A stretch of DNA of 63,934 nt, filler included, from an uncultured Methanosarcinales archaeon (lineage in GTDB: Archaea > Nanobdellota > Nanobdellia > Woesearchaeales > BS150m-G63): NCBI GenBank assembly GCA_964630685.1. It is 4 parts of 4 records of this genome, joined end to end, with 100 filler letters (N's around TTAATTAATTAA, not from the genome) between each part and the next. Parts side by side here need not be neighbours in the genome. Positions count along the whole stretch, not along the records: positions 1 to 8,885 come from CAZVVW010000002.1; 3 more parts are not named here. The stretch is one strand, 5' to 3'. This document shows positions 1 to 63,934 of this stretch, piece by piece; position 1 is the stretch's first letter, and each line of letters starts with the position of its first letter. The position numbers were made by a program, and so were the translations under genes. The notes below the pieces were generated by a model. That model searched no databases and was not told the origin of the DNA. It worked only from the letters and a program-made list of their open reading frames with translations.

Positions 1-751
1 CTTTGATATCTCTTTCAAGATTTTCTAATTTGGTTACACCAAAACAAGTTGTTGCTATCAATGCTGTAGCAATTAATGCTCCTTTAGCAGTTGTTTTCCA
101 ATCTTTTTTGATTATTTTTTCTAAATCTGAATTATTGATTTGTCTTTTCTTTTTTTCAAGGTACTTTTTTTGTAACCAAGAATTTGATTTTAAAAGTTCA
201 TAATCGATTCCTTTTTGTTCAAAATCCAATAATTCTTTTTCTCCACCAAAATATTTTGTCAAGTAATGACCTCTAGTGGTTGGAGTGATTTTATGTTTAA
301 TATTATGATATTGTTTAGTGTTTATTTTTCCAGAAGAGTATAATTCTATGAGTGTTTCAGCATGTTCTCTTCCAGAGAGCAAATCTCGTTCAAATTTTTT
401 GTATTCTTTTTTTGAAAGTTTGTTTTCATTGGTTGTGAATTTAAAAGAATTAGGATTGATTTTTTGAGTTTTTGATTTAATTGCTGGAGGAATTTTGTAT
501 TCTCGATTACCTTTAGGAATTCCTTCAGCTAAAGGTAGTTGTTTTGAGAATAAAGACAATTCTAATTGATTCTTTGTTTGAGGTGCTTTTGTTTCTTGAG
601 GTTCTTTATTTTGAAGATATTTAACATATTTGAAAATATTATTATCCCAAAATTTACATTCATGATGATCTAGTTCTTTTGAATCTAGCATCTTCTTATA
701 AATTTGTTCCATGTGAGCGATGCTCATGCTATCTAGTTCTTGTTTTTCCAT
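1..751 (-). CDS. Hypothetical protein, 3'-truncated by window edge (~250 aa visible, hydrophobic segment near the visible end)
   Basis: Manual translation from ATG at 751 (MEKQELDSMSIAHMEQ...GALIATALIATTCFGV...) stays open to the window edge; AT-rich promoter-like spacer upstream; absent from the ORF track because it has no stop. Confidence 0.75.
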   Translation of the reverse strand, partial: MEKQELDSMSIAHMEQIYKKMLDSKELDHHECKFWDNNIFKYVKYLQNKEPQETKAPQTKNQLELSLFSKQLPLAEGIPKGNREYKIPPAIKSKTQKINPNSFKFTTNENKLSKKEYKKFERDLLSGREHAETLIELYSSGKINTKQYHNIKHKITPTTRGHYLTKYFGGEKELLDFEQKGIDYELLKSNSWLQKKYLEKKKRQINNSDLEKIIKKDWKTTAKGALIATALIATTCFGVTKLENLERDIK

Positions 752-823
752 TTGATATAGAATTAAGTATTATTTACTACTTAGTAATGAATAGTTTGAT
801 TATTTATAAATCTTTCGTTTTAT

Positions 824-2170
824 TTATTGGATTAGTGTGATAAAGATTGGTGAGTTTGTTAAGGTGATTTCAGAAGAATCTGTTGTTTTTTCTTGTCCTA
901 AGTAGTTTGTTATTTTTACTGTTCCTTTTATTTCAGAGTCTAAAGGGGTTGATTCACTTTTCCAAACAACATAAACTGGATTTTTGTCTTTAAAGAGATA
1001 TTTGTATTGGTTGTTTTTTATTTCTGTTACTTTTGTAAATCCATCTAATTTTTTGATTAATATTTTGTAAGTGTAAAAAGATTGTTTTTTTTCATTTGAT
1101 TCTGTTAATAATCCCGTATGTTCAAATAAGTCGTTTGGGATTTCTTCAAAATCCCAGTCAGATAGAAACCAAAAAATCTTGTTGTATCCATTGTTGAATA
1201 AAATTGTAAAATATTTTATCATATCTTCTGCTTGTTTTTCTTCTGTTGATCCGAGTTCCCATACACCCCATTTAGGATTTAAAGTTGCAGAAGGTAAACC
1301 AGATTCTGTAGAGATTAATTCTTTTCCGGGACAAATTGAGTTCCATTGAGTGTTGTAATTTTTTAATTTTTGAGAGGCTAACCCATTTGGTAAAATATGG
1401 GCATCTATAAAATCAAAATAAGGACAAATTGTTTGAATAGTGCTTTTCCATCCTGTTAATTCATTTAATTCTTTATTGAAACTTATCCCAATTTTGCAAT
1501 CAGGACAGTTTGATTTAATTTTTTCATAAGATGTTTTGACCATGTTCACATAATCTTGTTTTGTACCTTCCCAAAAATCTAAATCAACTTCATTCGCAAC
1601 TTGCCAATATTTTACAGAGGGTAAACCTTTCATTAAATAGTCTAGATATTCTTCATAAATTGTTTTCTCTTGTGGACTATAATCTGTTTTAAAATCAGGT
1701 TGGATTGTTGGACTTTTAGTTGTTGTAAGAATTGTTACAATTAAATTAAGATTTGAGTTGTATGTAGAGATTCCTTGAATCTTTGTTTTATTAGGATATT
1801 TATTGCAATAATAAATGCCTTCTGAACACGAACAATCTGTAAATTCTGTTTCTATACAACAGCTTTTGCAATCCATGATGCTTGAAGGTTTTCCTTTTTT
1901 GATTATAAACCATCCAGGGCTTTCAGATAACTCTTCTCTAACGTAAATATCTCCCAATTCTTTTATGTAAGGTATTGTTTCTTTAGGGTTTTTTCCTGAG
2001 ATATGAATTCCAAAGTGACTCTCTTTGGGAGATTCTTGTTGAGGATTACAGAGAGCTCGTTCTTTTGAGTTTATTTTTTTATCTTGGTTTAAATCACAAG
2101 AATCGTAATTTGAGACACACCCAACTATAAATATGAATAGTAGGACCAAGTAAATTAGATTTTTGTTCAT
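824..2170 (-). CDS. Secreted/lipid-anchored glycoside hydrolase (clan GH-A TIM barrel, GH39/GH5-like)
   Basis: Signal peptide ending FIVGC; YWQVANE acid/base motif, DFIDAH, ISTESG nucleophile motif; small DLNQDKKIN EF-hand/dockerin-like loop. Confidence 0.7.
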   Translation of the reverse strand: MNKNLIYLVLLFIFIVGCVSNYDSCDLNQDKKINSKERALCNPQQESPKESHFGIHISGKNPKETIPYIKELGDIYVREELSESPGWFIIKKGKPSSIMDCKSCCIETEFTDCSCSEGIYYCNKYPNKTKIQGISTYNSNLNLIVTILTTTKSPTIQPDFKTDYSPQEKTIYEEYLDYLMKGLPSVKYWQVANEVDLDFWEGTKQDYVNMVKTSYEKIKSNCPDCKIGISFNKELNELTGWKSTIQTICPYFDFIDAHILPNGLASQKLKNYNTQWNSICPGKELISTESGLPSATLNPKWGVWELGSTEEKQAEDMIKYFTILFNNGYNKIFWFLSDWDFEEIPNDLFEHTGLLTESNEKKQSFYTYKILIKKLDGFTKVTEIKNNQYKYLFKDKNPVYVVWKSESTPLDSEIKGTVKITNYLGQEKTTDSSEITLTNSPIFITLIQ

Positions 2171-2218
2171 TATAAGGTGTTAGGTTAATTGAGTTTATAA
2201 AAATATTCATTGATTAGA

Positions 2219-2551
2219 TTATTTTTTATGTTTAATATTGAATATTTTGTTTAAGTGAGTTTTTACATTATTTTCAAGGTGGGGGTACTCACAATTACTA
2301 CAATCCCAGATTTTTTTAGAAGGTAATTTTTTTGAATAAGTCCATTTTCCATTAGGATTATCAATTAAACAACCACCTTCTTGATTATCTGTGTCGTAGT
2401 TAGGACAATAACATAAAAAACAGTTTAAATTATCCATATCATGACAAGGAATTTTTTGTTTATAACACATACATTCAGCTGGGTGATTGGTGCTTCTAGT
2501 TTCATAGTTATATTCTTTAATTATTTGGTTGATGTGATTTTCAAGATTCAT
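2219..2551 (-). CDS. Cysteine-rich small domain (zinc-finger-like) protein
   Basis: PCHxxxxLNCxxCYCP...GGC...IWDCSNCEYPH pattern; start moved to ATG 2551 (MNLENH) because the longer ORF runs into the repeat region. Confidence 0.7.
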   Translation of the reverse strand: MNLENHINQIIKEYNYETRSTNHPAECMCYKQKIPCHDMDNLNCFLCYCPNYDTDNQEGGCLIDNPNGKWTYSKKLPSKKIWDCSNCEYPHLENNVKTHLNKIFNIKHKK

Positions 2552-2823
2552 TTTTAAAAAATAATCTAATTCCTTAATGTATTTATTTAATTTTGAAAGT
2601 TTAATAATTTTTTGTTTTTTTATTAATTGGGAAGATTCAACATCGCGATAATTGCTGTTAAATACCCCGACGACCAACGGGAGGAGAGTTCAACGTGGTC
2701 GACTGACCGAAGGGAAGGAGAAGTTGAATTCTTACGTTACAGCGATATAGGCGAAGCCGTACGTTCAGTTTAGGGTGTGGCTGTCAGTTTACACATTAGT
2801 TAGTTCTTAGAAAAGGGTCGCCT

Positions 2824-3807
2824 CTACATCTGGATATTTGGGCAGAAATTGTATTTATGAACTTGATAAATACTTAGTGCAGAATAATCTTTTAAGATGT
2901 CATTAAATGTTGTTTTAATGTCCATCATTATTTCTCTAAATTGTTCGGCACTTTCTACTTCTAGATCAATTTCAAATTCCCAAGGTCCAAGAGATTTTAC
3001 AATATAGATGATATTGGGTTTTCTTCTACAATATTCTCTTAATGTTTTCTCTCTTTGTTCTGAAATGTTTCTGAAACCTATCAAAACTTTGTAATGAAGA
3101 AAAGGATATTTTGATTCATTCGGAACGATGTTATAATGTCTTATCACGCCAGATTTTTGTAATTTCCTAATTCTCTCGCCTACTGCGTCAGCACTTAATT
3201 TAATTTCATGGGCAATATCAACAGCTGTATTTCTTGAATTTTCTCCCAACATTAACAGAATTTTCCAATCATATTTATCCATCTTAACTGGAGAAGGGAC
3301 AGCACCAAAAAATGATTCTCTATATGAACTTGCTTGTTTTTTGTGAATAAGATAATCACGAATAAAATAATCTCCTCTGATGATTGTTGCAATTTGTCTA
3401 TCTGCTATATATTCTCCAAATTTTTTATCTAATTCTGTTAATGTTTTGTCAAGAAATTCCATGTTTTTTGCCCATGTGCCAAAAGCTAAATCAAATCTCC
3501 CATCACAACTAGCAATCCAAACAACATTTGGATGATTTTTAAGAAAATCTATCAATTCTTTTTCTTTTCCACTATCAAGATTTTGTAAACGTAAAAAATT
3601 CTTGTGAACTGTAAAACCTAATTTTGAGATGTCAATAACTGAATAGAAGAAAGAAATGATTTTTTCTTTGATTAATCTCTTAATCCGAAATCCGACAACT
3701 TGCTTAGATAATCCTACTTTTTTGGCAATTTCTGAATTGGACTGTCTTGAATTAATATCTAGTTGATAGAGTATTTTCCTGTCTTTTAAGTCCAATTTTA
3801 CTGCCAT
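2824..3807 (-). CDS. Lrp/AsnC-family regulator, tandem-duplicated (2x HTH + RAM)
   Basis: LDLKDRKILYQLDINSRQSNSEIAKKVGLS and a second MDKYDWKILLMLGENSR..IAHEIKLS HTH; GxxD motifs in both RAM domains. Confidence 0.9.
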   Translation of the reverse strand: MAVKLDLKDRKILYQLDINSRQSNSEIAKKVGLSKQVVGFRIKRLIKEKIISFFYSVIDISKLGFTVHKNFLRLQNLDSGKEKELIDFLKNHPNVVWIASCDGRFDLAFGTWAKNMEFLDKTLTELDKKFGEYIADRQIATIIRGDYFIRDYLIHKKQASSYRESFFGAVPSPVKMDKYDWKILLMLGENSRNTAVDIAHEIKLSADAVGERIRKLQKSGVIRHYNIVPNESKYPFLHYKVLIGFRNISEQREKTLREYCRRKPNIIYIVKSLGPWEFEIDLEVESAEQFREIMMDIKTTFNDILKDYSALSIYQVHKYNFCPNIQM

Positions 3808-3908
3808 ATTGTTATTTAATCTTTATTAGTATATAAATTTAGCGATTTTGTAAAAAATATGGCTAATAAGTTTAATATACTCTTAACTACTCTTATGTTA
3901 CTACTAAG

Positions 3909-4913
3909 ATGGAAAGAAAACTAGGAATAACAAAAAAGCTAGAAGACATGGCAGAAGAAGGAGGTTTAGATAGTTCTGTGGCTATGCTAAATCTACCTAG
4001 TGCTAATTATTGTGAAAAAAGAGCAGAAAGAGTTTATGAGGATGGAGGATTACAGCAGTCATGTTATGGTTGTGTTACTCAAGGGATTAAATCAAAAGAT
4101 ATTATTGATATTGATGAAGTAAAAAGAGTTATTGACTTCTTTGCTGAAAATTATGATACTAAGTTTATTACTATCAATGGTCGTGGTGATCCATTTAACC
4201 CTAGATTAAGTGCAGATAATTTAGAAAAGATTCGTTATGCACACGACCAATGGGGAATACAAGCTTATGTTTTTACAGCGGGAAATAATCTTGATGATAG
4301 GACTTGTCAACTATTAGCTGAAAATGAAGCTAATGTGATGATTAGTTTATTTGGAAATAGGTTCATTGATGCAGATTTTTTTAATGGAAAAGAGTACCCT
4401 GCAATGCCTAAACCATTTCAGAACCAAGCACAAATAGCTGAGAATCTTAGAAGGTTAATTGAAACTTACAGAGGAAGTGAAAGACAACCAGAAGAAGGAA
4501 CAACAAGAATTGGAATTAATTATGTTGTCTCTCAGAGTGATTTAGTTGATGGTGGTGCGAAGATTAGGGCATTAAAAAAAGCAGCCAATGATAATGGATT
4601 ATTTTTTGTAGCTAATACTGATTTCCAAAAACGCCCAGATGATGCAGTACAAAAAGCTTTTGAACAAATGGCAAATCAATATACTGATTTTAATTTGAGA
4701 CATAGCACGGCAGTTAATGGTCAGTGTCAGATGGGTGCAGGTTCTTCAGCAACAGTAGATTTTGATGGGACTTTATTACGTTGTCCCTACATGGATTCAT
4801 CTGAAGGTAATGGGAGATTTAATATTTTATCAGGCGAGAGAATTAGAGAAGTAGTTAGTGTTTATATGGCGGATAGATCATTTCCATGCGTGATGAGAAA
4901 ACATCAGAAATAA
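3909..4913 (+). CDS. Radical SAM-like protein with atypical CX16CX2C motif and SPASM/twitch-like C-terminus
   Basis: C-EKRAERVYEDGGLQQS-CYGC; INGRGDPF (GGEP-like); FTAG; C-terminal CxxGxxxxxVDxDGxLxxCP. Confidence 0.7.
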   Translation: MERKLGITKKLEDMAEEGGLDSSVAMLNLPSANYCEKRAERVYEDGGLQQSCYGCVTQGIKSKDIIDIDEVKRVIDFFAENYDTKFITINGRGDPFNPRLSADNLEKIRYAHDQWGIQAYVFTAGNNLDDRTCQLLAENEANVMISLFGNRFIDADFFNGKEYPAMPKPFQNQAQIAENLRRLIETYRGSERQPEEGTTRIGINYVVSQSDLVDGGAKIRALKKAANDNGLFFVANTDFQKRPDDAVQKAFEQMANQYTDFNLRHSTAVNGQCQMGAGSSATVDFDGTLLRCPYMDSSEGNGRFNILSGERIREVVSVYMADRSFPCVMRKHQK

Positions 4914-5032
4914 GAGGCGACCCTGTTTTAGTTATAGTTTTTACATTCTATTGTTGTGACAAGTCACACAAAGCCACACCTGTTTTTATCGTATTAGTAA
5001 GAATTCAATTGTATTTAACATTAGGAAATCCT

Positions 5033-6837
5033 TGTTAAACTCTCCGTTAGGATTGATTTTTAGTGCAACGATGCCGAAGGCAAAAAATCAAAGTCGAATT
5101 TTCACTTATATAATTTAGAGCGTAGCGAGTGTAACTGTCCGAAGGACTAAAGAGTTGGGGGCGTTCAATCTAGCTCGTTAGAGCCTTAAAGAACAAAAGG
5201 ATTGTAAGATGGCATGAATTAAAACCGCTAAGTTTTTATTATACATCAACTTAAGGATAATTATGTTAAATCAACCATTAATTAAATTTAATTTTTTTGA
5301 AGATAGTTTTGAAGAAGAACTAAATAAATTTAAAGATATTATTAAGAATTTAAATAATAGTAATGTTCATTATTCTAGTTTAAAGAATTTTCCCCCTTGC
5401 ATTATTGATAAAATAATATCTAAGGCAGATTCTAATACTCTGTATCTATCAAGATCAAATGCAATTTTGAATAACAATCTTTATTTTGGTGAGAATTTTA
5501 AATCACTAAATCGATTATTCTTAAGATCGCCTTTTATCTCCAATAAATGTAAAAATTGTATTCATTTTAAAAAAAATATTTGTCGAGGTTTATTGAATAA
5601 AAAGTTTTTAGAAAAGAAAGAACAAATTATTAAAAAAATAGGCTTAAAAAGATATAACGCGGTTAAAAGCGACTATGAAAATGGTTTATTTGTTTTTGGC
5701 TCTGTTTGTAATAACTCATGTAGATTTTGTGTCGATAAATTTGCTCCAGAAGAAGTAGTAAAGAAAATTCCATTTTTGTCAGAATATGATATTATTCATT
5801 TTTTACATTATCTATCAAAAAAAATTCAATGGGTTGGGACAAGTTATCATTGTGCAAGTGGAGAATTTTTTGATCATCCTAAATTTTTCAAGATTATGGA
5901 ATTTTTGCCATTTTTTATGTCTTCTAAATCCTGGCTTTTTACTAATTGTATTAGTCTTGATGAAGATATGCTCAAGATAATTAAGAAGAAAAACTTGAAA
6001 TTAATATTTTCTATTCATACTTTAAATGATGACATTAGGAAAAGGATAATGAATTATAAAGAAAATTTTAAAATTAAGGATAAACTAAAATTAGTAGATA
6101 AATACAATATTCGATATGAATGTTGGTTTGTTCCATTAAAATTTCTTATCAAAAGTGGTGATACAGATAATTCATTGAACTATCTCGTTAATTTTACAAA
6201 TACCAGAAAAATATCATTTAGCACTTCTTCTCCTAGCAAATATATTCCAGAAGAGATGAAAAAAGAGCTTTTAGTAGATAATTCATTAGTAAATAAATTA
6301 ATGAGGTATAATCATAAGATTAATTATGTTGATAATGGAGCAAAAGATATTCATAATCATAAAAGTGAAGATAATTCTTTTAAAAAGATTGCTGATCATA
6401 TAAAAAAGATTTGTAATGATAAAGGGTTGTTGGTACTAGCACCGAAAAGATCTTTTGATATTTTTAAAAAGGAATTTAGGAATAATATAAATATTGAGAT
6501 TAGGAAAGTAAATTCTTTTTTAGGTGAGAATATCGATATTTCAGGAGTTCTTACAGTAAAAGATTATGTTGAAGTAATTCAAAAAAGTAATCCTGGATAT
6601 GATTATATTATTATTCCCAAAAATTCTTTTGATATCAATCTAGATGATTTTATGCTTAATAGTATTAATGAGATCTACCATTATAAAAATAAACCATTGA
6701 TATTACTTTGATTTCTTGACTTTTGAATCTAATAAATTCGACCGAAGGGAGTGTATATGTGCGAAGCACCGCCCCCAACTCTTTTTTTGGTTCTTTTTTT
6801 AAAAGAACATTTAATGAAAATTCGATTGAGTTTAACA
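5033..6837. mobile_element. Putative gene cassette 2 bounded by three nested inverted-repeat pairs (radical SAM cargo)
   Basis: TGTTAAACTC 5033/GAGTTTAACA 6828; TCGAATTTTCA 5094/TGAAAATTCGA 6815; AAAGAGTTGGGGGCG 5149/CGCCCCCAACTCTTT 6770. Confidence 0.6.
5263..6711 (+). CDS. Radical SAM Fe-S protein with DUF512-like C-terminal domain
   Basis: CNNSCRFC motif, SGEFF, extra CKNC..C cluster; C-terminal NSFLGENIDISGVLTVKD...IIIPKNSFD resembles DUF512. Confidence 0.7.
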   Translation: MLNQPLIKFNFFEDSFEEELNKFKDIIKNLNNSNVHYSSLKNFPPCIIDKIISKADSNTLYLSRSNAILNNNLYFGENFKSLNRLFLRSPFISNKCKNCIHFKKNICRGLLNKKFLEKKEQIIKKIGLKRYNAVKSDYENGLFVFGSVCNNSCRFCVDKFAPEEVVKKIPFLSEYDIIHFLHYLSKKIQWVGTSYHCASGEFFDHPKFFKIMEFLPFFMSSKSWLFTNCISLDEDMLKIIKKKNLKLIFSIHTLNDDIRKRIMNYKENFKIKDKLKLVDKYNIRYECWFVPLKFLIKSGDTDNSLNYLVNFTNTRKISFSTSSPSKYIPEEMKKELLVDNSLVNKLMRYNHKINYVDNGAKDIHNHKSEDNSFKKIADHIKKICNDKGLLVLAPKRSFDIFKKEFRNNINIEIRKVNSFLGENIDISGVLTVKDYVEVIQKSNPGYDYIIIPKNSFDINLDDFMLNSINEIYHYKNKPLILL

Positions 6838-6946
6838 TCGGGCCCTGTTATATTCGTTTCCCATACGAAGTGTGGGAAACCTGCGTCCGCAGAGTTTTTG
6901 GATTACTAATCAATTCGACCGTAGGGAGACTATATGTCCGAAGGAC
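6729..6946 (+). repeat. 41-bp direct repeat pair (6729-6769, 6906-6946) forming double hairpins; third degenerate copy at 5118-5147
   Basis: 35/41 identical; differences include a compensatory stem change (GTGC-GAA-GCAC vs GTCC-GAA-GGAC). Confidence 0.85.
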
Positions 6947-7175
6947 TGGGGAGTCTAGTTCCTTCTAAAGAGCGAATGCGATACATCAAGAACAAGAATC
7001 AAGGGGGAGTTCTTTTTATCAAAGCCGAAGGCTCTTTTAGTTAGTACATTTAGGGGAGTTCCGTTCAATACAAGCGAACACAGTGAGCCTTCAAGAACAA
7101 GAAGAGAGGGGCGTTCAATTTTTACCGAAACTAGATATTTATCACTAAGTAGTAGTTATTAAACGAAACATTTAA

Positions 7176-7198
7176 AAAGTAGTAAATTTTACTACTTT
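7176..7198. promoter_or_regulatory. Palindromic operator overlapping the promoter of the RHH gene
   Basis: AAAGTAGTAAA-T-TTTACTACTTT perfect inverted repeat next to a TTTAAA TATA-like box; extra AAGTAGTA half-site at 7147. Confidence 0.55.
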
Positions 7199-7203
7199 AT
7201 AGT

Positions 7204-7347
7204 ATGAAAATTAAAGTTAGTGTTTCAATAGAAAAGGAATTACATGAAAAGGTGAAGGATAAAGTAGCCGTAAGTATATTCAGAAATACTAGCCATCTTG
7301 TAGAGCATGCTGTTGAATTATTCTTAAAGGAGGCTCAAAATGAGTAA
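7204..7347 (+). CDS. Small ribbon-helix-helix (CopG/Arc/MetJ-like) regulator, 47 aa
   Basis: Manual translation MKIKVSVSIEKELHEKVKDKVAVSIFRNTSHLVEHAVELFLKEAQNE; beta-strand then helix-NxS-helix pattern; overlaps next start codon. Confidence 0.8.
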   Translation: MKIKVSVSIEKELHEKVKDKVAVSIFRNTSHLVEHAVELFLKEAQNE

Positions 7348-8885
7348 TTTGCAAACTTTAGAGGAAATTGCAAATAATCTTGGAAATATGTTTAGGGCGA
7401 GCCATCCAGCTACACCAGTTTCAATAGACATTGATGGAAAAACAGCTGAACAGATTAAATTAGAATTGGAAGCATTGGGTGAAGATTCAGAGCAAAATAT
7501 AGTCTATATAAATGAAAGAATAGCCGAGATAGAAAAACTAACTGAAGATCCTTCTGATTTGAGTTCACCAACAGCTATTCAGAATGCAGCAAGAATTATC
7601 TCTGATGTTAAAAGAACAAAATCAAATATAAATGTTGGTGGAGAAACTGCAAAACAGTTAAATGATGATTATAAACAAAAATTGTTATTTGAATCAGGTT
7701 TTGAAAGCTATGAAGATGTTTCTACACAGATTGATAATCTATCATCTCAAAGAGCTAATCTAAGACAAAAATTTCTTGGAGGTCTTAGGTTTAAAGGTCA
7801 AATCAAAGATTTGGGTTCCAAAATTAATTCACTCTATGATCTTTCTCACACTCAACATGATGGAGTTAGAATTGGAGAACTTGGATACTTAGAAACTAGA
7901 CGTTTTGAGGATGCACAAGGCAAGTTATTTGGTAGATTTGCTAGCCAGTTATTTGATCAATATGATCAATTAGCAAGCCAATTAGTTAGAACCGATGATG
8001 AACAAAAAGCAGTTGCCCCTGCAATCCTTGAATCATTAACTGATGATTATGTCTCTAAATATTTTATGTCAAGAATTGATGCAGAATTAGAAGCAAATCA
8101 AAAACGAGATGATCATTACGGCAGAGAGAAAGTTGCAGTTTTAAGTGATCCAGCTCTTGTAGGTGAAGCATTATCTGTTCTTAGAGAAGGATTGAATCAA
8201 TCTCATGTTTTATGGGCAGGACAATCATATACTGAAGAACAAGAAGAAAGAGCAAGAGAATTGGATTCAAGATTAAGTGCTTTGCCCTATGAATTGAAAA
8301 GTATTGTTGAAAGAGGCATGATTAGAGGTAACAAAACTACAAATGATGAATTTGCAGAATTTGCAGATTATCTGACTCAAGTACCTATTGATATTCAACG
8401 AAGAGAATTATTGACATCACTTTCAACAGCTAAAGAACATGTATTGAGTGCTATATCTGATGATGATTTACCATATTCAATTACTGGTCAAAGATGGGAT
8501 CTTGAAAGATCTGCTAGCAACCTTGAACACTCATTAAAATCAACTGAGAAATCTGATTTTCTTAAAGAATTGGATATGGAAAAATGGGATGCTTTCAGAA
8601 ATAATGCAGGTGTTAGAGAAGTCTATGGTGCTGGAGCATTAGACTCATTTAATGATTTGATTAGGGGAGAAGTTTTTGATAGATTATTAGTAACACCAGA
8701 ACACACAAATGAATCAGTTGGGCTTGGTTACAAAGCTCTTTGGTTTAAAGATGCAGACTCAGTTGCCTATAACCTATTAAATTTCTGGAGAGAACCAGGA
8801 CATTCAGGAGAGCAACCCTTTTTATCAACACACTCAAGTTCAGAAAATACTCTTGGTGCACAATATATTGCATCATTAACAGATG
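7340..8885 (+). CDS. Hypothetical helical/coiled-coil protein, truncated at contig end
   Basis: Long ORF with AAGGAGG RBS; no motif recognised. Confidence 0.75.
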
Positions 8886-8985
8886 NNNNNNNNNNNNNNN
8901 NNNNNNNNNNNNNNNNNNNNNNNNNNNNNTTAATTAATTAANNNNNNNNNNNNNNNNNNNNNNNNNNNNNNNNNNNNNNNNNNNN
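8886..8985. other. Artificial contig linker
   Basis: N-run/TTAATTAATTAA/N-run (stops in all frames). Confidence 0.98.
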
Positions 8986-10153
8986 TGTGGGTAACGATTA
9001 TTACTTTAATGTAACTGGGTTCACTAATTATAGTGTTGGTGATTATATTGCTGAAAGTGTTGAGGTGGTTTCCTCAGCAAATGAAGATGTTATAGAGCCT
9101 GTTAATTATAAAATTGAGATGAATTATCTTGGTTTTGAATATAAGGGTGTTGATATGGGTGAATTGTTTAGGATTGTGATTGAAGAAGCAGGATATAGAT
9201 TACTTGATGGAGGGGTTGGTAATATGATTGGTACTGTTGGGCAATCTCTTGAAGTTGGTGATACTATTGAGTTGAGTTTGATGGCTATGAGATTAATTGA
9301 TTTAAGTGAATGGGTAGTAGAAGATATGGTGTTATATGTTAGAGAAGGTGTTTTGATTTCAGATGCTGTTAATGATATGTTGAGCGCTTTTGAAGAGGGT
9401 GTTGTTGAGATTGAATTAAGAGGTGTTGATGAGAATTCTGTTAATGTAGTGGTTGAAGGCGAAACTGTTGAAATTGGATTAGGAAAAACTGCTGAGTTTG
9501 ATATTAATAATGATTGGGTAACTGATTTAAGTGTTGAGTTTGTGGGTGTTGATGGAGGAGTTGTTGATTTGTTGGTGATACAGAAAGTTCCTGCTATTAG
9601 TTTGATAGATATTGATGGGAGAGTTGTTGAAGAAGAGGTTACTGGGGATGTTGTTGAAGAAGAGGTTACTGGGGATGTTGTTGAAGAAGAGGTTACTGAA
9701 GAGGGAAGTGATTTAACTGGTGGTGCTTATATGTTTATAGGTAGAGCTATTGGAGAAAATGGTATGGCTTTGCTTAGCTATTTTGTTGTTTTGATAATTG
9801 TTGTTGTAGGAATGTTGTTATCTCATGGACTGTCAAGGGTGGTTGTGGCTGTTCCAGAAAGAAAAGAAAAAATTAAAAAATTAAGTCTCTTACTAAAAGA
9901 TGTGCCAGAAGGAAGTGGTTTTGTATTAAAAGGTGGTAGAGTTGTGAAAAATATTGAAGAAATGGTGTTTGAGCTTATGAGTATGGGGGGGGAAGAATTT
10001 GTATGTTATGTTAATTGGAGTAAAAACGATATTGCTGAATGGATAAAATATGTTTTTAGAGAAAATGGACTTGCTGAAACTTTGAAAGGAGAGAAAGATA
10101 AAGAAAAAATTGCTGTTTTACTTTATGAAGCTTTGAGGAATGCTAAGAAATGA
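8986..10153 (+). CDS. 5'-truncated membrane-anchored surface protein with DUF5752-like cytoplasmic tail
   Basis: Begins mid-module (YYFNVTGFTNYSVG); TM helix; FVLKGG.VVKN...VNxxKNDIAEWIKYVF..xxLA tail. Confidence 0.7.
9623..9698 (+). repeat. 27-bp coding tandem repeat x~2.8 (VVEEEVTGD)
   Basis: gttgttgaagaagaggttactggggat repeated. Confidence 0.9.
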
Positions 10154-13100
10154 ATTCAAAAAAAAGAGTTTGGAACAAGAAAGGGTATGGTGAATTAGTG
10201 GGAGTTGGGATTATCATTCTGCTTGCATTAGTTTTCACTGTTTCAAAACCTTTGATAACTGGATTGGTTGCTGGAAATACTAGTTTAGATAACATTAGCC
10301 TGAATTTGAGTGTTGAGAATATGAGTGTTGTTGAAGAAAATGCTTCTGTTGGTGTAATAGTGGTTGAAGAAAACGTCTCTTTATTTGAAGAAGTGATGAC
10401 TAATATTACTGAAAATGAAACTGTGGAAAATATAAGTTTGGAGAATTTGGGTTTAGAGAATGTTACTGGAAATGTGGATGTTAATGTAAGCGAGATTAAT
10501 CTTAGTTTAGATAATTTGAGTATTGAGAATGTTTCTATTAATACGAGTGTGAATATTACTGAAAATATTAGTATTAATGAAACTCTGGAAGTTGTTGAAA
10601 AATTGATTGTGGAAAACATAAGTTTGGGGAATATTACTGCTGAAAATGTTAGTGTGAATTTAAGTGCTAATGTTACTGAAAATATTACTATTAATGTGAC
10701 TACTGAAGAAAAAATAGTGGGGAGAGTGATGATTAATAGACCTGTCAAGTTTATCAAAAAAATTAAACTTACTGCTTCTAAAGAAAATCTGATTGTTGAA
10801 TTGCCTAAGAATGCTAGTAATATTGAAGTTAAGAAAATAACTGGAAGAGTTGAGAAAGATATTTCTAACAAAGTTGTTGTTAAGAAAGGTGAAATAGTGG
10901 AAGAGTTAAGCGAACATAATCTTGCAATACTTACTGGGGGGGTTGTTGGTGGTGTGGGTGATGGATTGTTGTTTAAATTGATTGATTGGCTGAAAGGATT
11001 GTTTAGATTTACAGGTTATGTTGTTGAGGAAATCACAGAAGACTCGATGAACTTGTCTTCAGTACTTTCTTCAACTGAAATAATTGTTGAAGAAAGCGTA
11101 GAAGAGATTGAGGTAGAATATGAACTGCCTGGCCCTACTGCTGTTGAAGAAGAATTGGGGGGCGGGCGAAAAAGAATAGTTGTGAGTTCTGAAATACATT
11201 ATGAAGATATTTTGGCTTATACTTTTATTCCTGATAGTGCTGTTGAGAGTGTTAAATTGTATTGGATTGTTGATGGAGAACGTGAAAGCGTAAACTTTGA
11301 TGGATATGATACTACTGGGACTGGATTGGTTGATTATGTTGAATGGATTGTGCCAAGTTTGAGTAATCAGACTTATGAGATTGAAATTAATGTATTGAAT
11401 CCTATCGAATATCTGCGTGATGGAGATACTTGGACTATGATGTTTAACACTACTGGAACTGCTAATCTGAGTATTAGAAGTACTAATGCTTATTGGGAAG
11501 AGGTTATGGTTGATAATGGTGAAAGTGTTGATGAGATGAGATTTGTGGATTTCAAATGTGGAGAAGATTCTCTACTCGATGTGTTGAAGATTATTAATAA
11601 TGATGGGTATGTTTATGATTATAGCTCAATTAGTGATGATGATTCAATAAAACCTGTTGAGTTTTTAGTGGAAGATTACAGCTGTAGTGAAATTGGAAGG
11701 TTTGTGAATTATATGAATATAGGTGGTTATGCTACACTAATTCTTGAGTTTAGCAATCAAGATATGAGTGTAACTGATTATGCTTATGATCCAAGCTATA
11801 CTTATGACAGTTGTGATAATATCACTGTGAGTGGAACTCATGAGATGAATGCAAGTATAGATTATTATAATGATACTGAGCTTTGTTTTAATATTAATGC
11901 TTCAGATGTTGTGTTTGATTGTGGGGGATATCACATAGACGGAGAATATAATGCAAATTATGTTAATACTTTTACTGCAATAAATATAGATAATGTTACT
12001 AATGTTACTGTGAAAAATTGTGATATTACTGACTTTACTTATGGGATCTATTATGATGGTGGTTCTGATAATGGATATATTTTCAATAATTCAATCCACT
12101 TGGTAGACAGTAATTATACTATTGCAGGAATTGTTTCCGATACTTCTGATAATGTTTTGATTGATTCTAACACTATAAGAAATATTGGAGATGGGGGTGT
12201 TGGAAGTATGGGTATTTCTGTATCTGAATGTACCGGAAATAATGTGACTAACAATATTCTCCATGATATTTCTGGAAGTGGAATATATGTCAGGGGGTCT
12301 GGACATCTTGTGGATAGCAATGAGATTAATGACACTCAAAGTGGAAATAGTTTTGCTGCGATTCAATTAGATAATTGTGATGATAGTTTAATTAATGCTA
12401 ATGAGCTTATTGGAACTAATGGATGTAGTGCTAAATGTAATAATTATGGAATAGAATTAGACACTTCTAGTAATAACAATATAACTGGAAATACTATTAA
12501 TAATCCAACCGATAATTTTGTGTATCTTCATTCTTCCTCCATTGGAAATAGGATTGTTGATCAAGTGTTTAATATAACTCAATTTGGTGCTGGTGTGAAG
12601 TTGACTAGTGCTTGTGAAAATAATACTCTGGACAATCTTACTATACATAATTCATATTTAGATGGAATTGAATTTAGTGATAGCTCTAATAACAATAATA
12701 TTACTGATGTTGAAATGAAGTACAATAATTATTCTGGAATTAGTTTTGATGATTCTCATAACAATAGTGTTTATGCTGTTTTGATTACTGATAGTCAGGA
12801 TTCTGCTGTTTATTTCTTGAATTCGTCTGGAAATGAATTTATGGATTCTACTTTAGATGGCAATTCTTTACACTGGGGGGATGATGCTGATGTTTGGGTT
12901 GAGGGAACTGCTAGTGGTACAAATACTTTTGTGAATATTTCTTTTAATGAAAGTGCTACTTTATTCAGTGATTCTGGAAGTAGTGCCATCTATGTTAATT
13001 GGTATCTTGATGTTTATGTGAATGATAGTAGTGGTGCTATTAATGGAGCTAATGTGAGTGCTTGGGATACTGATGATTTGTTTGTGTTTTCTGTTTTGAG

Positions 13101-13650
13101 TGGTGGAGATGGATGGATAGCGAGACAAAACATTAGTGAGTATTATGAAAATTGTTCTAGCTGTAATTGGGTTGCTGGAACTAAAAATTATCTGACTAAT
13201 TATACTTTGAATAATACTAAGAGTGGATATGGTGGGGATTCTCGTGGGGTAAATCTTACTGATAATGGTGTGGTGTATGTTACTTTGAGTGTACTTATCC
13301 CCTCTAATAAGAAGTTTGCTATTACTACCAGTTATGATGATATTGTTGGGAGTATTGATGATACTGGAAACATGTTTATTAGGGGTACTTTGTCAGAAGA
13401 ATCTTCAATTAGTTTGAGTCCTGAAGCTAATTCTTTTATCTTGCAGGACAATACTGGGAGAGATATTGCTTATGTTTCAAACACAGGTAATTTGTTTTTG
13501 GTTGGGGAATTGACTGAGAATGCTGTGATGAGGGTTCCTGTTACTGCTTTGAAGTTTGTGAATGCTTCTGATTCTTTAGTTGCTTTCTTTGATAATAGTG
13601 GAAATCTTAAATTGAAGGGTTCTTTGGCTCAGAGTTATAGTGATCCTTAA
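10150..13650 (+). CDS. Large surface glycoprotein with parallel beta-helix (PbH1/NosD-like) repeats
   Basis: N-terminal TM; dense N-x-S/T sequons; INASDVVFDCGG..I, NVTVKNCDI and GIxLxxSxNNxIxxN repeats. Confidence 0.85.
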   Translation: MNSKKRVWNKKGYGELVGVGIIILLALVFTVSKPLITGLVAGNTSLDNISLNLSVENMSVVEENASVGVIVVEENVSLFEEVMTNITENETVENISLENLGLENVTGNVDVNVSEINLSLDNLSIENVSINTSVNITENISINETLEVVEKLIVENISLGNITAENVSVNLSANVTENITINVTTEEKIVGRVMINRPVKFIKKIKLTASKENLIVELPKNASNIEVKKITGRVEKDISNKVVVKKGEIVEELSEHNLAILTGGVVGGVGDGLLFKLIDWLKGLFRFTGYVVEEITEDSMNLSSVLSSTEIIVEESVEEIEVEYELPGPTAVEEELGGGRKRIVVSSEIHYEDILAYTFIPDSAVESVKLYWIVDGERESVNFDGYDTTGTGLVDYVEWIVPSLSNQTYEIEINVLNPIEYLRDGDTWTMMFNTTGTANLSIRSTNAYWEEVMVDNGESVDEMRFVDFKCGEDSLLDVLKIINNDGYVYDYSSISDDDSIKPVEFLVEDYSCSEIGRFVNYMNIGGYATLILEFSNQDMSVTDYAYDPSYTYDSCDNITVSGTHEMNASIDYYNDTELCFNINASDVVFDCGGYHIDGEYNANYVNTFTAINIDNVTNVTVKNCDITDFTYGIYYDGGSDNGYIFNNSIHLVDSNYTIAGIVSDTSDNVLIDSNTIRNIGDGGVGSMGISVSECTGNNVTNNILHDISGSGIYVRGSGHLVDSNEINDTQSGNSFAAIQLDNCDDSLINANELIGTNGCSAKCNNYGIELDTSSNNNITGNTINNPTDNFVYLHSSSIGNRIVDQVFNITQFGAGVKLTSACENNTLDNLTIHNSYLDGIEFSDSSNNNNITDVEMKYNNYSGISFDDSHNNSVYAVLITDSQDSAVYFLNSSGNEFMDSTLDGNSLHWGDDADVWVEGTASGTNTFVNISFNESATLFSDSGSSAIYVNWYLDVYVNDSSGAINGANVSAWDTDDLFVFSVLSGGDGWIARQNISEYYENCSSCNWVAGTKNYLTNYTLNNTKSGYGGDSRGVNLTDNGVVYVTLSVLIPSNKKFAITTSYDDIVGSIDDTGNMFIRGTLSEESSISLSPEANSFILQDNTGRDIAYVSNTGNLFLVGELTENAVMRVPVTALKFVNASDSLVAFFDNSGNLKLKGSLAQSYSDP

Positions 13651-13728
13651 TAGAAAGATTTATATATTACTAATAGTAAAATGCTATTTATTGAATTATA
13701 AAACTTTAATTAGTAGTAAATTACTATA

Positions 13729-13902
13729 ATGCCAAAACATACTATAGAACTGAGCAAAGAAGAGATTAGGGTAATTAATGTAATTAAAGCAGTCAAAGAT
13801 ATCAAGAGTATAGACAAAGCGATTTCTTTTATTCTTTCTGATTATGCTGAAAATAAAGATTATATAAAATTTATACAGGAAAAAGGGGAAATGAATAAAT
13901 GA
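13729..13902 (+). CDS. Small DUF2683-like/antitoxin-like DNA-binding protein, 57 aa
   Basis: Manual translation MPKHTIELSKEEIRVINVIKAVKDIKSIDKAISFILSDY...; ATGA overlap with next gene. Confidence 0.65.
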   Translation: MPKHTIELSKEEIRVINVIKAVKDIKSIDKAISFILSDYAENKDYIKFIQEKGEMNK

Positions 13903-14513
13903 ATAAATTAAAAAAAGGTAATGTGTCAGAATTGGCTAATATAAGTCAAAATTGGCTAAATATACTTATTCCTTTTAGTTATAATTATAATGAAAAATTT
14001 AGTGGAAGTGAGTTATCAAGAATTCTTAGTACTCCCCAAAGAAGTGTTGCTAGATATCTTTCACAATTAGTTGAAAATAACCTTCTTAAATTTGAGATTA
14101 GGGGTAAAAATAAATTTTATTATCTTGATTTAGAAAATAAAAAAATTAAAATCTTAATGAATCTTCTTGAGAATCAAAAATCTTTGAAATTTCAATTAAA
14201 AAATAGCAAGATTGCTGTGATTATCAATGAATTTTTAGATAATGGTGAAGGAGTTATCTTATTTGGTTCTTATGCTTGTGGTAAAGAAGATGTTAAATCT
14301 GATTTAGATCTGGTTGTTTTTAATTCAAAAAATACTGATAAAATCAAGAGTCATTATTCTATTGAAATTAATGTACATGAAATTAAATATTCTGAATTCA
14401 AAAAAATACTTGATGAGAAAAATCCCCTTGCTTTAGAGATATTAAATAACCATATTCTTTTTGGCGATGTATCTAAAATGGTTGATATCTTTTGGAGGTT
14501 TTATAATGGATAA
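13899..14513 (+). CDS. HTH + minimal nucleotidyltransferase (MNT) antitoxin
   Basis: Winged HTH N-terminus; VILFGSYACG...SDLDLVV nucleotidyltransferase motif. Confidence 0.9.
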   Translation: MNKLKKGNVSELANISQNWLNILIPFSYNYNEKFSGSELSRILSTPQRSVARYLSQLVENNLLKFEIRGKNKFYYLDLENKKIKILMNLLENQKSLKFQLKNSKIAVIINEFLDNGEGVILFGSYACGKEDVKSDLDLVVFNSKNTDKIKSHYSIEINVHEIKYSEFKKILDEKNPLALEILNNHILFGDVSKMVDIFWRFYNG

Positions 14514-14940
14514 ACTAAATTGGTGTTTAAAACAAAAAAGGGGGGTAGAATTGATTTCTTTAAAACCTCATTTAAAAAATTCTTATATTAAAGATGCTGA
14601 AAATAGTATGGAAATTTGTTCAACAATTAAAGGAAAATGGAAGTTGATTACTGGATATTATGCTTGTTATAATGCTCTTTATGCTATTTTGATGATGTGC
14701 GGAATTAAAAGTGAGATTCATGATTGTTCAATTGAGTTGATGAGTTTATTTGATTTTTCTGAAAAAGATGTTAGTTTTTTGAGAGGTTTGAAAAAAGATA
14801 GAATTCAAACACAATATTATCTGAAAGAAGTATTGTTTGAAAATGAAGATGGTGTAAAAGATTTTGTTGTTAAATGTAAAGAAATTTTAGATGGGTTATC
14901 TTCATCTAAAATAGAAAAAATAAGAGAAAAAATTAAATGA
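14506..14940 (+). CDS. HEPN domain protein (cognate of MNT)
   Basis: WxxITGYYACYNALYAILxxxGIKSEIHDC, RIQTQYY; start ATG 14506 after GGAGG. Confidence 0.85.
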   Translation: MDKLNWCLKQKRGVELISLKPHLKNSYIKDAENSMEICSTIKGKWKLITGYYACYNALYAILMMCGIKSEIHDCSIELMSLFDFSEKDVSFLRGLKKDRIQTQYYLKEVLFENEDGVKDFVVKCKEILDGLSSSKIEKIREKIK

Positions 14941-16319
14941 ATAAATCAAAGATACTTGGGATGTGTATGTTGTTTGTGTTATTCTCTATTAGTGTCTATG
15001 CTATTCCTCAGAGTATCACTGTAAATGGTCTTTTGACTGACAGCAATAATGATAGCTTAACTGGCACTTATGAAATTAATTTTACTATTTATGATAATGC
15101 TACTGGTGGAAATGTTGAATACAATACTATTAAGAATGTAACTACTGATGCTAATGGTGTGTATAATGTTGTGTTGAGTGGGTTAGATATTGATTTTTCT
15201 GAAGCTTATTACTTAGGAGTTCAAATTGAGAGTGATGCTGAGATGACTCCTAGGTTGAATTTAACTAGTTCACCTTATGCGTTTTCTACTTCTGGATTGG
15301 ATGCTGAAATTAACCTAAGCCATGATGTAAATATTGATGGGGGAACTTTATTTATAGATGCTGATGGAGATCGGATTGGTATTGGGCTAACTACTCCTGA
15401 AGCAAAATTGCATGTTAATGGTACAATTCGTGTAGATAGTGGGTTGGGGTATATTAGCACTTTATATTCTAATGGGCTTGAATTTAATAGAACATCTTTG
15501 AATTATATAGATCTGTTAACTGGTGGTGGCTTAGCATTTAGAATAAATTATTCTACTAAAATGATATTGACAACTGATGGAAAGGTTGGTATTGGGGCTA
15601 CAAATCCATTGGCATTATTGTCTGTTGGTGGGGATGGAGAAGCAGCATCATTTAGTGTATCAGGACAATCAGGATTAAGAAATATAGCGACATTTAGAGA
15701 TGTAAATGGAGAAAATGTGTTTCAAGCTTCAGGTTCTGTTTCTGAAGCGGATTTAGAAGTTAGTTTTGGAGACATGGATGAAGCAGGAAACGGAAATTAT
15801 TTTAAAACAACAGATTCAAAAACATATTTTATAGGTGGCAATGTCGGAATTGGAACAACAACACCTTCTTCTACACTACATATTAATGGAACTGTTAATG
15901 ATCTTAGTGGTGGTTTAGCATTTGGTGATGGTGATTCTGGTATTTTTGAAAAGAGTGATGATACCATTTATGTTTGGACTAGTGGTTCTAGAGATTTAGA
16001 GATTAGTACTATTAGTTTTAAAGTAAATACTCCTAATTTCATGTCTACCAATTCTAATAGGTGGAAGATTAATGGAGGGAGTAATCCTTCTGACACAACA
16101 GCTACTTTTTTAGTTAATCAAAGTGATACCAATACTGGAATTGGTGGTGATGGCAGTGATCAACTTTCTTTGATTGCTGGTGGTAAGGGTTTGACTGTTG
16201 CTAATGTGTCTTCTGGTATGGAAGCAAGTACTACAGAGGGTAATGTCACTATAACTAGTAGTGGAGGTTCTGTGATTATTAAGAGTAGTGGAGGTTCTGT
16301 GATTATTAAGTTAGGTTAA
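14937..16319 (+). CDS. Secreted protein with tail-fibre-like GNVGIGTTTP repeats
   Basis: Signal peptide; GxLTD...EMTPRLxLTSSPYA head module; repeated (G)xVGIGxTxP..LHxNG; terminal SSGGSVIIK duplication. Confidence 0.75.
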   Translation: MNKSKILGMCMLFVLFSISVYAIPQSITVNGLLTDSNNDSLTGTYEINFTIYDNATGGNVEYNTIKNVTTDANGVYNVVLSGLDIDFSEAYYLGVQIESDAEMTPRLNLTSSPYAFSTSGLDAEINLSHDVNIDGGTLFIDADGDRIGIGLTTPEAKLHVNGTIRVDSGLGYISTLYSNGLEFNRTSLNYIDLLTGGGLAFRINYSTKMILTTDGKVGIGATNPLALLSVGGDGEAASFSVSGQSGLRNIATFRDVNGENVFQASGSVSEADLEVSFGDMDEAGNGNYFKTTDSKTYFIGGNVGIGTTTPSSTLHINGTVNDLSGGLAFGDGDSGIFEKSDDTIYVWTSGSRDLEISTISFKVNTPNFMSTNSNRWKINGGSNPSDTTATFLVNQSDTNTGIGGDGSDQLSLIAGGKGLTVANVSSGMEASTTEGNVTITSSGGSVIIKSSGGSVIIKLG

Positions 16320-16321
16320 TA

Positions 16322-16355
16322 TTCCAAATATGGAAAATAGTTTCCAAATATGGAA
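16322..16355. promoter_or_regulatory. Two identical palindromic operators TTCCAAATATGGAA
   Basis: Copies at 16322-16335 and 16342-16355 (20-bp period) just upstream of a TTTAAA box and an HTH gene. Confidence 0.65.
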
Positions 16356-16389
16356 ATATTTAAAAAGAGAAAGTGCCTAAACTGTTTCT

Positions 16390-16635
16390 ATGAGCTTATT
16401 TGTTGAGCTAATTGATAAAAAGATAGTAGATATTCTAGAGGTATTTACAAACAGCAAAGAAGAATTACTTCATCTGAGTATGGTTGCTGAAAGAGCTAAA
16501 GTGCCACTTACTTCTACTCATAGAATAGTTAATTCTCTTGTTGATAAAACGCTGATTGAACAGGTAATTGTTGGCAAGATGAAATTATACAAGTTATCCA
16601 AAACTAAAGAGGTTGAGAGATTATTTAAGAAATGA
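16390..16635 (+). CDS. Small winged-HTH transcriptional regulator
   Basis: HLSMVAERAKVPLTSTHRIVNSLV...GKMKLYKL. Confidence 0.8.
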   Translation: MSLFVELIDKKIVDILEVFTNSKEELLHLSMVAERAKVPLTSTHRIVNSLVDKTLIEQVIVGKMKLYKLSKTKEVERLFKK

Positions 16636-19600
16636 TAAAACTAAATAAAAAAAGGAATGTGAAGTTTTTCTTAATAATCTTAGCGCTTTTGATATTAATA
16701 GGTCCGCTGAATGTTTATTCTATGGAAAGCGGGAACTACAGCAGTCCAAGTGCTGGAGTTTCCAGTGGAGTCAAGTCTGGTTCTAGTAATTATGGATCTA
16801 ATTTTGGTATTGTAAACTTGGCAGGGATGGCTGTTTCTGCAAGTTATAAGATATTTGAAGGATTATGGAACACATTTGTTTCTCAAGGGGTGAGTTGTAA
16901 TTCTGAGATAGATGAATCTACAACTCTTAGTTATGATATAACTGGTTGTACTAATGATTATATCATAAATATAACTGCTGATGATGTGGTGTTTGATTGT
17001 GACGGACACACAATACAAGGAAAGGGTAGTAATGGAGTTTATGTGACTGCTGATAATGTTACTGTTAAGAATTGTAATATTAGTTTAAATGGAACTGAAA
17101 GTGATAAAGCTGTTTATTATTTTAATTCTGATAATGGAATCATAGAAAATAATACTGTTTATGTTGAGAGATATATTGGAATTTACATTGAGTCTTCTGA
17201 TGGTAATACTATATTTAACAATAATGCAACTGCAAATAGTGGGAAAGGGGGAATTAAGATATATTCTGGTGATGATAATTTAATTTATGATAATATTTTT
17301 ATTAGTCTGTTATATGGAATATCTTTGAGATGGACTTCTGAGGGGAATATGTTTTTGAATAATAATATAACTGCTACTAGTTCAACTTTATTTTATGACT
17401 ATACTAGTGCGGGTTATACAAACACCTTAATTTACAATAACAGTTTTGGTGAAGTAATGTGGGAAAGTGAAGATCTATCAATCTCAGAAGCAGGAACATT
17501 AAACTTAGGAACAAACTTAGATATAACAAACAATAATATTTTCGTAAATTCAACTAAATTCTCTGGACTTAATCAAAGCGCAAATTTGACATTTAACAAT
17601 GTGATTATTGCTGGAAGTGCATATCCATTCAAAGAGGGAATATTTTGTTCAGATGGAGAATGTAATAATTTAGAACAAGTTGGAAATAATTATACATATG
17701 ATGTTAATGGATTTAGCAATTATAGTGTGGGAGATGCATGTAATCAAAACATATCTTCTTCAACAAGTTTAGATTACAACATAACTGGATGTACAAATGA
17801 TTATATCATAAATATAACTGCTGATGATGTGGTGTTTGATTGTGACGGACACACAATACAAGGAAAGGGTAGTAATGGAGTTTATGTGACTGCTGATAAT
17901 GTTACTGTTAAGAATTGTAATATTAGTTTAAATGGAACTGAAAGTGATAAAGCTGTTTATTATTTTAATTCTGATAATGGAATCATAGAAAATAATACTG
18001 TTTATGTTGAGAGATATATTGGAATTTACATTGAGTCTTCTGATGGTAATACTATATTTAACAATAATGCAACTGCAAATAGTGGGAAAGGGGGAATTAA
18101 GATATATTCTGGTGATGATAATTTAATTTATGATAATATTTTTATTAGTCTGTTATATGGAATATCTTTGAGATGGACTTCTGAGGGGAATATGTTTTTG
18201 AATAATAATATAACTACAGAAACTTCAAATTTAATTTATGATCCAACTGGAGGAAGTTACACAAACACTTTAATTTATAATAATTCATATGGAGAAGTTA
18301 AGTGGGCTGACAAAGGAGATTTAGGGGTTACAGAAGCTGGAACACTTTACTTTGGAAGCGGGATAGACATTTCTGAAAATTATATTTTTGTGAACTCAAG
18401 TATGTTTAATGGATTGAATCAGTCAGCTAATTTGAGTTTCTATAATATTACTGTGGGTGGAACTGCAAGAGCATTTAGAAATGGTGTTGCTTGTGCTGAT
18501 AGTGTCTGTGGAGGATTTAGTAATGTGGGTAACGATTATTACTTTAATGTAACTGGGTTCACTAATTATAGTGTTGGTAATAACACTTTATCTGAAGCTC
18601 AAAATGTTTCTGTTGTTTCTTCTGATGCTTTGAATAGAACTAACGGCACCCTTACTGGAAGTTTTGATTACTATGATGGTAATGGAGATGTTCAGAGTGC
18701 TAATGAGACTAGGTGGTATAATAATTCAGTAGAAGTTAGCGCATTAGCTAACTTAACTTTGGTTAATAGTGGGAATGTCTCAAAAGGAGAGAACTGGACT
18801 TTTAGTGCTAGAGTTCATGATGGGTTTGAATGGAGTGATTGGGTTGGATCTAATGCTTTGACTATTTTGAATTCTGAACCTGTTTTAGAATCAATTAGTT
18901 TGAGTGAAAATATTACAACTTTAACAGATATAAACTGTACTATAAATATAATTGATGAGGATGCTGAAGACACTTTGTATGCTAATTACACTTGGTATAA
19001 AGATGGTGTTGCTAATCTAACTGGACAATCTCAAGTAGTAAATGGACAATTTAGTGTTATTACACTCGGATATGGAGCCACAACCAATGGGGATAATTGG
19101 AGTTGTGGAGTTACACCTTATGATTCTGAAGACTATGGAGATGAAAAAAGTGGGGAAGAAATTATTGATTCTTGTGGAATGATTGTGAATGGAAATGCTG
19201 AATTAAAACCTTATGAGAATATAAGTTGTAATGGAACTGCAATTATTATTGGATCTAATGATGTAGTGTTTGATTGTAGGGGTGCTGATATCACTTATGG
19301 TATGACTGACGAAGGGTATGGGATTTATAATTATGGTAATCCTAATGTAAGTATCAAGAATTGTAATATCACTGAAGGAGATTATTCTGCTTCAGGTGAA
19401 CATGCAATATATTTCGATGGAAAAGATTCTGAATTATTTGGAAGAGATATTTATAATAATACTTTAACAACCAATAGTGGAAATAGTTATGGAGTATTTT
19501 TATCTAATTATTATGGGGGTATGAATATTTCTGAAAATATTATTATTACTAATGGGTTAGGCGGTAAGGGGATAGTGTTGTCTGATTCTTTCTTAACTAA

Positions 19601-21140
19601 TCTGAGTGGGAATAATATTGAAACTTTTGGTAATGCTGGGGATGGTGTGTACATTGAAAATTCTAACAATAATATTGTTGAAGATAATATTATTATTACA
19701 AATGGACAGAATAGTTATGGGGTCTCTTTGGATAAAACTAGAAGTGAAGATTCCACTTATTCAAATGTTATTAAAGATAATAATATAACTACTAGATATT
19801 TGGGAGCAAATGGACTTAATATAAAGGGTACAATCGATTCAGAAGTAAATAACAATTTAATCAATGTTAGTGATGCTGATGCAATTTATATTGGTGGTAA
19901 TTCTAACAGCTCTTTTGAGAATAATGAAGTGGTTTTAGCGGGAAGAGATGGAATAAGATTAGAATCTGGAGTTTCTGAAAATAATAATTTCACAAACAAC
20001 TCTTTTAGTGGTGTTGGAGGATATGAATTAAATCTCGTTAGTGTAGGGAATGATAAAACTTATTTAATTGATCAGGTGATCGCTAATTATTCTATTGGTG
20101 GTGTTGGTTCTATTCTTTATTTCAAAGACAGTGAGTATGGGGAGATAAAGTATCTTGAAGCTATAAATGGTAGTGGAACTAATTTAAGTGCTGATGTTCG
20201 GATTAATGATAATCTAATAGAAGTTGATTCTGTAAGCAATCTTGGATTGAATCAAAGTGCTAATTTGAGTTTCTATGATGTTAGTGTGGGTGGAACTGCA
20301 AGAGCATTTAGGAATGGTGTTGCTTGTGCTGATGATGTTTGTGGAGAATTTGGTGGTGTGGGCGATGATTATTACTTTAATGTAACTGGGTTCACTAATT
20401 ATAGTGTTGGTAATAACACTGCTCCTGAAAGTGTTGAGCTAGTTTCCCCATCAAATGGAGATGATACTATACTAAATAGAACTGTTATTTTTGATTGGAA
20501 TGCTTCAAGTGATTTAGACGGAGATGATATCACTTATGATTTGAATCTAACTCACGCCATCTGTGCAGATGTTTATGAAACTGGAATAACAGATACTAAT
20601 CATAGTGAGTTGATAGATTGTGATGATGGACTTGACTCTGAATGGGAATGGAAAGTTAGGGCTTGTGATGAAAATGAATGTAATGATTGGAGTGATACTT
20701 GGAATTTCTCAATCATGTCTGTGAGTATTATTATTGTAAATGGAAGTGTAGACTTTGGAGTATTACAAACAGGTGATGAGGTGAATACTTCGGGTGATGG
20801 TTCTCCTTATCCTTTAACTGTAGAGAACAATGGAAATGTGAATGTAAATGTTAGTATTTATGCTCAAGATAGTTTATGGGATACTGAAGAATTGAATAGT
20901 AGTTTCTTCCAATTCAAAGCAGGAAATTCAAGCGAGGTTGGAGCTTTTGATTGGGATAATTCTGTGATTGACTGGAGTTATATGCAAAATCAGAGCAATA
21001 TGATTACTACTTTTGCTGTGTTGAATTATGCTGATGTGACTGATTTGGCAGAGCTGGATGTTTTGATTAGGGTCCCCCTAGAAGAATCATCTGGAAATAA
21101 AGGTTCAACAATTGTGTTTGAGGCGGTTTCAAATGAATAA
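16632..21140 (+). CDS. Giant surface glycoprotein with beta-helix repeats and Ig/FN3-like domains
   Basis: Signal peptide; repeated INITADDVVFDCDG/NVTVKNCNI modules; WEWKVRACD FN3-like strand; many sequons. Confidence 0.85.
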   Translation: MIKLNKKRNVKFFLIILALLILIGPLNVYSMESGNYSSPSAGVSSGVKSGSSNYGSNFGIVNLAGMAVSASYKIFEGLWNTFVSQGVSCNSEIDESTTLSYDITGCTNDYIINITADDVVFDCDGHTIQGKGSNGVYVTADNVTVKNCNISLNGTESDKAVYYFNSDNGIIENNTVYVERYIGIYIESSDGNTIFNNNATANSGKGGIKIYSGDDNLIYDNIFISLLYGISLRWTSEGNMFLNNNITATSSTLFYDYTSAGYTNTLIYNNSFGEVMWESEDLSISEAGTLNLGTNLDITNNNIFVNSTKFSGLNQSANLTFNNVIIAGSAYPFKEGIFCSDGECNNLEQVGNNYTYDVNGFSNYSVGDACNQNISSSTSLDYNITGCTNDYIINITADDVVFDCDGHTIQGKGSNGVYVTADNVTVKNCNISLNGTESDKAVYYFNSDNGIIENNTVYVERYIGIYIESSDGNTIFNNNATANSGKGGIKIYSGDDNLIYDNIFISLLYGISLRWTSEGNMFLNNNITTETSNLIYDPTGGSYTNTLIYNNSYGEVKWADKGDLGVTEAGTLYFGSGIDISENYIFVNSSMFNGLNQSANLSFYNITVGGTARAFRNGVACADSVCGGFSNVGNDYYFNVTGFTNYSVGNNTLSEAQNVSVVSSDALNRTNGTLTGSFDYYDGNGDVQSANETRWYNNSVEVSALANLTLVNSGNVSKGENWTFSARVHDGFEWSDWVGSNALTILNSEPVLESISLSENITTLTDINCTINIIDEDAEDTLYANYTWYKDGVANLTGQSQVVNGQFSVITLGYGATTNGDNWSCGVTPYDSEDYGDEKSGEEIIDSCGMIVNGNAELKPYENISCNGTAIIIGSNDVVFDCRGADITYGMTDEGYGIYNYGNPNVSIKNCNITEGDYSASGEHAIYFDGKDSELFGRDIYNNTLTTNSGNSYGVFLSNYYGGMNISENIIITNGLGGKGIVLSDSFLTNLSGNNIETFGNAGDGVYIENSNNNIVEDNIIITNGQNSYGVSLDKTRSEDSTYSNVIKDNNITTRYLGANGLNIKGTIDSEVNNNLINVSDADAIYIGGNSNSSFENNEVVLAGRDGIRLESGVSENNNFTNNSFSGVGGYELNLVSVGNDKTYLIDQVIANYSIGGVGSILYFKDSEYGEIKYLEAINGSGTNLSADVRINDNLIEVDSVSNLGLNQSANLSFYDVSVGGTARAFRNGVACADDVCGEFGGVGDDYYFNVTGFTNYSVGNNTAPESVELVSPSNGDDTILNRTVIFDWNASSDLDGDDITYDLNLTHAICADVYETGITDTNHSELIDCDDGLDSEWEWKVRACDENECNDWSDTWNFSIMSVSIIIVNGSVDFGVLQTGDEVNTSGDGSPYPLTVENNGNVNVNVSIYAQDSLWDTEELNSSFFQFKAGNSSEVGAFDWDNSVIDWSYMQNQSNMITTFAVLNYADVTDLAELDVLIRVPLEESSGNKGSTIVFEAVSNE
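16953..18215 (+). repeat. Apparently identical 420-bp intragenic direct repeat (16953-17372 and 17796-18215)
   Basis: Same nucleotide and protein sequence at 843-bp offset. Confidence 0.9.
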
Positions 21141-22338
21141 AAATAATATTGCAAAACTTGGAATGATTTTTGTAGTGTTAATCAGCTTGAGCTGTTTTGT
21201 TACTGCCTTGGGTGTAGGTCCAACTAAAAAAGTGGTTGATTTTGAGGCTGGTTTAGAGAAAGAAGTGAGTTTAAAAATAGTTAATAATGAACATAAAGAT
21301 TTCAAAGCAGTTGTTTATGTGAGGGGAGAGTTGGCTGAGTATCTGAGTGTTGAAAACAGTCTAATTACTGTAGGTGCTGAACAAGAATTTGTTGAATTTA
21401 AGTATGTTGTTGATTTGCCTGAAAAATTAGATAAGCCAGGGATACATGAAGCAGAAGTAGTTGTGATGGAATTTGAAGATGAGTTTGCTAGCGGAAAAGA
21501 AAATGTTGCTGTGAATGCCGTTGCTGCTGTTGTTTCTAAGTTACAGATTAGAGTGCCTTATCCTGGAAAATATGCAGAATCAAAAGTTTATGTCACTAGT
21601 GCTATGATTGGCGAAGAGGTGTTATTTACTATTCCTGTGTTCAACTTTGGAAAAGAAGAGATTGTTAATGCGAATGCTAAGGTTGAAATTTATGGTGCTA
21701 CTTATGAAAAGATAGGAGAATTTTACACTAATGATATCAGCTTAGATGTGAAAGGAGAAGGTAAGATTGTTGGTGCGTGGGCTGCTGATGTAAATCCTGG
21801 TGTTTATCATGCTGTTGTTGTGGTTGATTATGATGGCAAAAAAATACGGCTGGAAAAGAATTTTGAGGTTGGAAATCTTTATGTTGATATAGATGAAGTT
21901 AAAGTGGATAATTTTAATCTCGGCGAAGTCGCTAAGTTTGACATCTATATTGAAAACATGTGGAATGAGCTATTAAAAGAGGTTTATGGGGAAATGGTGG
22001 TATTTGGTAAGGACGGAACTGAATACACTAGATTTAAGACTGCAAGTATTGATCTCAGTGGATATGAAACTGGTGTGCTGGAAGCGTATTGGAGTACAAA
22101 AGGAATTCCTATCGGTGCTTACGACTTAGACTTAACTGTATTTTATGAAGATAAAACGACTCATAAGCTAATTGAGGCTAATGTAAATGTGGATTCAATA
22201 ACTACTGAGAGTATTAGTGGAGGAGTTGTTAGTGGAAAAGGGGAAATTAGTAGAGATACTGTGTTGATGTTGGTTGTGTTCATATTAGTGCTGATTAATA
22301 TCGGCTGGTTTGTGTATTTAAGGAAAAGGAAAATATAA
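21133..22338 (+). CDS. Membrane-anchored Ig-like domain protein
   Basis: Signal peptide (ALGVGP), beta-rich repeats, C-terminal TM + basic tail; start at ATG 21133. Confidence 0.75.
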   Translation: MNKNNIAKLGMIFVVLISLSCFVTALGVGPTKKVVDFEAGLEKEVSLKIVNNEHKDFKAVVYVRGELAEYLSVENSLITVGAEQEFVEFKYVVDLPEKLDKPGIHEAEVVVMEFEDEFASGKENVAVNAVAAVVSKLQIRVPYPGKYAESKVYVTSAMIGEEVLFTIPVFNFGKEEIVNANAKVEIYGATYEKIGEFYTNDISLDVKGEGKIVGAWAADVNPGVYHAVVVVDYDGKKIRLEKNFEVGNLYVDIDEVKVDNFNLGEVAKFDIYIENMWNELLKEVYGEMVVFGKDGTEYTRFKTASIDLSGYETGVLEAYWSTKGIPIGAYDLDLTVFYEDKTTHKLIEANVNVDSITTESISGGVVSGKGEISRDTVLMLVVFILVLINIGWFVYLRKRKI

Positions 22339-22396
22339 AAACAAAAATTATTTAAATGTAATTGAAGTATTTAAAATAAAAGAGGTTGATTAAACA

Positions 22397-25010
22397 ATGA
22401 AAAAAACCATCACATTCTTACTCGTTGTGTTATTATTAGTTTCTCCCGCTGCTTATGCTTTTAGTTTTTCTGATATTGGTAATTTTTTTGAAAATTTATT
22501 TGGTCCTGCCGATATAACTGGTATGGCTAAAGGAAAAGGAGGGGCACCCCCAAATCCTTGTGGTGATGGAACATGTAATGCTAAAGGAGGAGAAAATTGT
22601 GCTACTTGTGCAAAAGATTGTGCATGTGATTCTGGGTATAGTTGTAATAAAGGCAGTTGTGTAGCCGACCCTGTTTGTGGAGATGGAACAAAAGATGAGG
22701 GTGAAGAATGTGATGATGCTGATTTAAATAGTCAAACGTGTGTAACTCAAGGTTTTGATGGGGGTAATTTAGCGTGTGATGTTAGTTGTGGGTTTGATAC
22801 ATCTAGCTGTTATAGTTGTGGTGATGGAACAGTAAATGGGGATGAAGTTTGTGAGGTTGGTGATACTCAATCCTGTACTTCTAGTGGTTATGTTGGTTCT
22901 CAATCCTGTTTAAGTGATTGTAGTGGTTGGGATGCTTGTGTTCCTACTGAAAGTTGTGGTGATGGCATTGTTCAAGCCCTTGCTGGAGAAGAATGTGATG
23001 GGAAAAACTTAGATGGAAGAACTTGTAAAGGATTTGGATATGATAAGGGAAGTTTAGATTGCACTAATAAATGTAAATTAGATAAATCTGGGTGTAGTAA
23101 TTATCAATGTGGAGATAAAAAGGTAGAAGGTAATGAAGAGTGTGATGATGGTAATTCTGATAATACTGATGCTTGTTTGAATGACTGTACTGATGCTGTG
23201 TGTGGTGATAGTAATGTTTGGAAAGGGGTTGAAAATTGTGATGATGGTAATTCTGATAATACTGATGCTTGTTTGAATGACTGTACTGATGNNNNNNNNN
23301 NNNNNNNNNNNNNNNNNNNNNNNNNNNNNNNNNNNNNNNNNNNNNNNNNNNNNNNNNNNNNNNNNNNNNNNNNNNNNNNNNNNNNNNNNNNATTCTGATA
23401 ATACTGATGCTTGTTTGAATGACTGTACTGATGCTGTGTGTGGTGACGGGTTCATATATGTGGGTGTTGAAAATTGTGAAAATTGTATTTCTGATGTTGG
23501 ACGTTGTAATGATTATGATACTCTTCCAACTATATCTATTAAAGGTGGAGGAGATATTAGTTTTGGTACTAATAATATCCTCATTACAATCTCTGATGAT
23601 ACTGGATGTAGTGTTGCTTTTTCAAGATTAGATGAATTAATTGCAAGAAGAGGTAAAACTATTGAACAAAATGTTAATTTAATTGAAAAAATGATTTCTT
23701 GTGAAAGTGCTAATAATTGGATTGCCGGATATGTTAGGGAGCTTCCTGCTGGAACTTATAATCTAGTAGTTACTGCAATAAATAATGTAGGTGCAAGTGG
23801 AGCAAGTGTTAGTTTTACTATTACTGCTAGCCCCATAACAATAACTTCTCCTGAATCTGAGATTATTTATACAGATATAATTACACCTCAGGCAACAGTA
23901 AGTGTAACTGATGGTAGTAGTTGTAGTTACTATGTAAATGATTGTACTCAAAATTTTAATTGTGATGATGGGCTAAATGAAGAAGATTTATTAGTTGCGT
24001 TGGGGGAGGATTGCTTTAATGATAAAGAGAATAAATTCAGCGTTACTACAACAATAGGTAAAGAATCTAAAATTGCAGGGGTTTATTTTTCATATATGAA
24101 AACTCAAAAAGAATATGAAAGATTAGTTAAAAGAGCTAGTGGTATGAGGATGTCTCTTGAGACAGAAGATATTCTTCTTTATCCTACTGTTGGAGGTAGT
24201 GATGGAAAAAGAGTTAATCTTAGTGAAGGATCTGCTAAAGCTTTATTGGCTATGAATATGGCAAAAGGAGTGGTACCTGAAGATTCATATAATAAAATTA
24301 TAGAAATTTTGGCTAATAAGGACGAAATAAAACAAGTTCTTGCAGGAATAGATTCTGCTGGATGGGGTGATGGCGCTATATTAGGTGTTGCCCCTGCTGC
24401 TCAAATATCGGGCGAAAATACAAAAGAATTTAAGGCATTTGTTTCTCATACTCAGGGAAGTACTAATACTTATGAGATGTTGGAAGAAGTCCATAACTTA
24501 GAAGTAAAATATACAAACAATATGCAGCAAGTTGGAACTAACTTAGCTATTGTAACTTTCCATAGTGACCCTATAACTATTGAATTGGAAGATGGGGAGT
24601 GTATGGCTGTAGATCTTAATAATGATACTTTTGAAGATGTTATTGCATGTTATAATTCTGAAGACGGTGTTACTGTAAATAATATTGTGTTGATTGATGA
24701 AAATATGGAGCCTGCAATAGATGAAAGCACAACAGTTATTTCTCCTGTTACTTACACAACCGAAAATACTTATGTTACAACAGTGGATTCAAAGAAATTG
24801 GAAAAGGAATTTTTGAACAAATTATCAACTGGTGAATATTCTGTACCTTTAGAGGGATTAGATATTAAAGGGATAGAAAAAATGATAATAAAAAAATATT
24901 CTCCTTTCTTGGTTGTGATTACATTGTTTTTGGTTTATGTGGTTAGTGTTATTTCTTTTTCAGGAAGAGTTAAACCCCTAAAGAAGAAAACGCGAAAACG
25001 AAAAAAATGA
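22397..25010 (+). CDS. Cysteine-rich repeat (DUF4215/Myxococcus-type CGDG...EECDDGN) surface protein spanning an N gap
   Basis: Signal peptide, CGDG/ECDDGN repeats on both sides of gap 23292-23391, C-terminal TM; the two track ORFs are probably one gene. Confidence 0.75.
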
Positions 25011-25071
25011 TTTTTTCTTTTTCTTATTTTTTATCAAAAGTTTTATATAAATTAAGTGTGGATATAAGATT

Positions 25072-26550
25072 ATGATTAAAAAAAGGGTTGATTGGAGCAG
25101 AATTGTTGTTAGTTTTGTGATATTATTTGTTATTTCTCTTATTTTGGTTAACTATAAAGGTGGAATGCTAGATGAAACTATTAGTGGAGAAGTGATTGGA
25201 AATATCAGTGTGTGCATTAATACTCCACCAACAATTGAGCTAAGTGGTTGTGGTGCTGAGGTAAATGTGGGGGAAGAATATTCTTGTGATATTAGTTCTG
25301 ATGATGATGGTGGAGATAATTTAATTTTTTCTGATAATACTGAATTGTTTGATATTAATGAAAGCACTGGTGAGATTAATTTTACTGCTGGAAGTGGAGA
25401 TGTTGGAAATCATAATATCAATATTTCTGTTTATGATGATAGTGGATGTTCAAATAATTTCAGCAGTGATATATTGAGTTTGAGTGTGGTTGGAGAAGAG
25501 GAAGAGCCAGTTACTCCAAGTGGTGGTGGGGGTGGAAGAGCTATTGTGCTTCCTGGGTTTTCACTTGATCAGGATTCTTTGAAAGTGTTGCTGAAAGTTG
25601 ATGGTACTGTTGAAAAAAGCGTTAAAATAACTAACACTGGAGATATGGGATTGGATATTTCTATAAGTTTTAGTGGGTTAGATGGATTTGTGGAAGTTTC
25701 TGAAAAGGAATTTAATCTGGATGTTGACGAGTCTAAGAGTGTTGTTTTTTACTTTAATGCTTTTAGTAGTGTATCTGGAGTTTATAGTGGAGAAATATTA
25801 TTTACTAGTGATTCTTTGGAAACGAGTCTTCCTGTGATGGTAGAGGTTGAAGAAAGAGGAATTTTGTTAGATTTACGTTTGGATATTCCTGAAGAAAGGA
25901 GACAGCTGAAGAAAGGAGAATATGTTTCTGCAAAAATTGCTTTATTTAATCTTGGGGGAATTGATGCAATAGATGTGTCTGTTAAGTATCTTGTTAAGAA
26001 TATTGATGGAGAAGAATTAATCAGTGAAGAAGAAACTATAGGGATAACTGAGGGGACTTCTTTTATTAAAAAGATAGATTTGCCAGAAGATATTGATTAT
26101 GGGGATTATGTTTTTTATGCTGAAGCTAATTATGAAAATAATAAAGCTGTGAGTGGGAGCTTGTTTGAGGTTGTTAGAGTTAAACATATAGAGAAACCTG
26201 CTGTTGTTCAGAGTGAAATGGTTGCTGAACAAGTGTTTGGAATGGTAAAAAGTGTGTATGCCAGACCTATAATCAGCCTGCTGGTGATTATTATAATCTT
26301 ACTTGTTGGTTTGATGGGTTATCAATATCTAGTGTTGAAGAATCTTCCTCAATCTCAACATAAAAAACTCAGAGAGATATATATTGGGTTGAAACGAAGT
26401 GCTAAAAGCAGAAGTGAAAAAGAATTATATAAAAAGAAACTAGAAAAACAACTAAAATTGGTTGAAACTGCCCATAGATTAAAGTATATTAGTGATAAAG
26501 CGTATAAGAAGAGCAAAAGAGATGTTGAAAAGGTGCTTCGAGAACTATAA
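25072..26550 (+). CDS. Membrane-anchored Ig/cadherin-like surface protein
   Basis: NTPP...LFDINxxTGEINFT cadherin-like motif, Gly linker, C-terminal TM and basic tail. Confidence 0.75.
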   Translation: MIKKRVDWSRIVVSFVILFVISLILVNYKGGMLDETISGEVIGNISVCINTPPTIELSGCGAEVNVGEEYSCDISSDDDGGDNLIFSDNTELFDINESTGEINFTAGSGDVGNHNINISVYDDSGCSNNFSSDILSLSVVGEEEEPVTPSGGGGGRAIVLPGFSLDQDSLKVLLKVDGTVEKSVKITNTGDMGLDISISFSGLDGFVEVSEKEFNLDVDESKSVVFYFNAFSSVSGVYSGEILFTSDSLETSLPVMVEVEERGILLDLRLDIPEERRQLKKGEYVSAKIALFNLGGIDAIDVSVKYLVKNIDGEELISEEETIGITEGTSFIKKIDLPEDIDYGDYVFYAEANYENNKAVSGSLFEVVRVKHIEKPAVVQSEMVAEQVFGMVKSVYARPIISLLVIIIILLVGLMGYQYLVLKNLPQSQHKKLREIYIGLKRSAKSRSEKELYKKKLEKQLKLVETAHRLKYISDKAYKKSKRDVEKVLREL

Positions 26551-26624
26551 AAAAAGAAAGATTAATAAATAAATGAGTTATAGAGAATAATATTATTATT
26601 ATAATTATAAAAGGTGATTGATTC

Positions 26625-26930
26625 ATGGCAAAAGAAAAAAAAGAGCACATAATACTCAAATCAGCTATTACTGATTTAGAAAAAGAACTTTCTAATTTAA
26701 GAAAACAAAAAAAGACAATAGACACAAGAATGAATAATCTTGGCGAAGATATTGTTGACACTCAATCAGAAGAAGAAAAATTGAGAAATCAAATATCTAA
26801 ATTAGTTGCTAAAGAAGGTACTCTTGAGAGAAAAAGGAATAGGTTAAAGGAAAAATTAACTGATACTACTGGAAAAATCTCAAAAGTCAGGTCTATTAAA
26901 GAGCAACTGACCGATGTTGAAGAAAATTAA
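26625..26930 (+). CDS. Coiled-coil hypothetical protein
   Basis: Heptad-rich 101 aa; GGTGA RBS. Confidence 0.7.
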   Translation: MAKEKKEHIILKSAITDLEKELSNLRKQKKTIDTRMNNLGEDIVDTQSEEEKLRNQISKLVAKEGTLERKRNRLKEKLTDTTGKISKVRSIKEQLTDVEEN

Positions 26931-26938
26931 TTCTTAGG

Positions 26939-27301
26939 ATGAAAACTCGTCTTAGTGCAATAATTTTAGTAATCTTTTGTACTATTTTTACTGCTACTGG
27001 ACAAATATTATGGAAATTAGGAGTAAAAAATCTTGAGCTTAGTTTTTTAGGATTAATAACTAATTATCCACTTATTCTGGGTTTTGTTTCTTATGGAGTT
27101 GGTACTGTGTTATTGGTCGTTGCATTGAAATATGGAGAATTATCTGTGTTGTACCCATTTATTGCACTCAGTTTTATTTGGGTAGGGTTTATGTCTGTTG
27201 CTTTTTTAGGGGAAGTTATGACTTTTTTTAAATGGATGGCAATCTTATTGATTATTGGAGGGGTTTCCCTTATAAGTTTTAAGAGTGATAAACATGGTTG
27301 A
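26939..27301 (+). CDS. EamA/SMR-like 4-TM transporter subunit (ArnE/ArnF-like)
   Basis: GQILWKLG, ALKYGELSVLYP, FLGE motifs. Confidence 0.8.
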   Translation: MKTRLSAIILVIFCTIFTATGQILWKLGVKNLELSFLGLITNYPLILGFVSYGVGTVLLVVALKYGELSVLYPFIALSFIWVGFMSVAFLGEVMTFFKWMAILLIIGGVSLISFKSDKHG

Positions 27302-27632
27302 GTTTTGGTTAATTGGATTAGTGTTATTTGCAACAATGATTGGGGCAGTTGGATCGCTTTATTTTAAGAAGGCGGCTAAAAAAATTAAGTTTAGCTTTAA
27401 GGGGGTATTTAATTTTGAGCTAATTTTTGGGGTGTTTCTTTATTTTTTATCTACTTTATTGTTTATTACTGCTCTAAGAAAAGGAGATGTTAATGTGCTT
27501 TATCCAATAACTTCTTGTAGTTACATCTGGGTATCTTTTTTATCTATCAAGTTTTTAGGCGAAAGAATGAATAATTTTAAATGGGGTGGAATAGCACTAA
27601 TTATTTTAGGTGTGGTCGCTATTACTCTTTAG
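27294..27632 (+). CDS. EamA/SMR-like 4-TM transporter subunit, paralogous partner
   Basis: ALRKGDVNVLYPI..SYIWV..FLGE. Confidence 0.8.
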   Translation: MVEFWLIGLVLFATMIGAVGSLYFKKAAKKIKFSFKGVFNFELIFGVFLYFLSTLLFITALRKGDVNVLYPITSCSYIWVSFLSIKFLGERMNNFKWGGIALIILGVVAITL

Positions 27633-28035
27633 AATTAATTGATTTTTTGTATGATTCTCTTGTTTCTGATTTCCAAATAAGAAAAGAATTTCCAAAACCG
27701 GTTATTGTAATATCTGCTGGAAGGGATTCATAACCAAGGTGAGCTAATGAATTTTTGGGTAATCTCATTCTTCCTTGTGCGTCTAATTTTGTGGTATCTG
27801 AGCTAAAAAAATCTATTTCTTCATCGATTGAATTAAATTTTAGATTCATTATATCTTCAAGATTTGCTGGTTGACATTTAATGTAATTGTGTGCCCTATC
27901 TGATTTTTCATATAGAATTATATCCTTATTATCTACCTTATTTATTAATTCTCGGTAATCTTTATGAAGGTATAATCTAGCTTTTTCGTCTATATGCCTT
28001 TCATATGTTCCCCAAAAAAGATTTTTATCTGACAT
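27622..28035 (-). CDS. mraZ: MraZ-like transcriptional regulator (two SpoVT/AbrB repeats)
   Basis: FWGTYERHIDEKARL and LDAQGRMRLP...ITGFGNSFLIW match both DxxxR repeats of MraZ. Confidence 0.7.
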   Translation of the reverse strand: MSDKNLFWGTYERHIDEKARLYLHKDYRELINKVDNKDIILYEKSDRAHNYIKCQPANLEDIMNLKFNSIDEEIDFFSSDTTKLDAQGRMRLPKNSLAHLGYESLPADITITGFGNSFLIWKSETRESYKKSINSKE

Positions 28036-28063
28036 TTTAATATTAGATTTAATTTTAATTTAA

Positions 28064-29986
28064 TTAGATTCTTTGTCTAATAAGAAAATCGTTGTAGTCT
28101 CTTTGATTCATCATTCCTGCTGTGTGGGCTGCTTTATTACTTGCATAAACACCAGAACCCTTTGCATTTGATTGTTTTACCCTCCATCTTCCATCTCTTC
28201 CTTGTTTGTAAGCATGTTCTCCAAAAGTGGACCATTCTGTTTGCAATGGTTTATTGGACTCAGATGTTGAGCTGTCTTTAGGTGTTGGTGTTGTTTTAGA
28301 TGAATCTTGTTTAGAATTGTACATTTGGATTCTTCCTTCTATTGAATCTCTTTGGTCTCTTTTATCAAGAAGATAATTTTGTTGTAATTTTAATTCTTTT
28401 CTCATTACATTTCTTTGTTTTTTTAATTGTTTATATTCTCTTATCTCTTGTTTTTTCTTTTTTAATTCATCTTTATCATCTTTTATAGGCCTTAACTCCT
28501 CTTTTAATTCTTTATATCTAACTGTTAAAGAATCATAAGTGGATTTTATTGTTTTGTACTGAGGTAATAAAGAATCTATCTGGGTGTTGTAAATATCAAC
28601 TTGATTTTGAAAATAAGGTAGACTATCTGTGATTGTTTCTTCTAAATTTATGTCTGTAGAATCTATTTTGACTGATTTATTTTGTTTGTTGGGTAATTCT
28701 ATTGGAAATTTAGGGTAATCAATTAATATATCAAAACAATAATCAATTATTCTTGAACCAAAGTTTAATTCGTTTTCTAAATTTTTTCTTGATTCTTTTT
28801 TTGGTAAGTCTAAAAGTAAATCAGTTTCACCTATATCATAAGTGGATTTAAGAGTGTTGAGAGTTTTATCCATTAAATCCCTCATAAAATCTTCTGTTGC
28901 TAAAATTGTTGAGTCTACTGTAGAATTTTGATAATCTTTTTTGTTTAATTTATTGTATAATTTATCTACTTTGTAAAGATTTTTTACAAACTTTAATCTA
29001 TCTGTAGAATCAAAAAGCCCTTCATCTATTTTACAAGATAGTGCAGTTAAAGAATCATTTAGTTCTTCTGTTTGTGATAAGTATTCTGGAACTATTTTTT
29101 GAATTTCTTGTGTGCTTGTGTTTAGTGTGTCTTCTGTTGTTGATTTTAATGTGTCTTGTGAAACTGAGGTTGTATCTGGTTGTGAAATTGTTGTGTCTTG
29201 TTTGATTGGCTCTATTTTTTTAAGTGTGCTGTACTCTTTTGTTTTTGTATAACCAACAATAAACTCATTTCCAGGGAAAATTAAGTCTGGGTACAATCCA
29301 TCTTTGCAATTTAAGGTGTATTTTTGGTCTTTCATGCAACCAATATCTGTATTTTTATTGATGTTATTCCATTCAGATATATTAATCACTCTTTCAGAAA
29401 TTTGATTGTTTGAAGGGGTTTGGATTCCTTCTTTAATTAATTGACCTTTTGCAACTTTCCATGCAGTATCTCCACCCCCAATGGTGTATTTTACTGGATT
29501 TATCACTTCTTTGACTTGTAATGTAGTGTCTGTGAAACCTAATGCTATGTTTAAAGATTGATTGTTTTCTTCTTCAGCAAGAATATTATTAAGGTGATTT
29601 TTTATATCTACTTTTGTTGTGTCTTGTTCTTCTGCTAAAAGTGGTTGAGTGATTTTTTGATAATTAGTGTCTTTGAGACTTAATTTATCTGTTAATATTG
29701 CTATATCTTCTTTTATTTCTTTTTTTGTTTCGTTAGAAATATAATTTGAATTTAAAAGTTTTTTATTAGTTTCTAGATAAAGATTATCTAAATATATAGA
29801 ATGATTATTCAAATTTATCTTCATTTCTTCTATTTGTGTTGTTAGAGAATCTGAAAATTGGGTGTTTTTATTATTAGAAACCTCTTTAGAGGAACCGCAA
29901 CTGTATAAAGTTAAACCTGCTGTTGCAGTTAGTAAAACATTTCTTAATTTTTTGTGTTTTGACAAAAATTTACTTAATCGATTCAT
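28064..29986 (-). CDS. Putative lipoprotein with LysM-like domain and coiled coil
   Basis: Basic N-region + LTLYSC lipobox-like site; YTIGGGDTAWKVA...DLIFPG LysM-like pattern. Confidence 0.6.
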   Translation of the reverse strand: MNRLSKFLSKHKKLRNVLLTATAGLTLYSCGSSKEVSNNKNTQFSDSLTTQIEEMKINLNNHSIYLDNLYLETNKKLLNSNYISNETKKEIKEDIAILTDKLSLKDTNYQKITQPLLAEEQDTTKVDIKNHLNNILAEEENNQSLNIALGFTDTTLQVKEVINPVKYTIGGGDTAWKVAKGQLIKEGIQTPSNNQISERVINISEWNNINKNTDIGCMKDQKYTLNCKDGLYPDLIFPGNEFIVGYTKTKEYSTLKKIEPIKQDTTISQPDTTSVSQDTLKSTTEDTLNTSTQEIQKIVPEYLSQTEELNDSLTALSCKIDEGLFDSTDRLKFVKNLYKVDKLYNKLNKKDYQNSTVDSTILATEDFMRDLMDKTLNTLKSTYDIGETDLLLDLPKKESRKNLENELNFGSRIIDYCFDILIDYPKFPIELPNKQNKSVKIDSTDINLEETITDSLPYFQNQVDIYNTQIDSLLPQYKTIKSTYDSLTVRYKELKEELRPIKDDKDELKKKKQEIREYKQLKKQRNVMRKELKLQQNYLLDKRDQRDSIEGRIQMYNSKQDSSKTTPTPKDSSTSESNKPLQTEWSTFGEHAYKQGRDGRWRVKQSNAKGSGVYASNKAAHTAGMMNQRDYNDFLIRQRI

Positions 29987-30120
29987 TTTATTTATTATTG
30001 AGTCATCTCCAAGATAGTGGGTATATAAAGTTTTCTATTTTTTAGGATTATCTAGTAGTGACAATTGAGGGGTTTTGATATATGAAAGATTTTATAAATA
30101 AAGGGGGTTTTATTTTTTCA

Positions 30121-30717
30121 ATGAAAATTTTAGCTTTTGTGGATTTGCATGGTTCTTTGACTGCTCTGAAAGAGATTAAACGAAAAGCAAAGAAGGTGGA
30201 TGTAGTTGTTTGTGCTGGAGATCTGACTGTGTTTGAAGCAGATATTGAATTTTTAATAGATGAATTGAGCAAGGTTGGAAAAGATGTTATTATGGTGCAT
30301 GGAAATCATGAAGACGATGTTTATATGAGGGAATTATGTAAACCTTACAAGAATATTCATTTTATCCATAAGAAAAAGAAAGTGATTGGTGGTGTGATGT
30401 TTTTAGGATATGGTGGAAAAGGATTTTCCATTGAAGATGAAGAATTTGATAAACTCGCCAAAAAGTTTAAGAAGTGGATTGAAAAAAGTGATGTGGAAAA
30501 AGTCGTGTTGGTGAGTCATGCCCCTCCTTATGGCACTAAATTGGATAAACTTAGTGGAGATTTTGTGGGTAATCTGTCTCTGAAAGAATTTATAGTTAAA
30601 ATGGAAACTCATCTGCTGGTTTGTGGGCATTTGCATGAAACTGCAGGCAGAAAAGATGAAGTTGAAGGCACTTTGATGATTAATCCTGGACCAAAAGGAA
30701 AAATTGTAGAAGTTTAA
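30121..30717 (+). CDS. Calcineurin-like metallophosphoesterase
   Basis: DLHG, AGD, GNHE, SHAPP, CGHLHE motifs. Confidence 0.92.
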   Translation: MKILAFVDLHGSLTALKEIKRKAKKVDVVVCAGDLTVFEADIEFLIDELSKVGKDVIMVHGNHEDDVYMRELCKPYKNIHFIHKKKKVIGGVMFLGYGGKGFSIEDEEFDKLAKKFKKWIEKSDVEKVVLVSHAPPYGTKLDKLSGDFVGNLSLKEFIVKMETHLLVCGHLHETAGRKDEVEGTLMINPGPKGKIVEV

Positions 30718-30739
30718 CTGGTTTAATGTGGGTGGTTAA

Positions 30740-31684
30740 TTAAAATTTCATTATTCTATCTTTGAAATCTTTTTTCATCAACAATAGTACTCTGCTTTCT
30801 TTTTGCTCATCAATGATTTTATAGTTTAAATGTTTGCAGAGCTCTTGTGCGAATTCTTTTACTTCTTCGTGTCTTGGCATATTTTTTTGTTCAAGACGTT
30901 CTCTGCTGGAGCCAACCCACATGTAAGATTTTGCTTCAACAAAATGAGGATCTGCCAATTTAATTAATTCTGCATATTTCTCTGGTTGTTCCATATTTAA
31001 TCCTTTAATTAATGTAAGTCTAATGCAAGTTCTTGTTTTTTGTTTTAATTTTTTTAGTGCTTTTAGTGAGCTAAGTAGGTTTTCCCAACTTGCAGAGGTT
31101 AGGGGTTTACAGATTTTATTGAATGATAATTTTGTTGGGGCGCTTACTGAAACATATAGTTGGGTTGGTGGCTCAATTTTTTCTAATTTTTTAGGGAATT
31201 GGCCATTAGTTACAATAAAAGTTGAACAGTTTTGTTTGTGTAAAGTTTTGATTAATTTATTTATTTTTGGGTAAGCCAACACTTCTCCTGTAAGGGATAT
31301 TGCAAAGTTTTTTGGGTTTTGTGCCTGTTCTAGTTTTTCTTTGTTTACTTTTTCATTTCCACCAAAACCTGAAAGAAGTTTTCTTTGTGCTAGAATAGAA
31401 TTCTTTATTATATCTTCTGGTTGGTCTATGTTTTCTACTTGGAAGTTTTTGTGGTCCCTCCAACAATATACACACTCGTTTTGACAGAAATTTAATGCTG
31501 GAGATATCTGACAGCAGAGGTGGCTTTTTATGCCATAGAATTTTTGTTTATAGCACACTCCTTGGTCTTTTAATGATTTTTTTGTCCAAGAGCAAATCTT
31601 ACAGGCAGAATGTTGTCCTGTTAATTCATATTGTTGCTTTTCTAAGTGTTTTCTAAATTCTTTTATGTTGGTTATTGTTTTCAT
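30740..31684 (-). CDS. taw1: 4-demethylwyosine synthase Taw1/TYW1 (radical SAM)
   Basis: HSACKICSWTK, CYKQKFYGIKSH, CQNECVYCWR, AISLTGE, PTQLY; start MKTITN overlaps lgt stop. Confidence 0.93.
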   Translation of the reverse strand: MKTITNIKEFRKHLEKQQYELTGQHSACKICSWTKKSLKDQGVCYKQKFYGIKSHLCCQISPALNFCQNECVYCWRDHKNFQVENIDQPEDIIKNSILAQRKLLSGFGGNEKVNKEKLEQAQNPKNFAISLTGEVLAYPKINKLIKTLHKQNCSTFIVTNGQFPKKLEKIEPPTQLYVSVSAPTKLSFNKICKPLTSASWENLLSSLKALKKLKQKTRTCIRLTLIKGLNMEQPEKYAELIKLADPHFVEAKSYMWVGSSRERLEQKNMPRHEEVKEFAQELCKHLNYKIIDEQKESRVLLLMKKDFKDRIMKF

Positions 31685-32439
31685 TTTTTTGGTAAGTGGT
31701 CCTTGAGCAAAAAATATGCTGCTGGAATAAACATCAAGATGCAAAGATATTGGCCTATGCTTAATCCGAAATAGTAGTTTGGTGAAAACCTATAAAATTC
31801 TATTATGAATCTAAAAAGGCCGTACAATAAAATGAAATGCCAGAAGAGGAATCCTGGTTTGTGTTTCTTTTTTGATTGAAATAATAGGATTGAGAAAATT
31901 AGGAGGTTTTTGAGTGCTTCATAAATTTGCGATGGGTGTCTGAATCCAGGTATGTTTTGGAATTTTACTGCCCATGGCAGGTTTGTGATGTGACCAAACA
32001 GTTCTCCGTTGATGAAATTTGCTATTCTGCCGAAAAAGAGGAATATTGCTCCTGGTATTGCTATAAGGTCTGCTAATTTATAGAAGTTGAGCTTTATTTT
32101 TTTTGCGAATAAATAAGTTGTTACGATTATGGCTATCAATGCTCCGTGGAATGCCATTCCACCTCTCCACACTGCAAAGATTTGTAGAGGATTATGTAAG
32201 TAGTATGATGGGTTATATACAAATACGTGAAAGAGTCTTCCTCCAAGCATTACCCCTATAACTAGGAAAAGGATATAATCGTATAACTGTTCTTTTGTTA
32301 AAGGTAATTTTTTGTGTTTTATTAGATAGTTTAAATAGAAAAATACTGCGATAAAGCTGAGTACATAAATTAAACCATAGTACCTTATTTCTAGTGTCCC
32401 TATTTGAAGAAGGGTTGGATCTATGTTGTGAATAAACAT
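31681..32439 (-). CDS. lgt: Prolipoprotein diacylglyceryl transferase
   Basis: IRYYGL, GGRL, WRGGMAFHG, GRIANFINGELFG, RHPSQIYEA, RFIIEFYR signatures. Confidence 0.95.
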   Translation of the reverse strand: MFIHNIDPTLLQIGTLEIRYYGLIYVLSFIAVFFYLNYLIKHKKLPLTKEQLYDYILFLVIGVMLGGRLFHVFVYNPSYYLHNPLQIFAVWRGGMAFHGALIAIIVTTYLFAKKIKLNFYKLADLIAIPGAIFLFFGRIANFINGELFGHITNLPWAVKFQNIPGFRHPSQIYEALKNLLIFSILLFQSKKKHKPGFLFWHFILLYGLFRFIIEFYRFSPNYYFGLSIGQYLCILMFIPAAYFLLKDHLPKK

Positions 32440-32498
32440 AGAATGTTAGAAACAAATGGGTTATATAAAATTATTGTGTTTTAAGGGTTGTGATAGTA

Positions 32499-33125
32499 TT
32501 AATAAATTGGTTTTCCTGGCACAAAATGATGTTTGATACACCTTGCTTCATAATTATCTTTTGCACCGATTAATTTTATTGGGCTGTTGTAGGGTGCAGG
32601 TTCTTGGCCCATTAAACGCTGTGTTCTTGTGGCGTCTTTTCCACAAGTTTTTTTGTTTAACTCATAAGTGCAGATTGCAGTTAATCTTTCAAGATAATCT
32701 GCTTTTGCTAAAAGCTCTCCCATGTGTTTGTTTGAATTGTTGAAAGGGAATGGTTCTCCCCTAAAATCAAGGTCTAGTCCTGCTAAGATTATTCTTTTTC
32801 CTTGATTTCTTATGTATTCTGAAAAAGGAATTATTAAATCATCCAGAAACTGAACTTCGTCTATTATTATTGTGTCTGTTTCTTTTTTGAGTTTTTGATC
32901 TATATCTGAAATGTAAAGTATTGGTTCTGCTGGCATGAATAATTTATCGTGAGATGCTAAATCATTTTCGCTGTACCTTTTATCTTCTCCATATTTGAAA
33001 ACCTGAACTGTTTTGTTGGCGATTAATTCTCTTCTTGCTAATCTAATCAATTCAGAAGACTTTCCACAATACATTGGGCCACATACTACATGTATCTGTC
33101 CGGGATTGTTGTTTTCTATATTCAT
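32499..33125 (-). CDS. tdk: Thymidine kinase
   Basis: GPMYCGKSSEL, IDEVQF, AGLDLDFRGEPF, YEARC. Confidence 0.95.
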   Translation of the reverse strand: MNIENNNPGQIHVVCGPMYCGKSSELIRLARRELIANKTVQVFKYGEDKRYSENDLASHDKLFMPAEPILYISDIDQKLKKETDTIIIDEVQFLDDLIIPFSEYIRNQGKRIILAGLDLDFRGEPFPFNNSNKHMGELLAKADYLERLTAICTYELNKKTCGKDATRTQRLMGQEPAPYNSPIKLIGAKDNYEARCIKHHFVPGKPIY

Positions 33126-33177
33126 GTTTTAGTTAGAAAAATGAAAAGAAAAAAGAAAAAAAAAGTGGAAACTGTGT

Positions 33178-34836
33178 TTAACAGCTTCCGCCTGCTGCTA
33201 CTCCTCCTGTGTCTGAGCTAAGAGTGTTTTCACAACCAGATAAGTCTGAGTTATATTTACAGAAGTTTTGTTTTACTGTTTCTGCATCTATTCCACTAAA
33301 CTGATATCTGTTGTTTGCTAACCATGTTGGTGACGCACCTACATTAAGTTCGTTAGCCAATGTTATTTTTTCTTTTAATAGCTCTACTCCTTCGCTTCCT
33401 TCAAAACAGGTATTAATTGCTTCTGTGCTAATGCCGTTTTGAGAAGCGCATGATTCCCATGTTGAATCCAGGTTTTTGTAGTTATCAATTTGACAGTAGA
33501 CATAATCCAAAAATTTATTTGGATAATATTTTTCTATGCATGCCTGTCGCATATTACCATCTACTTCTGGCTGACCATGTAATGAAGAGAAAGTCCCATC
33601 TCCATTATCTTTAGCTATGAAGTGTAATGTGAAATCTACTCCTTCAAAATTAGCAAGGAATTCCTGTAAAGCAGATTCTGCTTTTACTCCGTAAGGGCAT
33701 TGAGACATCACAAATAAGTCTAATTTTTGTGGTGCTTCTTCTCTACACACTAACTGAGATTGACAGTAAGGATCGTCACAGTCTACTTTGTTGTTGTTAT
33801 CATCATCTATGTTGTTATTACAGATTTCTGCTGTTGGGTCAAATTCTGCGCCAATCGTCAAAGTAGTGTAATCTCCTTTTGGTTGTAGGTATCTTTGAAG
33901 ATTTGAATACCCCTCACCTTCTTTTACTGAATCATCAAATAATAGTACTGGAAGGTATTGTAAGTTTAATGTGTTGTATAATTCTTTACCTTCACTTGAA
34001 CTATAGTCTAGAATTGTTGTTTCTAATCCGGGAAATAATCCTTTTAGACTTGAAATAACTCCTGCAACATCACATTCTTCACATCTTTTATCTGTTATTA
34101 CTGTTAATGTTACTTCTTTTGCTTTAGGCATGTTTTCACATGCGGAAGGTGCTTTTTCAAATTCATTACAAACCGACCTCATGAAATCTGCTGTTGTTCT
34201 TCCACCAGAATATTTTTCGTCGTTTAGATAAATCGTTGGGCTTCCTGTTGCAGATACTTTGTTTGTTTGTACAATTGATTCTGAAAGGAGCTCTTTTCCT
34301 TCATCTCCTTCATAACATTCTTTTATTTTTTCTGTGTTCAGGTTATTTTGGTTTGAACATGTTTCCCAATTTCCAGGAATTGATCTTGCATCTTTGTTCT
34401 GGCATACAATCATATCCATGTATTTATCTGGATTATGTTTGATTGCACATAATTGAACTATGTTTCCAAGAACTTCTGGCTGACCGTGTAAAGATGAGAA
34501 TTGACCATTACCATTATCGTTTGCTATGAAATATAAGTTAAGATCTAAATTATCTCCCAATTTTTCCATAACTGGTGCTATTGCGTCTTCAACTTGTGTT
34601 CCATAAGGACACTGAGACATTACATAAAAATCCAGTTTAACTGTTTCTGATGAAGTTGTTGATGTAGATAATTTTGGAAAACTATATTCTGGAAATACCC
34701 TGAAACCTTGAGTTGCAATAGAAATTACAAACAATACTGCAAGAATTACAGTAAATGCCTTCCAATAAGTAATATTTTCATAAGATTTTGATCTTTTTTT
34801 TATATGGTGCTTTGTAGCGCTAGTGTGTTTTGTCAT
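33178..34836 (-). CDS. Membrane-anchored tandem thioredoxin-fold (DsbA/GILT-like) protein
   Basis: Two FxMSQCPYG...FSSLHGQPEV...SPT repeats; N-terminal TM. Confidence 0.75.
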   Translation of the reverse strand: MTKHTSATKHHIKKRSKSYENITYWKAFTVILAVLFVISIATQGFRVFPEYSFPKLSTSTTSSETVKLDFYVMSQCPYGTQVEDAIAPVMEKLGDNLDLNLYFIANDNGNGQFSSLHGQPEVLGNIVQLCAIKHNPDKYMDMIVCQNKDARSIPGNWETCSNQNNLNTEKIKECYEGDEGKELLSESIVQTNKVSATGSPTIYLNDEKYSGGRTTADFMRSVCNEFEKAPSACENMPKAKEVTLTVITDKRCEECDVAGVISSLKGLFPGLETTILDYSSSEGKELYNTLNLQYLPVLLFDDSVKEGEGYSNLQRYLQPKGDYTTLTIGAEFDPTAEICNNNIDDDNNNKVDCDDPYCQSQLVCREEAPQKLDLFVMSQCPYGVKAESALQEFLANFEGVDFTLHFIAKDNGDGTFSSLHGQPEVDGNMRQACIEKYYPNKFLDYVYCQIDNYKNLDSTWESCASQNGISTEAINTCFEGSEGVELLKEKITLANELNVGASPTWLANNRYQFSGIDAETVKQNFCKYNSDLSGCENTLSSDTGGVAAGGSC

Positions 34837-34954
34837 TTATATCCCTCCATTTTAAAGAATTATTATGGATATAATTAAATGGTTTATAAATATTGTTGTA
34901 ATGATTTGATTATTAATGTAAAATTATTTAAACAATGGATGATTTTTATTTTTT

Positions 34955-35455
34955 ATGGATGTTAAAACTGCTTTGGAGATAGTAGGAAAAGATAAAGAAT
35001 TTGATTCTTGGAAGAAAAAACATAAGGATTTTTATTTTGCTAATGCTTTTGTTATGTTGCAAGGAACTGAGAGTATTGATTCTGTTCAGTTGGGTTATTG
35101 CAATAAAAAGGGAGATAAAATTACTAGTTTTATTGTGAGCGAGAGTGAAGTGAAGATGTTTACTGATGAAATGTTTAAACGGCCAGAAACAAAAGTTGGT
35201 GCTGTTAATGTTGATGAGATAGGGATTGATATTGGGCAGGTTTTAAAAAAAGCTAATGGATTTCGTGAGAAAATGTACCCTACTGATACTGCGAATAAAA
35301 AAGTTTTCATACTGCAAAACTCAGATAAAGGGATGATTTGGAATGTTACTTTTATTACTGATTCCCTTAATGTTTTGAATTTTAAAATTGCTTGCAAAGA
35401 TGGTAAACTATTGAAACATAATAAAACGTCTTTGTTACAGTTCAGAAGTAACTGA
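34955..35455 (+). CDS. Hypothetical protein (possible PepSY-like fold)
   Basis: Intact 166-aa ORF; IWNVTFIT...FKIxxxxG pattern. Confidence 0.65.
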   Translation: MDVKTALEIVGKDKEFDSWKKKHKDFYFANAFVMLQGTESIDSVQLGYCNKKGDKITSFIVSESEVKMFTDEMFKRPETKVGAVNVDEIGIDIGQVLKKANGFREKMYPTDTANKKVFILQNSDKGMIWNVTFITDSLNVLNFKIACKDGKLLKHNKTSLLQFRSN

Positions 35456-35631
35456 AAAAAATTTCTCGACGAGCATTATTTAGTGTAGTATATAGTTTGG
35501 GATGATGTTATTTTAATCTTATAATTATAGTTTCATATTATTTAAATAGGAGTAAGTATTCCATATTTTTGGGAGGAAGTCAGGGCTCAAGATTAAAGCC
35601 TTTGATTCTAAAAAGAGGGAAAGAGGTAACA

Positions 35632-35727
35632 ATGGATATAAGCTATGAAACCATAAAAAAGAACAAGACGCTTGTTGAGTTTTTTGATGATTTGGATTAC
35701 GAAGAAGAACCTCCTATTATGGATTAG
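35632..35727 (+). CDS. Putative 31-aa acidic small protein
   Basis: AGAGGT RBS; MDISYETIKKNKTLVEFFDDLDYEEEPPIMD; followed by hairpin GAAGATTTAG-GAAA-CTAAATCTTC. Confidence 0.4.
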   Translation: MDISYETIKKNKTLVEFFDDLDYEEEPPIMD

Positions 35728-35900
35728 AAGATTTAGGAAACTAAATCTTCAAGCTCTACAAAAAGAATAATAAAATTCTTTTAATAGGATTAAAAAAAAT
35801 AAGGGTTTCTTTGTTCTTTTTAGTAAGATTTACCTATTTATTTTGTAGACTAATAGTAATATTTAAATTAAGTAAAGATTTCTAAGTTATTTGGGGGAAT

Positions 35901-36641
35901 ATGCAAGCTTATATCAAAGATGTTTTATTAATATCTGGATTAAAATCTAGGGAAAGTTATGTTCGAATAGATTTTACTGGGTGTGATTTTAAGTGTGGTT
36001 ATTGCGATAGGCAAGATATTCTTGATTTTAAAATTGGATTTCAGAAAGATGTGAAAGTGATTAAAGAAAAAATTAAGGGATATGTTGGGATAGCTGGTGT
36101 TGTTGTTTTTTCTGGAGCAGAACCTTGTTTACAAAGACAAGCTTTACAGAACTTAGCTAAATATTGTAAAAGGTTGGGATTTAAAGTTATTTTGAAAACT
36201 GATGGGACTTCCCCTGCTTTATTGGGCTTATTGATTAAAAGTGGATTGATTGATAAAGTTAGAGTAGATTTTAAGGCTCCACTTGTTGATGGGGTTTTTG
36301 AGAGAGTGACTAAATCAAGAACTTTTTTTAAGAATAGTGGAGAGATTATTGATAATTTTAAGAAAAGTTTGGCTGTTATTAAGAAAAATGATGGTAAAAT
36401 TGGTGTGGTGTTTAGAACAGTGATTGTGCCTGGGTTGATTTATAAAAAAGAAGATATTTTAAGGATTGGTGAAAGAATTAATGGGATAAACTGTGTTTGG
36501 GTATTGCAACAATTTAACAATGAAGGGATTGATGGGATGTTTGGTAAGATAGATAGCCCTTCTATTGGTTTTTTGGAGAATCTAAAAGAGAGTTGTATGA
36601 AAGAGTTTCCTAATTTAAGAATTCAGATTATTGGTTGTTGA
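35901..36641 (+). CDS. Glycyl-radical activating enzyme (anaerobic RNR activase NrdG-like)
   Basis: GCDFKCGYC, FSGAEP, TDG, VDFKAP, FRTVIVPG. Confidence 0.8.
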   Translation: MQAYIKDVLLISGLKSRESYVRIDFTGCDFKCGYCDRQDILDFKIGFQKDVKVIKEKIKGYVGIAGVVVFSGAEPCLQRQALQNLAKYCKRLGFKVILKTDGTSPALLGLLIKSGLIDKVRVDFKAPLVDGVFERVTKSRTFFKNSGEIIDNFKKSLAVIKKNDGKIGVVFRTVIVPGLIYKKEDILRIGERINGINCVWVLQQFNNEGIDGMFGKIDSPSIGFLENLKESCMKEFPNLRIQIIGC

Positions 36642-37356
36642 TAAATTCTTTATATATTTTTATTGCTTGTTCTTGTGTATCTTTAATAGAAAGGCTTGCA
36701 TCAAGATATTTTACTATGGTGTTTCTGGTTTCAAAAATTTGCCTTAATTCTTCACTTTCATAGATAGGTTTTAATTTTAATTGAAAGTTTATGTTTTCAA
36801 AGATGCAGTTATCTTGTTTAGTTCTATTATTTAGTCTGGTCATTAATTCTTCTGTGTTTTTTATTGTTGGTATTATTAGTAAGTTGGGTGAATTATCAAG
36901 TGCTAATTTATTACCTTCTAATTCTTTTAGTTGAGTTATTGAAATGGTGTTGTCTGACTGAGTTCTTTGATACACTAAACTGGAACAGACTGATCTATCC
37001 TGAATTACTGTTTTCCCATCTTTTAGTGCTTTTAGAATTATTTTATTGTAAAGAATTAGTCTGTCTTGAGAGTATGCTTTTGCTGTTTTGAGAGCTGAAT
37101 GAGTTGTGCCTTTTGCTATGATTTTGTTTCTTATCTCTAACCCTTTTTCTGCATAAGTTGGTTCTGAAGAGATTATTGTGTCGTAGGATTTTAGTGATTC
37201 GTAGTCTGGGTGGGTTTTATGTTTTTTCCAGAATTCTATTAGATCGAATACTTTTTTTGTTTTGGTTTCTGTTTCTTTTAATGCTTTTAGAATTACTCCT
37301 TTTCCTATTCCGTCAAGGCCATCTATAATTATGAATTTTCCTTTGTAGGGGTGCAT
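36628..37356 (-). CDS. tmk: Thymidylate kinase
   Basis: FIIIDGLDGIGKG P-loop, EPT, QDRSVCSSLVYQ; start MHPY. Confidence 0.88.
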   Translation of the reverse strand: MHPYKGKFIIIDGLDGIGKGVILKALKETETKTKKVFDLIEFWKKHKTHPDYESLKSYDTIISSEPTYAEKGLEIRNKIIAKGTTHSALKTAKAYSQDRLILYNKIILKALKDGKTVIQDRSVCSSLVYQRTQSDNTISITQLKELEGNKLALDNSPNLLIIPTIKNTEELMTRLNNRTKQDNCIFENINFQLKLKPIYESEELRQIFETRNTIVKYLDASLSIKDTQEQAIKIYKEFINNQ

Positions 37357-37534
37357 GGTTTTTTGGGTGTTTTTTTGGTTTATATATTTTTTTAAAACGA
37401 AAATCAATGGGATTTTAGAAACATTTAAATACAATTAGTACTATTTTACTATTAAATAGGTAATTATAAATTATTTATTTAATAATTATTTAGTACTAAT
37501 ATACAGAATAAAATGCGTGTCGTTGTAAGCAATA

Positions 37535-37634
37535 NNNNNNNNNNNNNNNNNNNNNNNNNNNNNNNNNNNNNNNNNNNNTTAATTAATTAANNNNNNNNNN
37601 NNNNNNNNNNNNNNNNNNNNNNNNNNNNNNNNNN
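37535..37634. other. Artificial contig linker
   Basis: N/TTAATTAATTAA/N. Confidence 0.98.
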
Positions 37635-38320
37635 CAACTCCAACAACTCCAACAACTCCAACAACTCCAACAACTCCAACAACTCCAACTACTCCAACTA
37701 CTCCAACCACCTGCGAAATATCTGTTGAACCAACATCAGAAAGAGCACACAAAGTGCATGAATTGGCATCCTTAAGGGATTTAAGAGACAATAAGATACC
37801 TCAAAGATGGGCAGAAGTAGATAGTGATCCAAGTAATAATTTTGAAGATTTTACTTTTAGCGTAAAAAATAGGGGAAATACAAAAGGAAGATATATTTAT
37901 AGCATAGCACTCATGTATAAAGAAAATGGACATTGGCGTTTATTTACTCCTGAAATGTATAACACATGGTTACAAGCTAATCACCCATATGGCCAATTAA
38001 CAAATAATGAACAAGGTAATGAGAATGAAGTAGGATATTTAGCTGGAGCAGGAGGGATATTTGGACATATTCGTCAAAAATTAATGGGTAAAAAAATGCC
38101 TACAGCAACTAAAAATGCTAAATCTATACATGTTAGGTTAACTCCTCAAAAAGGATTTGAAGAAGTTATAGTAAGATTATGTGCCACAGTTGTTAAAGGG
38201 CCAAAAGATAAAAGACCTTTATGTAAAGCTACCGCTGGCTATGTATTAAAATTTGGAAATTATCCTCTAACAGAAGGTGTTGAAGTCAGAATTATTGGGA
38301 ACAGAGAGGTGCAAGTATGA
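37635..38320 (+). CDS. 5'-truncated protein with (TPT)n linker
   Basis: 9-bp tandem repeat (caactccaa, 37635-37711) at contig start reads in frame into ORF 37754..38320. Confidence 0.6.
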
Positions 38321-39105
38321 TTAGAGTTAAATTTACAGTTAGAAACCTCCTTAAAGAAACCCTAGATTATAATTTAAAAGGATATTTACTAACTTGCAAT
38401 ATAATGAGAAGAATTTTGAATTCTGATTCAACAAATATAACTTTATCTGAAGAATATGTAGAATTGAAAAGTTATGAAAAAAAAGAAATCACTCTCCAGT
38501 TTTCTCCCCCACAAACCTTTTAAAAAAAAAAAAAATATTTAATTAGTTTATGGGCTATAAGCCCCCAAAATAGCCACACATTTGAAATAACTAATGAAAG
38601 TGTACAAAAAGTGGTAGATTATAATAGGTCTAAAGGAGCTACAATAGGTTGCGATTATTATGAGTTAAAAGAAACCCAAAAACTTACCATTGAAGACTTA
38701 AAAAAACATATAAATAAATGGGACAAAAAAGTCCAAAAAAGTGAAAATCCTTTATTCTTTGGAGGGTATATTAATATGATAGGTTATTTGAAAAAAGCAA
38801 TTCCTATCCAAGATGAAAAAAGTATTTTAACTAAATACCATCTTGAAGGGAGAGAAGAATTAGTTCAATTACATCATGAAACTATTAGTGGTAAATATGT
38901 ATTACTCAATGATAAACTGAAAAACCAAATAATGCCAAAAGATACTTTTAGATTCAAAGAATATACAAACTTCACAGATTTCATAAAATCTTTAAATAAG
39001 AATGCAATTAAAGGATTTATTAAAGAAATAAAGGAAGGAGATATAGAAGGATTGAGTAAAGAAGAAGGAAATAATTTAATAAAATTAATAAAAAAGATCA
39101 CTTAA
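38317..39105 (+). pseudogene. Single reading frame interrupted by one TAA at 38521-38523 (pseudogene or homopolymer error)
   Basis: ORFs 38317..38523 and 38611..39105 share a frame and the intervening codons are open. Confidence 0.55.
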
Positions 39106-39166
39106 TTAAAAAAGAGGGAAGAATAAAAAACAAAACAACAAGGTTAATTCATAAGGAGGAATTAAA

Positions 39167-40078
39167 ATGGGAGTAGTATCAAAACAAATAGCAAAGATTG
39201 GATTGGTCATGCATATTGGCTCATCAAAGCACTATGCAAAAGTTATTATAAGACTTACAAAAGCAATTAAAGGAGATGTAAAAGACGAACATGAAGATGT
39301 TCATAAATTAGATGAAGCAATAACAGAAGGTTCTATTTTAAAAGTAAAAGAAACAATGAACCACTTAATTGAAACATGTAAAGATGAAGCAAAAGAATTA
39401 GATAAAATATCAGAAGAAGTCTATGTTCTAGAATTTAGGATGGAAAAAGACTTAAAAAAATTAGTAGATGATTTAAACTCATTAAACAAGGACCCTAAAC
39501 ATGAAGCAGAATTAAAAGAATCACTCAATTCATTATACTCTTTATTCAAAGAGATTCATCAAAAGATTTTGATGGAAAAGAAACAAATGAGGGATTTAAA
39601 GAAAGATAGACATAGATTAAGAGATAGAACCATTAAACTAAATATTATGTTATTTCACACATTAAAAGTTTGTGCAAAAGCAGAAAAGAGAGATGTAAAA
39701 AAAGTTGCAAAAGTAATCCACGAATTACAAGGACTTATCGAAGACTTAAAGAAAGGTAAAGCAGACAAAAACGTTTTTGGAACAATAAAAACAGATGCAG
39801 AAAAATTAAAATCTGAAATTGAAGAAGAATTAAAAGTCTTAACCCAAATAGAATCTGCAACAGTTTACCTTACAGAGAGATTTAAAGAATTAAATGCAAA
39901 AGAATTCCAAAAAGTAAGAGATTTAGCACAAAAAGGATTCCCTCAAAAAGTGGAATCAGAAATAGCACTCAAAGAACAAGAATTCTTAGAACAACTAAAA
40001 GCAGAAGAAAGAAAAGAATATGATAGGGTGAGGGCAGTTCTTGGAGTATCTAAAGAAGGATATAAAATGGCAGCTTAA
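39167..40078 (+). CDS. Coiled-coil hypothetical protein
   Basis: K/E-rich helical 303 aa; GGAGG RBS. Confidence 0.75.
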   Translation: MGVVSKQIAKIGLVMHIGSSKHYAKVIIRLTKAIKGDVKDEHEDVHKLDEAITEGSILKVKETMNHLIETCKDEAKELDKISEEVYVLEFRMEKDLKKLVDDLNSLNKDPKHEAELKESLNSLYSLFKEIHQKILMEKKQMRDLKKDRHRLRDRTIKLNIMLFHTLKVCAKAEKRDVKKVAKVIHELQGLIEDLKKGKADKNVFGTIKTDAEKLKSEIEEELKVLTQIESATVYLTERFKELNAKEFQKVRDLAQKGFPQKVESEIALKEQEFLEQLKAEERKEYDRVRAVLGVSKEGYKMAA

Positions 40079-40119
40079 AACAGTTAATTTTATATAATTC
40101 TTTTTTATTATTTTAGTTT

Positions 40120-41493
40120 ATGTTAAAAAAGAGCTCTTTCATAGTGTCATCTATCTTAGCAACACAATCTGTTCTAGCAATAGATATGCCTAATATAGGT
40201 GAAGCAGTTGGAATGATAGGGAAAGTGCTTTATTCTATTTCTACAAATTCTTATGCCCAATTTGCAATAGTTGCAATAATCCTATATATCTTACTTTACC
40301 AAATATTCAAAGCCCCATTAAAAAAAGTTCCTGTTTTTGAAGGCAGCTCAGGGAATATTATAGCAGCAGCATTAGCACTATTAGCAGACCTAGGCATAGT
40401 ATACAAATCTAGAGAAGTGGGTTTAGAGGGTTTCTTAGCAAAGATATTTGGCCCAAATAGGCTCTTTGCAGGGGTAATAATAGCAATAGTTCTTTTCTTT
40501 ATCTTAAAAAAATCTCTTGGAAATAAAAGTAAATTAGCTTTATTCTTAACAGGGCTCACTTGTTTAGTGTTAGCAAATATGCTACAACTTCCTATTATGG
40601 GCACAATTGGTTTATTTTTAATGATTGGCTCTGGGCTATGGTTTATGGCAAGTCACGCACGTCCATCGGCAGGGGGTTCTTCTTTTAGCTCAAAATTAAA
40701 GAATGAATGGGGTTCAAAAAAAGGGTTTGGAAGTGGCAAAATCAAAAGGATAAAAGATTGGGGAAAAACCAGAAAAAAAGACGAGAAAAAGATAAAGAAA
40801 AACAAAAAAGACGAGAAAAAACTCTCACATAAACAAAAAAAACAGATCAAAGGAGACCATAATATTCATGCAAAACTGATTAAAGCCATAGAAGCACAAG
40901 ACACCCAAAAAATAATAGAATTATCAAGAGAGTTAGATGAATCTGTAAAAGAAGAAATCAAGTTATACATAAAGGAAAGAGAAGATGTAGTGAAAGAACA
41001 ACAATTAGATATTCAAGACGAAGCAATTACAAGAAAAAAAATAGAGGGGATAGAAAAACTAAAAAAATCAGACGAGTTAGATAAAGATACCAAAAAAGAT
41101 TTAGAAAAAGAAGAACAAATAGAGATAAAAGAAGATAAAATTGAAAGACAAGAATATGGTTGGGATAACAAAGAAAAAGAACAATTTGCAAAATTAGGAA
41201 CAGTCAGTACTGAAATAGAGAGTATATTAAGGAGTTTAGTGGTAAAGGCTCAAGAAGAACAATTTAGGGAATGTTTAAAGATAGCACAGGAAATTAAAAC
41301 AAAACTTCAAGAGAGAGATAATATATGGGGGGTTAAAGAGGGTTTCAGGGAAAAAGAAAGAAAAGCATGGAAAAAACAAAAGAAATTAGTTAAAAAAGAG
41401 CACAAACAAGAAAAAAAAGTAGAAAAAGACGTTGAAAAACAAACAAAAGGAGAAGCAAAAGCAGGCAAACAATTAGAATTCAACTTCAAATAA
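40120..41493 (+). CDS. Multi-TM membrane protein with charged coiled-coil tail
   Basis: About 5-6 hydrophobic helices followed by a K/E-rich region. Confidence 0.75.
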   Translation: MLKKSSFIVSSILATQSVLAIDMPNIGEAVGMIGKVLYSISTNSYAQFAIVAIILYILLYQIFKAPLKKVPVFEGSSGNIIAAALALLADLGIVYKSREVGLEGFLAKIFGPNRLFAGVIIAIVLFFILKKSLGNKSKLALFLTGLTCLVLANMLQLPIMGTIGLFLMIGSGLWFMASHARPSAGGSSFSSKLKNEWGSKKGFGSGKIKRIKDWGKTRKKDEKKIKKNKKDEKKLSHKQKKQIKGDHNIHAKLIKAIEAQDTQKIIELSRELDESVKEEIKLYIKEREDVVKEQQLDIQDEAITRKKIEGIEKLKKSDELDKDTKKDLEKEEQIEIKEDKIERQEYGWDNKEKEQFAKLGTVSTEIESILRSLVVKAQEEQFRECLKIAQEIKTKLQERDNIWGVKEGFREKERKAWKKQKKLVKKEHKQEKKVEKDVEKQTKGEAKAGKQLEFNFK

Positions 41494-41759
41494 TAATCAT
41501 TTTTTAGAAATCTTTTATAACAGAGCGAAGTGATGTTGTCTAAAAGGTTATTTTTCAAAATCTTTTTGGTTTGGGAGCAACACAACACAACCTTAAAGCT
41601 TTGAAAATGGAAACCATTTCTGAAATCTTTAAACTTGCGGGCAAAGCGAAGCAAGTAATGAAGGTTAAAGGAAAGTTTTAACTTTCCGAAACCTTTATAT
41701 ATCACTTCTAAAACCTTTTACTCATTAATCCTTATTAAATAGAGAAGGGGGAAATTAAG

Positions 41760-43043
41760 ATGGCTAAAGATAAAATACATATGAATTTAGTGTTCATCGG
41801 ACACGTTGACCATGGTAAATCAACAACTGTAGGTAGAATGTTGTTTGACTCTGGTAATATCGAGGAACAAACATTAAGAAAATTAAAAGACAAAGCAGAA
41901 GAGCTAGGAAAAGGCGGATTTGAGTTCGCTTTTGTAATGGATAACCTAAAAGAAGAAAGAGAAAGGGGAGTTACAATTGACTTAGCACATAAGAAATTTG
42001 AGACCGATAAATATTCTTTTACAATAATCGACGCTCCAGGGCACAAAGATTTTATTAAGAATATGATTACAGGTGCATCACAAGCAGATGCCGCAGTTCT
42101 TTGTGTAGCAGCTAATGATGGTATCATGGCTCAAACTAAAGAGCATTTGTTCTTATCAAGAACTCTTGGTGTAAATCAACTTATAATTGCAATAAATAAA
42201 ATGGATATGAAAGATTATGATCAAGGAATATTCAATAAAATCAAAGACGACATGAGTGCATTGATGAAAACTGTTGGATATAAACCTGAAGAAGCAAAAT
42301 TCATACCAATCGCTTCATTACCCGGAGACAATGTTGTTAAGAAATCAGATAAATTGTCCTGGTTTGATGGAATGACATTAGCTGAAGCAATTAATGATTT
42401 AAAAGCACCTGAAAAACCAACTAATTTACCATTGAGATTACCAATTCAAGATGTTTATAGCATCACAGGTATTGGAGTAGTTCCAGTAGGAAAGGTTGAA
42501 ACAGGCGTGATGAAAATCGGCGACAAAGTTATAGTTGTTCCAGGAAGAGAAGGAACTGGTGTAACTGGTGAAGTTAAAACAATTGAAATGCATCACGAAC
42601 AAATGCAAAGTGCAGAACCAGGAGACAATATTGGATTCAACGTAAGAGGGATTGGTAAAAAAGATATGGCTCGTGGAGATGTATTAGGTCATACTGATAA
42701 CCCACCAACCGTTGTAAGTGAGTTTACAGCACAGATTGTTGTATTAAATCACCCAAGTGTTATTACTGTAGGATACACTCCAGTATTCCACATACATACC
42801 GCACAAGTGGCATGCCAAGTGATAGCAATTGAGAAAAAACTCAATCCAACAACTGGTGAAACCTTAGCTGAAAACCCAGACTTTATTAAGAATGGAGACG
42901 CAGCAATAGTTAAGATAAAACCAACAACTCCGTTGGTCATCGAGAAACAAAAGGAAATACCACATATGGCAAGGTTCGCTATTAGAGATTCAGGAACCAC
43001 AGTTGCTGCAGGAATGTGTATTGACTCAGTCAAAAAGAGCTAA
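41760..43043 (+). CDS. tuf: Translation elongation factor EF-1alpha (archaeal)
   Basis: [30 protein letters not shown]; archaeal-type sequence. Confidence 0.99.
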
Positions 43044-43120
43044 GTTAATACATTTTTTTTATCTTTTTTATTTTTTATATGCATGGTGAATACCTGTTTA
43101 TCATGTGGTAGTTAAGGAAT

Positions 43121-43432
43121 ATGCAGAAAGCAAGAATAAAAATAGCAAGTACAGAAATAGACAAGGTTAATGAAACCTGTCAGTACATACAAGATATTGC
43201 AGAGAAGACCGGCGTAGATATTAGAGGTCCTATTCCTTTACCTACCAAAAAATTAAAATTAACAACTAGAAAAAGCCCAGACGGTGAGGGCAAGGCTTCT
43301 TGGGAACGTTATGAAATGCGTGTCCATAAACGTATTATTGATTTAGGTACAGATGAAAGAGCATTAAGACTAATTATGAGAGTGCCTATTCCAGAAGGTC
43401 TCAATATTGAGATTGAAATGATTGATGTTTAA
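43121..43432 (+). CDS. rpsJ: 30S ribosomal protein S10 (uS10)
   Basis: [18 protein letters not shown]...EMRVHKR. Confidence 0.98.
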
Positions 43433-43496
43433 GACAATATTCAATTATTCTAATAACACAATTTTTATAAATAGTTTAATTTATCTTAACTTTAGT

Positions 43497-43578
43497 GCCA
43501 CGATCGCATAATCTGGTATTGCGCAAGATTGGAAATCTTGTCCCTATGGGATTCCCGGTTCAAATCCGGGTCGTGGCG
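43497..43578 (+). tRNA. tRNA-Ser(GGA)
   Basis: GCCACGA/TCGTGGC acceptor stem; CAAGA-TTGGAAA-TCTTG anticodon arm; long variable arm; GGTTCAAATCC. Confidence 0.95.
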
Positions 43579-43698
43579 TATTTTTTTTTTTATAGTGTTT
43601 TTAAATTAAGATAATCTATTAAAGAGTGTGCTATGTAATTAAGTTAACTTCGTTAACTTATATTGCATCTGGGGGGCTACGACCCAAAACGTAGGTTC

Positions 43699-43723
43699 CA
43701 AATCCGGGTCGTGGCGTATTTTT
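43699..43723 (+). repeat. 25-bp duplicate of the tRNA-Ser 3' end (att-like)
   Basis: caaatccgggtcgtggcgtattttt also at 43561-43585. Confidence 0.9.
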
Positions 43724-43770
43724 CTTTCACATTTATTTTATTAATTCAAGTTTTCTATTTAATAAAGTAA

Positions 43771-44568
43771 TTAATTATACTCATTAATAACAGAAATAGC
43801 TTTACCTAAAAAACTCTTACGTTCTAATTCATCAGGCTCAAAATCATAGAAATATTTATTACTCAATAAAACTTCTAACTTTCCATTTTTTATCAGGGAA
43901 TTAACGGCAGTTATCACCACACCATTTTTAATGTTAGGATCAATCACACCCCAATCAAACCAGAATAAAGAATATTTTTTAAGTTTTAATTTTCCTTTGT
44001 CACCCCTAAAATAATAATAAACTTTACCACCATAAGATATTTTATCATCCTTATTAGGTACAACCACTGCAGTAAATGCCCTTGGATCAAATATGTACAA
44101 CATTGTCTGAAAAAAAGCATCCTGATTAAATATAAATTGCCCAATATCTTCAACTGTTTCATAAACTGCTCTACCTTCTTTCACATTAACTATAAACCCA
44201 GCTTCAGAACCTTCTTTTTTTATTAATTTAAACTGTAATTCTTCTCCCTTGGGAAGAATGTCTATAAAATTATCAATATTAAAACTTCCTCCAGCAGAAA
44301 CTCTTTTTTGAATTAACTCATTAAAAGCCATTTTGGTTTCAATTAAATTGCCTTCAGCATATTGGTAATAAGCAGCTTCTATTAATCTTTCAATATCTGG
44401 AGTTATCTGTAATCCTTTATATTCTTCAATTTCTCCAGCACCAAGCACTTTAAACCCAAATCCAGCCATATCTCCTTCTCCTGCAAAAACAAACCCAAAT
44501 GAGGCCTCTAAGAGTATAGCAACAAAAAGAATTCCCAACAATCCATTTATTCTACCAAACACCTCCAT
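43771..44568 (-). CDS. Hypothetical secreted/membrane protein
   Basis: N-terminal hydrophobic segment; lies between two tRNAs. Confidence 0.65.
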   Translation of the reverse strand: MEVFGRINGLLGILFVAILLEASFGFVFAGEGDMAGFGFKVLGAGEIEEYKGLQITPDIERLIEAAYYQYAEGNLIETKMAFNELIQKRVSAGGSFNIDNFIDILPKGEELQFKLIKKEGSEAGFIVNVKEGRAVYETVEDIGQFIFNQDAFFQTMLYIFDPRAFTAVVVPNKDDKISYGGKVYYYFRGDKGKLKLKKYSLFWFDWGVIDPNIKNGVVITAVNSLIKNGKLEVLLSNKYFYDFEPDELERKSFLGKAISVINEYN

Positions 44569-44664
44569 ATTGAATATTTATCATTATTGGATATAAATAC
44601 TTTTCTAATCTATCCTTAATTAACCGTTACTTTTTTAAATAAATCACCTATTTAGGGCTAATAT

Positions 44665-44805
44665 GGGCCCATAGCTCAGCCTGGCTAGAGCGATTGGCTC
44701 TTAAATTGTGTCTGCATACTTTGTAGACAAAGTCTAGAAACCAATAGGTCGCGGGTTCAAATGTCTGGTTAAAATATAATCAGTCTGAAAGTCCCGTTGG
44801 GCCCA
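44665..44805 (+). tRNA. tRNA-Lys(CTT) with two introns (anticodon loop ~44704-44739; T-loop ~44762-44791)
   Basis: GGGCCCA/TGGGCCC acceptor stem; ATTGG-CTCTTA...ACCAAT; GCGGGTTCAAA...TCCCGT with bulge-helix-bulge (TTCA/TGAA helix, AAT and AGT bulges). Confidence 0.88.
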
Positions 44806-44929
44806 TTTCATAATCAAATAAAGCGAGGAGAGTTGGTGGGACCTCTAAGGTTTTAGCCTTAGTGTGTCGCACATCCTTTTGACCAGATTTTTGAAAAAAT
44901 CTGCGTTGGGCCCATTAATTTAACCAAAA

Positions 44930-45130
44930 ATGGAATGTCAAAAAGAAAAAAACCTTGAAAGCTGTTCTTGCACCTATCCTGGATGTAAGAAAAAAGGAAT
45001 TTGTTGCGAATGTGTGAGATTTCACAGAGAAAGAGGAGAATTGCCGGGTTGCTTTTTCCCTTCAGAAACAGAGAAAACATTTGATCGCTCAATAAGCAAA
45101 TTTATCCAAACAAGAAGATTTGATTCTTAA
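44930..45130 (+). CDS. Small Cys-rich protein (DUF6485-like)
   Basis: CSCTYPGCxKKGICCEC..HR..GELPGCFF..ExTFDRS. Confidence 0.75.
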   Translation: MECQKEKNLESCSCTYPGCKKKGICCECVRFHRERGELPGCFFPSETEKTFDRSISKFIQTRRFDS

Positions 45131-45226
45131 ATCTTCAAGTCACACCCAAAGATTTTTTAAATCTTTAAGTGTAACAAACAGCTGAAAATAAAATTAAAGC
45201 CCAAATGATAATGATATTATAATAAA

Positions 45227-45604
45227 ATGAAACCTATAATGAGATTATATCGTCCAAGTTGGAATTTATATGGGATAGAAATAGATAGATATGGTGATGG
45301 AGTTCTTGAAGAATACTGGGAAGAAGCAACAGATAAGAGAATGAAAGAAAAATATCCTTCTCTCATAGAAAGAATCATCCATTATCCAAGAAAAAAAGAA
45401 ATCAAAAAAGATATCTGGAATCAAATGAATAAGATAATTAGATTAAATGGGTTAGAGAGAATGTATAATAAAAGGATGGAAGAGTTTTTTTCAGTTTATT
45501 CTAACAAAGAAGGAGCACTAAAACAAAGGATGCAAGATTTACATTATGATTTCAAAGAGTATTTCAAAGTAGATTTGAAAACAGAGATAGAATATATTAA
45601 GTAA
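45227..45604 (+). CDS. Hypothetical protein
   Basis: 125-aa ORF, no motif recognised. Confidence 0.6.
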   Translation: MKPIMRLYRPSWNLYGIEIDRYGDGVLEEYWEEATDKRMKEKYPSLIERIIHYPRKKEIKKDIWNQMNKIIRLNGLERMYNKRMEEFFSVYSNKEGALKQRMQDLHYDFKEYFKVDLKTEIEYIK

Positions 45605-45788
45605 TATAAAATAGTAAGTAATAAGTAAGATGGCCCTTATTTATGTTTTCGATGCCAAATACATCGTAAGAGGGGCCAGGAATAGAAAAAATTTACTTTT
45701 TGTGTAATTTTTCTACATCGAAAACTGGCCAACTTATTACTTGCTTAAAATAGAAAACTTTATATTCTTTTTAATCTAGAGGAATCTT

Positions 45789-46817
45789 ATGAAAAAAAAG
45801 ATAGTGATTTTACTCTTTTTATTGATAGTCTGTTCTAGTTTTGCAAGCGCTTACTCTTTTGAAGAATTTATTGATGACGCAAAGAATTTCTTTTTAGAAT
45901 TCTCTTCAATAACTGGAATGGTTGTAGCAGAAATGGGTGGAGAGAAAAAAGAAACTCAAGAAGAAAAATTTGAAAAGATAAAACTGCCAGAACCAAAAGA
46001 AGTAGAATTAGCTAAAAAAACAAAAGAAAAAGAAACACCCGTAGAAGAAACCCAAGAAATTGATATTCAAGAAGAATCTACACAAGAAGAGACAGTTGAA
46101 AAAGAAAAAACAAAAGAAAAAGAAACACCAAAAAAATCAAAGAGGACAAAAAGAGTAAAACCAACAATTCATATTCCAGAATGTTCTGATTATGCAGATA
46201 ATAATGTAAATTATTACAAAAAAGGAACCTGTAAAGATGAAAGCAAAAAAAGAATAGACCAAGGTACAGAGGATTATTGTAGTAAAGATGGCACAACCCT
46301 TATGGAATATTCTTGTGGCTCAACTGGTTTCTGTGAAGGCTCTTGGTATGTCTGTGCTAACGGATGCGAAGACGGCGCATGCCTTACAGAAAAGAAGGAA
46401 GAGCTAAAACCAGATCTTAAGGTGCTTTCATTAACTAATAAAGCAGATTCTTCCTTAGTTTCTGTAAAAAATACAGGTACAAAAGGAACCTACTTTAAGA
46501 CACAAATAAACACACCAGATAAAGAAGAACTTTCAGAGGTAGATTATTATCTAGAGCCAGGAGAAGTTGTTGAAGTAAATTTAGGTGAAAAAATCACAGG
46601 AGATTATTCTATAGGGATAATTGCAGATGAAGACGAAAATCAGCAAGATAATACCTTGGAAGGCCACATTGAAGAACCAAAAGAACTACAAGAAGTCCAA
46701 CAACAGATAACCGGTGCAGTAACAACAGAGATACCAAAAGAGCAAGAACAAGAAAGTAAAGAAAACAAAAAATCGGCATTTACAAAATTCATAGAATTCT
46801 TAAAAAATATCTTTTAA
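45789..46817 (+). CDS. Secreted protein with Cys-rich module and CARDB-like domain
   Basis: Signal peptide; CxDxD...C..GC.DGAC; PDLKV...VKNTG...DENQQDN. Confidence 0.7.
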   Translation: MKKKIVILLFLLIVCSSFASAYSFEEFIDDAKNFFLEFSSITGMVVAEMGGEKKETQEEKFEKIKLPEPKEVELAKKTKEKETPVEETQEIDIQEESTQEETVEKEKTKEKETPKKSKRTKRVKPTIHIPECSDYADNNVNYYKKGTCKDESKKRIDQGTEDYCSKDGTTLMEYSCGSTGFCEGSWYVCANGCEDGACLTEKKEELKPDLKVLSLTNKADSSLVSVKNTGTKGTYFKTQINTPDKEELSEVDYYLEPGEVVEVNLGEKITGDYSIGIIADEDENQQDNTLEGHIEEPKELQEVQQQITGAVTTEIPKEQEQESKENKKSAFTKFIEFLKNIF

Positions 46818-46819
46818 TT

Positions 46820-47404
46820 TTAATTAGCAACCATGCCAGTTAATTTCTCAAAACCACTACTAGGGGTGCTAACTCCTAACACTTTATCGATAACTATTGT
46901 TCCATCTCCGCCACCATAATTAAACAATGCATAACTATCTGAACTCATTTTAACAGAAGAAACCCTAAAATGATACCATTTGTATTCATCAGTCAATTCT
47001 CCTCCAGCAATTTTTGTGTTTCCAGGAGCCCAAATTTCAAAAGAAGCACTACTCCCTTCTTTTTTCATATATAAAGATAAAAGTACTAATTTCCTATTCC
47101 ATTCCACATACAAATATTCATCATTTTTCCCTGCAGGAACTGTGGTTTTATCCAATAAAAGCACACCATCTCCCTTCTCAATTAAAGAATCAAGCACACC
47201 ATCTTTCATTTTATTATCCTCTGTTCTTAACAAAACTCCTAAAACAGGAACACTGGCTTCTTTTAATTCTTCAATCTCAAATTCTCCAGAAATCGCCCTA
47301 CCAGTTATAGATTCTAATTTAAAATCTTTAACAGTTTCAGCAATACCAAAGAGCATAACTAAAGAAATAACCACTACAGGTAGAATATATCTGATATATT
47401 TCAT
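46820..47404 (-). CDS. Hypothetical membrane-anchored protein
   Basis: N-terminal TM and ITGRAI motif. Confidence 0.65.
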   Translation of the reverse strand: MKYIRYILPVVVISLVMLFGIAETVKDFKLESITGRAISGEFEIEELKEASVPVLGVLLRTEDNKMKDGVLDSLIEKGDGVLLLDKTTVPAGKNDEYLYVEWNRKLVLLSLYMKKEGSSASFEIWAPGNTKIAGGELTDEYKWYHFRVSSVKMSSDSYALFNYGGGDGTIVIDKVLGVSTPSSGFEKLTGMVAN

Positions 47405-47469
47405 ACTAGTTCACTTATCTTAGTAATTTAAATAATTTTTGTTTTTGAGTAAGAAATAAGTAAGAAGAG

Positions 47470-48435
47470 TTATGAAAAATAATTGGAAGGTAAGTAATTG
47501 AACGTTTCTTTATTTTTTACATCTACAATCTCAAAATCAATAATTAGCTCTTCAAATCTCTCTCTTAATTCACTCATAAAATCATCAAAGCTATTTTCTT
47601 TCAATGACTCAAAATTAATCACAAGATCCCAACTTCCAAAAGTTTTTACCACCGAAACTACAGAAGAGTTTTCTTTACAAAAATTAGTCAACTCATCCTC
47701 TATTTTGAAATCATAAGCAGAATATTTTAATAGAATTTTTTTATTAAGTATACCTAATTTATCACAATCAAGAATTGGCTCAAATTTCCGTATAACCAAT
47801 CTTTTTTTCAACGATTTAAGTTTAGATGAAAAAGTTTTGAAGCTCGTCCCACTAATTTTGCTCAATTCCTTTAATTTAGCACTCGGTTTCTCTAACAATG
47901 CCTTGCAAACAAACTTCTCAGAATCACTAAAATTAACTGGAGCTCTATCACCTCCAATCACTTTATCTTCCCCTTCTCTAGCCCAAGGATTAAGATACTG
48001 CCTACCAAATTTACGAATCACAATAACAGTACAAATGTGGTTATCAGTAATATCTTCTTTATGTTTGGAGATAAATTTCTTTAAAGTTTTATTAAAACTA
48101 GAAGGATTTTGGGATAAAAACATAGCACTAATATCCAATTTTCCCTGAAGTGTTTCAATCCATACAACCTCTGGAAGATCTTTCAAATTCTTAAGTAATT
48201 CTGAAGAGCCATTTTTTTTGTGAGATGTTCTAAACAACACAAGATATCCATTAAAATCAAATTTTGCATAATCAAAAACAGTCGCATAACCCTTTATTTG
48301 TCTTTTTTTATTCATTGATTTTAAGGTATAACTGACCCTTTGTTCACTCGTCTTTAAACGCTTAGCTATCTTTGATAAAGTAGTTCTACTGTTTTCGTCG
48401 AGAAAGTGCAATATTCTATAAATAACCTTAGTCAT
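47470..48435 (-). CDS. Lrp/AsnC-family regulator, tandem-duplicated
   Basis: ILHFLDENSRTTLSKIAKRL HTH; second HTH; GxxD RAM motifs; divergent from the following operon. Confidence 0.88.
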   Translation of the reverse strand: MTKVIYRILHFLDENSRTTLSKIAKRLKTSEQRVSYTLKSMNKKRQIKGYATVFDYAKFDFNGYLVLFRTSHKKNGSSELLKNLKDLPEVVWIETLQGKLDISAMFLSQNPSSFNKTLKKFISKHKEDITDNHICTVIVIRKFGRQYLNPWAREGEDKVIGGDRAPVNFSDSEKFVCKALLEKPSAKLKELSKISGTSFKTFSSKLKSLKKRLVIRKFEPILDCDKLGILNKKILLKYSAYDFKIEDELTNFCKENSSVVSVVKTFGSWDLVINFESLKENSFDDFMSELRERFEELIIDFEIVDVKNKETFNYLPSNYFS

Positions 48436-48595
48436 ATTTTGAATTAATGCCTTATTCTATATAAATTTTTCCACTTTTTACAAAATAAACTAACCTAAAT
48501 TTTATATTAAATAATTAATTACTTACTAATATTGGCCAAAAAGTCCTTTTTTTTCTAATTGGATGTATATAATCAATTAAAAATTAACTAGATAA

Positions 48596-49699
48596 ATGAA
48601 AAAACCAAAATTCGCAGTAATAGGAGCCGGCTGTGGCGGACAAACCTTTGCAGGACATTTAGCATCTGAAGGTTATGATGTAAATCTTTACAATAGATCC
48701 CCAGAAAAGTTAGGTAACTTAAATGAAGAAAAAAAGATTTCATTAGAAGGAATTCTAAACCAAGAAGGAAAAATAAATATTGCAACAACAAACTTAAAAG
48801 AAGCAGTTCAAGACAGAGATATAATTATGGTTGTAACCACAGCAACAGGTCATGAAGAAATATCTAAAAACATAACGCCTTACCTTAAAGGGGGTCAAAC
48901 AATCATACTAAATCCTGGAAGAACATTCGGAGCATTAGAATTCTTAAATAATATTTATCAACAAAGACCCAATTTAGACGTTACAGTTGGAGAAGCAAAC
49001 ACATTACTTTATGCAACAAGAGTTACAGAGCCAGGAAAAGCTAATGTTTTAGGGGTAAAAGAAGAAGTTTCACTATCAACATTACCTAGTTATAGGACAG
49101 AAGAAATTGTAGGTCAATTAAATGAGTTTTATCCATCATTTAAAGCATCAGAAAATTTCTTAGAAACTAGTGTAGGAAATATTGGGGCAGTGTTTCATCC
49201 TTCAATCATGTTATTGAATCATGATAAAATAGTAAACAACGAGCCTTTTGAGTTTTACACAGAAGGAGCATCAGAATATGTTGCAGGATTTATGAATGAG
49301 ATAGACAAAGAAAGACAACAAATCGCAAAAAAATTAGGAACACCAATACCCACATTAGAAGAATGGTTAGGAAGCAGATATAATTTAGAACAAAAAGAAC
49401 TACACTTAATGCTTAAAGAAAATCCAGCATATCAAGGGATAATGGCGCCAACCACAATGGACCACAGATATATTTTTGAAGATGTCCCAACAGGATTGGT
49501 TCCACTCGCACTTACAGCAAAATCATTAGGAGTTGACACTCCCTATATGGACCATTTAATTAATTATTCAAGTCAAATACACAACAAAAATTATTGGGAA
49601 GAAGGGCGAACACTCAAAAAAATAGGTCTGAACAAAGATTATCTTACAGAACAATTAGGCGAGATTATACATCAAAATCATTATGTAGGGGTATCATGA
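48596..49699 (+). CDS. NAD(P)-dependent opine (octopine/nopaline) dehydrogenase family protein
   Basis: VIGAGCGG Rossmann motif; LNPGRTFG; NIGAVFHP; HRYIFEDVPTGLVP. Confidence 0.9.
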   Translation: MKKPKFAVIGAGCGGQTFAGHLASEGYDVNLYNRSPEKLGNLNEEKKISLEGILNQEGKINIATTNLKEAVQDRDIIMVVTTATGHEEISKNITPYLKGGQTIILNPGRTFGALEFLNNIYQQRPNLDVTVGEANTLLYATRVTEPGKANVLGVKEEVSLSTLPSYRTEEIVGQLNEFYPSFKASENFLETSVGNIGAVFHPSIMLLNHDKIVNNEPFEFYTEGASEYVAGFMNEIDKERQQIAKKLGTPIPTLEEWLGSRYNLEQKELHLMLKENPAYQGIMAPTTMDHRYIFEDVPTGLVPLALTAKSLGVDTPYMDHLINYSSQIHNKNYWEEGRTLKKIGLNKDYLTEQLGEIIHQNHYVGVS

Positions 49700-51357
49700 A
49701 AAAAATAATAGGGGCTTCTTTAGGGGAAGATGTCCATATTCAAGGAGTTTATAATTTCTTGAAACTGGCAGAAGAAAAAGGTTATGATACAAATTTTCTT
49801 GGACCAGCAGTAAATCTAGATGGGCTCATAAAAACAATAAAAGAACAAAAACCAGATATTGTTGCATTGAGTTATAGGTTGACTCCAGAAACAGGAGATA
49901 ATTTAATTAAAGAACTTGACGAAAGAATAAAACAAGAAGGATTAACTCAACCAGAATATGTTTTTGGTGGAACAGAACCAGTTACACAAGTTGCTAAAAA
50001 ATACAATCTTTTTTCATTTATTTCAAACGGGAATAATAATGAAGAGCTAATGGATTTCTTAAATAATGAAAAACAAAGAAGAAACCTTCGCGTCAATTAT
50101 CCTCAAAATATTGTTGAAAGAATAAAACAAAAAAAACCATACCCAGTTCTAAGAACTCATTTTGGTCAGCCAACCTTAGAGGATACAATAAAAGGAATAG
50201 AAAAAATATCAGACTCTGGTTTGATTGATGTTGTATCTTTAGGAATCGATCAAGATGCCCAAGCAAATTTCTTTCACCCAGAAAGGCAAGATATCAAAAG
50301 AGCAGGAGCAGGAGGAGTACCGGTAAGAACAGAATCAGATTTAAAAAAATTATACTCAGCTACAAGAAGGGGCAACTTTCCTTTAATGAGAAGTTACGCA
50401 GGAACAGACGACTTAATAAAAATGGCTGAGATGTATGTCGATACAATAAATAATGCATGGGCAGCGATTCCAATCTTTTGGTTTAATGATATGGATGGAA
50501 GAGGATCACAAGAATTAGAACATTCTATCGACCAACACCTTCAAACAATTGAATGGCATTCTTTTGAAGATGTACCTGTGGAAATTTTAGAAGCACATCA
50601 TTGGGGAATGAGATGGGCACACGATTCACTAGCAGTTGCATCTGCTTATCTCGGAGCAAAAATAGCAAAAGGAGTTGGAGTTGAGAAATATATCCACCAA
50701 TACATGTTTAATGTTCCATCAGACACTTCTTTCAAAAATGATCTTGCAAAAATGCTAGCAGTAAAAGAAATGATTACAGAATTAGAAGATAAATATGTTT
50801 TTGATATTTATCACCAAACAAGAGCAGGATTGCCCAGTTTTCCATATAACATGGAAGCAGCAAGAGGTCAGTTAGCCTCTTCAACATTATTGCAAATGCA
50901 GTTAAACCCAGATATAATCCATGTTGTGAATTATTCAGAACCTCATCATGCAGCTACAGCAGAAGATGTAATCAACAGCGCATATATCACAAACCAAGTT
51001 ATAAAAAATTCTTTTGGAATGCCAGATATAACTAAAGATCCTGAAGTTGTAAAAAGAAAAGAAGAACTAAAAAAAGAAGCAGGACATTTGATTGAACATA
51101 TAGAAAAAAAAGGAAATATTCTTGATCCAAATTATCTCACAACCATAGTAAGAAATGGAATATTCGATGCTCCGATGTTAAAGAATAACAAATATGCTAA
51201 AGGAGAGTTAGAAGTGCTGGAAAAAGACGGCGCTTATTTTCCCTCAAAAGATGGAAGAATAATCTCAGAAAAAGAAAGGATAAAAAATGTAATGAATGAA
51301 AATATAAAGGGGTTAAACTTATATGCAAATAGCATTTCAAACAGCAACAAATATTGA
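49696..51357 (+). CDS. Cobalamin-binding protein with C-terminal catalytic domain (B12-dependent mutase-like)
   Basis: EDVHIQG (DxHxxG), LG, ALSY, FGG B12-binding motifs; true start MKKIIG overlaps previous stop (ATGA). Confidence 0.8.
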   Translation: MKKIIGASLGEDVHIQGVYNFLKLAEEKGYDTNFLGPAVNLDGLIKTIKEQKPDIVALSYRLTPETGDNLIKELDERIKQEGLTQPEYVFGGTEPVTQVAKKYNLFSFISNGNNNEELMDFLNNEKQRRNLRVNYPQNIVERIKQKKPYPVLRTHFGQPTLEDTIKGIEKISDSGLIDVVSLGIDQDAQANFFHPERQDIKRAGAGGVPVRTESDLKKLYSATRRGNFPLMRSYAGTDDLIKMAEMYVDTINNAWAAIPIFWFNDMDGRGSQELEHSIDQHLQTIEWHSFEDVPVEILEAHHWGMRWAHDSLAVASAYLGAKIAKGVGVEKYIHQYMFNVPSDTSFKNDLAKMLAVKEMITELEDKYVFDIYHQTRAGLPSFPYNMEAARGQLASSTLLQMQLNPDIIHVVNYSEPHHAATAEDVINSAYITNQVIKNSFGMPDITKDPEVVKRKEELKKEAGHLIEHIEKKGNILDPNYLTTIVRNGIFDAPMLKNNKYAKGELEVLEKDGAYFPSKDGRIISEKERIKNVMNENIKGLNLYANSISNSNKY

Positions 51358-52279
51358 AGATAAAGTTAATGTGGATTATAATCTTAATAATCCTGGAAAA
51401 ACAATAAATCCTTTACTCCAAGGATTATATAGGAGGGGAATCAAAGAAATATTTCATTATAATCTTTCTGATTTAACCACTAATACACTTCTTTCTGCAA
51501 ACGGATACACTCTAACACTTAATGAATTAAACAAAGATGGAAAATTAGACGTATCTTATCGCCCAACCATAAAAAGTTTAGATGATTTTGATATTATTTT
51601 TACAAGGGGGGACGATGTTAATAAAAAAACAGAAAAAGAAGCACTACAAATAGACAGTTTGGAAGATACTTTACTCATTAATTCAGGTTATGCTACATTA
51701 GCTACTAGGGATAAATTTGAAATCCCTAAAAGATTCTCACAATATCCAGAATTAATTCCAGATACAGTTTGTGTATCTAAAGAAGAAGATTTAAAACAAG
51801 CATGGGATACAATTAACACTGATTATGTTGTGTTAAAAGGGAGATATGGTTCTTCCGGAAAACAAGTTGAAAGATTTCCAAGAACTAAGGAAGGATATGC
51901 TCAAGCAAAAAATTATTTTAAAGAAATTGGAGATTTAGTTGTCCAAGAATTTTTGCCAGAAATAAAAAAAGGAGACGTGAGGATTAATGTTTTTGATGGA
52001 GAGATTCTCGGAGGATCTAAAAGAATTCCAGGTAATAATTGGTTAACTAACATATCTAATGGCGGAAAAATGAAGCCAGTTGAACTATCTCAAGAACTTA
52101 TAAAAAATGCACAGATAGCTGCGAGTTTATATCCTGAAGTCAGATTTCAAGGATTGGATCTCACCTATGATTCTGGAAAATTCATAGAAACAAACGCATT
52201 TCCCGCATCCATTGGCCATATGAATATCCTTTACGGCGCACACAATGAAGAAACTATTTTAGATAAAATAATAAAGTAA
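51323..52279 (+). CDS. ATP-grasp ligase (glutathione synthetase/RimK-like)
   Basis: DKF, PDT, VLKGRYGSSGKQV, VQEFLPE..GDVR, NISNGG, GLD...ETN. Confidence 0.85.
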   Translation: MQIAFQTATNIEDKVNVDYNLNNPGKTINPLLQGLYRRGIKEIFHYNLSDLTTNTLLSANGYTLTLNELNKDGKLDVSYRPTIKSLDDFDIIFTRGDDVNKKTEKEALQIDSLEDTLLINSGYATLATRDKFEIPKRFSQYPELIPDTVCVSKEEDLKQAWDTINTDYVVLKGRYGSSGKQVERFPRTKEGYAQAKNYFKEIGDLVVQEFLPEIKKGDVRINVFDGEILGGSKRIPGNNWLTNISNGGKMKPVELSQELIKNAQIAASLYPEVRFQGLDLTYDSGKFIETNAFPASIGHMNILYGAHNEETILDKIIK

Positions 52280-52298
52280 TTCACATATATTCAAATTC

Positions 52299-53000
52299 AT
52301 GAAACCATTAATTGCCATAACAACTCATTTTCAAAAAGAAAACCAAAACTATTATTCTATTTATGAAACTTATTCAAAAGCAATAGAATTAGCAGGCGGA
52401 GTGCCTGTTTTTATCCCAATATTATCAGATGTCTCAGTTTTAGAAAAATTTGATGGATTTCTTATCTCTGGAGGGGGGCAAGGAGTAAAATATCTAGAAA
52501 CAGATGGAAAATTACCTTCATTAAGAGAACAGAATCCAGAGAGATATGATTTTGAAATTAAAGTAATCAACTACGCATTAGAAAATAACAAACCTTTAAT
52601 TGGAATATGCAGGGGATGTCAAACTCTCAATGAATCTCAAGAAGGAACAACCATAGATATCAAACAGATTTCTAATTCTTTGAATCATAGACAAACAACA
52701 GAAAAACATAAACCATTCCACCAAATAAACATCCGAGGAAAACTCAAAGAGATATTACAGACAGACACAATTGAAGTAAATAGTGTCCACAGTCAAGCAA
52801 TAGATAAGGTTGCAAAAGGATTTAAACAGATAGCAAAAGCAAAAGACAACATAACAGAAGCAATAGAATCCACAAAACACGATTTTGTGATTGGATTACA
52901 ATTTCATCCAGAAAAGATGTTAGAAAATTCCTTTTGTTTTATCAAAATATTTCAAGAATTCATAAACAAGTGTAACCTTAATACTCATGACCTACAATGA
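52299..53000 (+). CDS. Class I glutamine amidotransferase / gamma-glutamyl hydrolase (PuuD, peptidase C26-like)
   Basis: GICRGCQ nucleophile elbow, VNSVHSQA, GLQFHPE. Confidence 0.9.
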   Translation: MKPLIAITTHFQKENQNYYSIYETYSKAIELAGGVPVFIPILSDVSVLEKFDGFLISGGGQGVKYLETDGKLPSLREQNPERYDFEIKVINYALENNKPLIGICRGCQTLNESQEGTTIDIKQISNSLNHRQTTEKHKPFHQINIRGKLKEILQTDTIEVNSVHSQAIDKVAKGFKQIAKAKDNITEAIESTKHDFVIGLQFHPEKMLENSFCFIKIFQEFINKCNLNTHDLQ

Positions 53001-54399
53001 GTTCATCCATCTGCATGATTTCTACACAATTGGTTGTTCTTAAATGTCTTGTTAGTTTATGATTAAAGGTCATCACAATTAAATCCTCTCTTTTGACAAC
53101 TCCTGCTTTGATTGCCCTCTTTAAAGAATCAATAAATCTTTCTCTTTTCTTTTTCTTAAATGAATGGAACTGGAACACTCCTTTGACAATATCAAGTTTT
53201 CTTGACACTCTTTCATCAGTACTCAAAGCGATTATAGGAATCTTTGGCCTATATTTTGCAATTAAATTTGGAGTAAAACCAGAATGGGTTGGAGTGATTA
53301 TTGCTTTAACATCTAAAAAACGAGCAATTTGATTCACATTAATCGCAATTGTTTCTGGAATAGTATAATTCTCTTTTATTTTCATCTTTTTTTCAGGCCT
53401 TTCAACATCAACATCTTTTATAATCCTAGCCATAGTTCTCACAGCTTCAACAGGATGATCTCCTCCAGCAGTTTCACCGCTCAGCATAACTGCATCAGCA
53501 CCATCAAGAATTGCATTGGCAACATCACTTGCTTCAGCCCTTGTTGGTTTTAGATTAGTAGTCATAGATTCAAGCATCTGAGTAGCAACAATAACTGGTT
53601 TTCCGACTTTATTGACTTTTTTAATTATTCTTTTTTGAATCATAGGTACATTTTCTACAGAAATATTCAATCCCAAATCGCCACGCGCAACCATAATTCC
53701 ATCAGAAACTTCAATAATTTTGTCAATATGATCTATTGCAGCAGGATGTTCTATTTTAGAGATAATGCTAATATTTTTTCCAGCTTTTTCTATCATTCTT
53801 CTTACTTTTAACACTGTAGCGTGTTTAGTGACAAAAGATAGGGCAATAAAATCAACATTATGTTTTAACCCAAATTCAATATCCTTATAATCTTTTTTGG
53901 TTAAGTCAGGAAGATTTACTTTTTTATGGGGCACAACCAAACTTTTTTTACTTCCCAACACACAGTTTGATAAAACCTTACATTTAACTTCTCCCTTAGA
54001 TTTAGAAACCACCCTCAACTGGACCATCCCATCACTGATTAAGATTATGTTTCCTTTGCTAACATCTTTCCATAATCCTTTATATGTCTGGTGTAATACC
54101 TTTCTTACCAATTCTGTTTTTCTGTTTGTTAAAGTTATTATTTCCCCTTTTTTCAGATGTAATGGTTCTTCCAATACAGTAGTTCTTATCTCAGGACCTT
54201 TTGTATCGAGTAAGATAGCCACCCTATGAGATAATTTTCTAACCCTCTTGATAACTTCTCTGTGATAATGATAATCTCCATGAGAGAGGTTGAGTCTTGC
54301 CACATCCATTCCTTCTTTAATTAGTTCCCTTAATTTACTAGGTTTATCACAGGATGGACCTATTGTACATATTAATTTTGTAAACTTCAAGTGTGTCAT
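52978..54399 (-). CDS. pyk: Pyruvate kinase
   Basis: TKLICTIGP, ARLNLSHG, DTKGPEIR, MVARGDLG, ATQMLESM, MLSGETA. Confidence 0.98.
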   Translation of the reverse strand: MTHLKFTKLICTIGPSCDKPSKLRELIKEGMDVARLNLSHGDYHYHREVIKRVRKLSHRVAILLDTKGPEIRTTVLEEPLHLKKGEIITLTNRKTELVRKVLHQTYKGLWKDVSKGNIILISDGMVQLRVVSKSKGEVKCKVLSNCVLGSKKSLVVPHKKVNLPDLTKKDYKDIEFGLKHNVDFIALSFVTKHATVLKVRRMIEKAGKNISIISKIEHPAAIDHIDKIIEVSDGIMVARGDLGLNISVENVPMIQKRIIKKVNKVGKPVIVATQMLESMTTNLKPTRAEASDVANAILDGADAVMLSGETAGGDHPVEAVRTMARIIKDVDVERPEKKMKIKENYTIPETIAINVNQIARFLDVKAIITPTHSGFTPNLIAKYRPKIPIIALSTDERVSRKLDIVKGVFQFHSFKKKKRERFIDSLKRAIKAGVVKREDLIVMTFNHKLTRHLRTTNCVEIMQMDELIVGHEY

Positions 54400-54491
54400 T
54401 TAACATTAAGTTGATATTATATTATTTATATCTTTGTCTATACTTTTTAGTAGTTCAATTGAAATATGTTTGATTTAGACAAAAAAGAGAA

Positions 54492-54575
54492 CGTCGCAGC
54501 TCGGATTTGAACCGAGATATCCCAAAGGAAACGAGGGTTCGAGCCTCGCGCAATACCAGATTATGCGACTGCGAC
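54492..54575 (-). tRNA. tRNA-Ser(CGA)
   Basis: GTCGCAG/CTGCGAC acceptor stem; CGAGG-CTCGAAC-CCTCG; long variable arm. Confidence 0.93.
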
Positions 54576-54728
54576 ACAATCAATATTTAGTTGTATATTT
54601 ACAATATAAAAATAAAGCCCCACTTTCTCTCTCTTTATCATAGGTCCTTAATAGGATCTCCAAGAGTTTAAGGAGCAGGGCAATTAGAATATAATTGAGT
54701 TCTTTAAAATAGTTTTGGTATTATTGAA

Positions 54729-56009
54729 TTAATGTCTATAATAAGATTCATATTCTTGATGAGTTTCAAAATATTTGAATATCTCTATAGTGAGGGTGCT
54801 ATCAGCATTTCTACTCACTTCAAACAAAGCTCTTCTAGGGCCAAATCCTTCTCTTCTGAAATGTCCCTCATGTCCCCTTTCTTTTTTACAGGTTTCATAA
54901 AAAGAAGCATTTGCAACTTTAGACTTTTTAACAATCCTCCTCCCTGTATTAAATGGGCCTGCCAAAAGTTCTTTTTCTAAAACATCTCTATCTTTCCTAT
55001 TTGTTATTTCAGTTAGATTATGAATATACACTTTAGGCTTATCTTTTTTTATCAATCTCCTCAATCTTTTTTGAGATTTATAATTTTTGATATTTCTGTT
55101 AGGCAATATCCCGGTAGCATTAGGAAAAGTATCCAATACATCTTCTAATGCTGCATGATACTCTATAGACTCATCATTATTTAATCTCAATACATTGGAG
55201 TATCTTTGATATATCTTATATGCTTCACTTTTATTAATTCCTCTTTCTTCAAATATTTCTTCTATATGTTCTATTTGTTCTTTCATAATTGAATACATAG
55301 GATCATCTATCCAATCTTTTGCAGTTCTTCCTATAATCCCCTTTGTTTCCAAAAAACTAATTTCTTTAGCATCATAAATTTTAGGTTTATATTCTTGTTT
55401 TTTTGGTTCAGGCACAACAACTCTTTTTACTTTTTCCACTAACCTTTCAACTTTTCTTTCAGGTTTTTTATAGATTATTTTACGTGCTCTAGATATATTT
55501 ATTTCATGGTTAATCATTTGCAAAAGAACATTCTCAACTTCTTCATTTTTTAAATAAATTTTTTTACCTTTTAATTCTTCCATAATATTGAGATATTTTC
55601 CTAACTCTGTAGCATACTGTTTAACTTTATGTAATTGAGATAACCCATTTGAAACATTTTCTGATTTTTTATTTGTTATATTTTTTATTTCATAAAATTC
55701 TGTTAAAGCACTTTTTGGGGGGATAATAATACTTTTATTTATTCTTTTATTCCATTTATTTATTTCACTAGTTTCATCAATTAATTTGATATTTCTTTCA
55801 ACTAATATGTCATTATATGCTTCAATTTTTTCTTTTAATTGTTCAACTAAAGGAATATATTCTTTCATAGGAATTGTTGTATAATCTCCATTCCCCCCTT
55901 TCGGAATCATCAATCTATTTTCTTCAAAAGGCAAATTTTCTTCTTCCCTCACAGCTTCAGCTATATCATCTGCTTTCTTTAAGGTTTTAAGAATTATTTT
56001 TTCTAACAT
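54729..56009 (-). CDS. Hypothetical protein
   Basis: 426-aa ORF between tRNAs; no motif recognised. Confidence 0.7.
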   Translation of the reverse strand: MLEKIILKTLKKADDIAEAVREEENLPFEENRLMIPKGGNGDYTTIPMKEYIPLVEQLKEKIEAYNDILVERNIKLIDETSEINKWNKRINKSIIIPPKSALTEFYEIKNITNKKSENVSNGLSQLHKVKQYATELGKYLNIMEELKGKKIYLKNEEVENVLLQMINHEINISRARKIIYKKPERKVERLVEKVKRVVVPEPKKQEYKPKIYDAKEISFLETKGIIGRTAKDWIDDPMYSIMKEQIEHIEEIFEERGINKSEAYKIYQRYSNVLRLNNDESIEYHAALEDVLDTFPNATGILPNRNIKNYKSQKRLRRLIKKDKPKVYIHNLTEITNRKDRDVLEKELLAGPFNTGRRIVKKSKVANASFYETCKKERGHEGHFRREGFGPRRALFEVSRNADSTLTIEIFKYFETHQEYESYYRH

Positions 56010-56082
56010 ATACTAAATTCATCATAGTTTGTTTATAAAACTTTCTATAAGTTACTACTTTTAAGTAACATTAAAGAAAAGG

Positions 56083-56207
56083 TGCGGGTGCGGGGATCTG
56101 AACCCCGGACCTCTAGATTTCGCGCTTTAGTTTGGTCATCAGCAAATCATTGCCTCATTACTCAAAGATATGAGTCTAGCGCTCTAACCAGGCTGAGCTA
56201 CACCCGC
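56083..56207 (-). tRNA. tRNA with CAT anticodon (elongator Met or Ile2), 50-nt intron at 37/38 (56119-56168)
   Basis: GCGGGTG/CACCCGC acceptor stem; CTAGA-CTCATA|intron|A-TCTAG; lacks initiator GGG/CCC stem. Confidence 0.88.
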
Positions 56208-56276
56208 GTTAATATGGAAAGAAATAATCTCTCTATTTTTAAGCTTTATGAAAAAATAATAAAAAATAAGAAAAAA

Positions 56277-56296
56277 ACTCTGCTATAGCAGAGTTG
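56277..56296. terminator. Perfect palindrome downstream of acidic-protein gene
   Basis: AACTCTGCTATAGCAGAGTT followed by a T-run on the minus strand. Confidence 0.5.
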
Positions 56297-56310
56297 GTTG
56301 TTTAAAAAAT

Positions 56311-56779
56311 CTAAAGATCTGTTGGTTCTTCTTCTTCGTTTTCAGTAGAATCATCTGAATCTTCTTCTGAATCTTCTTCTGAATCTTCTTCAGCATCATC
56401 TGAATCTTCTTCAACATCATCTGNNNNNNNNNNNNNNNNNNNNNNNNNNNNNNNNNNNNNNNNNNNNNNNNNNNNNNNNNNNNNNNNNNNNNNNNNNNNN
56501 NNNNNNNNNNNNNNNNNNNNNNNAAGAACTTTCTTCTTCTGAATCTTCAGCATCATCTGAATCTTCTTCTGAATCTTCTTCAACATCATCTGAAGAACTT
56601 TCTTCTTCTGAATCTTCAGCATCATCTGAATCTTCTTCTGAATCTTCAGCATCATCTGAATCATCATCTGAATCTTCTTCTCTATCATCTGAAGAAATTT
56701 CTTCTTCTGAGTCCTCGCTAGATTCTTCTTCGGTTGATTCTTCTTCTTGGGTTTCTTCTTCAAAATGTTCTTCTTCCAT
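56311..56779 (-). CDS. Highly acidic low-complexity (D/E/S) protein spanning an N gap
   Basis: GGAGG RBS; MEEEHFEEE...(DSEE)n...EEEEPTDL; gap 56424-56523 lies within the repeats. Confidence 0.7.
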
Positions 56780-56937
56780 TTTATATTAATTCCTCCTTAA
56801 CAAATAACTCTACCTAATAGATTGAGTAAGATTTAGATAACCATCCTCTCTTTTTTTAGGTGTTCTAATCAAGATTTAATACCTCTTTATAAGGATTTAT
56901 AGACTAAAAAATACATTTAAGAATACTCATATAACAA

Positions 56938-57345
56938 TTACAAGGAAGATATTATTTTTCTTTGGATATCTTCAACTTCTCCAGGCGAATAACTTTTTCC
57001 TTCCCAAAGCTTCAATCCATCTTCTTTTTTCCTTGGGATAATATGAAAATGTATATGATCTACTTTCTGTCCAGCAACATCTCCATTGTTTTGTGTTAAA
57101 TTAAACCCTTCAACATCAACTGCTTTAGTAACTGCAACAGCAATCTTCTGTACAGCCCCAATCAATTTAAGCAATGGCTCTTCAGGTATATCCAATAAAT
57201 TTTGGTGATGTTCTTTTGGAATAACTAATGTATGCCCTTTGTTTACAGGACTAATATCTAAAAAAGCCAAAACATTTTCATCTTCATAAACCTTTGAACA
57301 AGGCAATTCTCCTTTAACAATTTTGCAAAAAATACAATCTTCCAT
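56938..57345 (-). CDS. HIT family hydrolase
   Basis: CIFCKI, GHTLVIPK, HIHFHIIPR. Confidence 0.95.
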   Translation of the reverse strand: MEDCIFCKIVKGELPCSKVYEDENVLAFLDISPVNKGHTLVIPKEHHQNLLDIPEEPLLKLIGAVQKIAVAVTKAVDVEGFNLTQNNGDVAGQKVDHIHFHIIPRKKEDGLKLWEGKSYSPGEVEDIQRKIISSL

Positions 57346-57365
57346 TTTAAACTTCTAAAAATTTA

Positions 57366-57461
57366 TGGACTGGGCGGGATTTGAACCCGCAGCCTCTCGA
57401 TATTTGGAGTCATTTCTAACTTTGCCAACCGAGCGATCTAACCAGATTGAGCTACCAGCCC
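57366..57461 (-). tRNA. tRNA-Ala(GGC) with ~21-nt canonical intron
   Basis: GGGCTGG/CCAGTCC acceptor stem with G3:U70; CTCGG-TTGGCA|intron|A-TCGAG. Confidence 0.9.
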
Positions 57462-57612
57462 GCTAATAATATTAAAAAAATTTTATATTTATATAACTTA
57501 CTAAATAGAAAAATTTAAAAGCTATCTAATTAAAGATTTTTTGTAAAAAACTTAAAACAAAATGAACCAATAAGACACAAAGTCTTAAAGATTCATTTTT
57601 CGCAAACTCAAA

Positions 57613-58710
57613 ATGAACCAACAAGAATTTTTTAAATGGCTTGATAAAGAGCAATTATCTTCTTTTATCAAAAACACAACACCTTTTAAAAAAATATTAT
57701 CTAATCATTTTGACCCATACAAAAAAATAATTATTTTATCTGATTTTGGTTATCCCACAGGAAGACTTGCGCCAATCATGGCGGCGCTATACACTCAAGC
57801 AGCAAAAGAACTTAATATAGATTATGAATTAATTATCCAACAACCAAAAGTATTTGGTGAAGACGCAGATGATAAAATAATAGAAGCATTCTTACAATCA
57901 AATGGAGACACATTACTTCTAATGGCTTTCTCAGATCGTATTGGTTCATTAAAATCAATAGGAAAAAGTTTTAGAAAATACGCTAAAAGCAAAAATATGT
58001 CTTTTCTTTCAACCCAAGGGCTTTCACAATTAAAAACAGAACAGTTTAACCAACTCATGGACTCAATAGATATTGATTATGAAGAATTGAGAAAAAGAGG
58101 CGACGTGATAAAACAAGCATTAGATAATGGAAAAACAGCCAGAATTTATACAGATGCAGGAACAAACTTAACTTTAGATATAAGCGAATACAAATCAATA
58201 CCTAATGATGGCTTTTACAAAGGAGGAAAAGGGGGAAATCTTCCTGTTGGAGAAATTTATATAGCCCCTGGCAAAAGGAAAGTTAATGGCACATTAGTAA
58301 TAGATGTTTCTTCAAAAAATAGGGAAGGAACTCTTTTAATCAAAGAACAACCCATCATTGTGACAATAAAAGATGGGGAGATAATAAAACTAGAAGGAGG
58401 CCCAGAAGCAGACGCACTCAACGCCAGTTTTGAATGGGCAATTGAAAGGGCAAAACACCCATGGGGAATCAAATTAGTAGGTGAATTAGGAATTGGCATA
58501 AACCCTGGAGCAGAAATAATAGGACCCACAATTGTAAATGAAAAAAAAGTGGGAACAGCCCACATAGCATTTGGGAGCAATTCGTGGTTTGGTGGAAACA
58601 TTTTTTCAATAACTCACTTTGACCAGGTTTTTAATAACCCAAAGATTGAAATAGACGGACAACCGTTAGACTTAAAAAGAATACTTGATTATTCTAAATC
58701 ATACGAATAA
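57613..58710 (+). CDS. Aminopeptidase (M29/AmpT-like)
   Basis: GNLPVGEIY, GELGIGINP, EKxxGTAHIAFG, HFD. Confidence 0.85.
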   Translation: MNQQEFFKWLDKEQLSSFIKNTTPFKKILSNHFDPYKKIIILSDFGYPTGRLAPIMAALYTQAAKELNIDYELIIQQPKVFGEDADDKIIEAFLQSNGDTLLLMAFSDRIGSLKSIGKSFRKYAKSKNMSFLSTQGLSQLKTEQFNQLMDSIDIDYEELRKRGDVIKQALDNGKTARIYTDAGTNLTLDISEYKSIPNDGFYKGGKGGNLPVGEIYIAPGKRKVNGTLVIDVSSKNREGTLLIKEQPIIVTIKDGEIIKLEGGPEADALNASFEWAIERAKHPWGIKLVGELGIGINPGAEIIGPTIVNEKKVGTAHIAFGSNSWFGGNIFSITHFDQVFNNPKIEIDGQPLDLKRILDYSKSYE

Positions 58711-58718
58711 GTAAAACA

Positions 58719-59060
58719 ATGTATAAACAAGTAATAATAGTAAGACAGGATTTGAAATTGCCAAAAGGAAAAATGGCAGCTCAAGTAGCTCATGCTTCAG
58801 TTAGGGCTGTTCTAAATTCAGATAAAAAGAAAGTTCAAGAGTGGAATGACTTAGGAATGGCAAAGATTGTACTTAAAACAGAAAACGAAAAAACCATGTT
58901 AAAATTATTACAAACCGCTAAAGACAATAATCTTAAAACAGCAATGATAACAGATGCAGGAAAAACAGTTATAGCCCCAGGAACTAAAACATGTATAGCA
59001 ATCGGACCAGATGAAGAAGAAAAAATAGATGAAATCACTAATTCTTTAAAACTTATTTGA
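58719..59060 (+). CDS. pth2: Peptidyl-tRNA hydrolase Pth2
   Basis: KQVIIVRQDL..GKMAAQVAHA, DAGKT..PGT.TCIAIGP. Confidence 0.96.
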   Translation: MYKQVIIVRQDLKLPKGKMAAQVAHASVRAVLNSDKKKVQEWNDLGMAKIVLKTENEKTMLKLLQTAKDNNLKTAMITDAGKTVIAPGTKTCIAIGPDEEEKIDEITNSLKLI

Positions 59061-59631
59061 GCAAAATAGCTGGAATATTTATTAACACAAAACTCACAAA
59101 AACCATCAACCCATAAACTAATTTATTCCACTTCAAAATCTTTGCCCCATCAAAAGGCATAAAAGGAATCATATTAAACAAAGCCAACCAAGTGTTAATT
59201 AAAAAGCCGTAATAAAATAACACTATTTCAGGATAACTAATTAAGAATCCTAAAAAAAGAAAAGCTAACACTAAATTTGCCAAAGGTCCAGCAGCAGATA
59301 TTTTTCCATTTCTTGCAGTAGTTATATGGCCACCCATTATGTAAACAGCTCCTGGAGCAGCAAACACAAACCCAAAAAAACTCATAACTACAGCCAAAAA
59401 CAGCATCTGCATATTTGCCCTAAATTCTGCAAAGCAACCATACTTCTGCGCAACAAATTTATGCGCCATTTCATGAATCAAAAAACCAAGACCTACTGTA
59501 AATCCAGCAACCAATATCTGAACCCCAAATGCCAGAGTCAATGAAAATCCCCCCATAACAATTGCAAAAGCCAAAGAAATCATTACCCAAGCTTTAAACA
59601 AATCCTGTTTTTCAAGATCTGAAAATTTCAT
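59053..59631 (-). CDS. Site-2 protease family (M50) metalloprotease
   Basis: HEMAH, AGP, FNMIPFMPFDG. Confidence 0.93.
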   Translation of the reverse strand: MKFSDLEKQDLFKAWVMISLAFAIVMGGFSLTLAFGVQILVAGFTVGLGFLIHEMAHKFVAQKYGCFAEFRANMQMLFLAVVMSFFGFVFAAPGAVYIMGGHITTARNGKISAAGPLANLVLAFLFLGFLISYPEIVLFYYGFLINTWLALFNMIPFMPFDGAKILKWNKLVYGLMVFVSFVLINIPAILLK

Positions 59632-59790
59632 AAAACAGATAAACAGTTTTAGGTTTATAAAACTTACGCGAAAAATATCTCTATTTTACACACTAATTAA
59701 CAAAAATTATTTAAATGAGTTGCACTACAATTAAGAATATTAGGAAATAAATGTAAGGTAATTAGTTTTTAATTAAAAGAGGTTGGTGGT

Positions 59791-61852
59791 TTGGTCTACG
59801 CGAAGTACATAAAGAGAGATGGAAAAAGATTTGGTCCTTACTATTACAAAAGTGTAAGAACTAAAGATGGTAAAGTTAAAAATGTCTATATAGGCACAAA
59901 ATTACCAAAAAAGAAAAAACAAAAACAACAAAAAAAAGTTACCTTACAAAAATTAAATTCAACAACAAACTCTATATCGCCCACAATTTATTCAAGAGTA
60001 TTAGCAATTTCTGCAATCTTAATTATATCCTTATTGTTTCTAAATGTTTATTTTGAAAAAACAGGCATATCTACTTTATCTTCTTTTTCTTTAAGTCAAA
60101 AGTTGCACTACACTTCTTTTACAGGATATGAAAATCCTTCTTTGTTAACAGGTTATACAATTTACGCTGGTGGCGGAGGAAATAATTCTAACATGACTCT
60201 TTGGGATGAGACAGACGAAGATCTTGGAAGTAATGCAACTAAATTCATAAACCACCAAATTGACTTCTTTGTAAATTACGCCAATTCAACAGATGGCGTA
60301 TCTATCAACGGAACAAACATTTCTTGTAAAATCAGATTTAACATAACTGGAACATACACAGATTATATCAACATGAGTTTTAATAATTCTTCTTTGTTGT
60401 ACGAATACAACAGAAGTTTCCAAACCACAGAAACTTTAGATTGGAATGTTTATTGTAATGGCACAGAACAAAGTTATGATAATTTAAATGCAACAGACAC
60501 AACAACTATTTCTACTTTAATTTTAACAAATCCCCAACCAACTACATCTCAAACATCTCAAAGTTTTTTACTTTCCGTAAAATCAAGCGGTGAAGTAAAT
60601 TGCAAATACTCAATTAATCAAAATGTAAGTTATAATGATATGGGCAATTTTATGACAGAAGTAAATGACACAGAAGACTTACATCATGCGCCATTAACAG
60701 TATCATCAGGCGACACCTATAATGTTTATTTTACCTGTAAAGATTTAATTGGAAATAATTATGCCTACTCAAATACTTCTTTTTATGTAGATTCAATAGC
60801 CCCATACATTACAGCAACAGCCCCAGAAGGAACACAAACAACAACTTCAGTGACAATCTACGCAAACACATCAACCAATGCAGACTGTAAATACTCAACA
60901 ACCGACACCAACTTTTCAAACATGGGCGCCACAATGACAGGGGCAGGAACTACAGAGCACAATGCAACACCAACTTCAACACAAGGACTAAACACTTACT
61001 ACATCAGATGTAACGACAGCTTTGGAAACACAATGACAAGTTCTGCTTTAATTCTTTTTGAAGTAGATTCAATCTCACCAACTTCACCCTCATTAATCTC
61101 TCCAGCTAATGATTCTTACCAAAACCAAACACCAACCTTTAGCTGGGGAGCTTCTTCTTCTGCAGTAAACTACACAATAAACATCACAAACAGCACAGAT
61201 GATGTGGTAAACCTAACAACCACAAACCTAACAACATTCACTCCGCAAACACTTTCAGAAGACACTTATACCTGGAAAGTTAGAGCAACAGATTCAGCAG
61301 GAAACACAGGCGATTGGTCAACATTAAGAACTTTCATAATAGACACTTCAGCACCACCTCTATCAAATCCATTACCCTTAACAAATCAATCATCAAGAAC
61401 TTTCTTGGTTTCAGTCAATGGCTCAGAAACAGGATTAACATGTAAATTTGATCCAACCATTTCAACTTATGATGAGATGGGCTATTACATGACAGACTTA
61501 GGCACAAACATTTATCAGTCATACTTAACAGTTCCATCAGATGGTTCATACACAATTTATTTTGCTTGCCAAGATTCAGCAGGAAACATAGAAACAACAA
61601 ACACAGGAGAATTTAATGTTGATTCAATAGCCCCATATATTACAGCAACCTCTCCATTAGGATTACAAAATAGCACATCAACCACAATTTATTCAAATAC
61701 TTCAACATCAGCAACTTGTAAATATTCAACAACCGACACCAACTTTTCAAACATGGGCGCCACAATGACAGGGGCAGGAACTACAGAGCACAATGCAACA
61801 CCAACTTCAACACAAGGACTAAACACTTACTACATCAGATGTAACGACAGCT
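59791..61852 (+). CDS. Surface protein with basic N-terminal domain, TM and Ig/FN3-like repeats; truncated at contig end
   Basis: GAGGT RBS + TTG start; YxKxIKxxGKxFGPYYYxSxR motif; identical 127-bp repeat 60895-61021/61726-61852 at the break. Confidence 0.75.
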
Positions 61853-61952
61853 NNNNNNNNNNNNNNNNNNNNNNNNNNNNNNNNNNNNNNNNNNNNTTAA
61901 TTAATTAANNNNNNNNNNNNNNNNNNNNNNNNNNNNNNNNNNNNNNNNNNNN
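61853..61952. other. Artificial contig linker
   Basis: N/TTAATTAATTAA/N. Confidence 0.98.
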
Positions 61953-62010
61953 AAAAAATTATTTTTAATTAACTATATACACAAAAACTTAAATTTAAAG
62001 GAGATTTGAA

Positions 62011-63273
62011 ATGGCTGAAAACAAAGCAGCATTAGACGCTCAAAAAAAAGGTTTTTTGCAAATACTCACTGCAATAATAGAATACTTTACAACCCCAACA
62101 TTATTTGCTTTTATCTGCTGGGCTTTACCTCCGATAACAATATGTTTCGGTTTATCTTTGTTTTTTGAATTAAATAATATTACGTATATCACTATTATTA
62201 TAGTAGGATTTTTTGCCTTTGCCGGAACTTTTCTAAGCTATTTTTCTTTTGAAGTTCCTAGCTACACAGCAATAAATATGTACCATTACTATAATGGAGA
62301 TATATTTACATATTTCCCTGGATTTTATTTCAAATATCCTTGGTTAGTTCTTAACAACAAAGAAACCAGTATTATTGAAATAAAATCTATAGAAATAAGT
62401 CTTGAAGAAGATTATCCTGCTAAAGATGGAGTTCCTATGTTAGCCAAAGGAACAATGGAACTTAGACCAGATCCCCACAATGCTGAGATATTTGAAGGAT
62501 TAACAGAAGAAATAATCAATAAAGCAATGAAAGAGACTTTCAGTGCTAGACTTTCAACAATAGTTGCCAAAGGAATTTCTACTGAATTAAGAGGAGATAC
62601 AGATCTTATAGAAAAAGATTTAGAAGAAATCTTTGGTGTTGATTTAAGGAAAGAAGAAAAAGAAAAAAGGAGGAGAAAGAGAATAAATGAAAACTTTTTT
62701 TCACAAAGAAAAACAACTCCACTAGAAAGATCTTATGGAATAATTTGTGAAAGAGTCACTATTTCTGATTTTGATTACCATCCTGATTACCAAAAAGTAT
62801 TAACTGATCAAAAAGCAACTGAAAATTTAAAAGAAATAGCCTTACAGCATTTTTTAGACAATGGTGGAAAAGCTGAAGTTAAAAAGGTGTACAAAAAAAG
62901 AGTAATAACTGAAGAATTTTTGTCAACCAAAATCAAAAATGCAGGTTTTTCTCTAAAAATCTTTAGAATTTTGTCTAAAATGGGAGCTCAAACTATTAAG
63001 GACCTCTTATCTTTAAATGAAGCTAATTTATTTTCTATTGATGGCTTTGACACAAAAGACGCAGAAGAAATTAAGAATAATCTTTTTTATACCAAAGAAT
63101 TGGAATCTACGTCAATAAAAGTTACGAAAAAAGGCTTGAAAACAATGCCAGAATGTTTTAATTTTGCCTTAGAATCAACAGGAAAAGTCAAAACTACTCA
63201 TTTTAAAAATATGGGAGATGGGAGCAAAATTAAACCCGTAGTAGATCCAACTATTTCTGAAGGAGGTCAATAA
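62011..63273 (+). CDS. SPFH/Band-7-like membrane protein with inserted RNAP alpha-CTD-like domain
   Basis: Two TMs, PGFYFKYPW, AKDGVP, YGI.xxxVTISD; then FSLKIFRILSKMGAQTIKDLLSLNEANLFSIDGFDTKDAEEI. Confidence 0.65.
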   Translation: MAENKAALDAQKKGFLQILTAIIEYFTTPTLFAFICWALPPITICFGLSLFFELNNITYITIIIVGFFAFAGTFLSYFSFEVPSYTAINMYHYYNGDIFTYFPGFYFKYPWLVLNNKETSIIEIKSIEISLEEDYPAKDGVPMLAKGTMELRPDPHNAEIFEGLTEEIINKAMKETFSARLSTIVAKGISTELRGDTDLIEKDLEEIFGVDLRKEEKEKRRRKRINENFFSQRKTTPLERSYGIICERVTISDFDYHPDYQKVLTDQKATENLKEIALQHFLDNGGKAEVKKVYKKRVITEEFLSTKIKNAGFSLKIFRILSKMGAQTIKDLLSLNEANLFSIDGFDTKDAEEIKNNLFYTKELESTSIKVTKKGLKTMPECFNFALESTGKVKTTHFKNMGDGSKIKPVVDPTISEGGQ

Positions 63274-63707
63274 TGGCAACTATGTCACAAAAAACTCATA
63301 AAAATATCTTATTTGGGATCGCTGTATTTTTTCTTTTTGGTTTTGTTTGTTATAAAGGTTACTCTTATCTAAAACAAGACAAAATCATAAAGAAAAAAAC
63401 TTCTGTACAGAAACTTTCAACTCAAACTAATTATGTAATGGGTTGGACAACAAAAACAGACTCATTAATAGCCAATGTAGAAAAAATTAAGTTTGATGCA
63501 AAAGGAGAAATACTTGAAATGATATCTTATTCTCGCCGAACTGGAGTAAGAGCAATATTTAAAAGAATGTTTGCTGATCAAAAAGGGGAATATCACCAAC
63601 CTGGAGAAATCGGAATATGGTATCTTAAAAAAAGTTCCTATGGACACATAGGAACTATGTGGGACGACAAAGGAAAAAAAGCTACTTTTTTTGTCCAGAA
63701 AAAATAA
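63273..63707 (+). CDS. Hypothetical membrane-anchored protein
   Basis: GGAGG RBS, TAATG coupling, N-terminal TM. Confidence 0.7.
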   Translation: MATMSQKTHKNILFGIAVFFLFGFVCYKGYSYLKQDKIIKKKTSVQKLSTQTNYVMGWTTKTDSLIANVEKIKFDAKGEILEMISYSRRTGVRAIFKRMFADQKGEYHQPGEIGIWYLKKSSYGHIGTMWDDKGKKATFFVQKK

Positions 63708-63719
63708 ACCCAAAAAAAC

Positions 63720-63751
63720 AGAGAAACGAATTATTCGTTTCTCTTTTTTTT
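63720..63751 (+). terminator. Intrinsic (bacterial-style) terminator
   Basis: AGAGAAACGAA-TTA-TTCGTTTCTCT followed by a T-run and preceded by an A-run. Confidence 0.75.
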
Positions 63752-63934
63752 AATTTGCTGAATACAACTTTAAAATTCTTAAGAAATCCGACTCCTCCTA
63801 AGACGGACAGGTTCAGTAATGATTAAACAACACTCAACGACTAAAGATTACAGCTATCTTAATTAAGAGGCCGGACTTAATTTACTTAAGACTAGTAATT
63901 GTTCCGTCAATTACAGATGATAATAATTGAGCTC

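Follow-up and report, generated by a model that had tools for sequence, protein, structure and literature searches.

A probable tandem array of split-palindrome gene cassettes in an uncultured archaeon

A locus in the genome of an uncultured archaeon (assembly GCA_964630685.1) is probably the start of a tandem array of cassettes that each integrated as a circle, through Xer-type recombination in the middle of its own palindrome. Nested inverted repeats, a family of similar loci with covarying helices, sharp boundaries, diverse cargo and linked recombinase genes were observed; inference extends to a circular intermediate and the way it folds, to the enzyme involved and to the precise point of crossover. 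The window, meaning the whole stretch of DNA analysed, is 63,934 nucleotides long and consists of contigs joined by filler.

Inverted repeats of the locus

All seven perfect inverted repeat pairs of the original prediction were found in units 1 and 2. Unit 1 has four exact pairs in strict nesting order: helix a (2656-2665/5011-5020, 10 bp), b (2724-2735/4997-5008, 12 bp), c, equivalent to X elsewhere (2774-2782/4972-4980, 9 bp), and d, equivalent to Y (2814-2825/4913-4924, 12 bp). As had been claimed, the innermost pair touches both stop codons, taking in 2 bases of the minus-strand stop (2824-2826) and 1 base of the plus-strand stop (4911-4913), and unit 2 starts 12 nt beyond the end of unit 1. 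The exact pairs of unit 2 are a (5033-5042/6828-6837, 10 bp), b (5094-5104/6815-6825, 11 bp) and X (5149-5163/6770-6784, 15 bp), and a further exact 10-bp pair (5085-5094/6705-6714) lies out of nesting order. Comparison of helices a and b between the two units gave five compensated double changes and none uncompensated. Unit 3 is indeed cut by a contig end, positions 8886-8985 being an N44-TTAATTAATTAA-N44 linker between concatenated contigs, and its 5' blocks had no partner anywhere in the window.

The nested chain as observed was never reached in 2000 dinucleotide shuffles of the two flanks of either unit, but the window-wide scores were only modestly above chance. Short AT-rich inverted repeats are common in the window, and an unweighted scan gave chance chains of 38-55 bp versus 43 bp in unit 1. 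When chains were weighted by composition and penalised for gaps, units 1 and 2 ranked first and second in the window (60.1 and 53.9; next chain 51.0). Since block-shuffled windows reached these scores in 2/150 and 6/150 cases, respectively, the repeats taken alone are only moderately significant, and the decisive support is comparative.

Organization of the array

The left boundary of the array, J0 (2636-2662, plus strand), consists of TTCAACA, a 13-nt spacer with the palindrome ATCGCGAT, and TGTTAAA; by sequence, the spacer resembles the collapsed e/e' ends of an inter-cassette element in loci L061 and L062. The 5' module of unit 1 (2656-2825, plus strand) contains helices a to d and a degenerate copy of M, a 30-nt two-hairpin motif taken from the locus, with hairpin 1 at 2705-2715 and hairpin 2, GGCGAAGCC, at about 2750. 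Its start type (TGTTAAAT.CCCCGAC...) recurs in L078, L014, L067 and L046. The cargo had been described as Lrp plus radical SAM. Pfam bears out the first part, a tandem double Lrp/AsnC-type regulator on the minus strand, antisense to the shell (2824-3807; HTH_24, HTH_AsnC-type, AsnC_trans_reg), a homologue of which (35% identity) is the cargo of an S2-shell unit in L016, where it is antisense too. The second part is weak: the 334-aa plus-strand protein (3909-4913) had no Pfam hit, its best NCBIfam hit, rSAM_STM4011, scored 20.8 bits against a cut-off of 200, and its family is left unassigned. The 3' module (4913-5020, plus strand) runs d', c', b', TT, a' and has no M copy. The 12-nt junction spacer J1 (5021-5032, plus strand) has an internal palindrome, AGGA..TCCT, and looks like a collapsed form of a spacer element of roughly 85 nt in L086, which is flanked by AGGATTTAGAGA/TCTCTAAATCCT.

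Unit 2 has a shell of subfamily S1. Its 5' module (5033-5215, plus strand), aligned with those of L043, L072, L033 and L061 (alignment A1), comprises a, local hairpins, b, M (5118-5147), X and a conserved tail to about AAGAACAA. The cargo is a radical SAM/DUF512 protein by Pfam (5263-6711, plus strand) with just 9 homologues among 5.8 billion clusters, and the S1 3' module (6729-6837, plus strand; alignment A2) comprises M (6740-6769), X', a T-run and hairpin (6790-6808), b', TT and a'. After spacer J2 (6838-6845, plus strand; TCGGGCCC) follows the 5' module of unit 3 (6846-7125, plus strand), with a (6846-6855), a 10-bp hairpin (6853-6880), an S2-type b (6895-6906), M (6917-6946), X from 6947, and then repeated GGGG.GTTC...AAGAACAAG sub-modules; L004 and L006 have long 5' modules of similar architecture. 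The cargo (7204-8885, plus strand) is a ribbon-helix-helix protein (7204-7347, plus strand), with an 11-bp operator-like palindrome upstream at 7176-7198, followed by a larger protein of more than 515 aa and no known family, cut by the contig end. A scan of 55 window ORFs gave no domain of a recombinase, as originally noted, or of a transposase.

Motif M and related loci in other genomes

The M pattern had three exact matches in the window versus none in 100 shuffles. Searching genome contigs with M gave 112 matching stretches in other genomes, mostly of DPANN archaea, about 80 of them in AT-rich DPANN-type context with homologous flanks. The shared architecture is 5' a–b–M–X(–Y), cargo of 1.6–8 kb, and 3' (Y'–)M–X'–b'–a', with M in the same orientation at both ends. 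M is multicopy, and in 23 of the 63 AT-rich loci it lies no more than 250 nt from the end of a contig. The M hairpins covary: among 74 distinct copies, Watson-Crick pairs stand at positions 2/8 in 71 (GC 20, CG 46, AT 5) and at positions 21/27 in 72. Covariation by subfamily is also seen in helices a, b and X. Among 27 consecutive same-strand M pairs, 13 at distances of 1.6-8.1 kb had X/X' complementarity of 9-16 bp, and 11 of these 13 units also had b/b' of 11-15 bp; b/b' is imperfect in L003 and L062. In the 11 canonical units with both ends, a/a' was exact in five, one base off in two and missing in four (L003, L016, L033, L043). It was exact in six small units beside xerA, which added two further sequence types; the six a-types in all have an invariant TGTTA core in common.

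When 5' and 3' modules were cross-compared, cognate ends had a mean of 41.6 paired bp versus 21.8 for non-cognate ends, and high values were confined to comparisons within subfamilies. The modules on either side of J1 have only 7 bp in common. The repeats had been thought cassette-specific; they are instead subfamily variants of a conserved shell common to cassettes in other genomes. Nor do the layers appear to record successive captures, as the places of helices a, b, X and Y with respect to conserved motifs are the same in all members.

Cargo and boundaries

In five genomes, shell S1 encloses unrelated cargo: a radical SAM protein, a methyltransferase with MjaI endonuclease, an ABC transporter, a UvrD helicase, and DndB with AbiEii. 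S1 homology begins at TGTTAAAC and ends at ...TTTAACAT, breaking at TGTTA and TAACA. The left neighbour of one cassette differs between L004 and L006, and here too the break falls at TGTTA. Within a conserved shell of about 300 nt, cassettes hold 1-5 genes that can face either way, and 13 of 34 cargo ORFs, including the unit 1 Lrp gene, are antisense to the shell. No target-site duplications flank units 1 or 2. The view of the locus as a tandem, co-oriented array of discrete cassettes with TGTTA/TAACA boundaries is supported by the relatives. The idea of a capture or shuffling system also gains from the exchanged cargo and neighbours, from the recombinase beside arrays outside the window, and from the folding of the cassette ends described below.

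Recombinase genes beside the arrays

A tyrosine recombinase adjoins the arrays in 8 of 42 loci and was not seen in the DNA available for the other 34. It is the only recurrent non-cargo family in the loci, no transposase being recurrent. The best model for all eight was archaeal XerA, NF040815 (202-239 bits; five pass the cut-off of 220). Against the integron-integrase model they scored 145-206 bits and none passed the cut-off of 265; each match was split into two stretches, and the insertion specific to IntI is therefore absent. The cassette-end signature ATT[GA]N4TAAC was present on the sense strand 71-253 nt upstream of the recombinase gene in 8/8 cases, against a background of 0.042 per 330 nt. 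The gene lies downstream of the cassettes and is co-directional with them; in L014 a matching a lies downstream of the gene, and xerA can therefore be internal to an array as well as terminal. Since the window has no recombinase and unit 3 is cut, the link to XerA comes from other genomes, and the adjacency might merely be due to a chromosomal dif site nearby.

Proposed mechanism

Each cassette would carry one long imperfect palindrome, with its halves at the two ends, made of helices a, b, X and Y (c and d for the latter two in unit 1) and interrupted by side hairpins and motif M. In the putative circular cassette the halves would be contiguous, and a branched hairpin could form from single-stranded or cruciform DNA, with ...TAACA / short spacer / TGTTA... 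at its tip. A recombinase of the XerA family would recombine this tip with either an existing junction or a site adjacent to the recombinase gene, leaving one half of the palindrome on each side of the cargo and hybrid junctions between neighbours. Insertion at the palindrome centre would therefore give nested repeats that match within a cassette and not across a junction. When the own ends of units 1 and 2 were joined in silico, one long branched hairpin was predicted (MFE -45.9 and -53.8 kcal/mol, DNA parameters), versus -27 to -31 kcal/mol for real array junctions or swapped ends.

Several points count against the cassette mechanism, including the absence of a recombinase from the window and from the DNA available for 34 of 42 loci, the a/a' missing from four canonical units, the imperfect b/b' of L003 and L062, the position of xerA in L014, the possible dif site and the loading step that the shells would imply. 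The distance from TAACA to TGTTA also varies: the window spacers measure 8, 12 and 13 nt, those of other loci 4-9 nt and that of L086 about 85 nt. Such variation is unusual for a classical Xer core site, which has a fixed short centre. In addition, the mechanism does not account for a need for helices b, X, Y or M.

Alternative explanations

One alternative, which we consider unlikely, is a device acting in RNA. The array would be transcribed as long plus-strand RNAs, in which the two modules of a unit would pair like archaeal rRNA-flanking processing stems, and such pairing would delimit, insulate or regulate each unit; or a short RNA from the 3' M-X' region would be antisense to X of the 5' leader. 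The covariation of the M hairpins would fit, as would the GC enrichment of the modules (0.38-0.42 versus about 30% for the genome), the strand specificity of all motifs (CCGAAGG occurs six times on the plus strand, each time inside the locus, and never on the minus strand) and the TATA-like AT-rich stretches before M and T-runs after X'. However, many cargo ORFs are antisense to the shell, and the helix blocks are perfectly Watson-Crick over 521 bp, with no plus-strand G-T (G-U) wobble inside. Folding z-scores of plus-strand intergenic RNA were unremarkable (-1.45 and -0.93), the Rfam search matched no family, and the sharp homology breaks at TGTTA/TAACA, the neighbour differences and the linked recombinase genes would be left unexplained.

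It is improbable to the same degree that the modules are palindromic non-coding repeats of MITE or REP type between ordinary genes of a variable island, with exchange at their centres, homologous or site-specific, shuffling the halves and the genes not being mobile. The elements carry no enzyme, and they are multicopy and break assemblies. Locus L025 has a homotypic junction, in which an S1 3' end, the J2 spacer TCGGGCCC and an S1 5' end follow one another. The window junctions, in contrast, are heterotypic although the ends of each unit match, which fits circle integration and not insertion of a palindromic repeat. Units 1 and 2 also have no target-site duplication, and a shell with its cargo recurs beside different left neighbours (L004, L006).

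A family of cut-and-paste transposons, with TG...CA termini and ends made of several blocks, would depend on a DDE transposase encoded elsewhere and acting in trans; this reading is very unlikely. Units do start with TGTTA and end with TAACA, and the asymmetric block spacing of their two ends may be likened to Tn7/Mu-type ends, but target-site duplications are lacking. Blocks within one end are mutually unrelated and vary by subfamily yet stay complementary, which is not expected of protein-binding sites, and the recurrent enzyme is a tyrosine recombinase.

We give very little credence to a canonical integron cassette array without integrase (CALIN), although archaeal integrons, including those of Nanoarchaeota, were described in 2022 by Ghaly et al. 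(PMC9668308). The array is co-oriented and, as originally noted, the ends of units 1 and 2 fit GTTRRRY/RYYYAAC. The start of unit 3, GTTATAT, does not, and RYYYAAC-to-GTTRRRY distances in the window junctions are only 24-27 nt, far shorter than attC. The recombinases fail the integron-integrase model, the cassettes have 1-5 genes in either orientation within a long conserved shell, and none of 12 contig-set prefixes of the loci occurs in the available, possibly truncated, text of Data S1-S10 of PMC9668308. That short inverted repeats clustered by chance in DNA rich in AT, for which equally long unweighted chance chains and the 2/150 shuffled windows at the unit 1 score could speak, is practically out of the question and is already refuted by the comparative data, at least 12 other genomes having the architecture together with its covarying helices. 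Local shuffles never gave the chain, and the two highest-ranked chains abut each other.

Comparison with known systems

The integron comparison is an analogy only. Integrons, like the proposed cassettes, form tandem co-oriented arrays of promiscuous cassettes without a recombinase of their own, with near-identical sites around unrelated genes, similar cassette ends and a tyrosine recombinase gene adjoining the array. In both, the first cassette bases are complementary to a box near the cassette end, and site sequence varies with complementarity kept, which suggests a folded DNA substrate. The recombinase here is XerA-like without the IntI insertion, and its gene is downstream and co-directional, whereas that of integrons is upstream and divergent. 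Unlike in integrons, complementarity reaches 100-230 nt inward from either end, on both sides of a cargo of 1.6-8 kb with 1-5 genes in either orientation, window spacers are just 8-13 nt, and the direct-repeat motif M is conserved at both ends.

Vibrio filamentous phages, which stack at dif, are examples of integrative mobile elements exploiting Xer (IMEX), and one IMEX member uses a folded single-strand hairpin as attachment site. As in IMEX, elements without a recombinase would integrate via host Xer and pile up in tandem at one site; IMEX are not known in Archaea, and no description of one there was found in the literature at the level of titles and abstracts. The elements here differ in being non-replicative gene cassettes and not phages, in a palindrome centred on the crossover point and not a duplex site formed in its stem, and in variable spacer length. 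IMEX are reviewed in PMC5357621. The pdif modules of Acinetobacter plasmids are likewise discrete modules in series, in either orientation between inverted Xer-type sites, with defence, resistance or toxin-antitoxin genes as cargo. Their boundaries, however, are simple sites of 28 bp, and they have no conserved multi-helix shell, M motif or subfamily-specific covariation. Publications on pdif modules are PMC9771954 and bioRxiv 10.1101/2024.04.09.588662. Mobile insertion cassettes and MITE-like elements share terminal inverted repeats around cargo and the lack of an own enzyme; here, target-site duplications are absent, the repeat blocks are discontinuous and matched by unit, and inter-unit junctions are hybrid.

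No published description of such a system was found in the literature, and split-palindrome cassettes are apparently a gene-shuffling system undescribed so far. Members of the family are spread widely among DPANN archaea (Woesearchaeota, Nanoarchaeota, Pacearchaeota), and near-identical shells with unrelated cargo would imply a second step in which genes are loaded into shells.

The cassette locus and its genes

The window has an AT-rich composition (A 0.346, T 0.338, G 0.182, C 0.134) and encodes the archaeal markers aEF-1alpha, ribosomal protein S10, PTH2 and a wyosine enzyme. It is a pseudomolecule: separate contigs are joined by linkers of the form N44-TTAATTAATTAA-N44, with stops in all six frames, at 8886-8985, 37535-37634 and 61853-61952, two 100-N gaps lie at 23292-23391 and 56424-56523, and gene neighbourhood across any of these is not real. 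The two genes of unit 1 (2656-5020) diverge from an intergenic region of their own and encode a tandem double Lrp/AsnC regulator (minus strand, 2824-3807) and a protein of unknown family (3909-4913). The latter had been taken for a radical SAM enzyme, a designation that rests on a match of 20.8 bits against a cut-off of 200. Unit 2 (5033-6837) encodes a radical SAM protein with DUF512 (5263-6711). Unit 3, which begins at 6846, encodes a ribbon-helix-helix protein (7204-7347) and an unknown protein (7340-8885) cut at the contig end; as the original prediction had it, the unit is truncated there, the contig stopping at 8885 and the linker starting at 8886. The intergenic stretches 2640-2823, 4914-5262 and 6712-7203 have a GC content of 0.38-0.42, above that of the surrounding genes. 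PADLOC returned nothing for the window cargo beyond HTH-domain matches for the Lrp protein.

Immediately 5' of the ribbon-helix-helix gene lies an 11-bp perfect palindrome (AAAGTAGTAAA / TTTACTACTTT, 7176-7198), which resembles an operator for autoregulation. Another gene for a tandem double Lrp/AsnC regulator (47470-48435) is found on a different contig with no shell around it, among octopine-dehydrogenase-like, B12-binding, ATP-grasp and peptidase C26 genes. Elsewhere, the neighbouring contig encodes, at 9000-23000, proteins of secreted type and very large size (1166 and 1502 aa) that contain right-handed beta-helix/NosD repeats, and has a strong GC skew, up to 0.79; pieces of the GGGCCCAACG type recur on the minus strand at about 44.7-44.9 kb (44650-44960). 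Unusual tRNA genes were noted at 56083-56207, 57366-57461 and 54491-54576; the first is a 125-nt Rfam tRNA match with a presumed intron, one has a four-base anticodon loop as read by ARAGORN, and one tRNA-Ser was detected by ARAGORN alone.

Nested inverted repeats and chance

All seven perfect inverted-repeat pairs of the original prediction were recovered at their coordinates and in strict nesting, and unit 2 was found to hold an additional, out-of-order 10-bp pair (5085-5094/6705-6714). The expectation that such nesting exceeds shuffled controls held clearly for the local flanks, where the observed chain was reached in 0 of 2000 dinucleotide shuffles of each pair of flanks, while window-wide significance was less clear-cut. 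The window holds 3474 inverted pairs of at least 9 bp spaced 300-6000 nt apart, and unweighted chaining across it gave chance chains of 38-55 bp. A composition-weighted, gap-penalised scan ranked unit 1 first (60.1) and unit 2 second (53.9), the next chain scoring 51.0; in block-shuffled windows a score of 60.1 was reached in 2/150 and 53.9 in 6/150.

Units 1 and 2 have homologous ends: each 3' end reads b'-TT-a', and in helices a and b the two units differ by five compensated double changes and no uncompensated one. The heptamer CCGAAGG occurs six times on the plus strand, always within the locus, and never on the minus strand. Hairpins of 3 bp with a GNA loop closed by C-G are likewise found six times on the plus strand, all in the locus, and three times on the minus strand, all elsewhere; mini-hairpins with GNA loops are unusually stable DNA hairpins. 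A 41-nt direct repeat begins at 5107, 6729 and 6906.

A further 15-bp perfect inverted repeat, 3167-3181/4832-4846 (22 nt at 86%), lies within both coding regions of unit 1 and extends the nesting of that unit inward; it may be due to chance, with about 0.3 such pairs expected per window by a rough estimate. No further copies of the element were found elsewhere in the window; GCGAAGC at 41646 was considered as an extra copy and rejected, as it sits in an unrelated AT-rich spacer. No partner for the opening end of unit 3 was found in the window, due to the contig end.

The M motif in other genomes

From three copies of the direct repeat a 30-nt degenerate pattern, M, was built, consisting of two mini-hairpins 7 nt apart. 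It matches three times in the window and not once in 100 shuffles. Scanning 185,579 species genomes with M gave 112 stretches, for roughly one match expected by chance from a pattern of about 40 bits by our own estimate; the window's own contig is not among the 112, and loci L081-L112 came with 300-nt flanks each and were used for motif context alone. The matches are mostly in MAGs of Woesearchaeota, Nanoarchaeota and Pacearchaeota, with others labelled Methanosarcinales, Patescibacteria etc. Sixteen of the 79 loci with flanks are GC-rich and bacterial (Verrucomicrobia, Luteolibacter, Nocardiopsis and others) and were excluded as a different repeat because their flanks are unrelated. These GC-rich repeats have the two-mini-hairpin core of M; in one Verrucomicrobiaceae MAG (L011, L020, L030, L040, L048, L065) they lie at the ends of at least six contigs, and in Luteolibacter marinus (L007) two copies are 561 nt apart. 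Probably they represent a separate multicopy element.

All copies of M lay on one strand in each of the 18 sources with at least two matches (L063 being a duplicate of L062). Hairpin positions 2 and 8 were paired in 71 of 74 distinct copies (GC 20, CG 46, AT 5) and positions 21 and 27 in 72 of 74, under a search pattern that fixed G or C at the hairpin positions without demanding complementarity. As expected of a multicopy element, M lay less than 250 nt from a contig end in 23 of the 63 AT-rich loci. A protein identical to the radical SAM enzyme of unit 2 is encoded on a contig of just 1905 bp in another assembly, which is explained by multicopy shells breaking assemblies. DPANN-type shells were also seen on contigs binned elsewhere (L046, L069, L044 and L024, Patescibacteria label), and about 15 loci with a Methanosarcinales label bear typical DPANN-type shells as well; L046 combines a shell with an archaeal-type XerA (239 bits). 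Their presence in other lineages could be explained either by mis-binning caused by the repeats or by cross-lineage transfer.

Organisation of the shell and matching of its ends

The flanks of the AT-rich M matches are conserved in a modular fashion, from which the layout of the shell, a 5' and a 3' module around the cargo, was read. The 5' module starts with a short G/C-containing end (AATCCT, AATCGC or GGCCC) followed by TGTTA and 5 nt, which form helix a, then has one or two hairpins, AGAGT and helix b (11-15 nt), from which an AT-rich stretch leads to M. After M come the G-rich helix X (10-16 nt), another hairpin and AAGAACAAG...AAGGG(G), and the module often closes with helix Y abutting the cargo. 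The 3' module opens with Y', whose last bases are CCCCTT, and an AT-rich stretch; M follows, oriented as in the 5' module, and after it the C-rich X', a T-run with an AT hairpin, b', TT(G) and a', which ends in TAACA. Unit 2 is a typical example of this layout, the 5' module of unit 3 a long one. Unit 1 is a variant form whose M is degenerate and whose pairs c and d occupy the usual positions of X and Y, d starting with AAGGG like other Y helices.

Consecutive same-strand M pairs numbered 27, of which 13 were 1.6-8.1 kb apart with X/X' complementary over 9-16 bp; 11 of these 13 units also had b/b' of 11-15 bp, the exceptions being L003 and L062. Four pairs with a distance of 162-234 nt are junctions between a 3' module and the next 5' module, and their ends were unmatched save in L025, whose adjoining cassettes are of the same subfamily. 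When 5' and 3' modules were compared 14x14, cognate combinations averaged 41.6 bp (minimum 25) and non-cognate ones 21.8. The cognate was best or tied-best in just 5 of 14 rows because high non-cognate values occur within a subfamily; off-diagonal high chains were confined to such comparisons. The subfamilies are S1 (window unit 2, L033, L043, L061, L072), S2 (L016, L026, L062, L067), S3 (L003, L023, L078) and S4 (L004), with window unit 1 standing by itself.

Helix a could be assessed in 11 of the 13 canonical units, where it was exact in five, one base off in two and absent in four; it is exact in window unit 1. It was also exact, with two extra sequence types, in six small units just 5' of recombinase genes, a sample biased by the search for an a/a' match through which these units were located. 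In total, 521 bp of helices consist of Watson-Crick blocks with no internal plus-strand G-T wobble. The four mismatches among them all fall in two doubtful AT-rich helices, and are too few for a comparison of G-T with A-C mismatches to discriminate between strands. The spacer between TAACA and TGTTA varies from 4 to about 85 nt, and the long forms are bordered by an inverted repeat of their own, e/e'.

At the junction of units 2 and 3 (J2, spacer 6838-6845) an 81-codon ORF (6723-6968) spans the spacer, two M copies 177 nt apart sharing its frame, and a second frame is open at 6751-6909. We take these frames as a probable by-product of GC-richer non-coding DNA.

Cargo

Within S1 the shell is about 90% conserved across five genomes. 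The 5' homology begins at precisely TGTTAAAC and extends to near AAGAACAAGAAT.AAGGG, and the 3' homology runs from about 10 nt 5' of M to ...GAGTTTAACAT. The five cargoes are mutually unrelated: a radical SAM protein; an N6/N4 methyltransferase with MjaI endonuclease; an ABC transporter; a UvrD helicase; and DndB with AbiEii. S2 shells enclose a double Lrp with two unknown proteins, two methyltransferases with AlwI, a ThsB-TIR protein with a C5 methyltransferase and HaeIII endonuclease, or a methyltransferase, AlwI and a second methyltransferase. Cargoes of S3 and S4 are a class II aminoacyl-tRNA-synthetase-like protein, a nucleotidyltransferase, and an Eco57I-type enzyme with a PLD-helicase. 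The 13 complete units contain 1-5 ORFs of at least 80 aa each, 13 of the 34 being antisense to the shell. The double Lrp of unit 1 has a 35%-identical homologue in the cargo of L016, in an S2 shell and likewise antisense; its partner gene there showed no relation to window gene 3909-4913. The same S4 cassette is present in L004 and L006, and the sequences upstream of its TGTTA are unrelated.

A XerA-type recombinase beside the arrays

The absence of a recombinase from the window, part of the original prediction, was confirmed by a scan of its 55 ORFs. No recombinase domain is found in units 1-3, and no recombinase among the cargo ORFs of at least 80 aa in the 13 complete units. For the neighbourhoods of the arrays, 471 ORFs of at least 120 aa from 42 AT-rich loci of at least 6 kb (43 chosen, duplicate L063 removed) were clustered all against all. 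Recurrent families were few, namely SAM methyltransferases, DNA methyltransferases and one family of tyrosine recombinases, the last in 8 of the 42 loci within the sequence available for each. A Pfam scan of five recombinases found PF00589 and a SAM-like N-terminal domain in all five. The best NCBIfam model for all eight was archaeal XerA (NF040815, 202-239 bits; five pass the cut-off of 220). None of the eight reached the cut-off of 265 for the integron-integrase model TIGR02249 (145-206 bits), which matched each of them in two stretches, skipping the IntI-specific insertion.

In seven loci the recombinase gene lies downstream of, and co-directional with, the M copies; in the eighth, L014, the sole M copy is downstream of xerA. 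A cassette-end signature, ATT[GA]N4TAAC, preceded the start codon by 71-253 nt on the sense strand in 8/8, for a background of 0.042 per 330 nt that includes true cassette ends, and in six loci the complementary a opening a 5' module was found 0.4-1.2 kb further upstream. In L014 a matching a lies downstream of xerA, and therefore the recombinase gene can lie within an array. The signature at 44413 on the minus strand of the window was discarded, since it falls within coding sequence and has no recombinase in its vicinity. In L023 (6640-6890), L049 (1150-1330), L032 and L042, the stretch that separates the last cassette end from the start of the recombinase gene carries repeated short motifs, among them CTGTTTTGGGTG...GTCTGCTTAAT three times and ACTGGACAC-type repeats; they may be regulatory or attachment-site elements.

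Comparison with known systems

In its function the element resembles an integron, stacked Xer-exploiting elements or pdif modules. The attC sites of integrons are folded imperfect palindromes of roughly 57-141 nt with paired R''/R' (RYYYAAC/GTTRRRY) and L''/L' boxes. At J1, the junction of units 1 and 2 (spacer 5021-5032), ATTTAAC...GTTAAAC measures 27 nt; at J2, GTTTAAC...GTTATAT measures 24 nt and its second box is off the attC consensus. Longer junctions with an inner inverted repeat occur in L086, L061 and L062. Integrons use an IntI-type integrase with an extra domain near patch III, whereas no such enzyme is encoded in the window or by any of the eight genes beside arrays. The usual integron cassette has a single ORF without a promoter, oriented like those of the other cassettes, whereas 1-5 ORFs are found here, with 13/34 antisense. 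The arrays thus depart from integrons in two defining features, type of integrase and form of cassette.

The Xer-exploiting integrative elements (IMEX), like the window units and the 13 complete units, lack a recombinase of their own. IMEX are integrated by host Xer at dif; here a XerA-type gene is present in 8/42 loci, no recombination event was observed and spacer length is variable. Inverted pairs of 28-bp XerC/XerD sites border pdif modules. J2 can be read as such a site of 11-6-11 with 7/11 symmetric positions; the same reading of J1 and the other junctions would require centres of 5-10 nt.

In the openly accessible literature searched, on integrons of archaea, cassettes and mobile elements of DPANN, and elements that exploit Xer, this architecture was not described, nor was it in the accessible parts of studies of archaeal integrons (PMC9668308), archaeal Xer/dif (PMC2958812) and tyrosine-recombinase classification (PMC8138268). 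The accessible text of the data files of the archaeal-integron study (PMC9668308) contains none of 12 contig-set prefixes of our loci.

A transposon with terminal inverted repeats, a MITE or a mobile insertion cassette would leave a target-site duplication, whereas the flanks of units 1 and 2 have no direct repeat in common; no transposase domain is present in the window or among the recurrent families of the 42 loci. That the helices act as RNA was considered as well. DNA is favoured over RNA as the acting form, since the helices hold no G-U-type pairs and part of the cargo lies antisense. Folding z-scores of the intergenic regions as RNA were -0.9 to -2.9 on both strands and decisive for neither. 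A known RNA family was rejected, as only three tRNAs in the window pass the Rfam gathering threshold and the seven matches at E up to 10 in 2400-7400 are all far under cut-off. Rfam gave zero matches in six related loci and ARAGORN nothing within the locus. The bulge-helix-bulge motif of archaeal processing stems has two 3-nt bulges on opposite strands with a 4-bp helix between them inside a long-range stem, whereas at the a-b junction of both window units 2 nt on one strand face 51-58 nt on the other. The RNA of a group II intron or diversity-generating retroelement, brought up by the spread of matches over DPANN, Patescibacteria and Methanosarcinales, was rejected as no reverse transcriptase recurs. 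Precursor peptides of RiPPs, as a reading of the ORF across J2, were set aside since the conserved features are hairpins and not codons. Split tRNA or T-arm-like pieces, kink-turn or C/D-box RNA and archaeal origin-recognition boxes, weighed on the basis of the sequence, were likewise dropped.

Proposed mechanism and implications

Arm sequences vary while complementarity is kept, with six types of a and several of b and X. This free variation argues that selection would act on the base pairing of the arms and not on protein recognition of a fixed sequence. The attC sites of integrons and the single-stranded attachment site of a XerCD-using Vibrio phage similarly keep complementarity while their sequence varies. 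When its own ends were joined in silico and folded with DNA parameters, each unit gave a single branched hairpin, of -45.9 kcal/mol for unit 1 and -53.8 kcal/mol for unit 2; real junctions and swapped ends folded at just -27 to -31 kcal/mol. The simplest and most likely account takes the shell as one long imperfect palindrome that would be contiguous while the cassette is circular, and integration as a crossover at the palindrome centre, TAACA | spacer | TGTTA. Such an event would leave the cargo with half of the palindrome on either side and would make the junctions of neighbouring cassettes hybrid, the arrangement observed. We infer the circle and how it folds, that XerA is the recombining enzyme, the precise point of crossover, and whatever part M, b, X and Y play. 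A tentative reading, possible but somewhat short of probable, is that DPANN archaea have their own analogue of the integron, in which a housekeeping-type XerA stacks cassettes of largely restriction-modification and other defence genes, the folded site being formed from the two ends of the cassette by four covarying helices and the shell of about 300-450 nt serving as a portable vector around unrelated genes.

If this is true, a large and poorly understood archaeal branch has a dedicated and widespread platform for gene capture and reshuffling, driven by a Xer-type enzyme and not by an integron integrase. It would be a third solution, after integrons and bacterial Xer-exploiting elements, for moving genes that lack an enzyme of their own. 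The shells fragment metagenome assemblies and may misplace DPANN contigs into the bins of other taxa. An integron analogue of this kind would also offer a tractable route to the old question of how cassettes originate from genes; with unrelated cargo inside one conserved shell, the genesis of cassettes is open to direct test. The platform gathers restriction-modification, Thoeris-like TIR, AbiE and DndB genes, and this concentration therefore bears on the acquisition of defence by ultra-small symbiotic archaea.

Follow-up and report, generated by a model that had tools for sequence, protein, structure and literature searches.

A cassette array with hairpin sites and self-pairing ends in a Woesearchaeales genome, probably run by a XerA-like recombinase

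The window, a stretch of 63,934 nucleotides joined from four records of an uncultured archaeon of the order Woesearchaeales (assembly GCA_964630685.1), carries three consecutive gene units on its first record. A tandem Lrp/AsnC regulator and a radical-SAM-like protein are encoded in the first, a radical SAM protein in the second, and a small ribbon-helix-helix-like ORF with a large ORF of no assigned function in the third (Table 1). These units are cassettes of an integron-like array, and their junctions are apex-deleted forms of a larger hairpin site. The third unit, which an earlier note on this DNA took to be cut by the contig end, is cut by the window only; it joins contig C23 via a 55-nt overlap and ends there at another site, its inner pairs (7054-7062 and 7110-7122) matching C23 and its outer pairs mismatching. 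The copy of the unit-3 gene in genome G001 ends at 140 aa.

Table 1. Features of the cassette array in the window
Feature	Position	Strand	Size	Remarks
Junction J0	2639..2659	+		short hairpin site with the apex deleted: AAC-A-2-nt bulge-4-bp stem-T-GTT; marks the distal array end
Cassette 1	2641..5018	+		inferred crossover AA^C to next AA^C; Lrp and radical-SAM-like gene
Unit 1 pair A	2656-2665/5011-5020	+ (left half)	10 bp	outer recombinase arm
Unit 1 pair B	2724-2735/4997-5008	+ (left half)	12 bp	
Unit 1 pair C	2774-2782/4972-4980	+ (left half)	9 bp	
Unit 1 pair D	2814-2825/4913-4924	+ (left half)	12 bp	touches both stop codons; left half overlaps Lrp stop
Unit 1 pair E	3167-3181/4832-4846	+ (left half)	15 bp	fifth nested; Lrp CDS / radical-SAM-like CDS
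Unit 1 pair F	3248-3262/3431-3445	+	15 bp	both halves within Lrp gene
Two GNA mini-hairpins (2707, 2751)	2707..2757	+		between blocks of cassette 1 left end
Tandem Lrp/AsnC regulator	2824..3807	-	327 aa	
Radical-SAM-like protein	3909..4913	+	334 aa	only CxxC present; nothing in Pfam; NCBIfam matches weak and below cut-off
Cassette 1 right end	4913..5020	+		D', C', B', A'
Junction J1	5017..5036	+		short hairpin site
Cassette 2	5019..6835	+		radical SAM gene with pairs A, B, C
Unit 2 pair A	5033-5042/6828-6837		10 bp	exact
Unit 2 pair B	5094-5104/6815-6825		11 bp	exact
Unit 2 pair C	5149-5163/6770-6784		15 bp	exact
Branched end module	5053..5145	+		mini-hairpins at 5074, 5120, 5139
Radical SAM / DUF512-like protein	5263..6711	+	482 aa	
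Five GNA mini-hairpins (6742, 6761, 6919, 6938, 7025)	6742..7031	+		
Junction J2	6834..6849	+		shortest hairpin site; bridged by one run X1 contig
Cassette 3, left part	6836..8885	+		goes on in C23
Small ribbon-helix-helix-like ORF	7204..7347	+	47 aa	Pfam below cut-off
Large ORF, no assigned function	7340..8885	+		runs on into C23

The nested inverted repeats of the window are confirmed as real and far above chance. All seven pairs that the earlier note had described (A to D of unit 1, A to C of unit 2) are exact and lie where it had placed them. The nested-chain scores of units 1 and 2, computed without the outermost pair, were each reached by 0/200 dinucleotide shuffles and by 0/78 non-cognate end pairings. 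A genome-wide comparison gave the same picture: when the flanks of 1267 genes or gene pairs in the source genome (G000) were scored, the four top values (28-43) all belonged to cassettes, both window units among them, against a 99th percentile of 14.8 and a next best score of 19.4. Pairs E and F sit within intact reading frames, pair E is missing from three non-cassette copies of the Lrp and radical-SAM gene pair, and the AAC/GTT core is absent from the inner blocks of the window units.

In its full form of 74-185 nt, the hairpin site reads ATT-N5-TAA / CA-(2-3-nt bulge)-N4 / TTA-N5-AGT ... apex ... TAA-N4'-TG-TTA. This anatomy and its compensatory pairs come from 80 long and 9 short distinct sites, collected with a finder that requires pairing, so that covariation counts are partly built in; looser finders gave false matches in AT-rich DNA and were replaced by this stricter one. 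The predicted fold mimics a dif site (11-6-11) with a 2-3-nt bulge: the left spacer of 8-9 nt shrinks to 6 upon folding, four spacer positions are paired with compensatory changes (partly built into the finder) next to a one-sided bulge, and the inner arm pairs in register with no extrahelical base. Each cassette is laid out from AA^C through hairpin site, left end and cargo to a right end closing in ATT-N5-TAA. The left-arm motif was found in 111 of the 301 genomes of the host's order. For the eight short sites with a long site within 8 kb, the latter lay downstream only in five, on both sides in two and upstream only in one, which is no more than a hint about the placing of short sites. The hairpin is linked to its downstream arm (observed value reached by 0-5 of 500 shuffles, against 284-431 when the upstream arm was taken). 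Two hairpins recur with their downstream flank unchanged and another flank upstream. Exchange also takes place inside hairpins, since the hairpin of locus L342 is unlike that of contig C6 as far as the right inner arm, and the two halves do not match in 39 of 166 hairpins.

The 9-14-nt stretches between the window units are truncated hairpin recombination sites and no mere spacers. J0 has no consensus ATT-N5-TAA arm in its left flank and folds weakly alone (z 0.1); neither J0 nor J2 folds better than shuffles, and J1 is covered unchanged by one contig in each of the sequencing runs X1 and X2. Having neither inner arm nor apex, the three junctions probably lock the cassettes in, although cassettes 1 and 2 retain perfect pairs, which fits poorly with long-term locking. 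Two points escaped the earlier note: a larger conserved hairpin, of which the junctions are deletion forms, and the nature of the recombinase, which is XerA-like and no IntI.

Cassette ends match each other rather than their neighbours. The outer arm agreed 9/9 with the cassette's own far end in 27 of 40 cassettes and with the adjacent flank in one (p 9e-8, overstated like all our p-values because the genomes are kin); at metagenome loci, chosen by one exact motif, the figures were 20/39 and 1/39. The nested chain beat every non-cognate pairing in 31/40 cassettes, failing to do so in nine, and in 35/40 of the metagenome set. A virtual circle junction folded better than the array junction in 33/35 cases, and better on the AACAT strand in 32/35. 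That strand carries 120 C-closed GNA triloops, the loops being chiefly of this three-base type (120 vs 17 GNNA); the window cassette ends have 10 mini-hairpins on the plus strand and none on the minus strand. The end module of cassette 2 also occurs on C31 and in a genome of another family, with a summed contig depth in run X1 of up to about 1500 vs 11.

The methyltransferase cassette of C6 recurs in L342 between other neighbours at 85% identity. A bacterial promoter scan stayed at chance level (bacterial models, archaeal host). Pfam, searched with 51 cargo proteins, gave no replication or virion family, though many of these proteins had no match at all. Whole genes fold in 10/44 cassette ORFs vs 1/120 controls (drawn from 302), and more weakly by energy (z below -2 in 9/44 vs 6/50, p 0.007); as a general rule this was rejected, and it is absent in units 2 and 3.

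Where a site-selected region held a recombinase gene, this gene lay downstream on the same strand in 20/20 cases (10/10 in 40 regions, 7/7 in 77 loci and 3/3 in 7 regions). Judged by its sequence, the enzyme appears to be a XerA-like tyrosine recombinase without the I2 insertion of IntI: a solved IntI aligns to it in two pieces, and its motifs, where the distance could be measured, are 56-65 aa apart (a value of 28 being a misread) vs 104-105 in IntI. The site by the gene is an unbulged, dif-like equivalent of attI, ATT-N5-TAA / CA-NN-TA / TTA-N5-(AGT); a dif-like site starting with ATT was present 40-170 bp (about 100) upstream in 22/32 clade loci vs 1/15 housekeeping-like loci. The array-adjacent recombinases L147, L155, L171 and L178, as well as L072, fall outside this 32-row clade in a quick-method tree. 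The earlier note, having seen no recombinase in the window, had suggested a wider search, which yielded a XerA-like candidate on C6, not contiguous with the window array, and neither IntI nor Y1 HUH. The candidate scores 216.7 bits for the XerA family (cut-off 220) and the C5 copy, a housekeeping XerA in its own right that has a perfect dif, 281.5; the two are 45% identical and belong to different clades. IntI was not found in the source genome (96.6% complete), and its model exceeded the cut-off in 0/301 genomes of the order and in 5/5 positive controls. An IS200/IS605 or PATE-type hairpin element was rejected because the source genome has no match to a Y1 HUH transposase (control detected in 6/14). 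A viral origin was likewise rejected, the best relatives of the recombinase reaching at most 43% (80 loci) and the strict motif having 0 matches in viral contigs.

We consider it probable that an I2-less XerA-like tyrosine recombinase runs this integron-like cassette array, of which the window holds the distal part. The free cassette would be a single-stranded circle of the AACAT-carrying strand, in which the hairpin, together with both cassette ends, would take on a dif-like fold; the private blocks B, C, D and so on would lengthen the stem, and the GNA mini-hairpins, presumably resistant to nucleases and SSB, would occupy the branches. The recombinase may swap one strand pair at AA^C with a double-stranded dif-like site, for which the shared CA would suffice. 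Bulge and spacer heterology would prevent a lethal second exchange, in integrons the job of I2 and extrahelical bases, and replication would resolve the junction. In the array, a cassette's own ends could pair with the two flanking hairpins into a four-way junction, the resolution of which would excise exactly that cassette.

The array shares much with integrons (IntI, attI, attC; archaeal integrons and CALINs, Ghaly et al., 2022, PMC9668308), namely hairpin sites, all on one strand, whose cores are AAC/GTT and whose apex varies, a recombinase gene with an attI-like site at one array end, an inferred crossover at AA^C, best matches between own cassette ends, and comparable cargo. The sites show RYYYAAC ... 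GTTRRRY with a variable terminal structure, as attC does, those of the window having no apex. The differences are the missing I2 insertion, dif-like, sequence-conserved arms, a spacer that is paired with a 2-3-nt bulge where the integron central spacer is unpaired, cassette-private nested end pairs, and an inner arm (the integron L arm) without extrahelical bases as defined in the available part of PMC2727003. Moreover, the cargo may face either way and often brings its own regulator, whereas integron genes are mostly promoterless and co-oriented. The idea in the earlier note of a capture and shuffling system is partly supported: mobile cassettes with integron-like AAC/GTT boundaries and several levels of pairing are borne out, as is the part played by a tyrosine recombinase.

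The pdif sites of Acinetobacter are duplex, and their orientation alternates. The pdif modules (available part of PMC6449649) resemble our arrays in carrying accessory genes between dif-like sites, and differ in that the sites here are hairpins on one strand beside their own recombinase. IMEX of the CTX-phage type, which use a folded single-stranded attP and XerC/D (PMC5357621 and PMC7790495, in their available parts), likewise mimic dif with a folded strand (here predicted), employ an I2-less Xer enzyme, and combine single strand exchange with replicative resolution, as we infer here. Unlike these, our system shows no phage, its paralogue and site are separate from chromosomal XerA/dif with no hijacking of the host, and many cassettes keep their hairpin after integration and are probably excisable. 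Archaeal XerA/dif, as presented in the available parts of PMC5357621 and PMC8371274, agrees in fold, probably in protein family, and in an 11-6-11 site beside the gene, but it has one chromosomal dyad, that of our genome adjoining the C5 paralogue, instead of many arrayed sites. Our literature searches found no description of such a system.

It is unlikely that an Xer enzyme recombines the cassettes on duplex dif-like sites, with hairpins and nested pairs only protecting or compacting them during single-stranded transfer. The dif-like arms, the XerA-like enzyme and the right half of each site, which is TAA-N6-TTA in duplex DNA, would suit this, and dif modules between dif-like sites exist (PMC6449649, available part), but the left spacer attains 6 nt solely when folded, the hairpin moves with the downstream cassette, and the spacers vary among sites, by which ordinary two-step exchange is blocked (available part of PMC2727003). 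It seems quite improbable that this is an ordinary archaeal integron or CALIN, with an IntI that the assembly lacks or that works in trans. RYYYAAC/GTTRRRY-like cores, an 8-nt left spacer like that of the attC bottom strand, typical cassette cargo and the Woesearchaeales CALINs of PMC9668308 Data S1 speak for it. It is opposed by the lack of IntI in the source genome and the 301 order genomes, by the non-IntI gene at the intI position in 20/20 cases, by cargo ORF orientation (25 minus vs 24 plus in 40 cassettes), and by a paired spacer with no extrahelical base in the inner arm, a combination that lowered IntI bottom-strand recombination 8.5e4-fold (PMC2727003, available part).

The structures might instead act in RNA, for example in a transcript or an intermediate of reverse transcription by which cassettes are made or moved, a very improbable reading. 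CCGNAGG on the opposite strand presumably resembles a UNCG loop, and folding reaches into coding sequence, but the strand bias tracks the site and not gene orientation, and none of 11 Rfam matches attained the gathering score. The predominant three-base GNA loops are, moreover, a DNA-stable form (PMC13037366). That nesting records successive rounds of capture, one layer each, as the earlier note proposed, is extremely improbable, even though shells are modular (C25 and C28 of the source genome share outer ends around unrelated cargo) and cassette 3 appears composite. Block B', the right half of pair B, ends 9 nt before AAC in 24/40 cassettes, the inner window blocks have no recombination core, and pairs E and F interrupt no reading frame. 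Since the B' position is fixed, the inner blocks have no core and a shell is common to unrelated cargo, each cassette is to be seen as having a single designed fold, which the nesting makes up. Chance or an assembly artefact has a practically negligible probability: the genome is AT-rich, repeats break the assembly here and runs X1 and X2 may be its source, but the shuffle and flank-unit tests reject chance, the non-cognate pairings agree, and many genomes show the same architecture, with short sites in six further ones (G001, G022, G121, G122, G239, G344).

The circular junctions and empty sites anticipated in the earlier note did not appear in the Logan contigs of four runs (contigs drop rare forms), and none of 77 metagenome loci was a terminal-repeat contig. 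A perfect arm across one hairpin occurred in 5/104 sites, with a top cross-hairpin nested score of just 13.3. Its proposed comparison with relatives revealed no demonstrable empty site, because upstream matches were absent or ended short of J0: window positions 800-2600 matched only short AT-rich bits in five genomes, and the 19.8 kb upstream had 0 matches in G001 and matches stopping about 5.5 kb before J0 in G002 and G003. As neither circle nor empty site was seen, activity and mechanism of the array are inferred. Kinship of the cassettes to the genome's tRNA-adjacent hairpin inserts was rejected, as these have no similarity to cassette modules.

Cassette capture is said to require the I2 helix, and a Xer-like ancestor without I2 is so far only a proposed scenario (PMC7790495, available part). 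Here a natural array system appears to use an I2-less enzyme, and roughly one in three of the genomes sampled from the order carries its motif, so that the ancestor scenario can be put to the test with a single 270-aa protein and oligonucleotides. It is conceivable, if rather doubtful, that we are dealing with a separate, widespread gene-capture platform, sister to or older than integrons, which solved single-strand recombination in DNA (through a bulge in the spacer and through self-pairing ends by which the four-way junction is formed in advance) and not in protein (I2), through self-folded single-stranded circles, and whose private pairs arise by templated self-copying that rewrites even coding sequence and turns chromosomal genes into cassettes. 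The sites might find use as a compact tool for recombination, and the arrays account for broken contigs and for the turnover of accessory genes in these small genomes. For the question of how cassettes are made, unit 1 offers a before-and-after pair, as its Lrp and radical-SAM genes occur bare in three other genomes and the extra perfect pairs are present only in the cassette form.

The nested cassette array is real and lies well above chance. The seven inverted-repeat pairs listed in the earlier note are all exact, and the nesting it had singled out was borne out against shuffled controls: with the outermost pair excluded, the observed score was reached by none of 200 shuffles in either unit 1 or unit 2, and by none of the 78 non-cognate pairings of each. 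By nested-pair score, the four highest among 1267 gene-flank units of this genome (0.94 Mb, 96.6% complete) were all cassettes, and unit 1 holds two extra 15-bp pairs within its genes. The third unit (an RHH-like ORF and a large ORF) does open in the window, as had been proposed, but it is not stopped by the contig end, since it continues on contig C23; there its inner pairs match and its outer pairs do not, which makes unit 3 either a hybrid unit or a misassembly caused by a repeat. Junction J1 was found unchanged in single contigs of the sequencing runs X1 and X2, and J2 likewise in X1, although both runs may be the assembly's own source data.

The ends of these cassettes are private. The arm following a hairpin matched the far end of its own cassette at nine of nine positions in 27 of 40 cassettes, versus 1 of 40 for the flank of the same hairpin, and the same comparison in metagenome loci (77 distinct loci used, from at least 126 matching stretches) gave 20/39 and 1/39. 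Hairpin stem type was linked to the downstream arm and not to the upstream arm; two hairpins recur with 40 identical downstream bases and different upstream bases. This matching of own ends, together with the tie of the hairpin to its downstream side, points to a crossover at AA^C, where it also falls on the bottom strand of integron attC sites. Nested private blocks outscored every non-cognate pairing in 31 of the 40 cassettes and in 35 of 40 in the metagenome set and are, on sequence grounds, general across cassettes. Contig C31 amounts to a complete cassette, with five such pairs. In C25 and C28 one common shell encloses unrelated proteins. A methyltransferase cassette of contig C6 recurs in the fetched locus L342, identical at 855 of 1004 aligned positions and flanked on either side by other neighbours, although the L342 hairpin differs from that of the C6 copy up to the right inner arm. 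As to the circularisation envisaged in the earlier note, neither circle junctions nor empty sites were seen in the contigs of four runs or in the 77 metagenome loci.

In each junction of the window, AAC-A is followed by a bulge of 2 nt, a stem of 3-4 bp and T-GTT. This short form occurs also on C30 and C31 and, outside this genome, in G001, G022, G121, G122, G239 and G344. A long form, which has in addition an inner TTA/TAA arm and a branched apex, is found on C6 and C21 and also on C25, where the contig end cuts it. From 51 fetched regions and nine pieces of the genome under study, and after unbulged calls had been discarded, 89 distinct bulged sites (80 long ones of 74-185 nt and 9 short) and 40 cassettes were called. 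The consensus reads ATT-N5-TAA, CA, bulge, N4, TTA-N5-AGT, apex, TAA, N4', TG, TTA, with the bulge being TC in 64 sites, TT in 11, TAT in 11 and another sequence in 3. In 16 short sites tallied by eye, the join of N4 to N4' fell within -2 to +3 nt and was exact in 5. Once folded, the consensus would constitute an 11-6-11 dif-type site, as dif is defined in the available parts of PMC5357621 and PMC8371274. The left-arm pattern of the long form gave 218 matches within the order, spread over 111 of 301 genomes (108 of 298 after removal of three unpublished genomes), versus 10 genomes for the reversed control pattern, and was also present in 85 of 251 genomes of a phylum sample, other orders of the class among them.

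The earlier note reported no recombinase in the window; a candidate is encoded elsewhere in the genome. Two tyrosine recombinases were found: the one on C5 scores above the XerA cut-off and is the housekeeping xerA, and the one on C6, a protein of 270 aa whose alignment shows intact catalytic residues, terminates a cassette array; about 100 bp upstream of its gene lies a dif-like site without a bulge. The C6 copy reached 216.7 against the XerA cut-off of 220 and, in two pieces, 190 against the IntI cut-off of 265; its alignment with solved IntI is gapped, the structures nearest to its predicted structure are XerA, and its closest named relative (87%) carries the label Candidatus Woesearchaeota. 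A quick tree of 104 proteins put the C6 copy within a 32-row clade (SH-aLRT 96) separate both from 12 IntI-like rows and from the housekeeping XerAs. Five proteins encoded next to arrays fall outside this clade. A dif-like site starting with ATT precedes 22 of the 32 clade members versus 1 of 15 housekeeping-like proteins, several loci having less than 200 bp of upstream sequence. In regions picked for their sites only, a recombinase turned up in 10/40, 7/77 and 3/7, in every case downstream and on the AACAT strand. Among 301 genomes of the order no IntI was detected, with a threshold at which 5/5 controls were recovered. The assembly does not join the window array to C6; a link between them is suggested by contig ends that carry matching modules. 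Many recombinase-adjacent sites retain a partial inverted copy, and the recombinase-adjacent site looks as if it had derived from a cassette site. The same HTH and IscS-like neighbours in this genome and in G001 mark the platform as chromosomal.

A single-stranded folding signature accompanies these sites. In 33 of 35 cassettes (the 40 minus five whose length or distance from an end did not suffice) the virtual circle junction was more stable than the array junction when folded, and the AACAT strand folded better than its complement in 32 of the 35. This strand carries 120 C-closed GNA triloops; DNA mini-hairpins of this kind withstand nucleases and SSB and are found at single-strand origins, according to the part of PMC13037366 available. 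Nested pairing extends into the coding sequence of 10 out of 44 ORFs in cassettes, against 1 of 120 control ORFs, with a weaker signal in the folding-energy test, and was not found in units 2 and 3. In unit 1, the Lrp gene has a z score of 6.4, against -1.1 to 0.7 for five non-cassette homologues. The Lrp and radical-SAM pair occurs without cassette ends in three loci (L409, L410 and L189), and a 15-bp cross-gene pair is confined to the cassette copy, where it was reached by 0 of 500 shuffles; the best cross-gene matches of the bare copies were reached by 77, 291 and 386. The pair yields GERIR in both proteins, and its glycine is absent from all compared Lrp and radical-SAM homologues. This single case suggests that folding is perfected once a gene has turned into a cassette, whether through selection or through templated copying.

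Judged from these sequences, the array belongs to a widespread integron-like system with a predicted I2-less recombinase. Its general working resembles that of integrons, whereas the arrays depart from them in three defining features: I2, extrahelical bases and the unpaired spacer. The nine attCs from archaea that Ghaly et al. show in print (PMC9668308) are canonical and unlike the present sites; Data S1 of that paper lists Woesearchaeales genomes bearing attC clusters, some of which could overlap with these sites. The system is not a phage IMEX either, and no published account of this layout was found in the literature searched, beyond whose reach most subscription papers lay. We consider a single-strand capture mechanism likely, in which a cassette, circular and folded, would exchange a single strand with a duplex dif-like site, the bulge would take over the role of I2, replication would resolve the product, and end pairing would set which unit is excised. 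We infer each of these steps by analogy with integrons (PMC8946536) and CTX phage (PMC5357621, PMC7790495), as far as the available parts of these sources describe them.

Coordinates of features in the window, in the genome under study (G000) and in related genomes and fetched loci
Location	Feature	Remark
Window 1-8885	terminal part of contig C2	rest of window: other contigs beyond N linkers
Window 824-2170 (-)	448-aa protein, signal-like N-terminus	no Pfam hit; no DNA-level match in five relatives
Window 5053-5094	end module	summed contig depth in X1 ~1500, vs 11
Window 6850-7000	end module	summed contig depth in X1 ~350, vs 11
G000:C3:34944-35020	tRNA-Arg, then insert and copy of its 3' end	sequence unrelated to cassette modules
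G000:C5:59683-59710	perfect 11-6-11 dif	just upstream of housekeeping xerA
G000:C6:2684-4566	HTH gene and IscS-like gene after recombinase	names by eye
L034:2786-2945 (G005)	recombinase-adjacent site	perfect unbulged 160-nt hairpin
G022:C43:10199-10840	second recombinase, internal stop	genome has long and short sites
L144:6722-6954	cassette without ORF of at least 60 aa	size range of the three, 105-231 nt
L145:4797-4903	cassette without ORF of at least 60 aa	
L157:8001-8228	cassette without ORF of at least 60 aa	

The two end modules of the window are common in the community. Three 1.1-kb contigs (C33-C35), with 38-43% GC in a genome of 31% GC, may be contaminants. In G001, a homologue of the large gene of unit 3 (L056, on C11; 76-82% identical) lacks cassette ends, stops after 140 aa and follows what by eye is an apparently decayed RHH gene; it may be a cassette in decay or the chromosomal gene from which the unit-3 gene came. 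In the same genome, a cassette between two short sites (L057, on C23) begins directly after a tRNA-like sequence (by eye), a position that suggests a secondary insertion site.

Follow-up and report, generated by a model that had tools for sequence, protein, structure and literature searches.

Three GC-richer spacers in the window, the whole stretch of 63,934 bases analysed here, which is made of concatenated contigs, carry small hairpins and form the junctions of a gene-cassette array; all three lie on a single contig (window 1-8885). An earlier note had listed C-GNA-G and tandem-GA hairpins in these spacers and placed them on the + strand whatever the direction of the genes. Sequence reading and a script recovered every entry, and the flanking genes do run both ways (2219-2677 and 2824-3807 on the minus strand, 3909-4913 and 5263-6711 on the + strand). 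Counted by strand over the entire window, C-GNA-G hairpins with a stem of at least 3 number six on the + strand, all within 2750-7033, and three on the minus strand, all outside this interval, a local cluster on one contig. A 30-nt double-hairpin pattern (D1) occurs three times in the window, compared to 0.00 expected from 100 shuffles. The hairpin at 6856, as read from the sequence, has 11 pairs, one of them T.G. The cluster is far from chance.

Table 1. Map of the cassette array in window coordinates
Feature	Position	Strand	Details
Junction core J0, left edge of array	2649-2660 (TGTTA 2656-2660)	+	TAA-ttgc-TGTTA; fits core consensus ttAAtccy/TGTTA
5' arm, cassette 1	2656-2825	+	double tandem-G.A hairpin 2668-2686; GACC-GAA-GGGA 2705-2715; GGC-GAA-GCC 2750-2758
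Pairing segments, cassette 1 5' arm	2724-2735, 2773-2782, 2808-2825	+	
Cargo, cassette 1	2824-4913		Lrp/AsnC-HTH (double) regulator 2824-3807(-); radical-SAM-like protein 3909-4913(+); Pfam and NCBIfam scans
3' arm, cassette 1	4913-5030	+	segments 4913-4930, 4972-4981, 4997-5008, complementary in reverse order to 2808-2825, 2773-2782, 2724-2735
Junction core J1	5025-5041 (TGTTA 5033-5037)	+	gaaatcct/TGTTAAAC
5' arm, cassette 2 ('X')	5031-5200	+	TGCC-GAA-GGCA 5072-5082; D1 double hairpin 5118-5147
Pairing segments, cassette 2 5' arm	h1 within 5084-5111; h2 5149-5163	+	
Cargo, cassette 2	5263-6711	+	radical SAM + DUF512 protein (Pfam)
3' arm, cassette 2 ('Y')	6712-6843	+	D1 6740-6769; terminal box GAGTTTAAC 6829-6837
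Pairing segments, cassette 2 3' arm	h2' 6770-6784; h1' within 6809-6833	+	h2' 15/15 complementary to 5149-5163; h1' inverted match to 5084-5111
Junction core J2	6831-6850 (TGTTA 6846-6850)	+	GTTTAAC-atcgggccc-TGTTA
5' arm, cassette 3 (commonest type)	6844-7125	+	M1 hairpin 6856-6880; CTGC-GTCC-GCAG 6881-6892; h1 6895-6907; D1 6917-6946; AGCC-GAA-GGCT 7023-7033; repeated GGGGAGTTC modules; last segment GGGGCGTTCAAT 7110-7121
Cargo, cassette 3	7206-8885	+	small ORF ~7206-7343; large protein from 7340
Perfect C-GAA-G hairpins	2750-2758 (ggcGAAgcc), 5072-5082, 5137-5147, 6759-6769, 6936-6946, 7023-7033	+	located by script
Tandem-GA hairpins	2668-2686; 2705, 6740; 5118; 6917	+	double; GAcc-GAA-ggGA; GAgc-GTA-gcGA; GAcc-GTA-ggGA; sequence reading

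D1 is not confined to this array. It occurs in at least 123 public loci and, among the matches listed, these lie mostly in Woesearchaeota/Nanoarchaeota MAGs, frequently in co-oriented arrays. The taxonomic range is uncertain, because some loci are in MAGs labelled bacteria or Methanosarcinales and these labels may be binning errors. Elements are spaced 0.3-6 kb apart (median 1.8 kb), and beyond 250 nt on either side of D1, 199 C-GNA-G hairpins are on the D1 strand and 88 on the opposite one (162 versus 42 in AT-rich loci). The matches listed comprise 125 distinct copies, or 250 hairpins, each copy consisting of two mini-hairpins of the types C-GA-SC-GNA-GS-GA-G and GTSC-GNA-GSAC; all four N occur in the loops, and 82/250 hairpins have the form GCGNAGC. 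Further small hairpins in the surrounding arms have loops of the GNA or GNRA type and contain tandem G.A pairs; these fold on the + strand only. D1 thus represents a widespread family, not a chance cluster. We found no description of these elements in Rfam, phage and plasmid collections or literature searches.

Comparison of loci delimited the cassettes. Each consists of a 5' arm of ~100-300 nt, cargo genes, and a 3' arm of ~100-200 nt. The arm type downstream of J0 (CCCCGACGAC...GGAGGAG) recurs after CYTGTTA in L110, L069, and L062, and window 2647-2730 is conserved in other loci. J1 marks the start of conservation with L045, L056, L032, L107, and other loci, while synteny with L069 (84% over ~2 kb) begins exactly at the core (CCTGTTA, window 6844). 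The 5' arm of cassette 2 is 95% identical to that of L056 and 90% to that of L045, yet the same arms enclose a radical SAM gene in the window, a methylase and MjaI endonuclease in L056, and a UvrD-like helicase in L045; no homologue of the radical SAM + DUF512 protein was found in loci with the cassette 2 arms. Conversely, the Lrp-like gene of cassette 1 also occurs in cassettes of L023 and L055. In cassette 3, the small ORF looks RHH-like by eye, and the contig stops within the large protein, at 8885 (linker N44-ttaattaattaa-N44); the L069 homologue is 1313 aa long and is followed by a matching 3' arm.

The two arms of a cassette match each other. Between its hairpins, the 5' arm has segments that can pair, in the opposite order, with segments of the cassette's own 3' arm, so that both ends can zip together. 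In cassette 1, an 18-nt and a 12/12 inverted match were computed and a 9-nt middle match was read by eye. The L069 arm homologous to 6844-7125 pairs with its own 3' arm in four nested helices, and nested helices also join the arms in L044, L078, L062, L045, and L056. Quantitation revealed a median best inverted score of 26 for adjacent junctions versus 19 for 596 random pairs; scores of at least 26 were reached by 30/56 adjacent junctions, about half, versus 57/596 random pairs (Mann-Whitney p = 2e-14) and by 3/32 non-adjacent pairs from the same locus. The arms of L002 are mismatched, a counterexample. Both arms carry D1 in the same, direct orientation: the core lies upstream of D1 in 56 (+7) copies in which a G-run follows D1 and downstream in 11 in which a C-run follows, with 2+2 discordant. 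The arms meet at a TTAA-N6-TTAA core (consensus of 56 junctions, ...ttAAtccy/TGTTAwr...), in which the distance from TAA or TAG to the downstream TGTTA is 4 nt in 29 junctions and 5 nt in 10. No target duplication is evident.

Cargo was examined in 29 validated cassettes encoding 63 proteins. The cargo is rich in restriction-modification genes, with no fewer than five such sets; helicases and ABC transporters also occur, and many of the proteins lack a Pfam match. Genes run in the same direction as the hairpins more often than in the opposite one (42 versus 21 genes in validated cassettes and 86 versus 64 in total), a weak coupling that counts against a role in mRNA. In the window, the start codons at 5263 and 7206 are preceded at ~25-30 nt by TATA-like boxes, with the 5' arms upstream of these boxes, and by sequence reading the 3' arms open with T-runs directly after stop codons. 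The boxes may be promoters of the cargo, which would place these genes under what look like their own promoters.

A XerA-like tyrosine recombinase is encoded in 10/70 loci of at least 3 kb, an enrichment relative to a baseline that is general knowledge rather than a measurement. The gene is on the hairpin strand in 9/10 cases and 3' of D1 in 8/10, and the best matches among families and structures are to XerA. A weaker eleventh match came from the Verrucomicrobial L036. We rejected IntI as the identity of the recombinase, as the IntI-specific insertion is absent and the top score is XerA. Because the 64-kb window encodes no recombinase gene and the array contig ends at 8885, the link to the enzyme rests on other genomes, in which the XerA-like protein is the candidate enzyme of the cassettes.

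Several observations support folding of the spacers as single strands. Under a search pattern that admitted all four S/S combinations, the two D1 stems were complementary in 125/125 and 124/125 copies, with both C-G and G-C seen. Folding of the 6844-7021 arm with 20 homologues (RNAalifold) gave 27 pairs, 12 with compensatory changes, and tandem G.A pairs are conserved beside the covarying stems. The strand is also specified: single stem mismatches are G.T in 89 cases versus A.C in 30 (p = 6e-8), GNRA variants (GCAA, GTAA) substitute for GNA on the + strand only, and tandem G.A is confined to that strand. The + strand has the lower minimum free energy in 69/94 spacers with RNA parameters and 67/94 with DNA parameters. 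By nearest-neighbour models, the D1 mini-hairpins are weak (-0.3 to -3.9 kcal/mol). In L033 (226-520), where matching 3' and 5' arms are adjacent, the two form a single branched hairpin (-100 kcal/mol with RNA and -58 with DNA parameters). The covariation, the tandem G.A pairs, the loop variants, the mismatch asymmetry, and the lower + strand free energies support selection for single-strand folding of the + strand. The earlier note had gone further, proposing that the spacers are selected to fold as single-stranded DNA. The folding part of its proposal stands; energies computed with both parameter sets, as it had suggested, favour the + strand either way and do not separate DNA from RNA, and DNA is a plausible identity of the folded species.

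The folded + strand could instead be RNA, in the form of ncRNAs or parts of read-through transcripts that act in processing or stabilisation, or whose 5'-3' pairing loops out each cistron. RNA is typically built with GNRA tetraloops, G.U pairs, and tandem G.A, and the excess of G.T(U) mismatches, the stability with RNA parameters, and the two thirds of validated-cassette genes that lie on the hairpin strand all fit. However, the remaining third lies on the opposite strand, no Rfam family matched, either at the gathering threshold or with E relaxed to 10, and a scan of 63 cargo and 36 window proteins revealed neither a reverse transcriptase nor an RNA-processing enzyme. The 5' arms also lie upstream of the promoter-like boxes, and the 3' arms start with T-runs. 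RNA leaves unexplained why the structures coincide with the boundaries of variable blocks and with a recombinase; we consider it unlikely.

The reading that we favour, with about an even chance of being correct, is that the three spacers are junctions in a co-oriented array of mobile cassettes from a DPANN-type archaeon and serve as + strand-specific recombination sites of an integron-like Xer-type system. A guess in the earlier note, that the hairpins are recombination signals, fits the cassette boundaries, the conserved core, and the neighbouring tyrosine recombinase. A XerA-like recombinase, whose gene is often found on the hairpin strand at the 3' end of such an array, would exchange strands at the core, while the + strand hairpins and arm pairing would give the site its shape, strand specificity, and orientation specificity. 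In a single strand, the zipped ends would produce a panhandle, and in a circular cassette a long branched hairpin, in parallel with integron attC and the folded CTX-phage attP, which are active as folded single-stranded DNA. Neither an empty site nor a circle junction was found, and the sole indel between the close relatives L004 and L007 lies inside an operon, away from junctions; the cassettes are presumed to move.

Could recombination involve only duplex DNA? In this case, the cassettes would be Xer/dif-type modules, comparable to the pdif modules of Acinetobacter plasmids, and the arms would be accessory regions that bind proteins or form cruciforms from inverted repeats. The recombinase is Xer-like, and the core is arranged like a tyrosine-recombinase site: in 39/56 junctions, its TTAA-like boxes are separated by 6-7 nt. 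For those cores that form 10-8-10 palindromes (GAGTTTAACA-N8-TGTTAAACTC), ordinary duplex recombination would suffice and single-stranded DNA would not be needed. Strand asymmetry is not significant for the long-range arm pairings (43 G.T versus 29 A.C, p = 0.12), and these helices could be plain inverted repeats. Duplex modules leave three features unaccounted for: the local hairpins are asymmetric in favour of the + strand, G.A/G.A mismatches are conserved next to stems that covary, and D1 is direct, rather than inverted, in both arms. We regard this alternative as quite improbable.

Still less probable are non-autonomous single-strand transposons of the IS200/IS605 or PATE-like kind, whose subterminal one-strand hairpins would be recognised by an HUH-type or other transposase in trans, with insertion next to a TTAA-like target at the end of the previous copy. 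While D1 in direct orientation near both ends on one strand, the co-oriented arrays, and the lack of evident target duplication would be expected, our Pfam scan of 63 cargo and 36 window proteins detected no Y1/HUH transposase, enrichment was seen for a tyrosine recombinase instead, and IS200/IS605 elements are not known to have long complementary arms. Finally, minus-strand ncRNAs with c(UUCG)g and c(UACG)g tetraloops, the counter-explanation named in the earlier note, are scarcely credible: although CCGAAGG and CCGTAGG (168/250 D1 hairpins) correspond on that strand to C(UUCG)G and C(UACG)G and the RNA-parameter z-score of 4914-5262 is -2.4 on the minus versus -0.9 on the + strand, the GCGNAGC hairpins give no c(UNCG)g on the other strand and therefore disfavour such RNA, tandem G.A would become U.C/C.U and G.T pairs A.C, GCAA and GTAA loops would read UUGC and UUAC, and the + strand is stabler in most spacers despite the UUCG bonus.

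The building blocks of the favoured recombination sites have precedents. The d(GCGAAGC)-type GNA mini-hairpins and tandem sheared G.A pairs of Hirao and colleagues reportedly have special stability as DNA. The motif here is the same, C-GNA-G in which every N occurs and G.A/A.G steps between C-G pairs, but known examples are isolated, in phage origins and elsewhere, while ours are modules of a conserved architecture of 100-300 nt. The attP(+) of CTX phage, which integrates at dif, exists as a site only when its single-stranded DNA folds on itself, and pdif modules carry accessory genes bounded by Xer-type cores. Both, like archaeal XerA/dif, use a Xer-family recombinase. The 11-6-11 layout of dif (Cortez et al., 2010, PMC2958812) is close to that of our cores. 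Unlike these Xer-dependent elements, the cassettes have no phage genes, their cores are direct rather than alternating, and their long structured arms have no counterpart. IS200/IS605 elements and PATEs, as commonly described, share one-strand subterminal hairpins at both ends, strand-specific behaviour, and the absence of target duplication, and differ from our elements in their Y1 transposase, of which our scans found none, in the association here with a tyrosine recombinase, and in our long, mutually complementary ends.

The closest resemblance is to integrons, including those of archaea (Ghaly et al., 2022, PMC9668308). In that study, the Nanoarchaeota attC tested is an ordinary hairpin of ~60 nt, unlike the present elements, and none of six contig prefixes checked appears in the supplement. 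The proposed integron-like cassette system of tiny DPANN archaea seems to have been undescribed so far. In common with integrons, it has co-oriented arrays of accessory and defence gene cassettes, recombination sites whose strand-specific fold, not their sequence, is conserved, a GTTRRRY-like box at the cassette boundary (GTTAAAC, GTTAAGT, GTTAAAT) with the right half of the core resembling the GTTRRRY crossover box, and a Xer-related tyrosine recombinase adjoining the array. In contrast to integrons, whose recombinase is upstream and divergent, the recombinase here lacks the IntI-specific insertion, scores best as XerA, and has its gene on the array's own strand, at the 3' end. Moreover, while integrons have one 55-140-nt attC between cassettes, here the halves of the palindrome are at opposite ends of each cassette, in arms of 100-300 nt with a conserved D1 unit.

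An earlier note had listed C-GNA-G triloop hairpins, and stems in which GA faces GA, on the + strand. Reading the region sequence, we found each listed hairpin where it had been placed, and the GA-opposite-GA stems (2668-2686, 2705, 5118, 6740 and 6917) match their description. The strand clustering also held: in a script run over the whole 63,934-base window, the + strand has six C-GNA-G hairpins with a perfect stem of at least three pairs, all of them within 2750-7033, and the three on the minus strand all lie outside this interval. The hairpin at 6856 has 11 pairs, including one T.G that becomes a C.A mismatch on the opposite strand. Hairpins are confined to three spacers, which are GC-richer than the 30% GC background, and the genes around these spacers point both ways.

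Structured spacers, junction cores, D1 units (double mini-hairpins), matched cassette ends and bordering genes in the window
Feature	Position	Strand	Remark
Spacer A	2640-2823		
Spacer B	4914-5262		
Spacer C	6712-7339		
Core (TGTTA)	2656-2660	+	
Core (TGTTA)	5033-5037	+	
Core (TGTTA)	6846-6850	+	
D1 copy	5118-5147	+	
D1 copy	6740-6769	+	
D1 copy	6917-6946	+	
Matched ends	2808-2825 with 4913-4930		
Matched ends	2724-2735 with 4997-5008		
Matched ends	5149-5163 with 6770-6784		15/15
Matched ends	5084-5111 with 6809-6833		
Cys-rich zf-like protein		-	gene bordering spacers
Double Lrp/AsnC regulator		-	gene bordering spacers
Radical-SAM-like protein		+	gene bordering spacers
Radical SAM/DUF512 protein		+	gene bordering spacers
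Small ORF, RHH-like by eye			bordering spacers, followed by large protein (+)
Large protein		+	gene bordering spacers

The window is AT-rich archaeal DNA, with intron-bearing tRNAs, aEF-1alpha, a wyosine enzyme and pyruvate kinase. Since its linkers (N44-ttaattaattaa-N44 at 8886-8985, 37535-37634 and 61853-61952) and N100 gaps (23292-23391 and 56424-56523) mark joined contigs, neither distances nor strand relations carry meaning from one side of these points to the other. With its listed TTG start, the ORF at 2219-2677 (-) would extend over core J0 of the first junction and into the first hairpin; its true start is probably an internal Met at about 2551, which would make 2552-2655 the left flank of the array.

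D1, a double mini-hairpin with C-GNA-G loops, occurs three times in the window at a length of 30-41 nt, compared with 0.00 expected in the shuffled window. Between these copies the hairpins vary by compensatory changes (GAGC/GCGA vs GACC/GGGA; GTCC/GGAC vs GTGC/GCAC). A D1-pattern scan of species-representative genomes gave at least 123 loci (numbered L002, L003 and so on). Among the matches listed, most come from MAGs with a Woesearchaeota, Nanoarchaeota or other DPANN label; some are labelled Methanosarcinales, Patescibacteria or other bacteria, perhaps through binning errors. The listed loci preserve the DNA sequence of the window spacers over 2647-2730, 5026-5196 and 6721-7115, but not the intervening genes. 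Rfam 15 at the gathering threshold matched only tRNAs in the window and a single tRNA in 12 D1 loci, and E-values up to 10 over 2300-7500 yielded no credible match. Searches of phage and plasmid collections gave no match to 6721-7135. Verrucomicrobia carry a GC-rich D1 version, with five copies at contig ends in one MAG. The GC-rich bacterial loci are L016, L027, L040, L053 and L066, from a single Verrucomicrobiaceae MAG, together with L035, L036, L074 and L076. Bacterial D1 is followed by AGCCCGAAGGG and GAGCG..GCGA hairpins; L036 also encodes a Xer-like gene, and a tRNA-like T-arm sequence comes after the element in L076.

At many loci the elements repeat in the same orientation at 0.3-6 kb spacing (median 1.8 kb), with co-oriented arrays in L003, L031, L045, L063 and L078. 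C-GNA-G hairpins lying more than 250 nt from the D1 match number 199 on the D1 strand and 88 on the other, and 162 and 42, respectively, in AT-rich loci. In the window, segments to the right of each junction can pair, in reverse order, with segments to the left of the next. Spacers A and C do not border a common set of genes, and they share no complementarity. A window partner sought for the third cassette's arm was not found; the contig, which is the array-bearing piece, stops at 8885. Quantitation across loci revealed a median best inverted score of 26 for adjacent junction regions, compared to 19 for 596 random inter-locus pairs. Scores of at least 26 were reached by 30 of 56 adjacent and 57 of 596 random pairs (Mann-Whitney p=2e-14), and by 3 of 32 same-locus non-adjacent pairs. 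About half of adjacent junction pairs are without clear complementarity, and the arms of L002 are mismatched. Nested pairing (h1-h2-h3 with h3'-h2'-h1') was evident in L044, L078, L062, L045, L056 and L069.

D1 is present, in the same orientation, in both arms (the structured ends of a cassette). Followed by a G-run, it marks a 5′ arm with the core upstream (56+7 copies); followed by a C-run, a 3′ arm with the core downstream (11 copies); another four break this rule. Over 56 distinct junctions the core consensus is ttAAtccy|TGTTA(a/t)(a/g)ttc. Since TAA or TAG stands 4 nt before TGTTA in 29 of these junctions and 5 nt before it in 10, the core can be written TTAA-N6/7-TTAA. Synteny with L069 (84% over 2 kb) starts exactly at 6844, with CCTGTTA. 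This layout is most likely that of an array of cassettes kept up through site-specific recombination at the core. Cassette movement was not observed in the loci compared; a 1.3-kb indel between L004 and L007, considered as cassette gain or loss, sits within an operon and was set aside.

The same arm pair encloses different cargo: the window has a radical SAM gene there, L056 a methylase and MjaI endonuclease, and L045 a UvrD-like helicase. Examining 29 cassettes with matched ends (63 proteins) against Pfam, we found restriction enzymes with methylases (NgoFVII-, AlwI-, MjaI-, HincII- and CfrBI-type), helicases, ABC transporters, an HNH nuclease, and Lrp plus radical SAM pairs resembling the window's; 23 of the 63 had no Pfam match. 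Gene direction is loosely tied to the hairpin strand, which carries 42 genes vs 21 on the other in validated cassettes and 86 vs 64 overall. A double Lrp/AsnC-HTH regulator is repeated as cargo in the window (2824-4913), L023 and L055. Its partner in the window is a radical-SAM(-like) gene, and in L055 radical SAM is two genes away. Elsewhere in the window, a second double-HTH Lrp-like gene (47470-48435) adjoins B12-binding/mutase-like and ATP-grasp genes.

Clustering of 581 ORFs from the flanked loci revealed one dominant family, with ten members from ten loci, all tyrosine recombinases. Among the matches listed, 10 of 70 loci of at least 3 kb encode one, and tblastn adds a weaker match in L036. 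If the genomic baseline is one or two such genes per megabase genome, as we assumed, this is an enrichment. Nine of the ten share the strand of the hairpins and eight are situated 3′ of D1, and several come right after a hairpin spacer; the L031 gene has four GTCTGCTTAA(T)-type boxes upstream, one inverted. Two array-linked recombinases were scored. For both, the best model was archaeal XerA (200 and 214 bits), and the integron-integrase model aligned in two separate stretches that skip approximately positions 183-239, the IntI insertion being absent. The closest solved structures to the array-linked recombinase are XerA 4a8e and 5hxy. Relatives of the L031 protein at 65-70% identity run into the thousands; they come from MAGs bearing the labels of many DPANN lineages, and a large share of them sit on very short contigs. 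No array-type recombinase is encoded in the 63,934-nt window. In L011 (3100-3700, oriented on D1), the recombinase gene is immediately preceded by two tandem, gene-free 278-bp repeats, each starting CCTGTTAGGCGACC, which resemble empty cassettes or repeated sites.

We examined which strand folds. In distinct D1 copies among the matches listed, variable stem positions are complementary in 125 of 125 cases for hairpin 1 and 124 of 125 for hairpin 2. C-G and G-C are both frequent, though the search pattern permitted any S/S combination, and all four nucleotides are found in the triloops. RNAalifold on 20 homologues of the arm at 6839-7021 predicted 27 pairs, 12 with compensatory double changes. 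Tandem G.A steps beside C-G pairs are retained while inner stems covary (CGACGAC...GGAGGAG; C-GA-GC-GAA-GC-GA-G), and in some copies GCAA or GTAA, which is GNRA on the + strand only, replaces the GNA triloop. In local hairpins with at least six Watson-Crick pairs, single internal mismatches were G.T in 89 and A.C in 30 (p=6e-8); in long-range arm helices the corresponding counts, 43 and 29, show no significant excess (p=0.12). The earlier note had expected the spacers to fold on one strand, as DNA rather than RNA. The first part stood, and folding energies agreed with it: MFE was lower on the + strand for 69 of 94 spacers with RNA parameters and for 67 of 94 with DNA parameters. On the second, the two parameter sets behave alike. 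Whole-spacer thermodynamics was discarded as a strand test, its z-scores being weak and contradictory (-0.8/-1.8 and -0.9/-2.4). Where a matching 3′ arm and 5′ arm are adjacent (L033 226-520), the whole site folds as one branched hairpin, with the core and the M1 and CTGC hairpins (6856-6880 and 6881-6892 in the window) at its tip. The folding evidence says which strand folds, not whether it does so as DNA or RNA.

GNA and tandem-G.A DNA hairpins have special stability, and tyrosine recombinases act on folded single strands at integron attC and CTX-phage attP. Read by eye, 5′ arms in the window lie upstream of TATA-like boxes, which would be promoters, and 3′ arms begin with T-runs. These two features, the attC and CTX attP precedents and the loose tie to gene direction make single-stranded DNA the more likely folded species. 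Against this, the palindromic cores could recombine as plain duplex DNA. A third reading, in which the motifs are UUCG tetraloops of an RNA from the minus strand, had been named in the earlier note as a scenario that would overturn its own, and our data disfavour it. Among the matches listed, 82 of 250 D1 hairpins are GCGNAGC, which cannot form c(UNCG)g, and stem mismatches in such an RNA would be A.C, plus U.C/C.U. Other identities were rejected: tRNA halves or split tRNAs (GTTCAAT resembles a T-loop; no tRNA called in the region, no matching stems), CRISPR-like repeats (ATTGAAC...; irregular spacing, array absent), C/D or H/ACA RNAs, RNase P, SRP, group II intron and HEARO/omega RNA (no Rfam match), DGR or retron (no reverse transcriptase in 99 scanned proteins), and peptide-coding small ORFs (6723-6968 and others; conservation follows paired stems, not codons).

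Elsewhere in the window, suspected recoding at 48596-49660 proved to be an ordinary ORF. The stretch at 44660-44915 resembles a tRNA interrupted by at least two introns (gggcccatagctcagcctggctagagcg ... ggtcgcgggttcaaat ... cccgttgggccca, with a second ...gcgttgggccca), and neither ARAGORN nor Rfam called anything there. The tRNA genes at 56083-56207 (-) and 57366-57461 (-) have anticodon-region insertions of 52 and 23 nt, long insertions that fit archaeal introns and are typical of them; ARAGORN gave the latter gene an odd 4-base anticodon.

A model that accommodates these data is that the arms are the strand-specific recombination-site arms of a Xer-type cassette system, a reading to which we give even chances; within it, the step through single-stranded DNA is inferred. 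The crossover would sit at the centre of a palindrome, unlike in integron sites. With the palindrome so centred, integration would split it, and its halves would end up at the two cassette ends. Re-pairing of these ends could give a panhandle if the cassette is a single strand, or one hairpin if it is circular. Candidates for protein recognition and for fixing orientation are the strand-specific mini-hairpins, especially D1, which both arms carry.

The genomes of DPANN archaea are tiny, and the routes by which these archaea obtain accessory and defence genes are, to our knowledge, poorly understood. More tentatively, the arrays could be an "inside-out integron" of DPANN, an undescribed platform, possibly also bacterial, in which a XerA-like enzyme moves cassettes with complementary GNA/tandem-G.A arms, the ends folded as single-stranded DNA forming the site, and shuttles restriction-modification and accessory genes among ultra-small archaea. 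If active, the arrays would be a second, independently organised cassette-capture system besides integrons, using a housekeeping-type Xer recombinase family and a palindrome split between cassette ends. They would also lengthen the short list of systems that read one-strand DNA shape (attC, CTX attP, IS200/IS605), would explain metagenome assembly breaks at these regions, and would make D1 plus the core a searchable signature for mobile defence genes in uncultivated archaea. The regular C-GA-...-GNA-...-GA-G hairpins would suit as a test bed for non-canonical DNA or RNA motifs.

We found no published description of these elements in searches of the accessible full-text literature. A 2021 review of archaeal tyrosine recombinases treats integrons in passing and nowhere uses the terms cassette, hairpin, single-stranded, DPANN or Nanoarchaeota. 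IS200/IS605 elements carry one-strand hairpins at their ends, and the present elements are alike in having subterminal hairpins on one strand at both ends. No Y1 HUH transposase (TnpA) was among the 99 proteins scanned, and it could be supplied in trans from elsewhere in the genomes. Other comparison systems, pdif modules and CTX phage, are Xer-dependent. Enzyme family and core geometry may be common to Xer/dif and the present system, judging from the available text on archaeal dif (PMC2958812), which describes a 28-bp core with two 11-bp inverted arms and a 6-bp spacer. Here the TTAA-like boxes are 6 nt apart in 29 of 56 junctions and 7 nt apart in 10 of 56, with arms only partly symmetric.

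Archaeal integrons, in the available part of PMC9668308, have classical attC sites, the Nanoarchaeota attC being a hairpin of ~60 nt; none of six contig prefixes checked appears in its supplementary workbook. An integron requires an IntI-clade integrase with the IntI-specific additional domain, whereas the two array enzymes scored are XerA-like. Its attC is one imperfect palindrome (R''-L''...L'-R', ~55-140 nt) wholly between cassettes, with the crossover at G|TT of R', at the 3′ edge; here, in contrast, complementary halves lie at opposite cassette ends, and RYYYAAC-like and GTTRRRY-like boxes are only 4-12 nt apart. A co-oriented array with strand-specific folded sites is common to both. With no IntI, and no attC between cassettes, in the loci analysed, the system is not an integron, but it would work like one.
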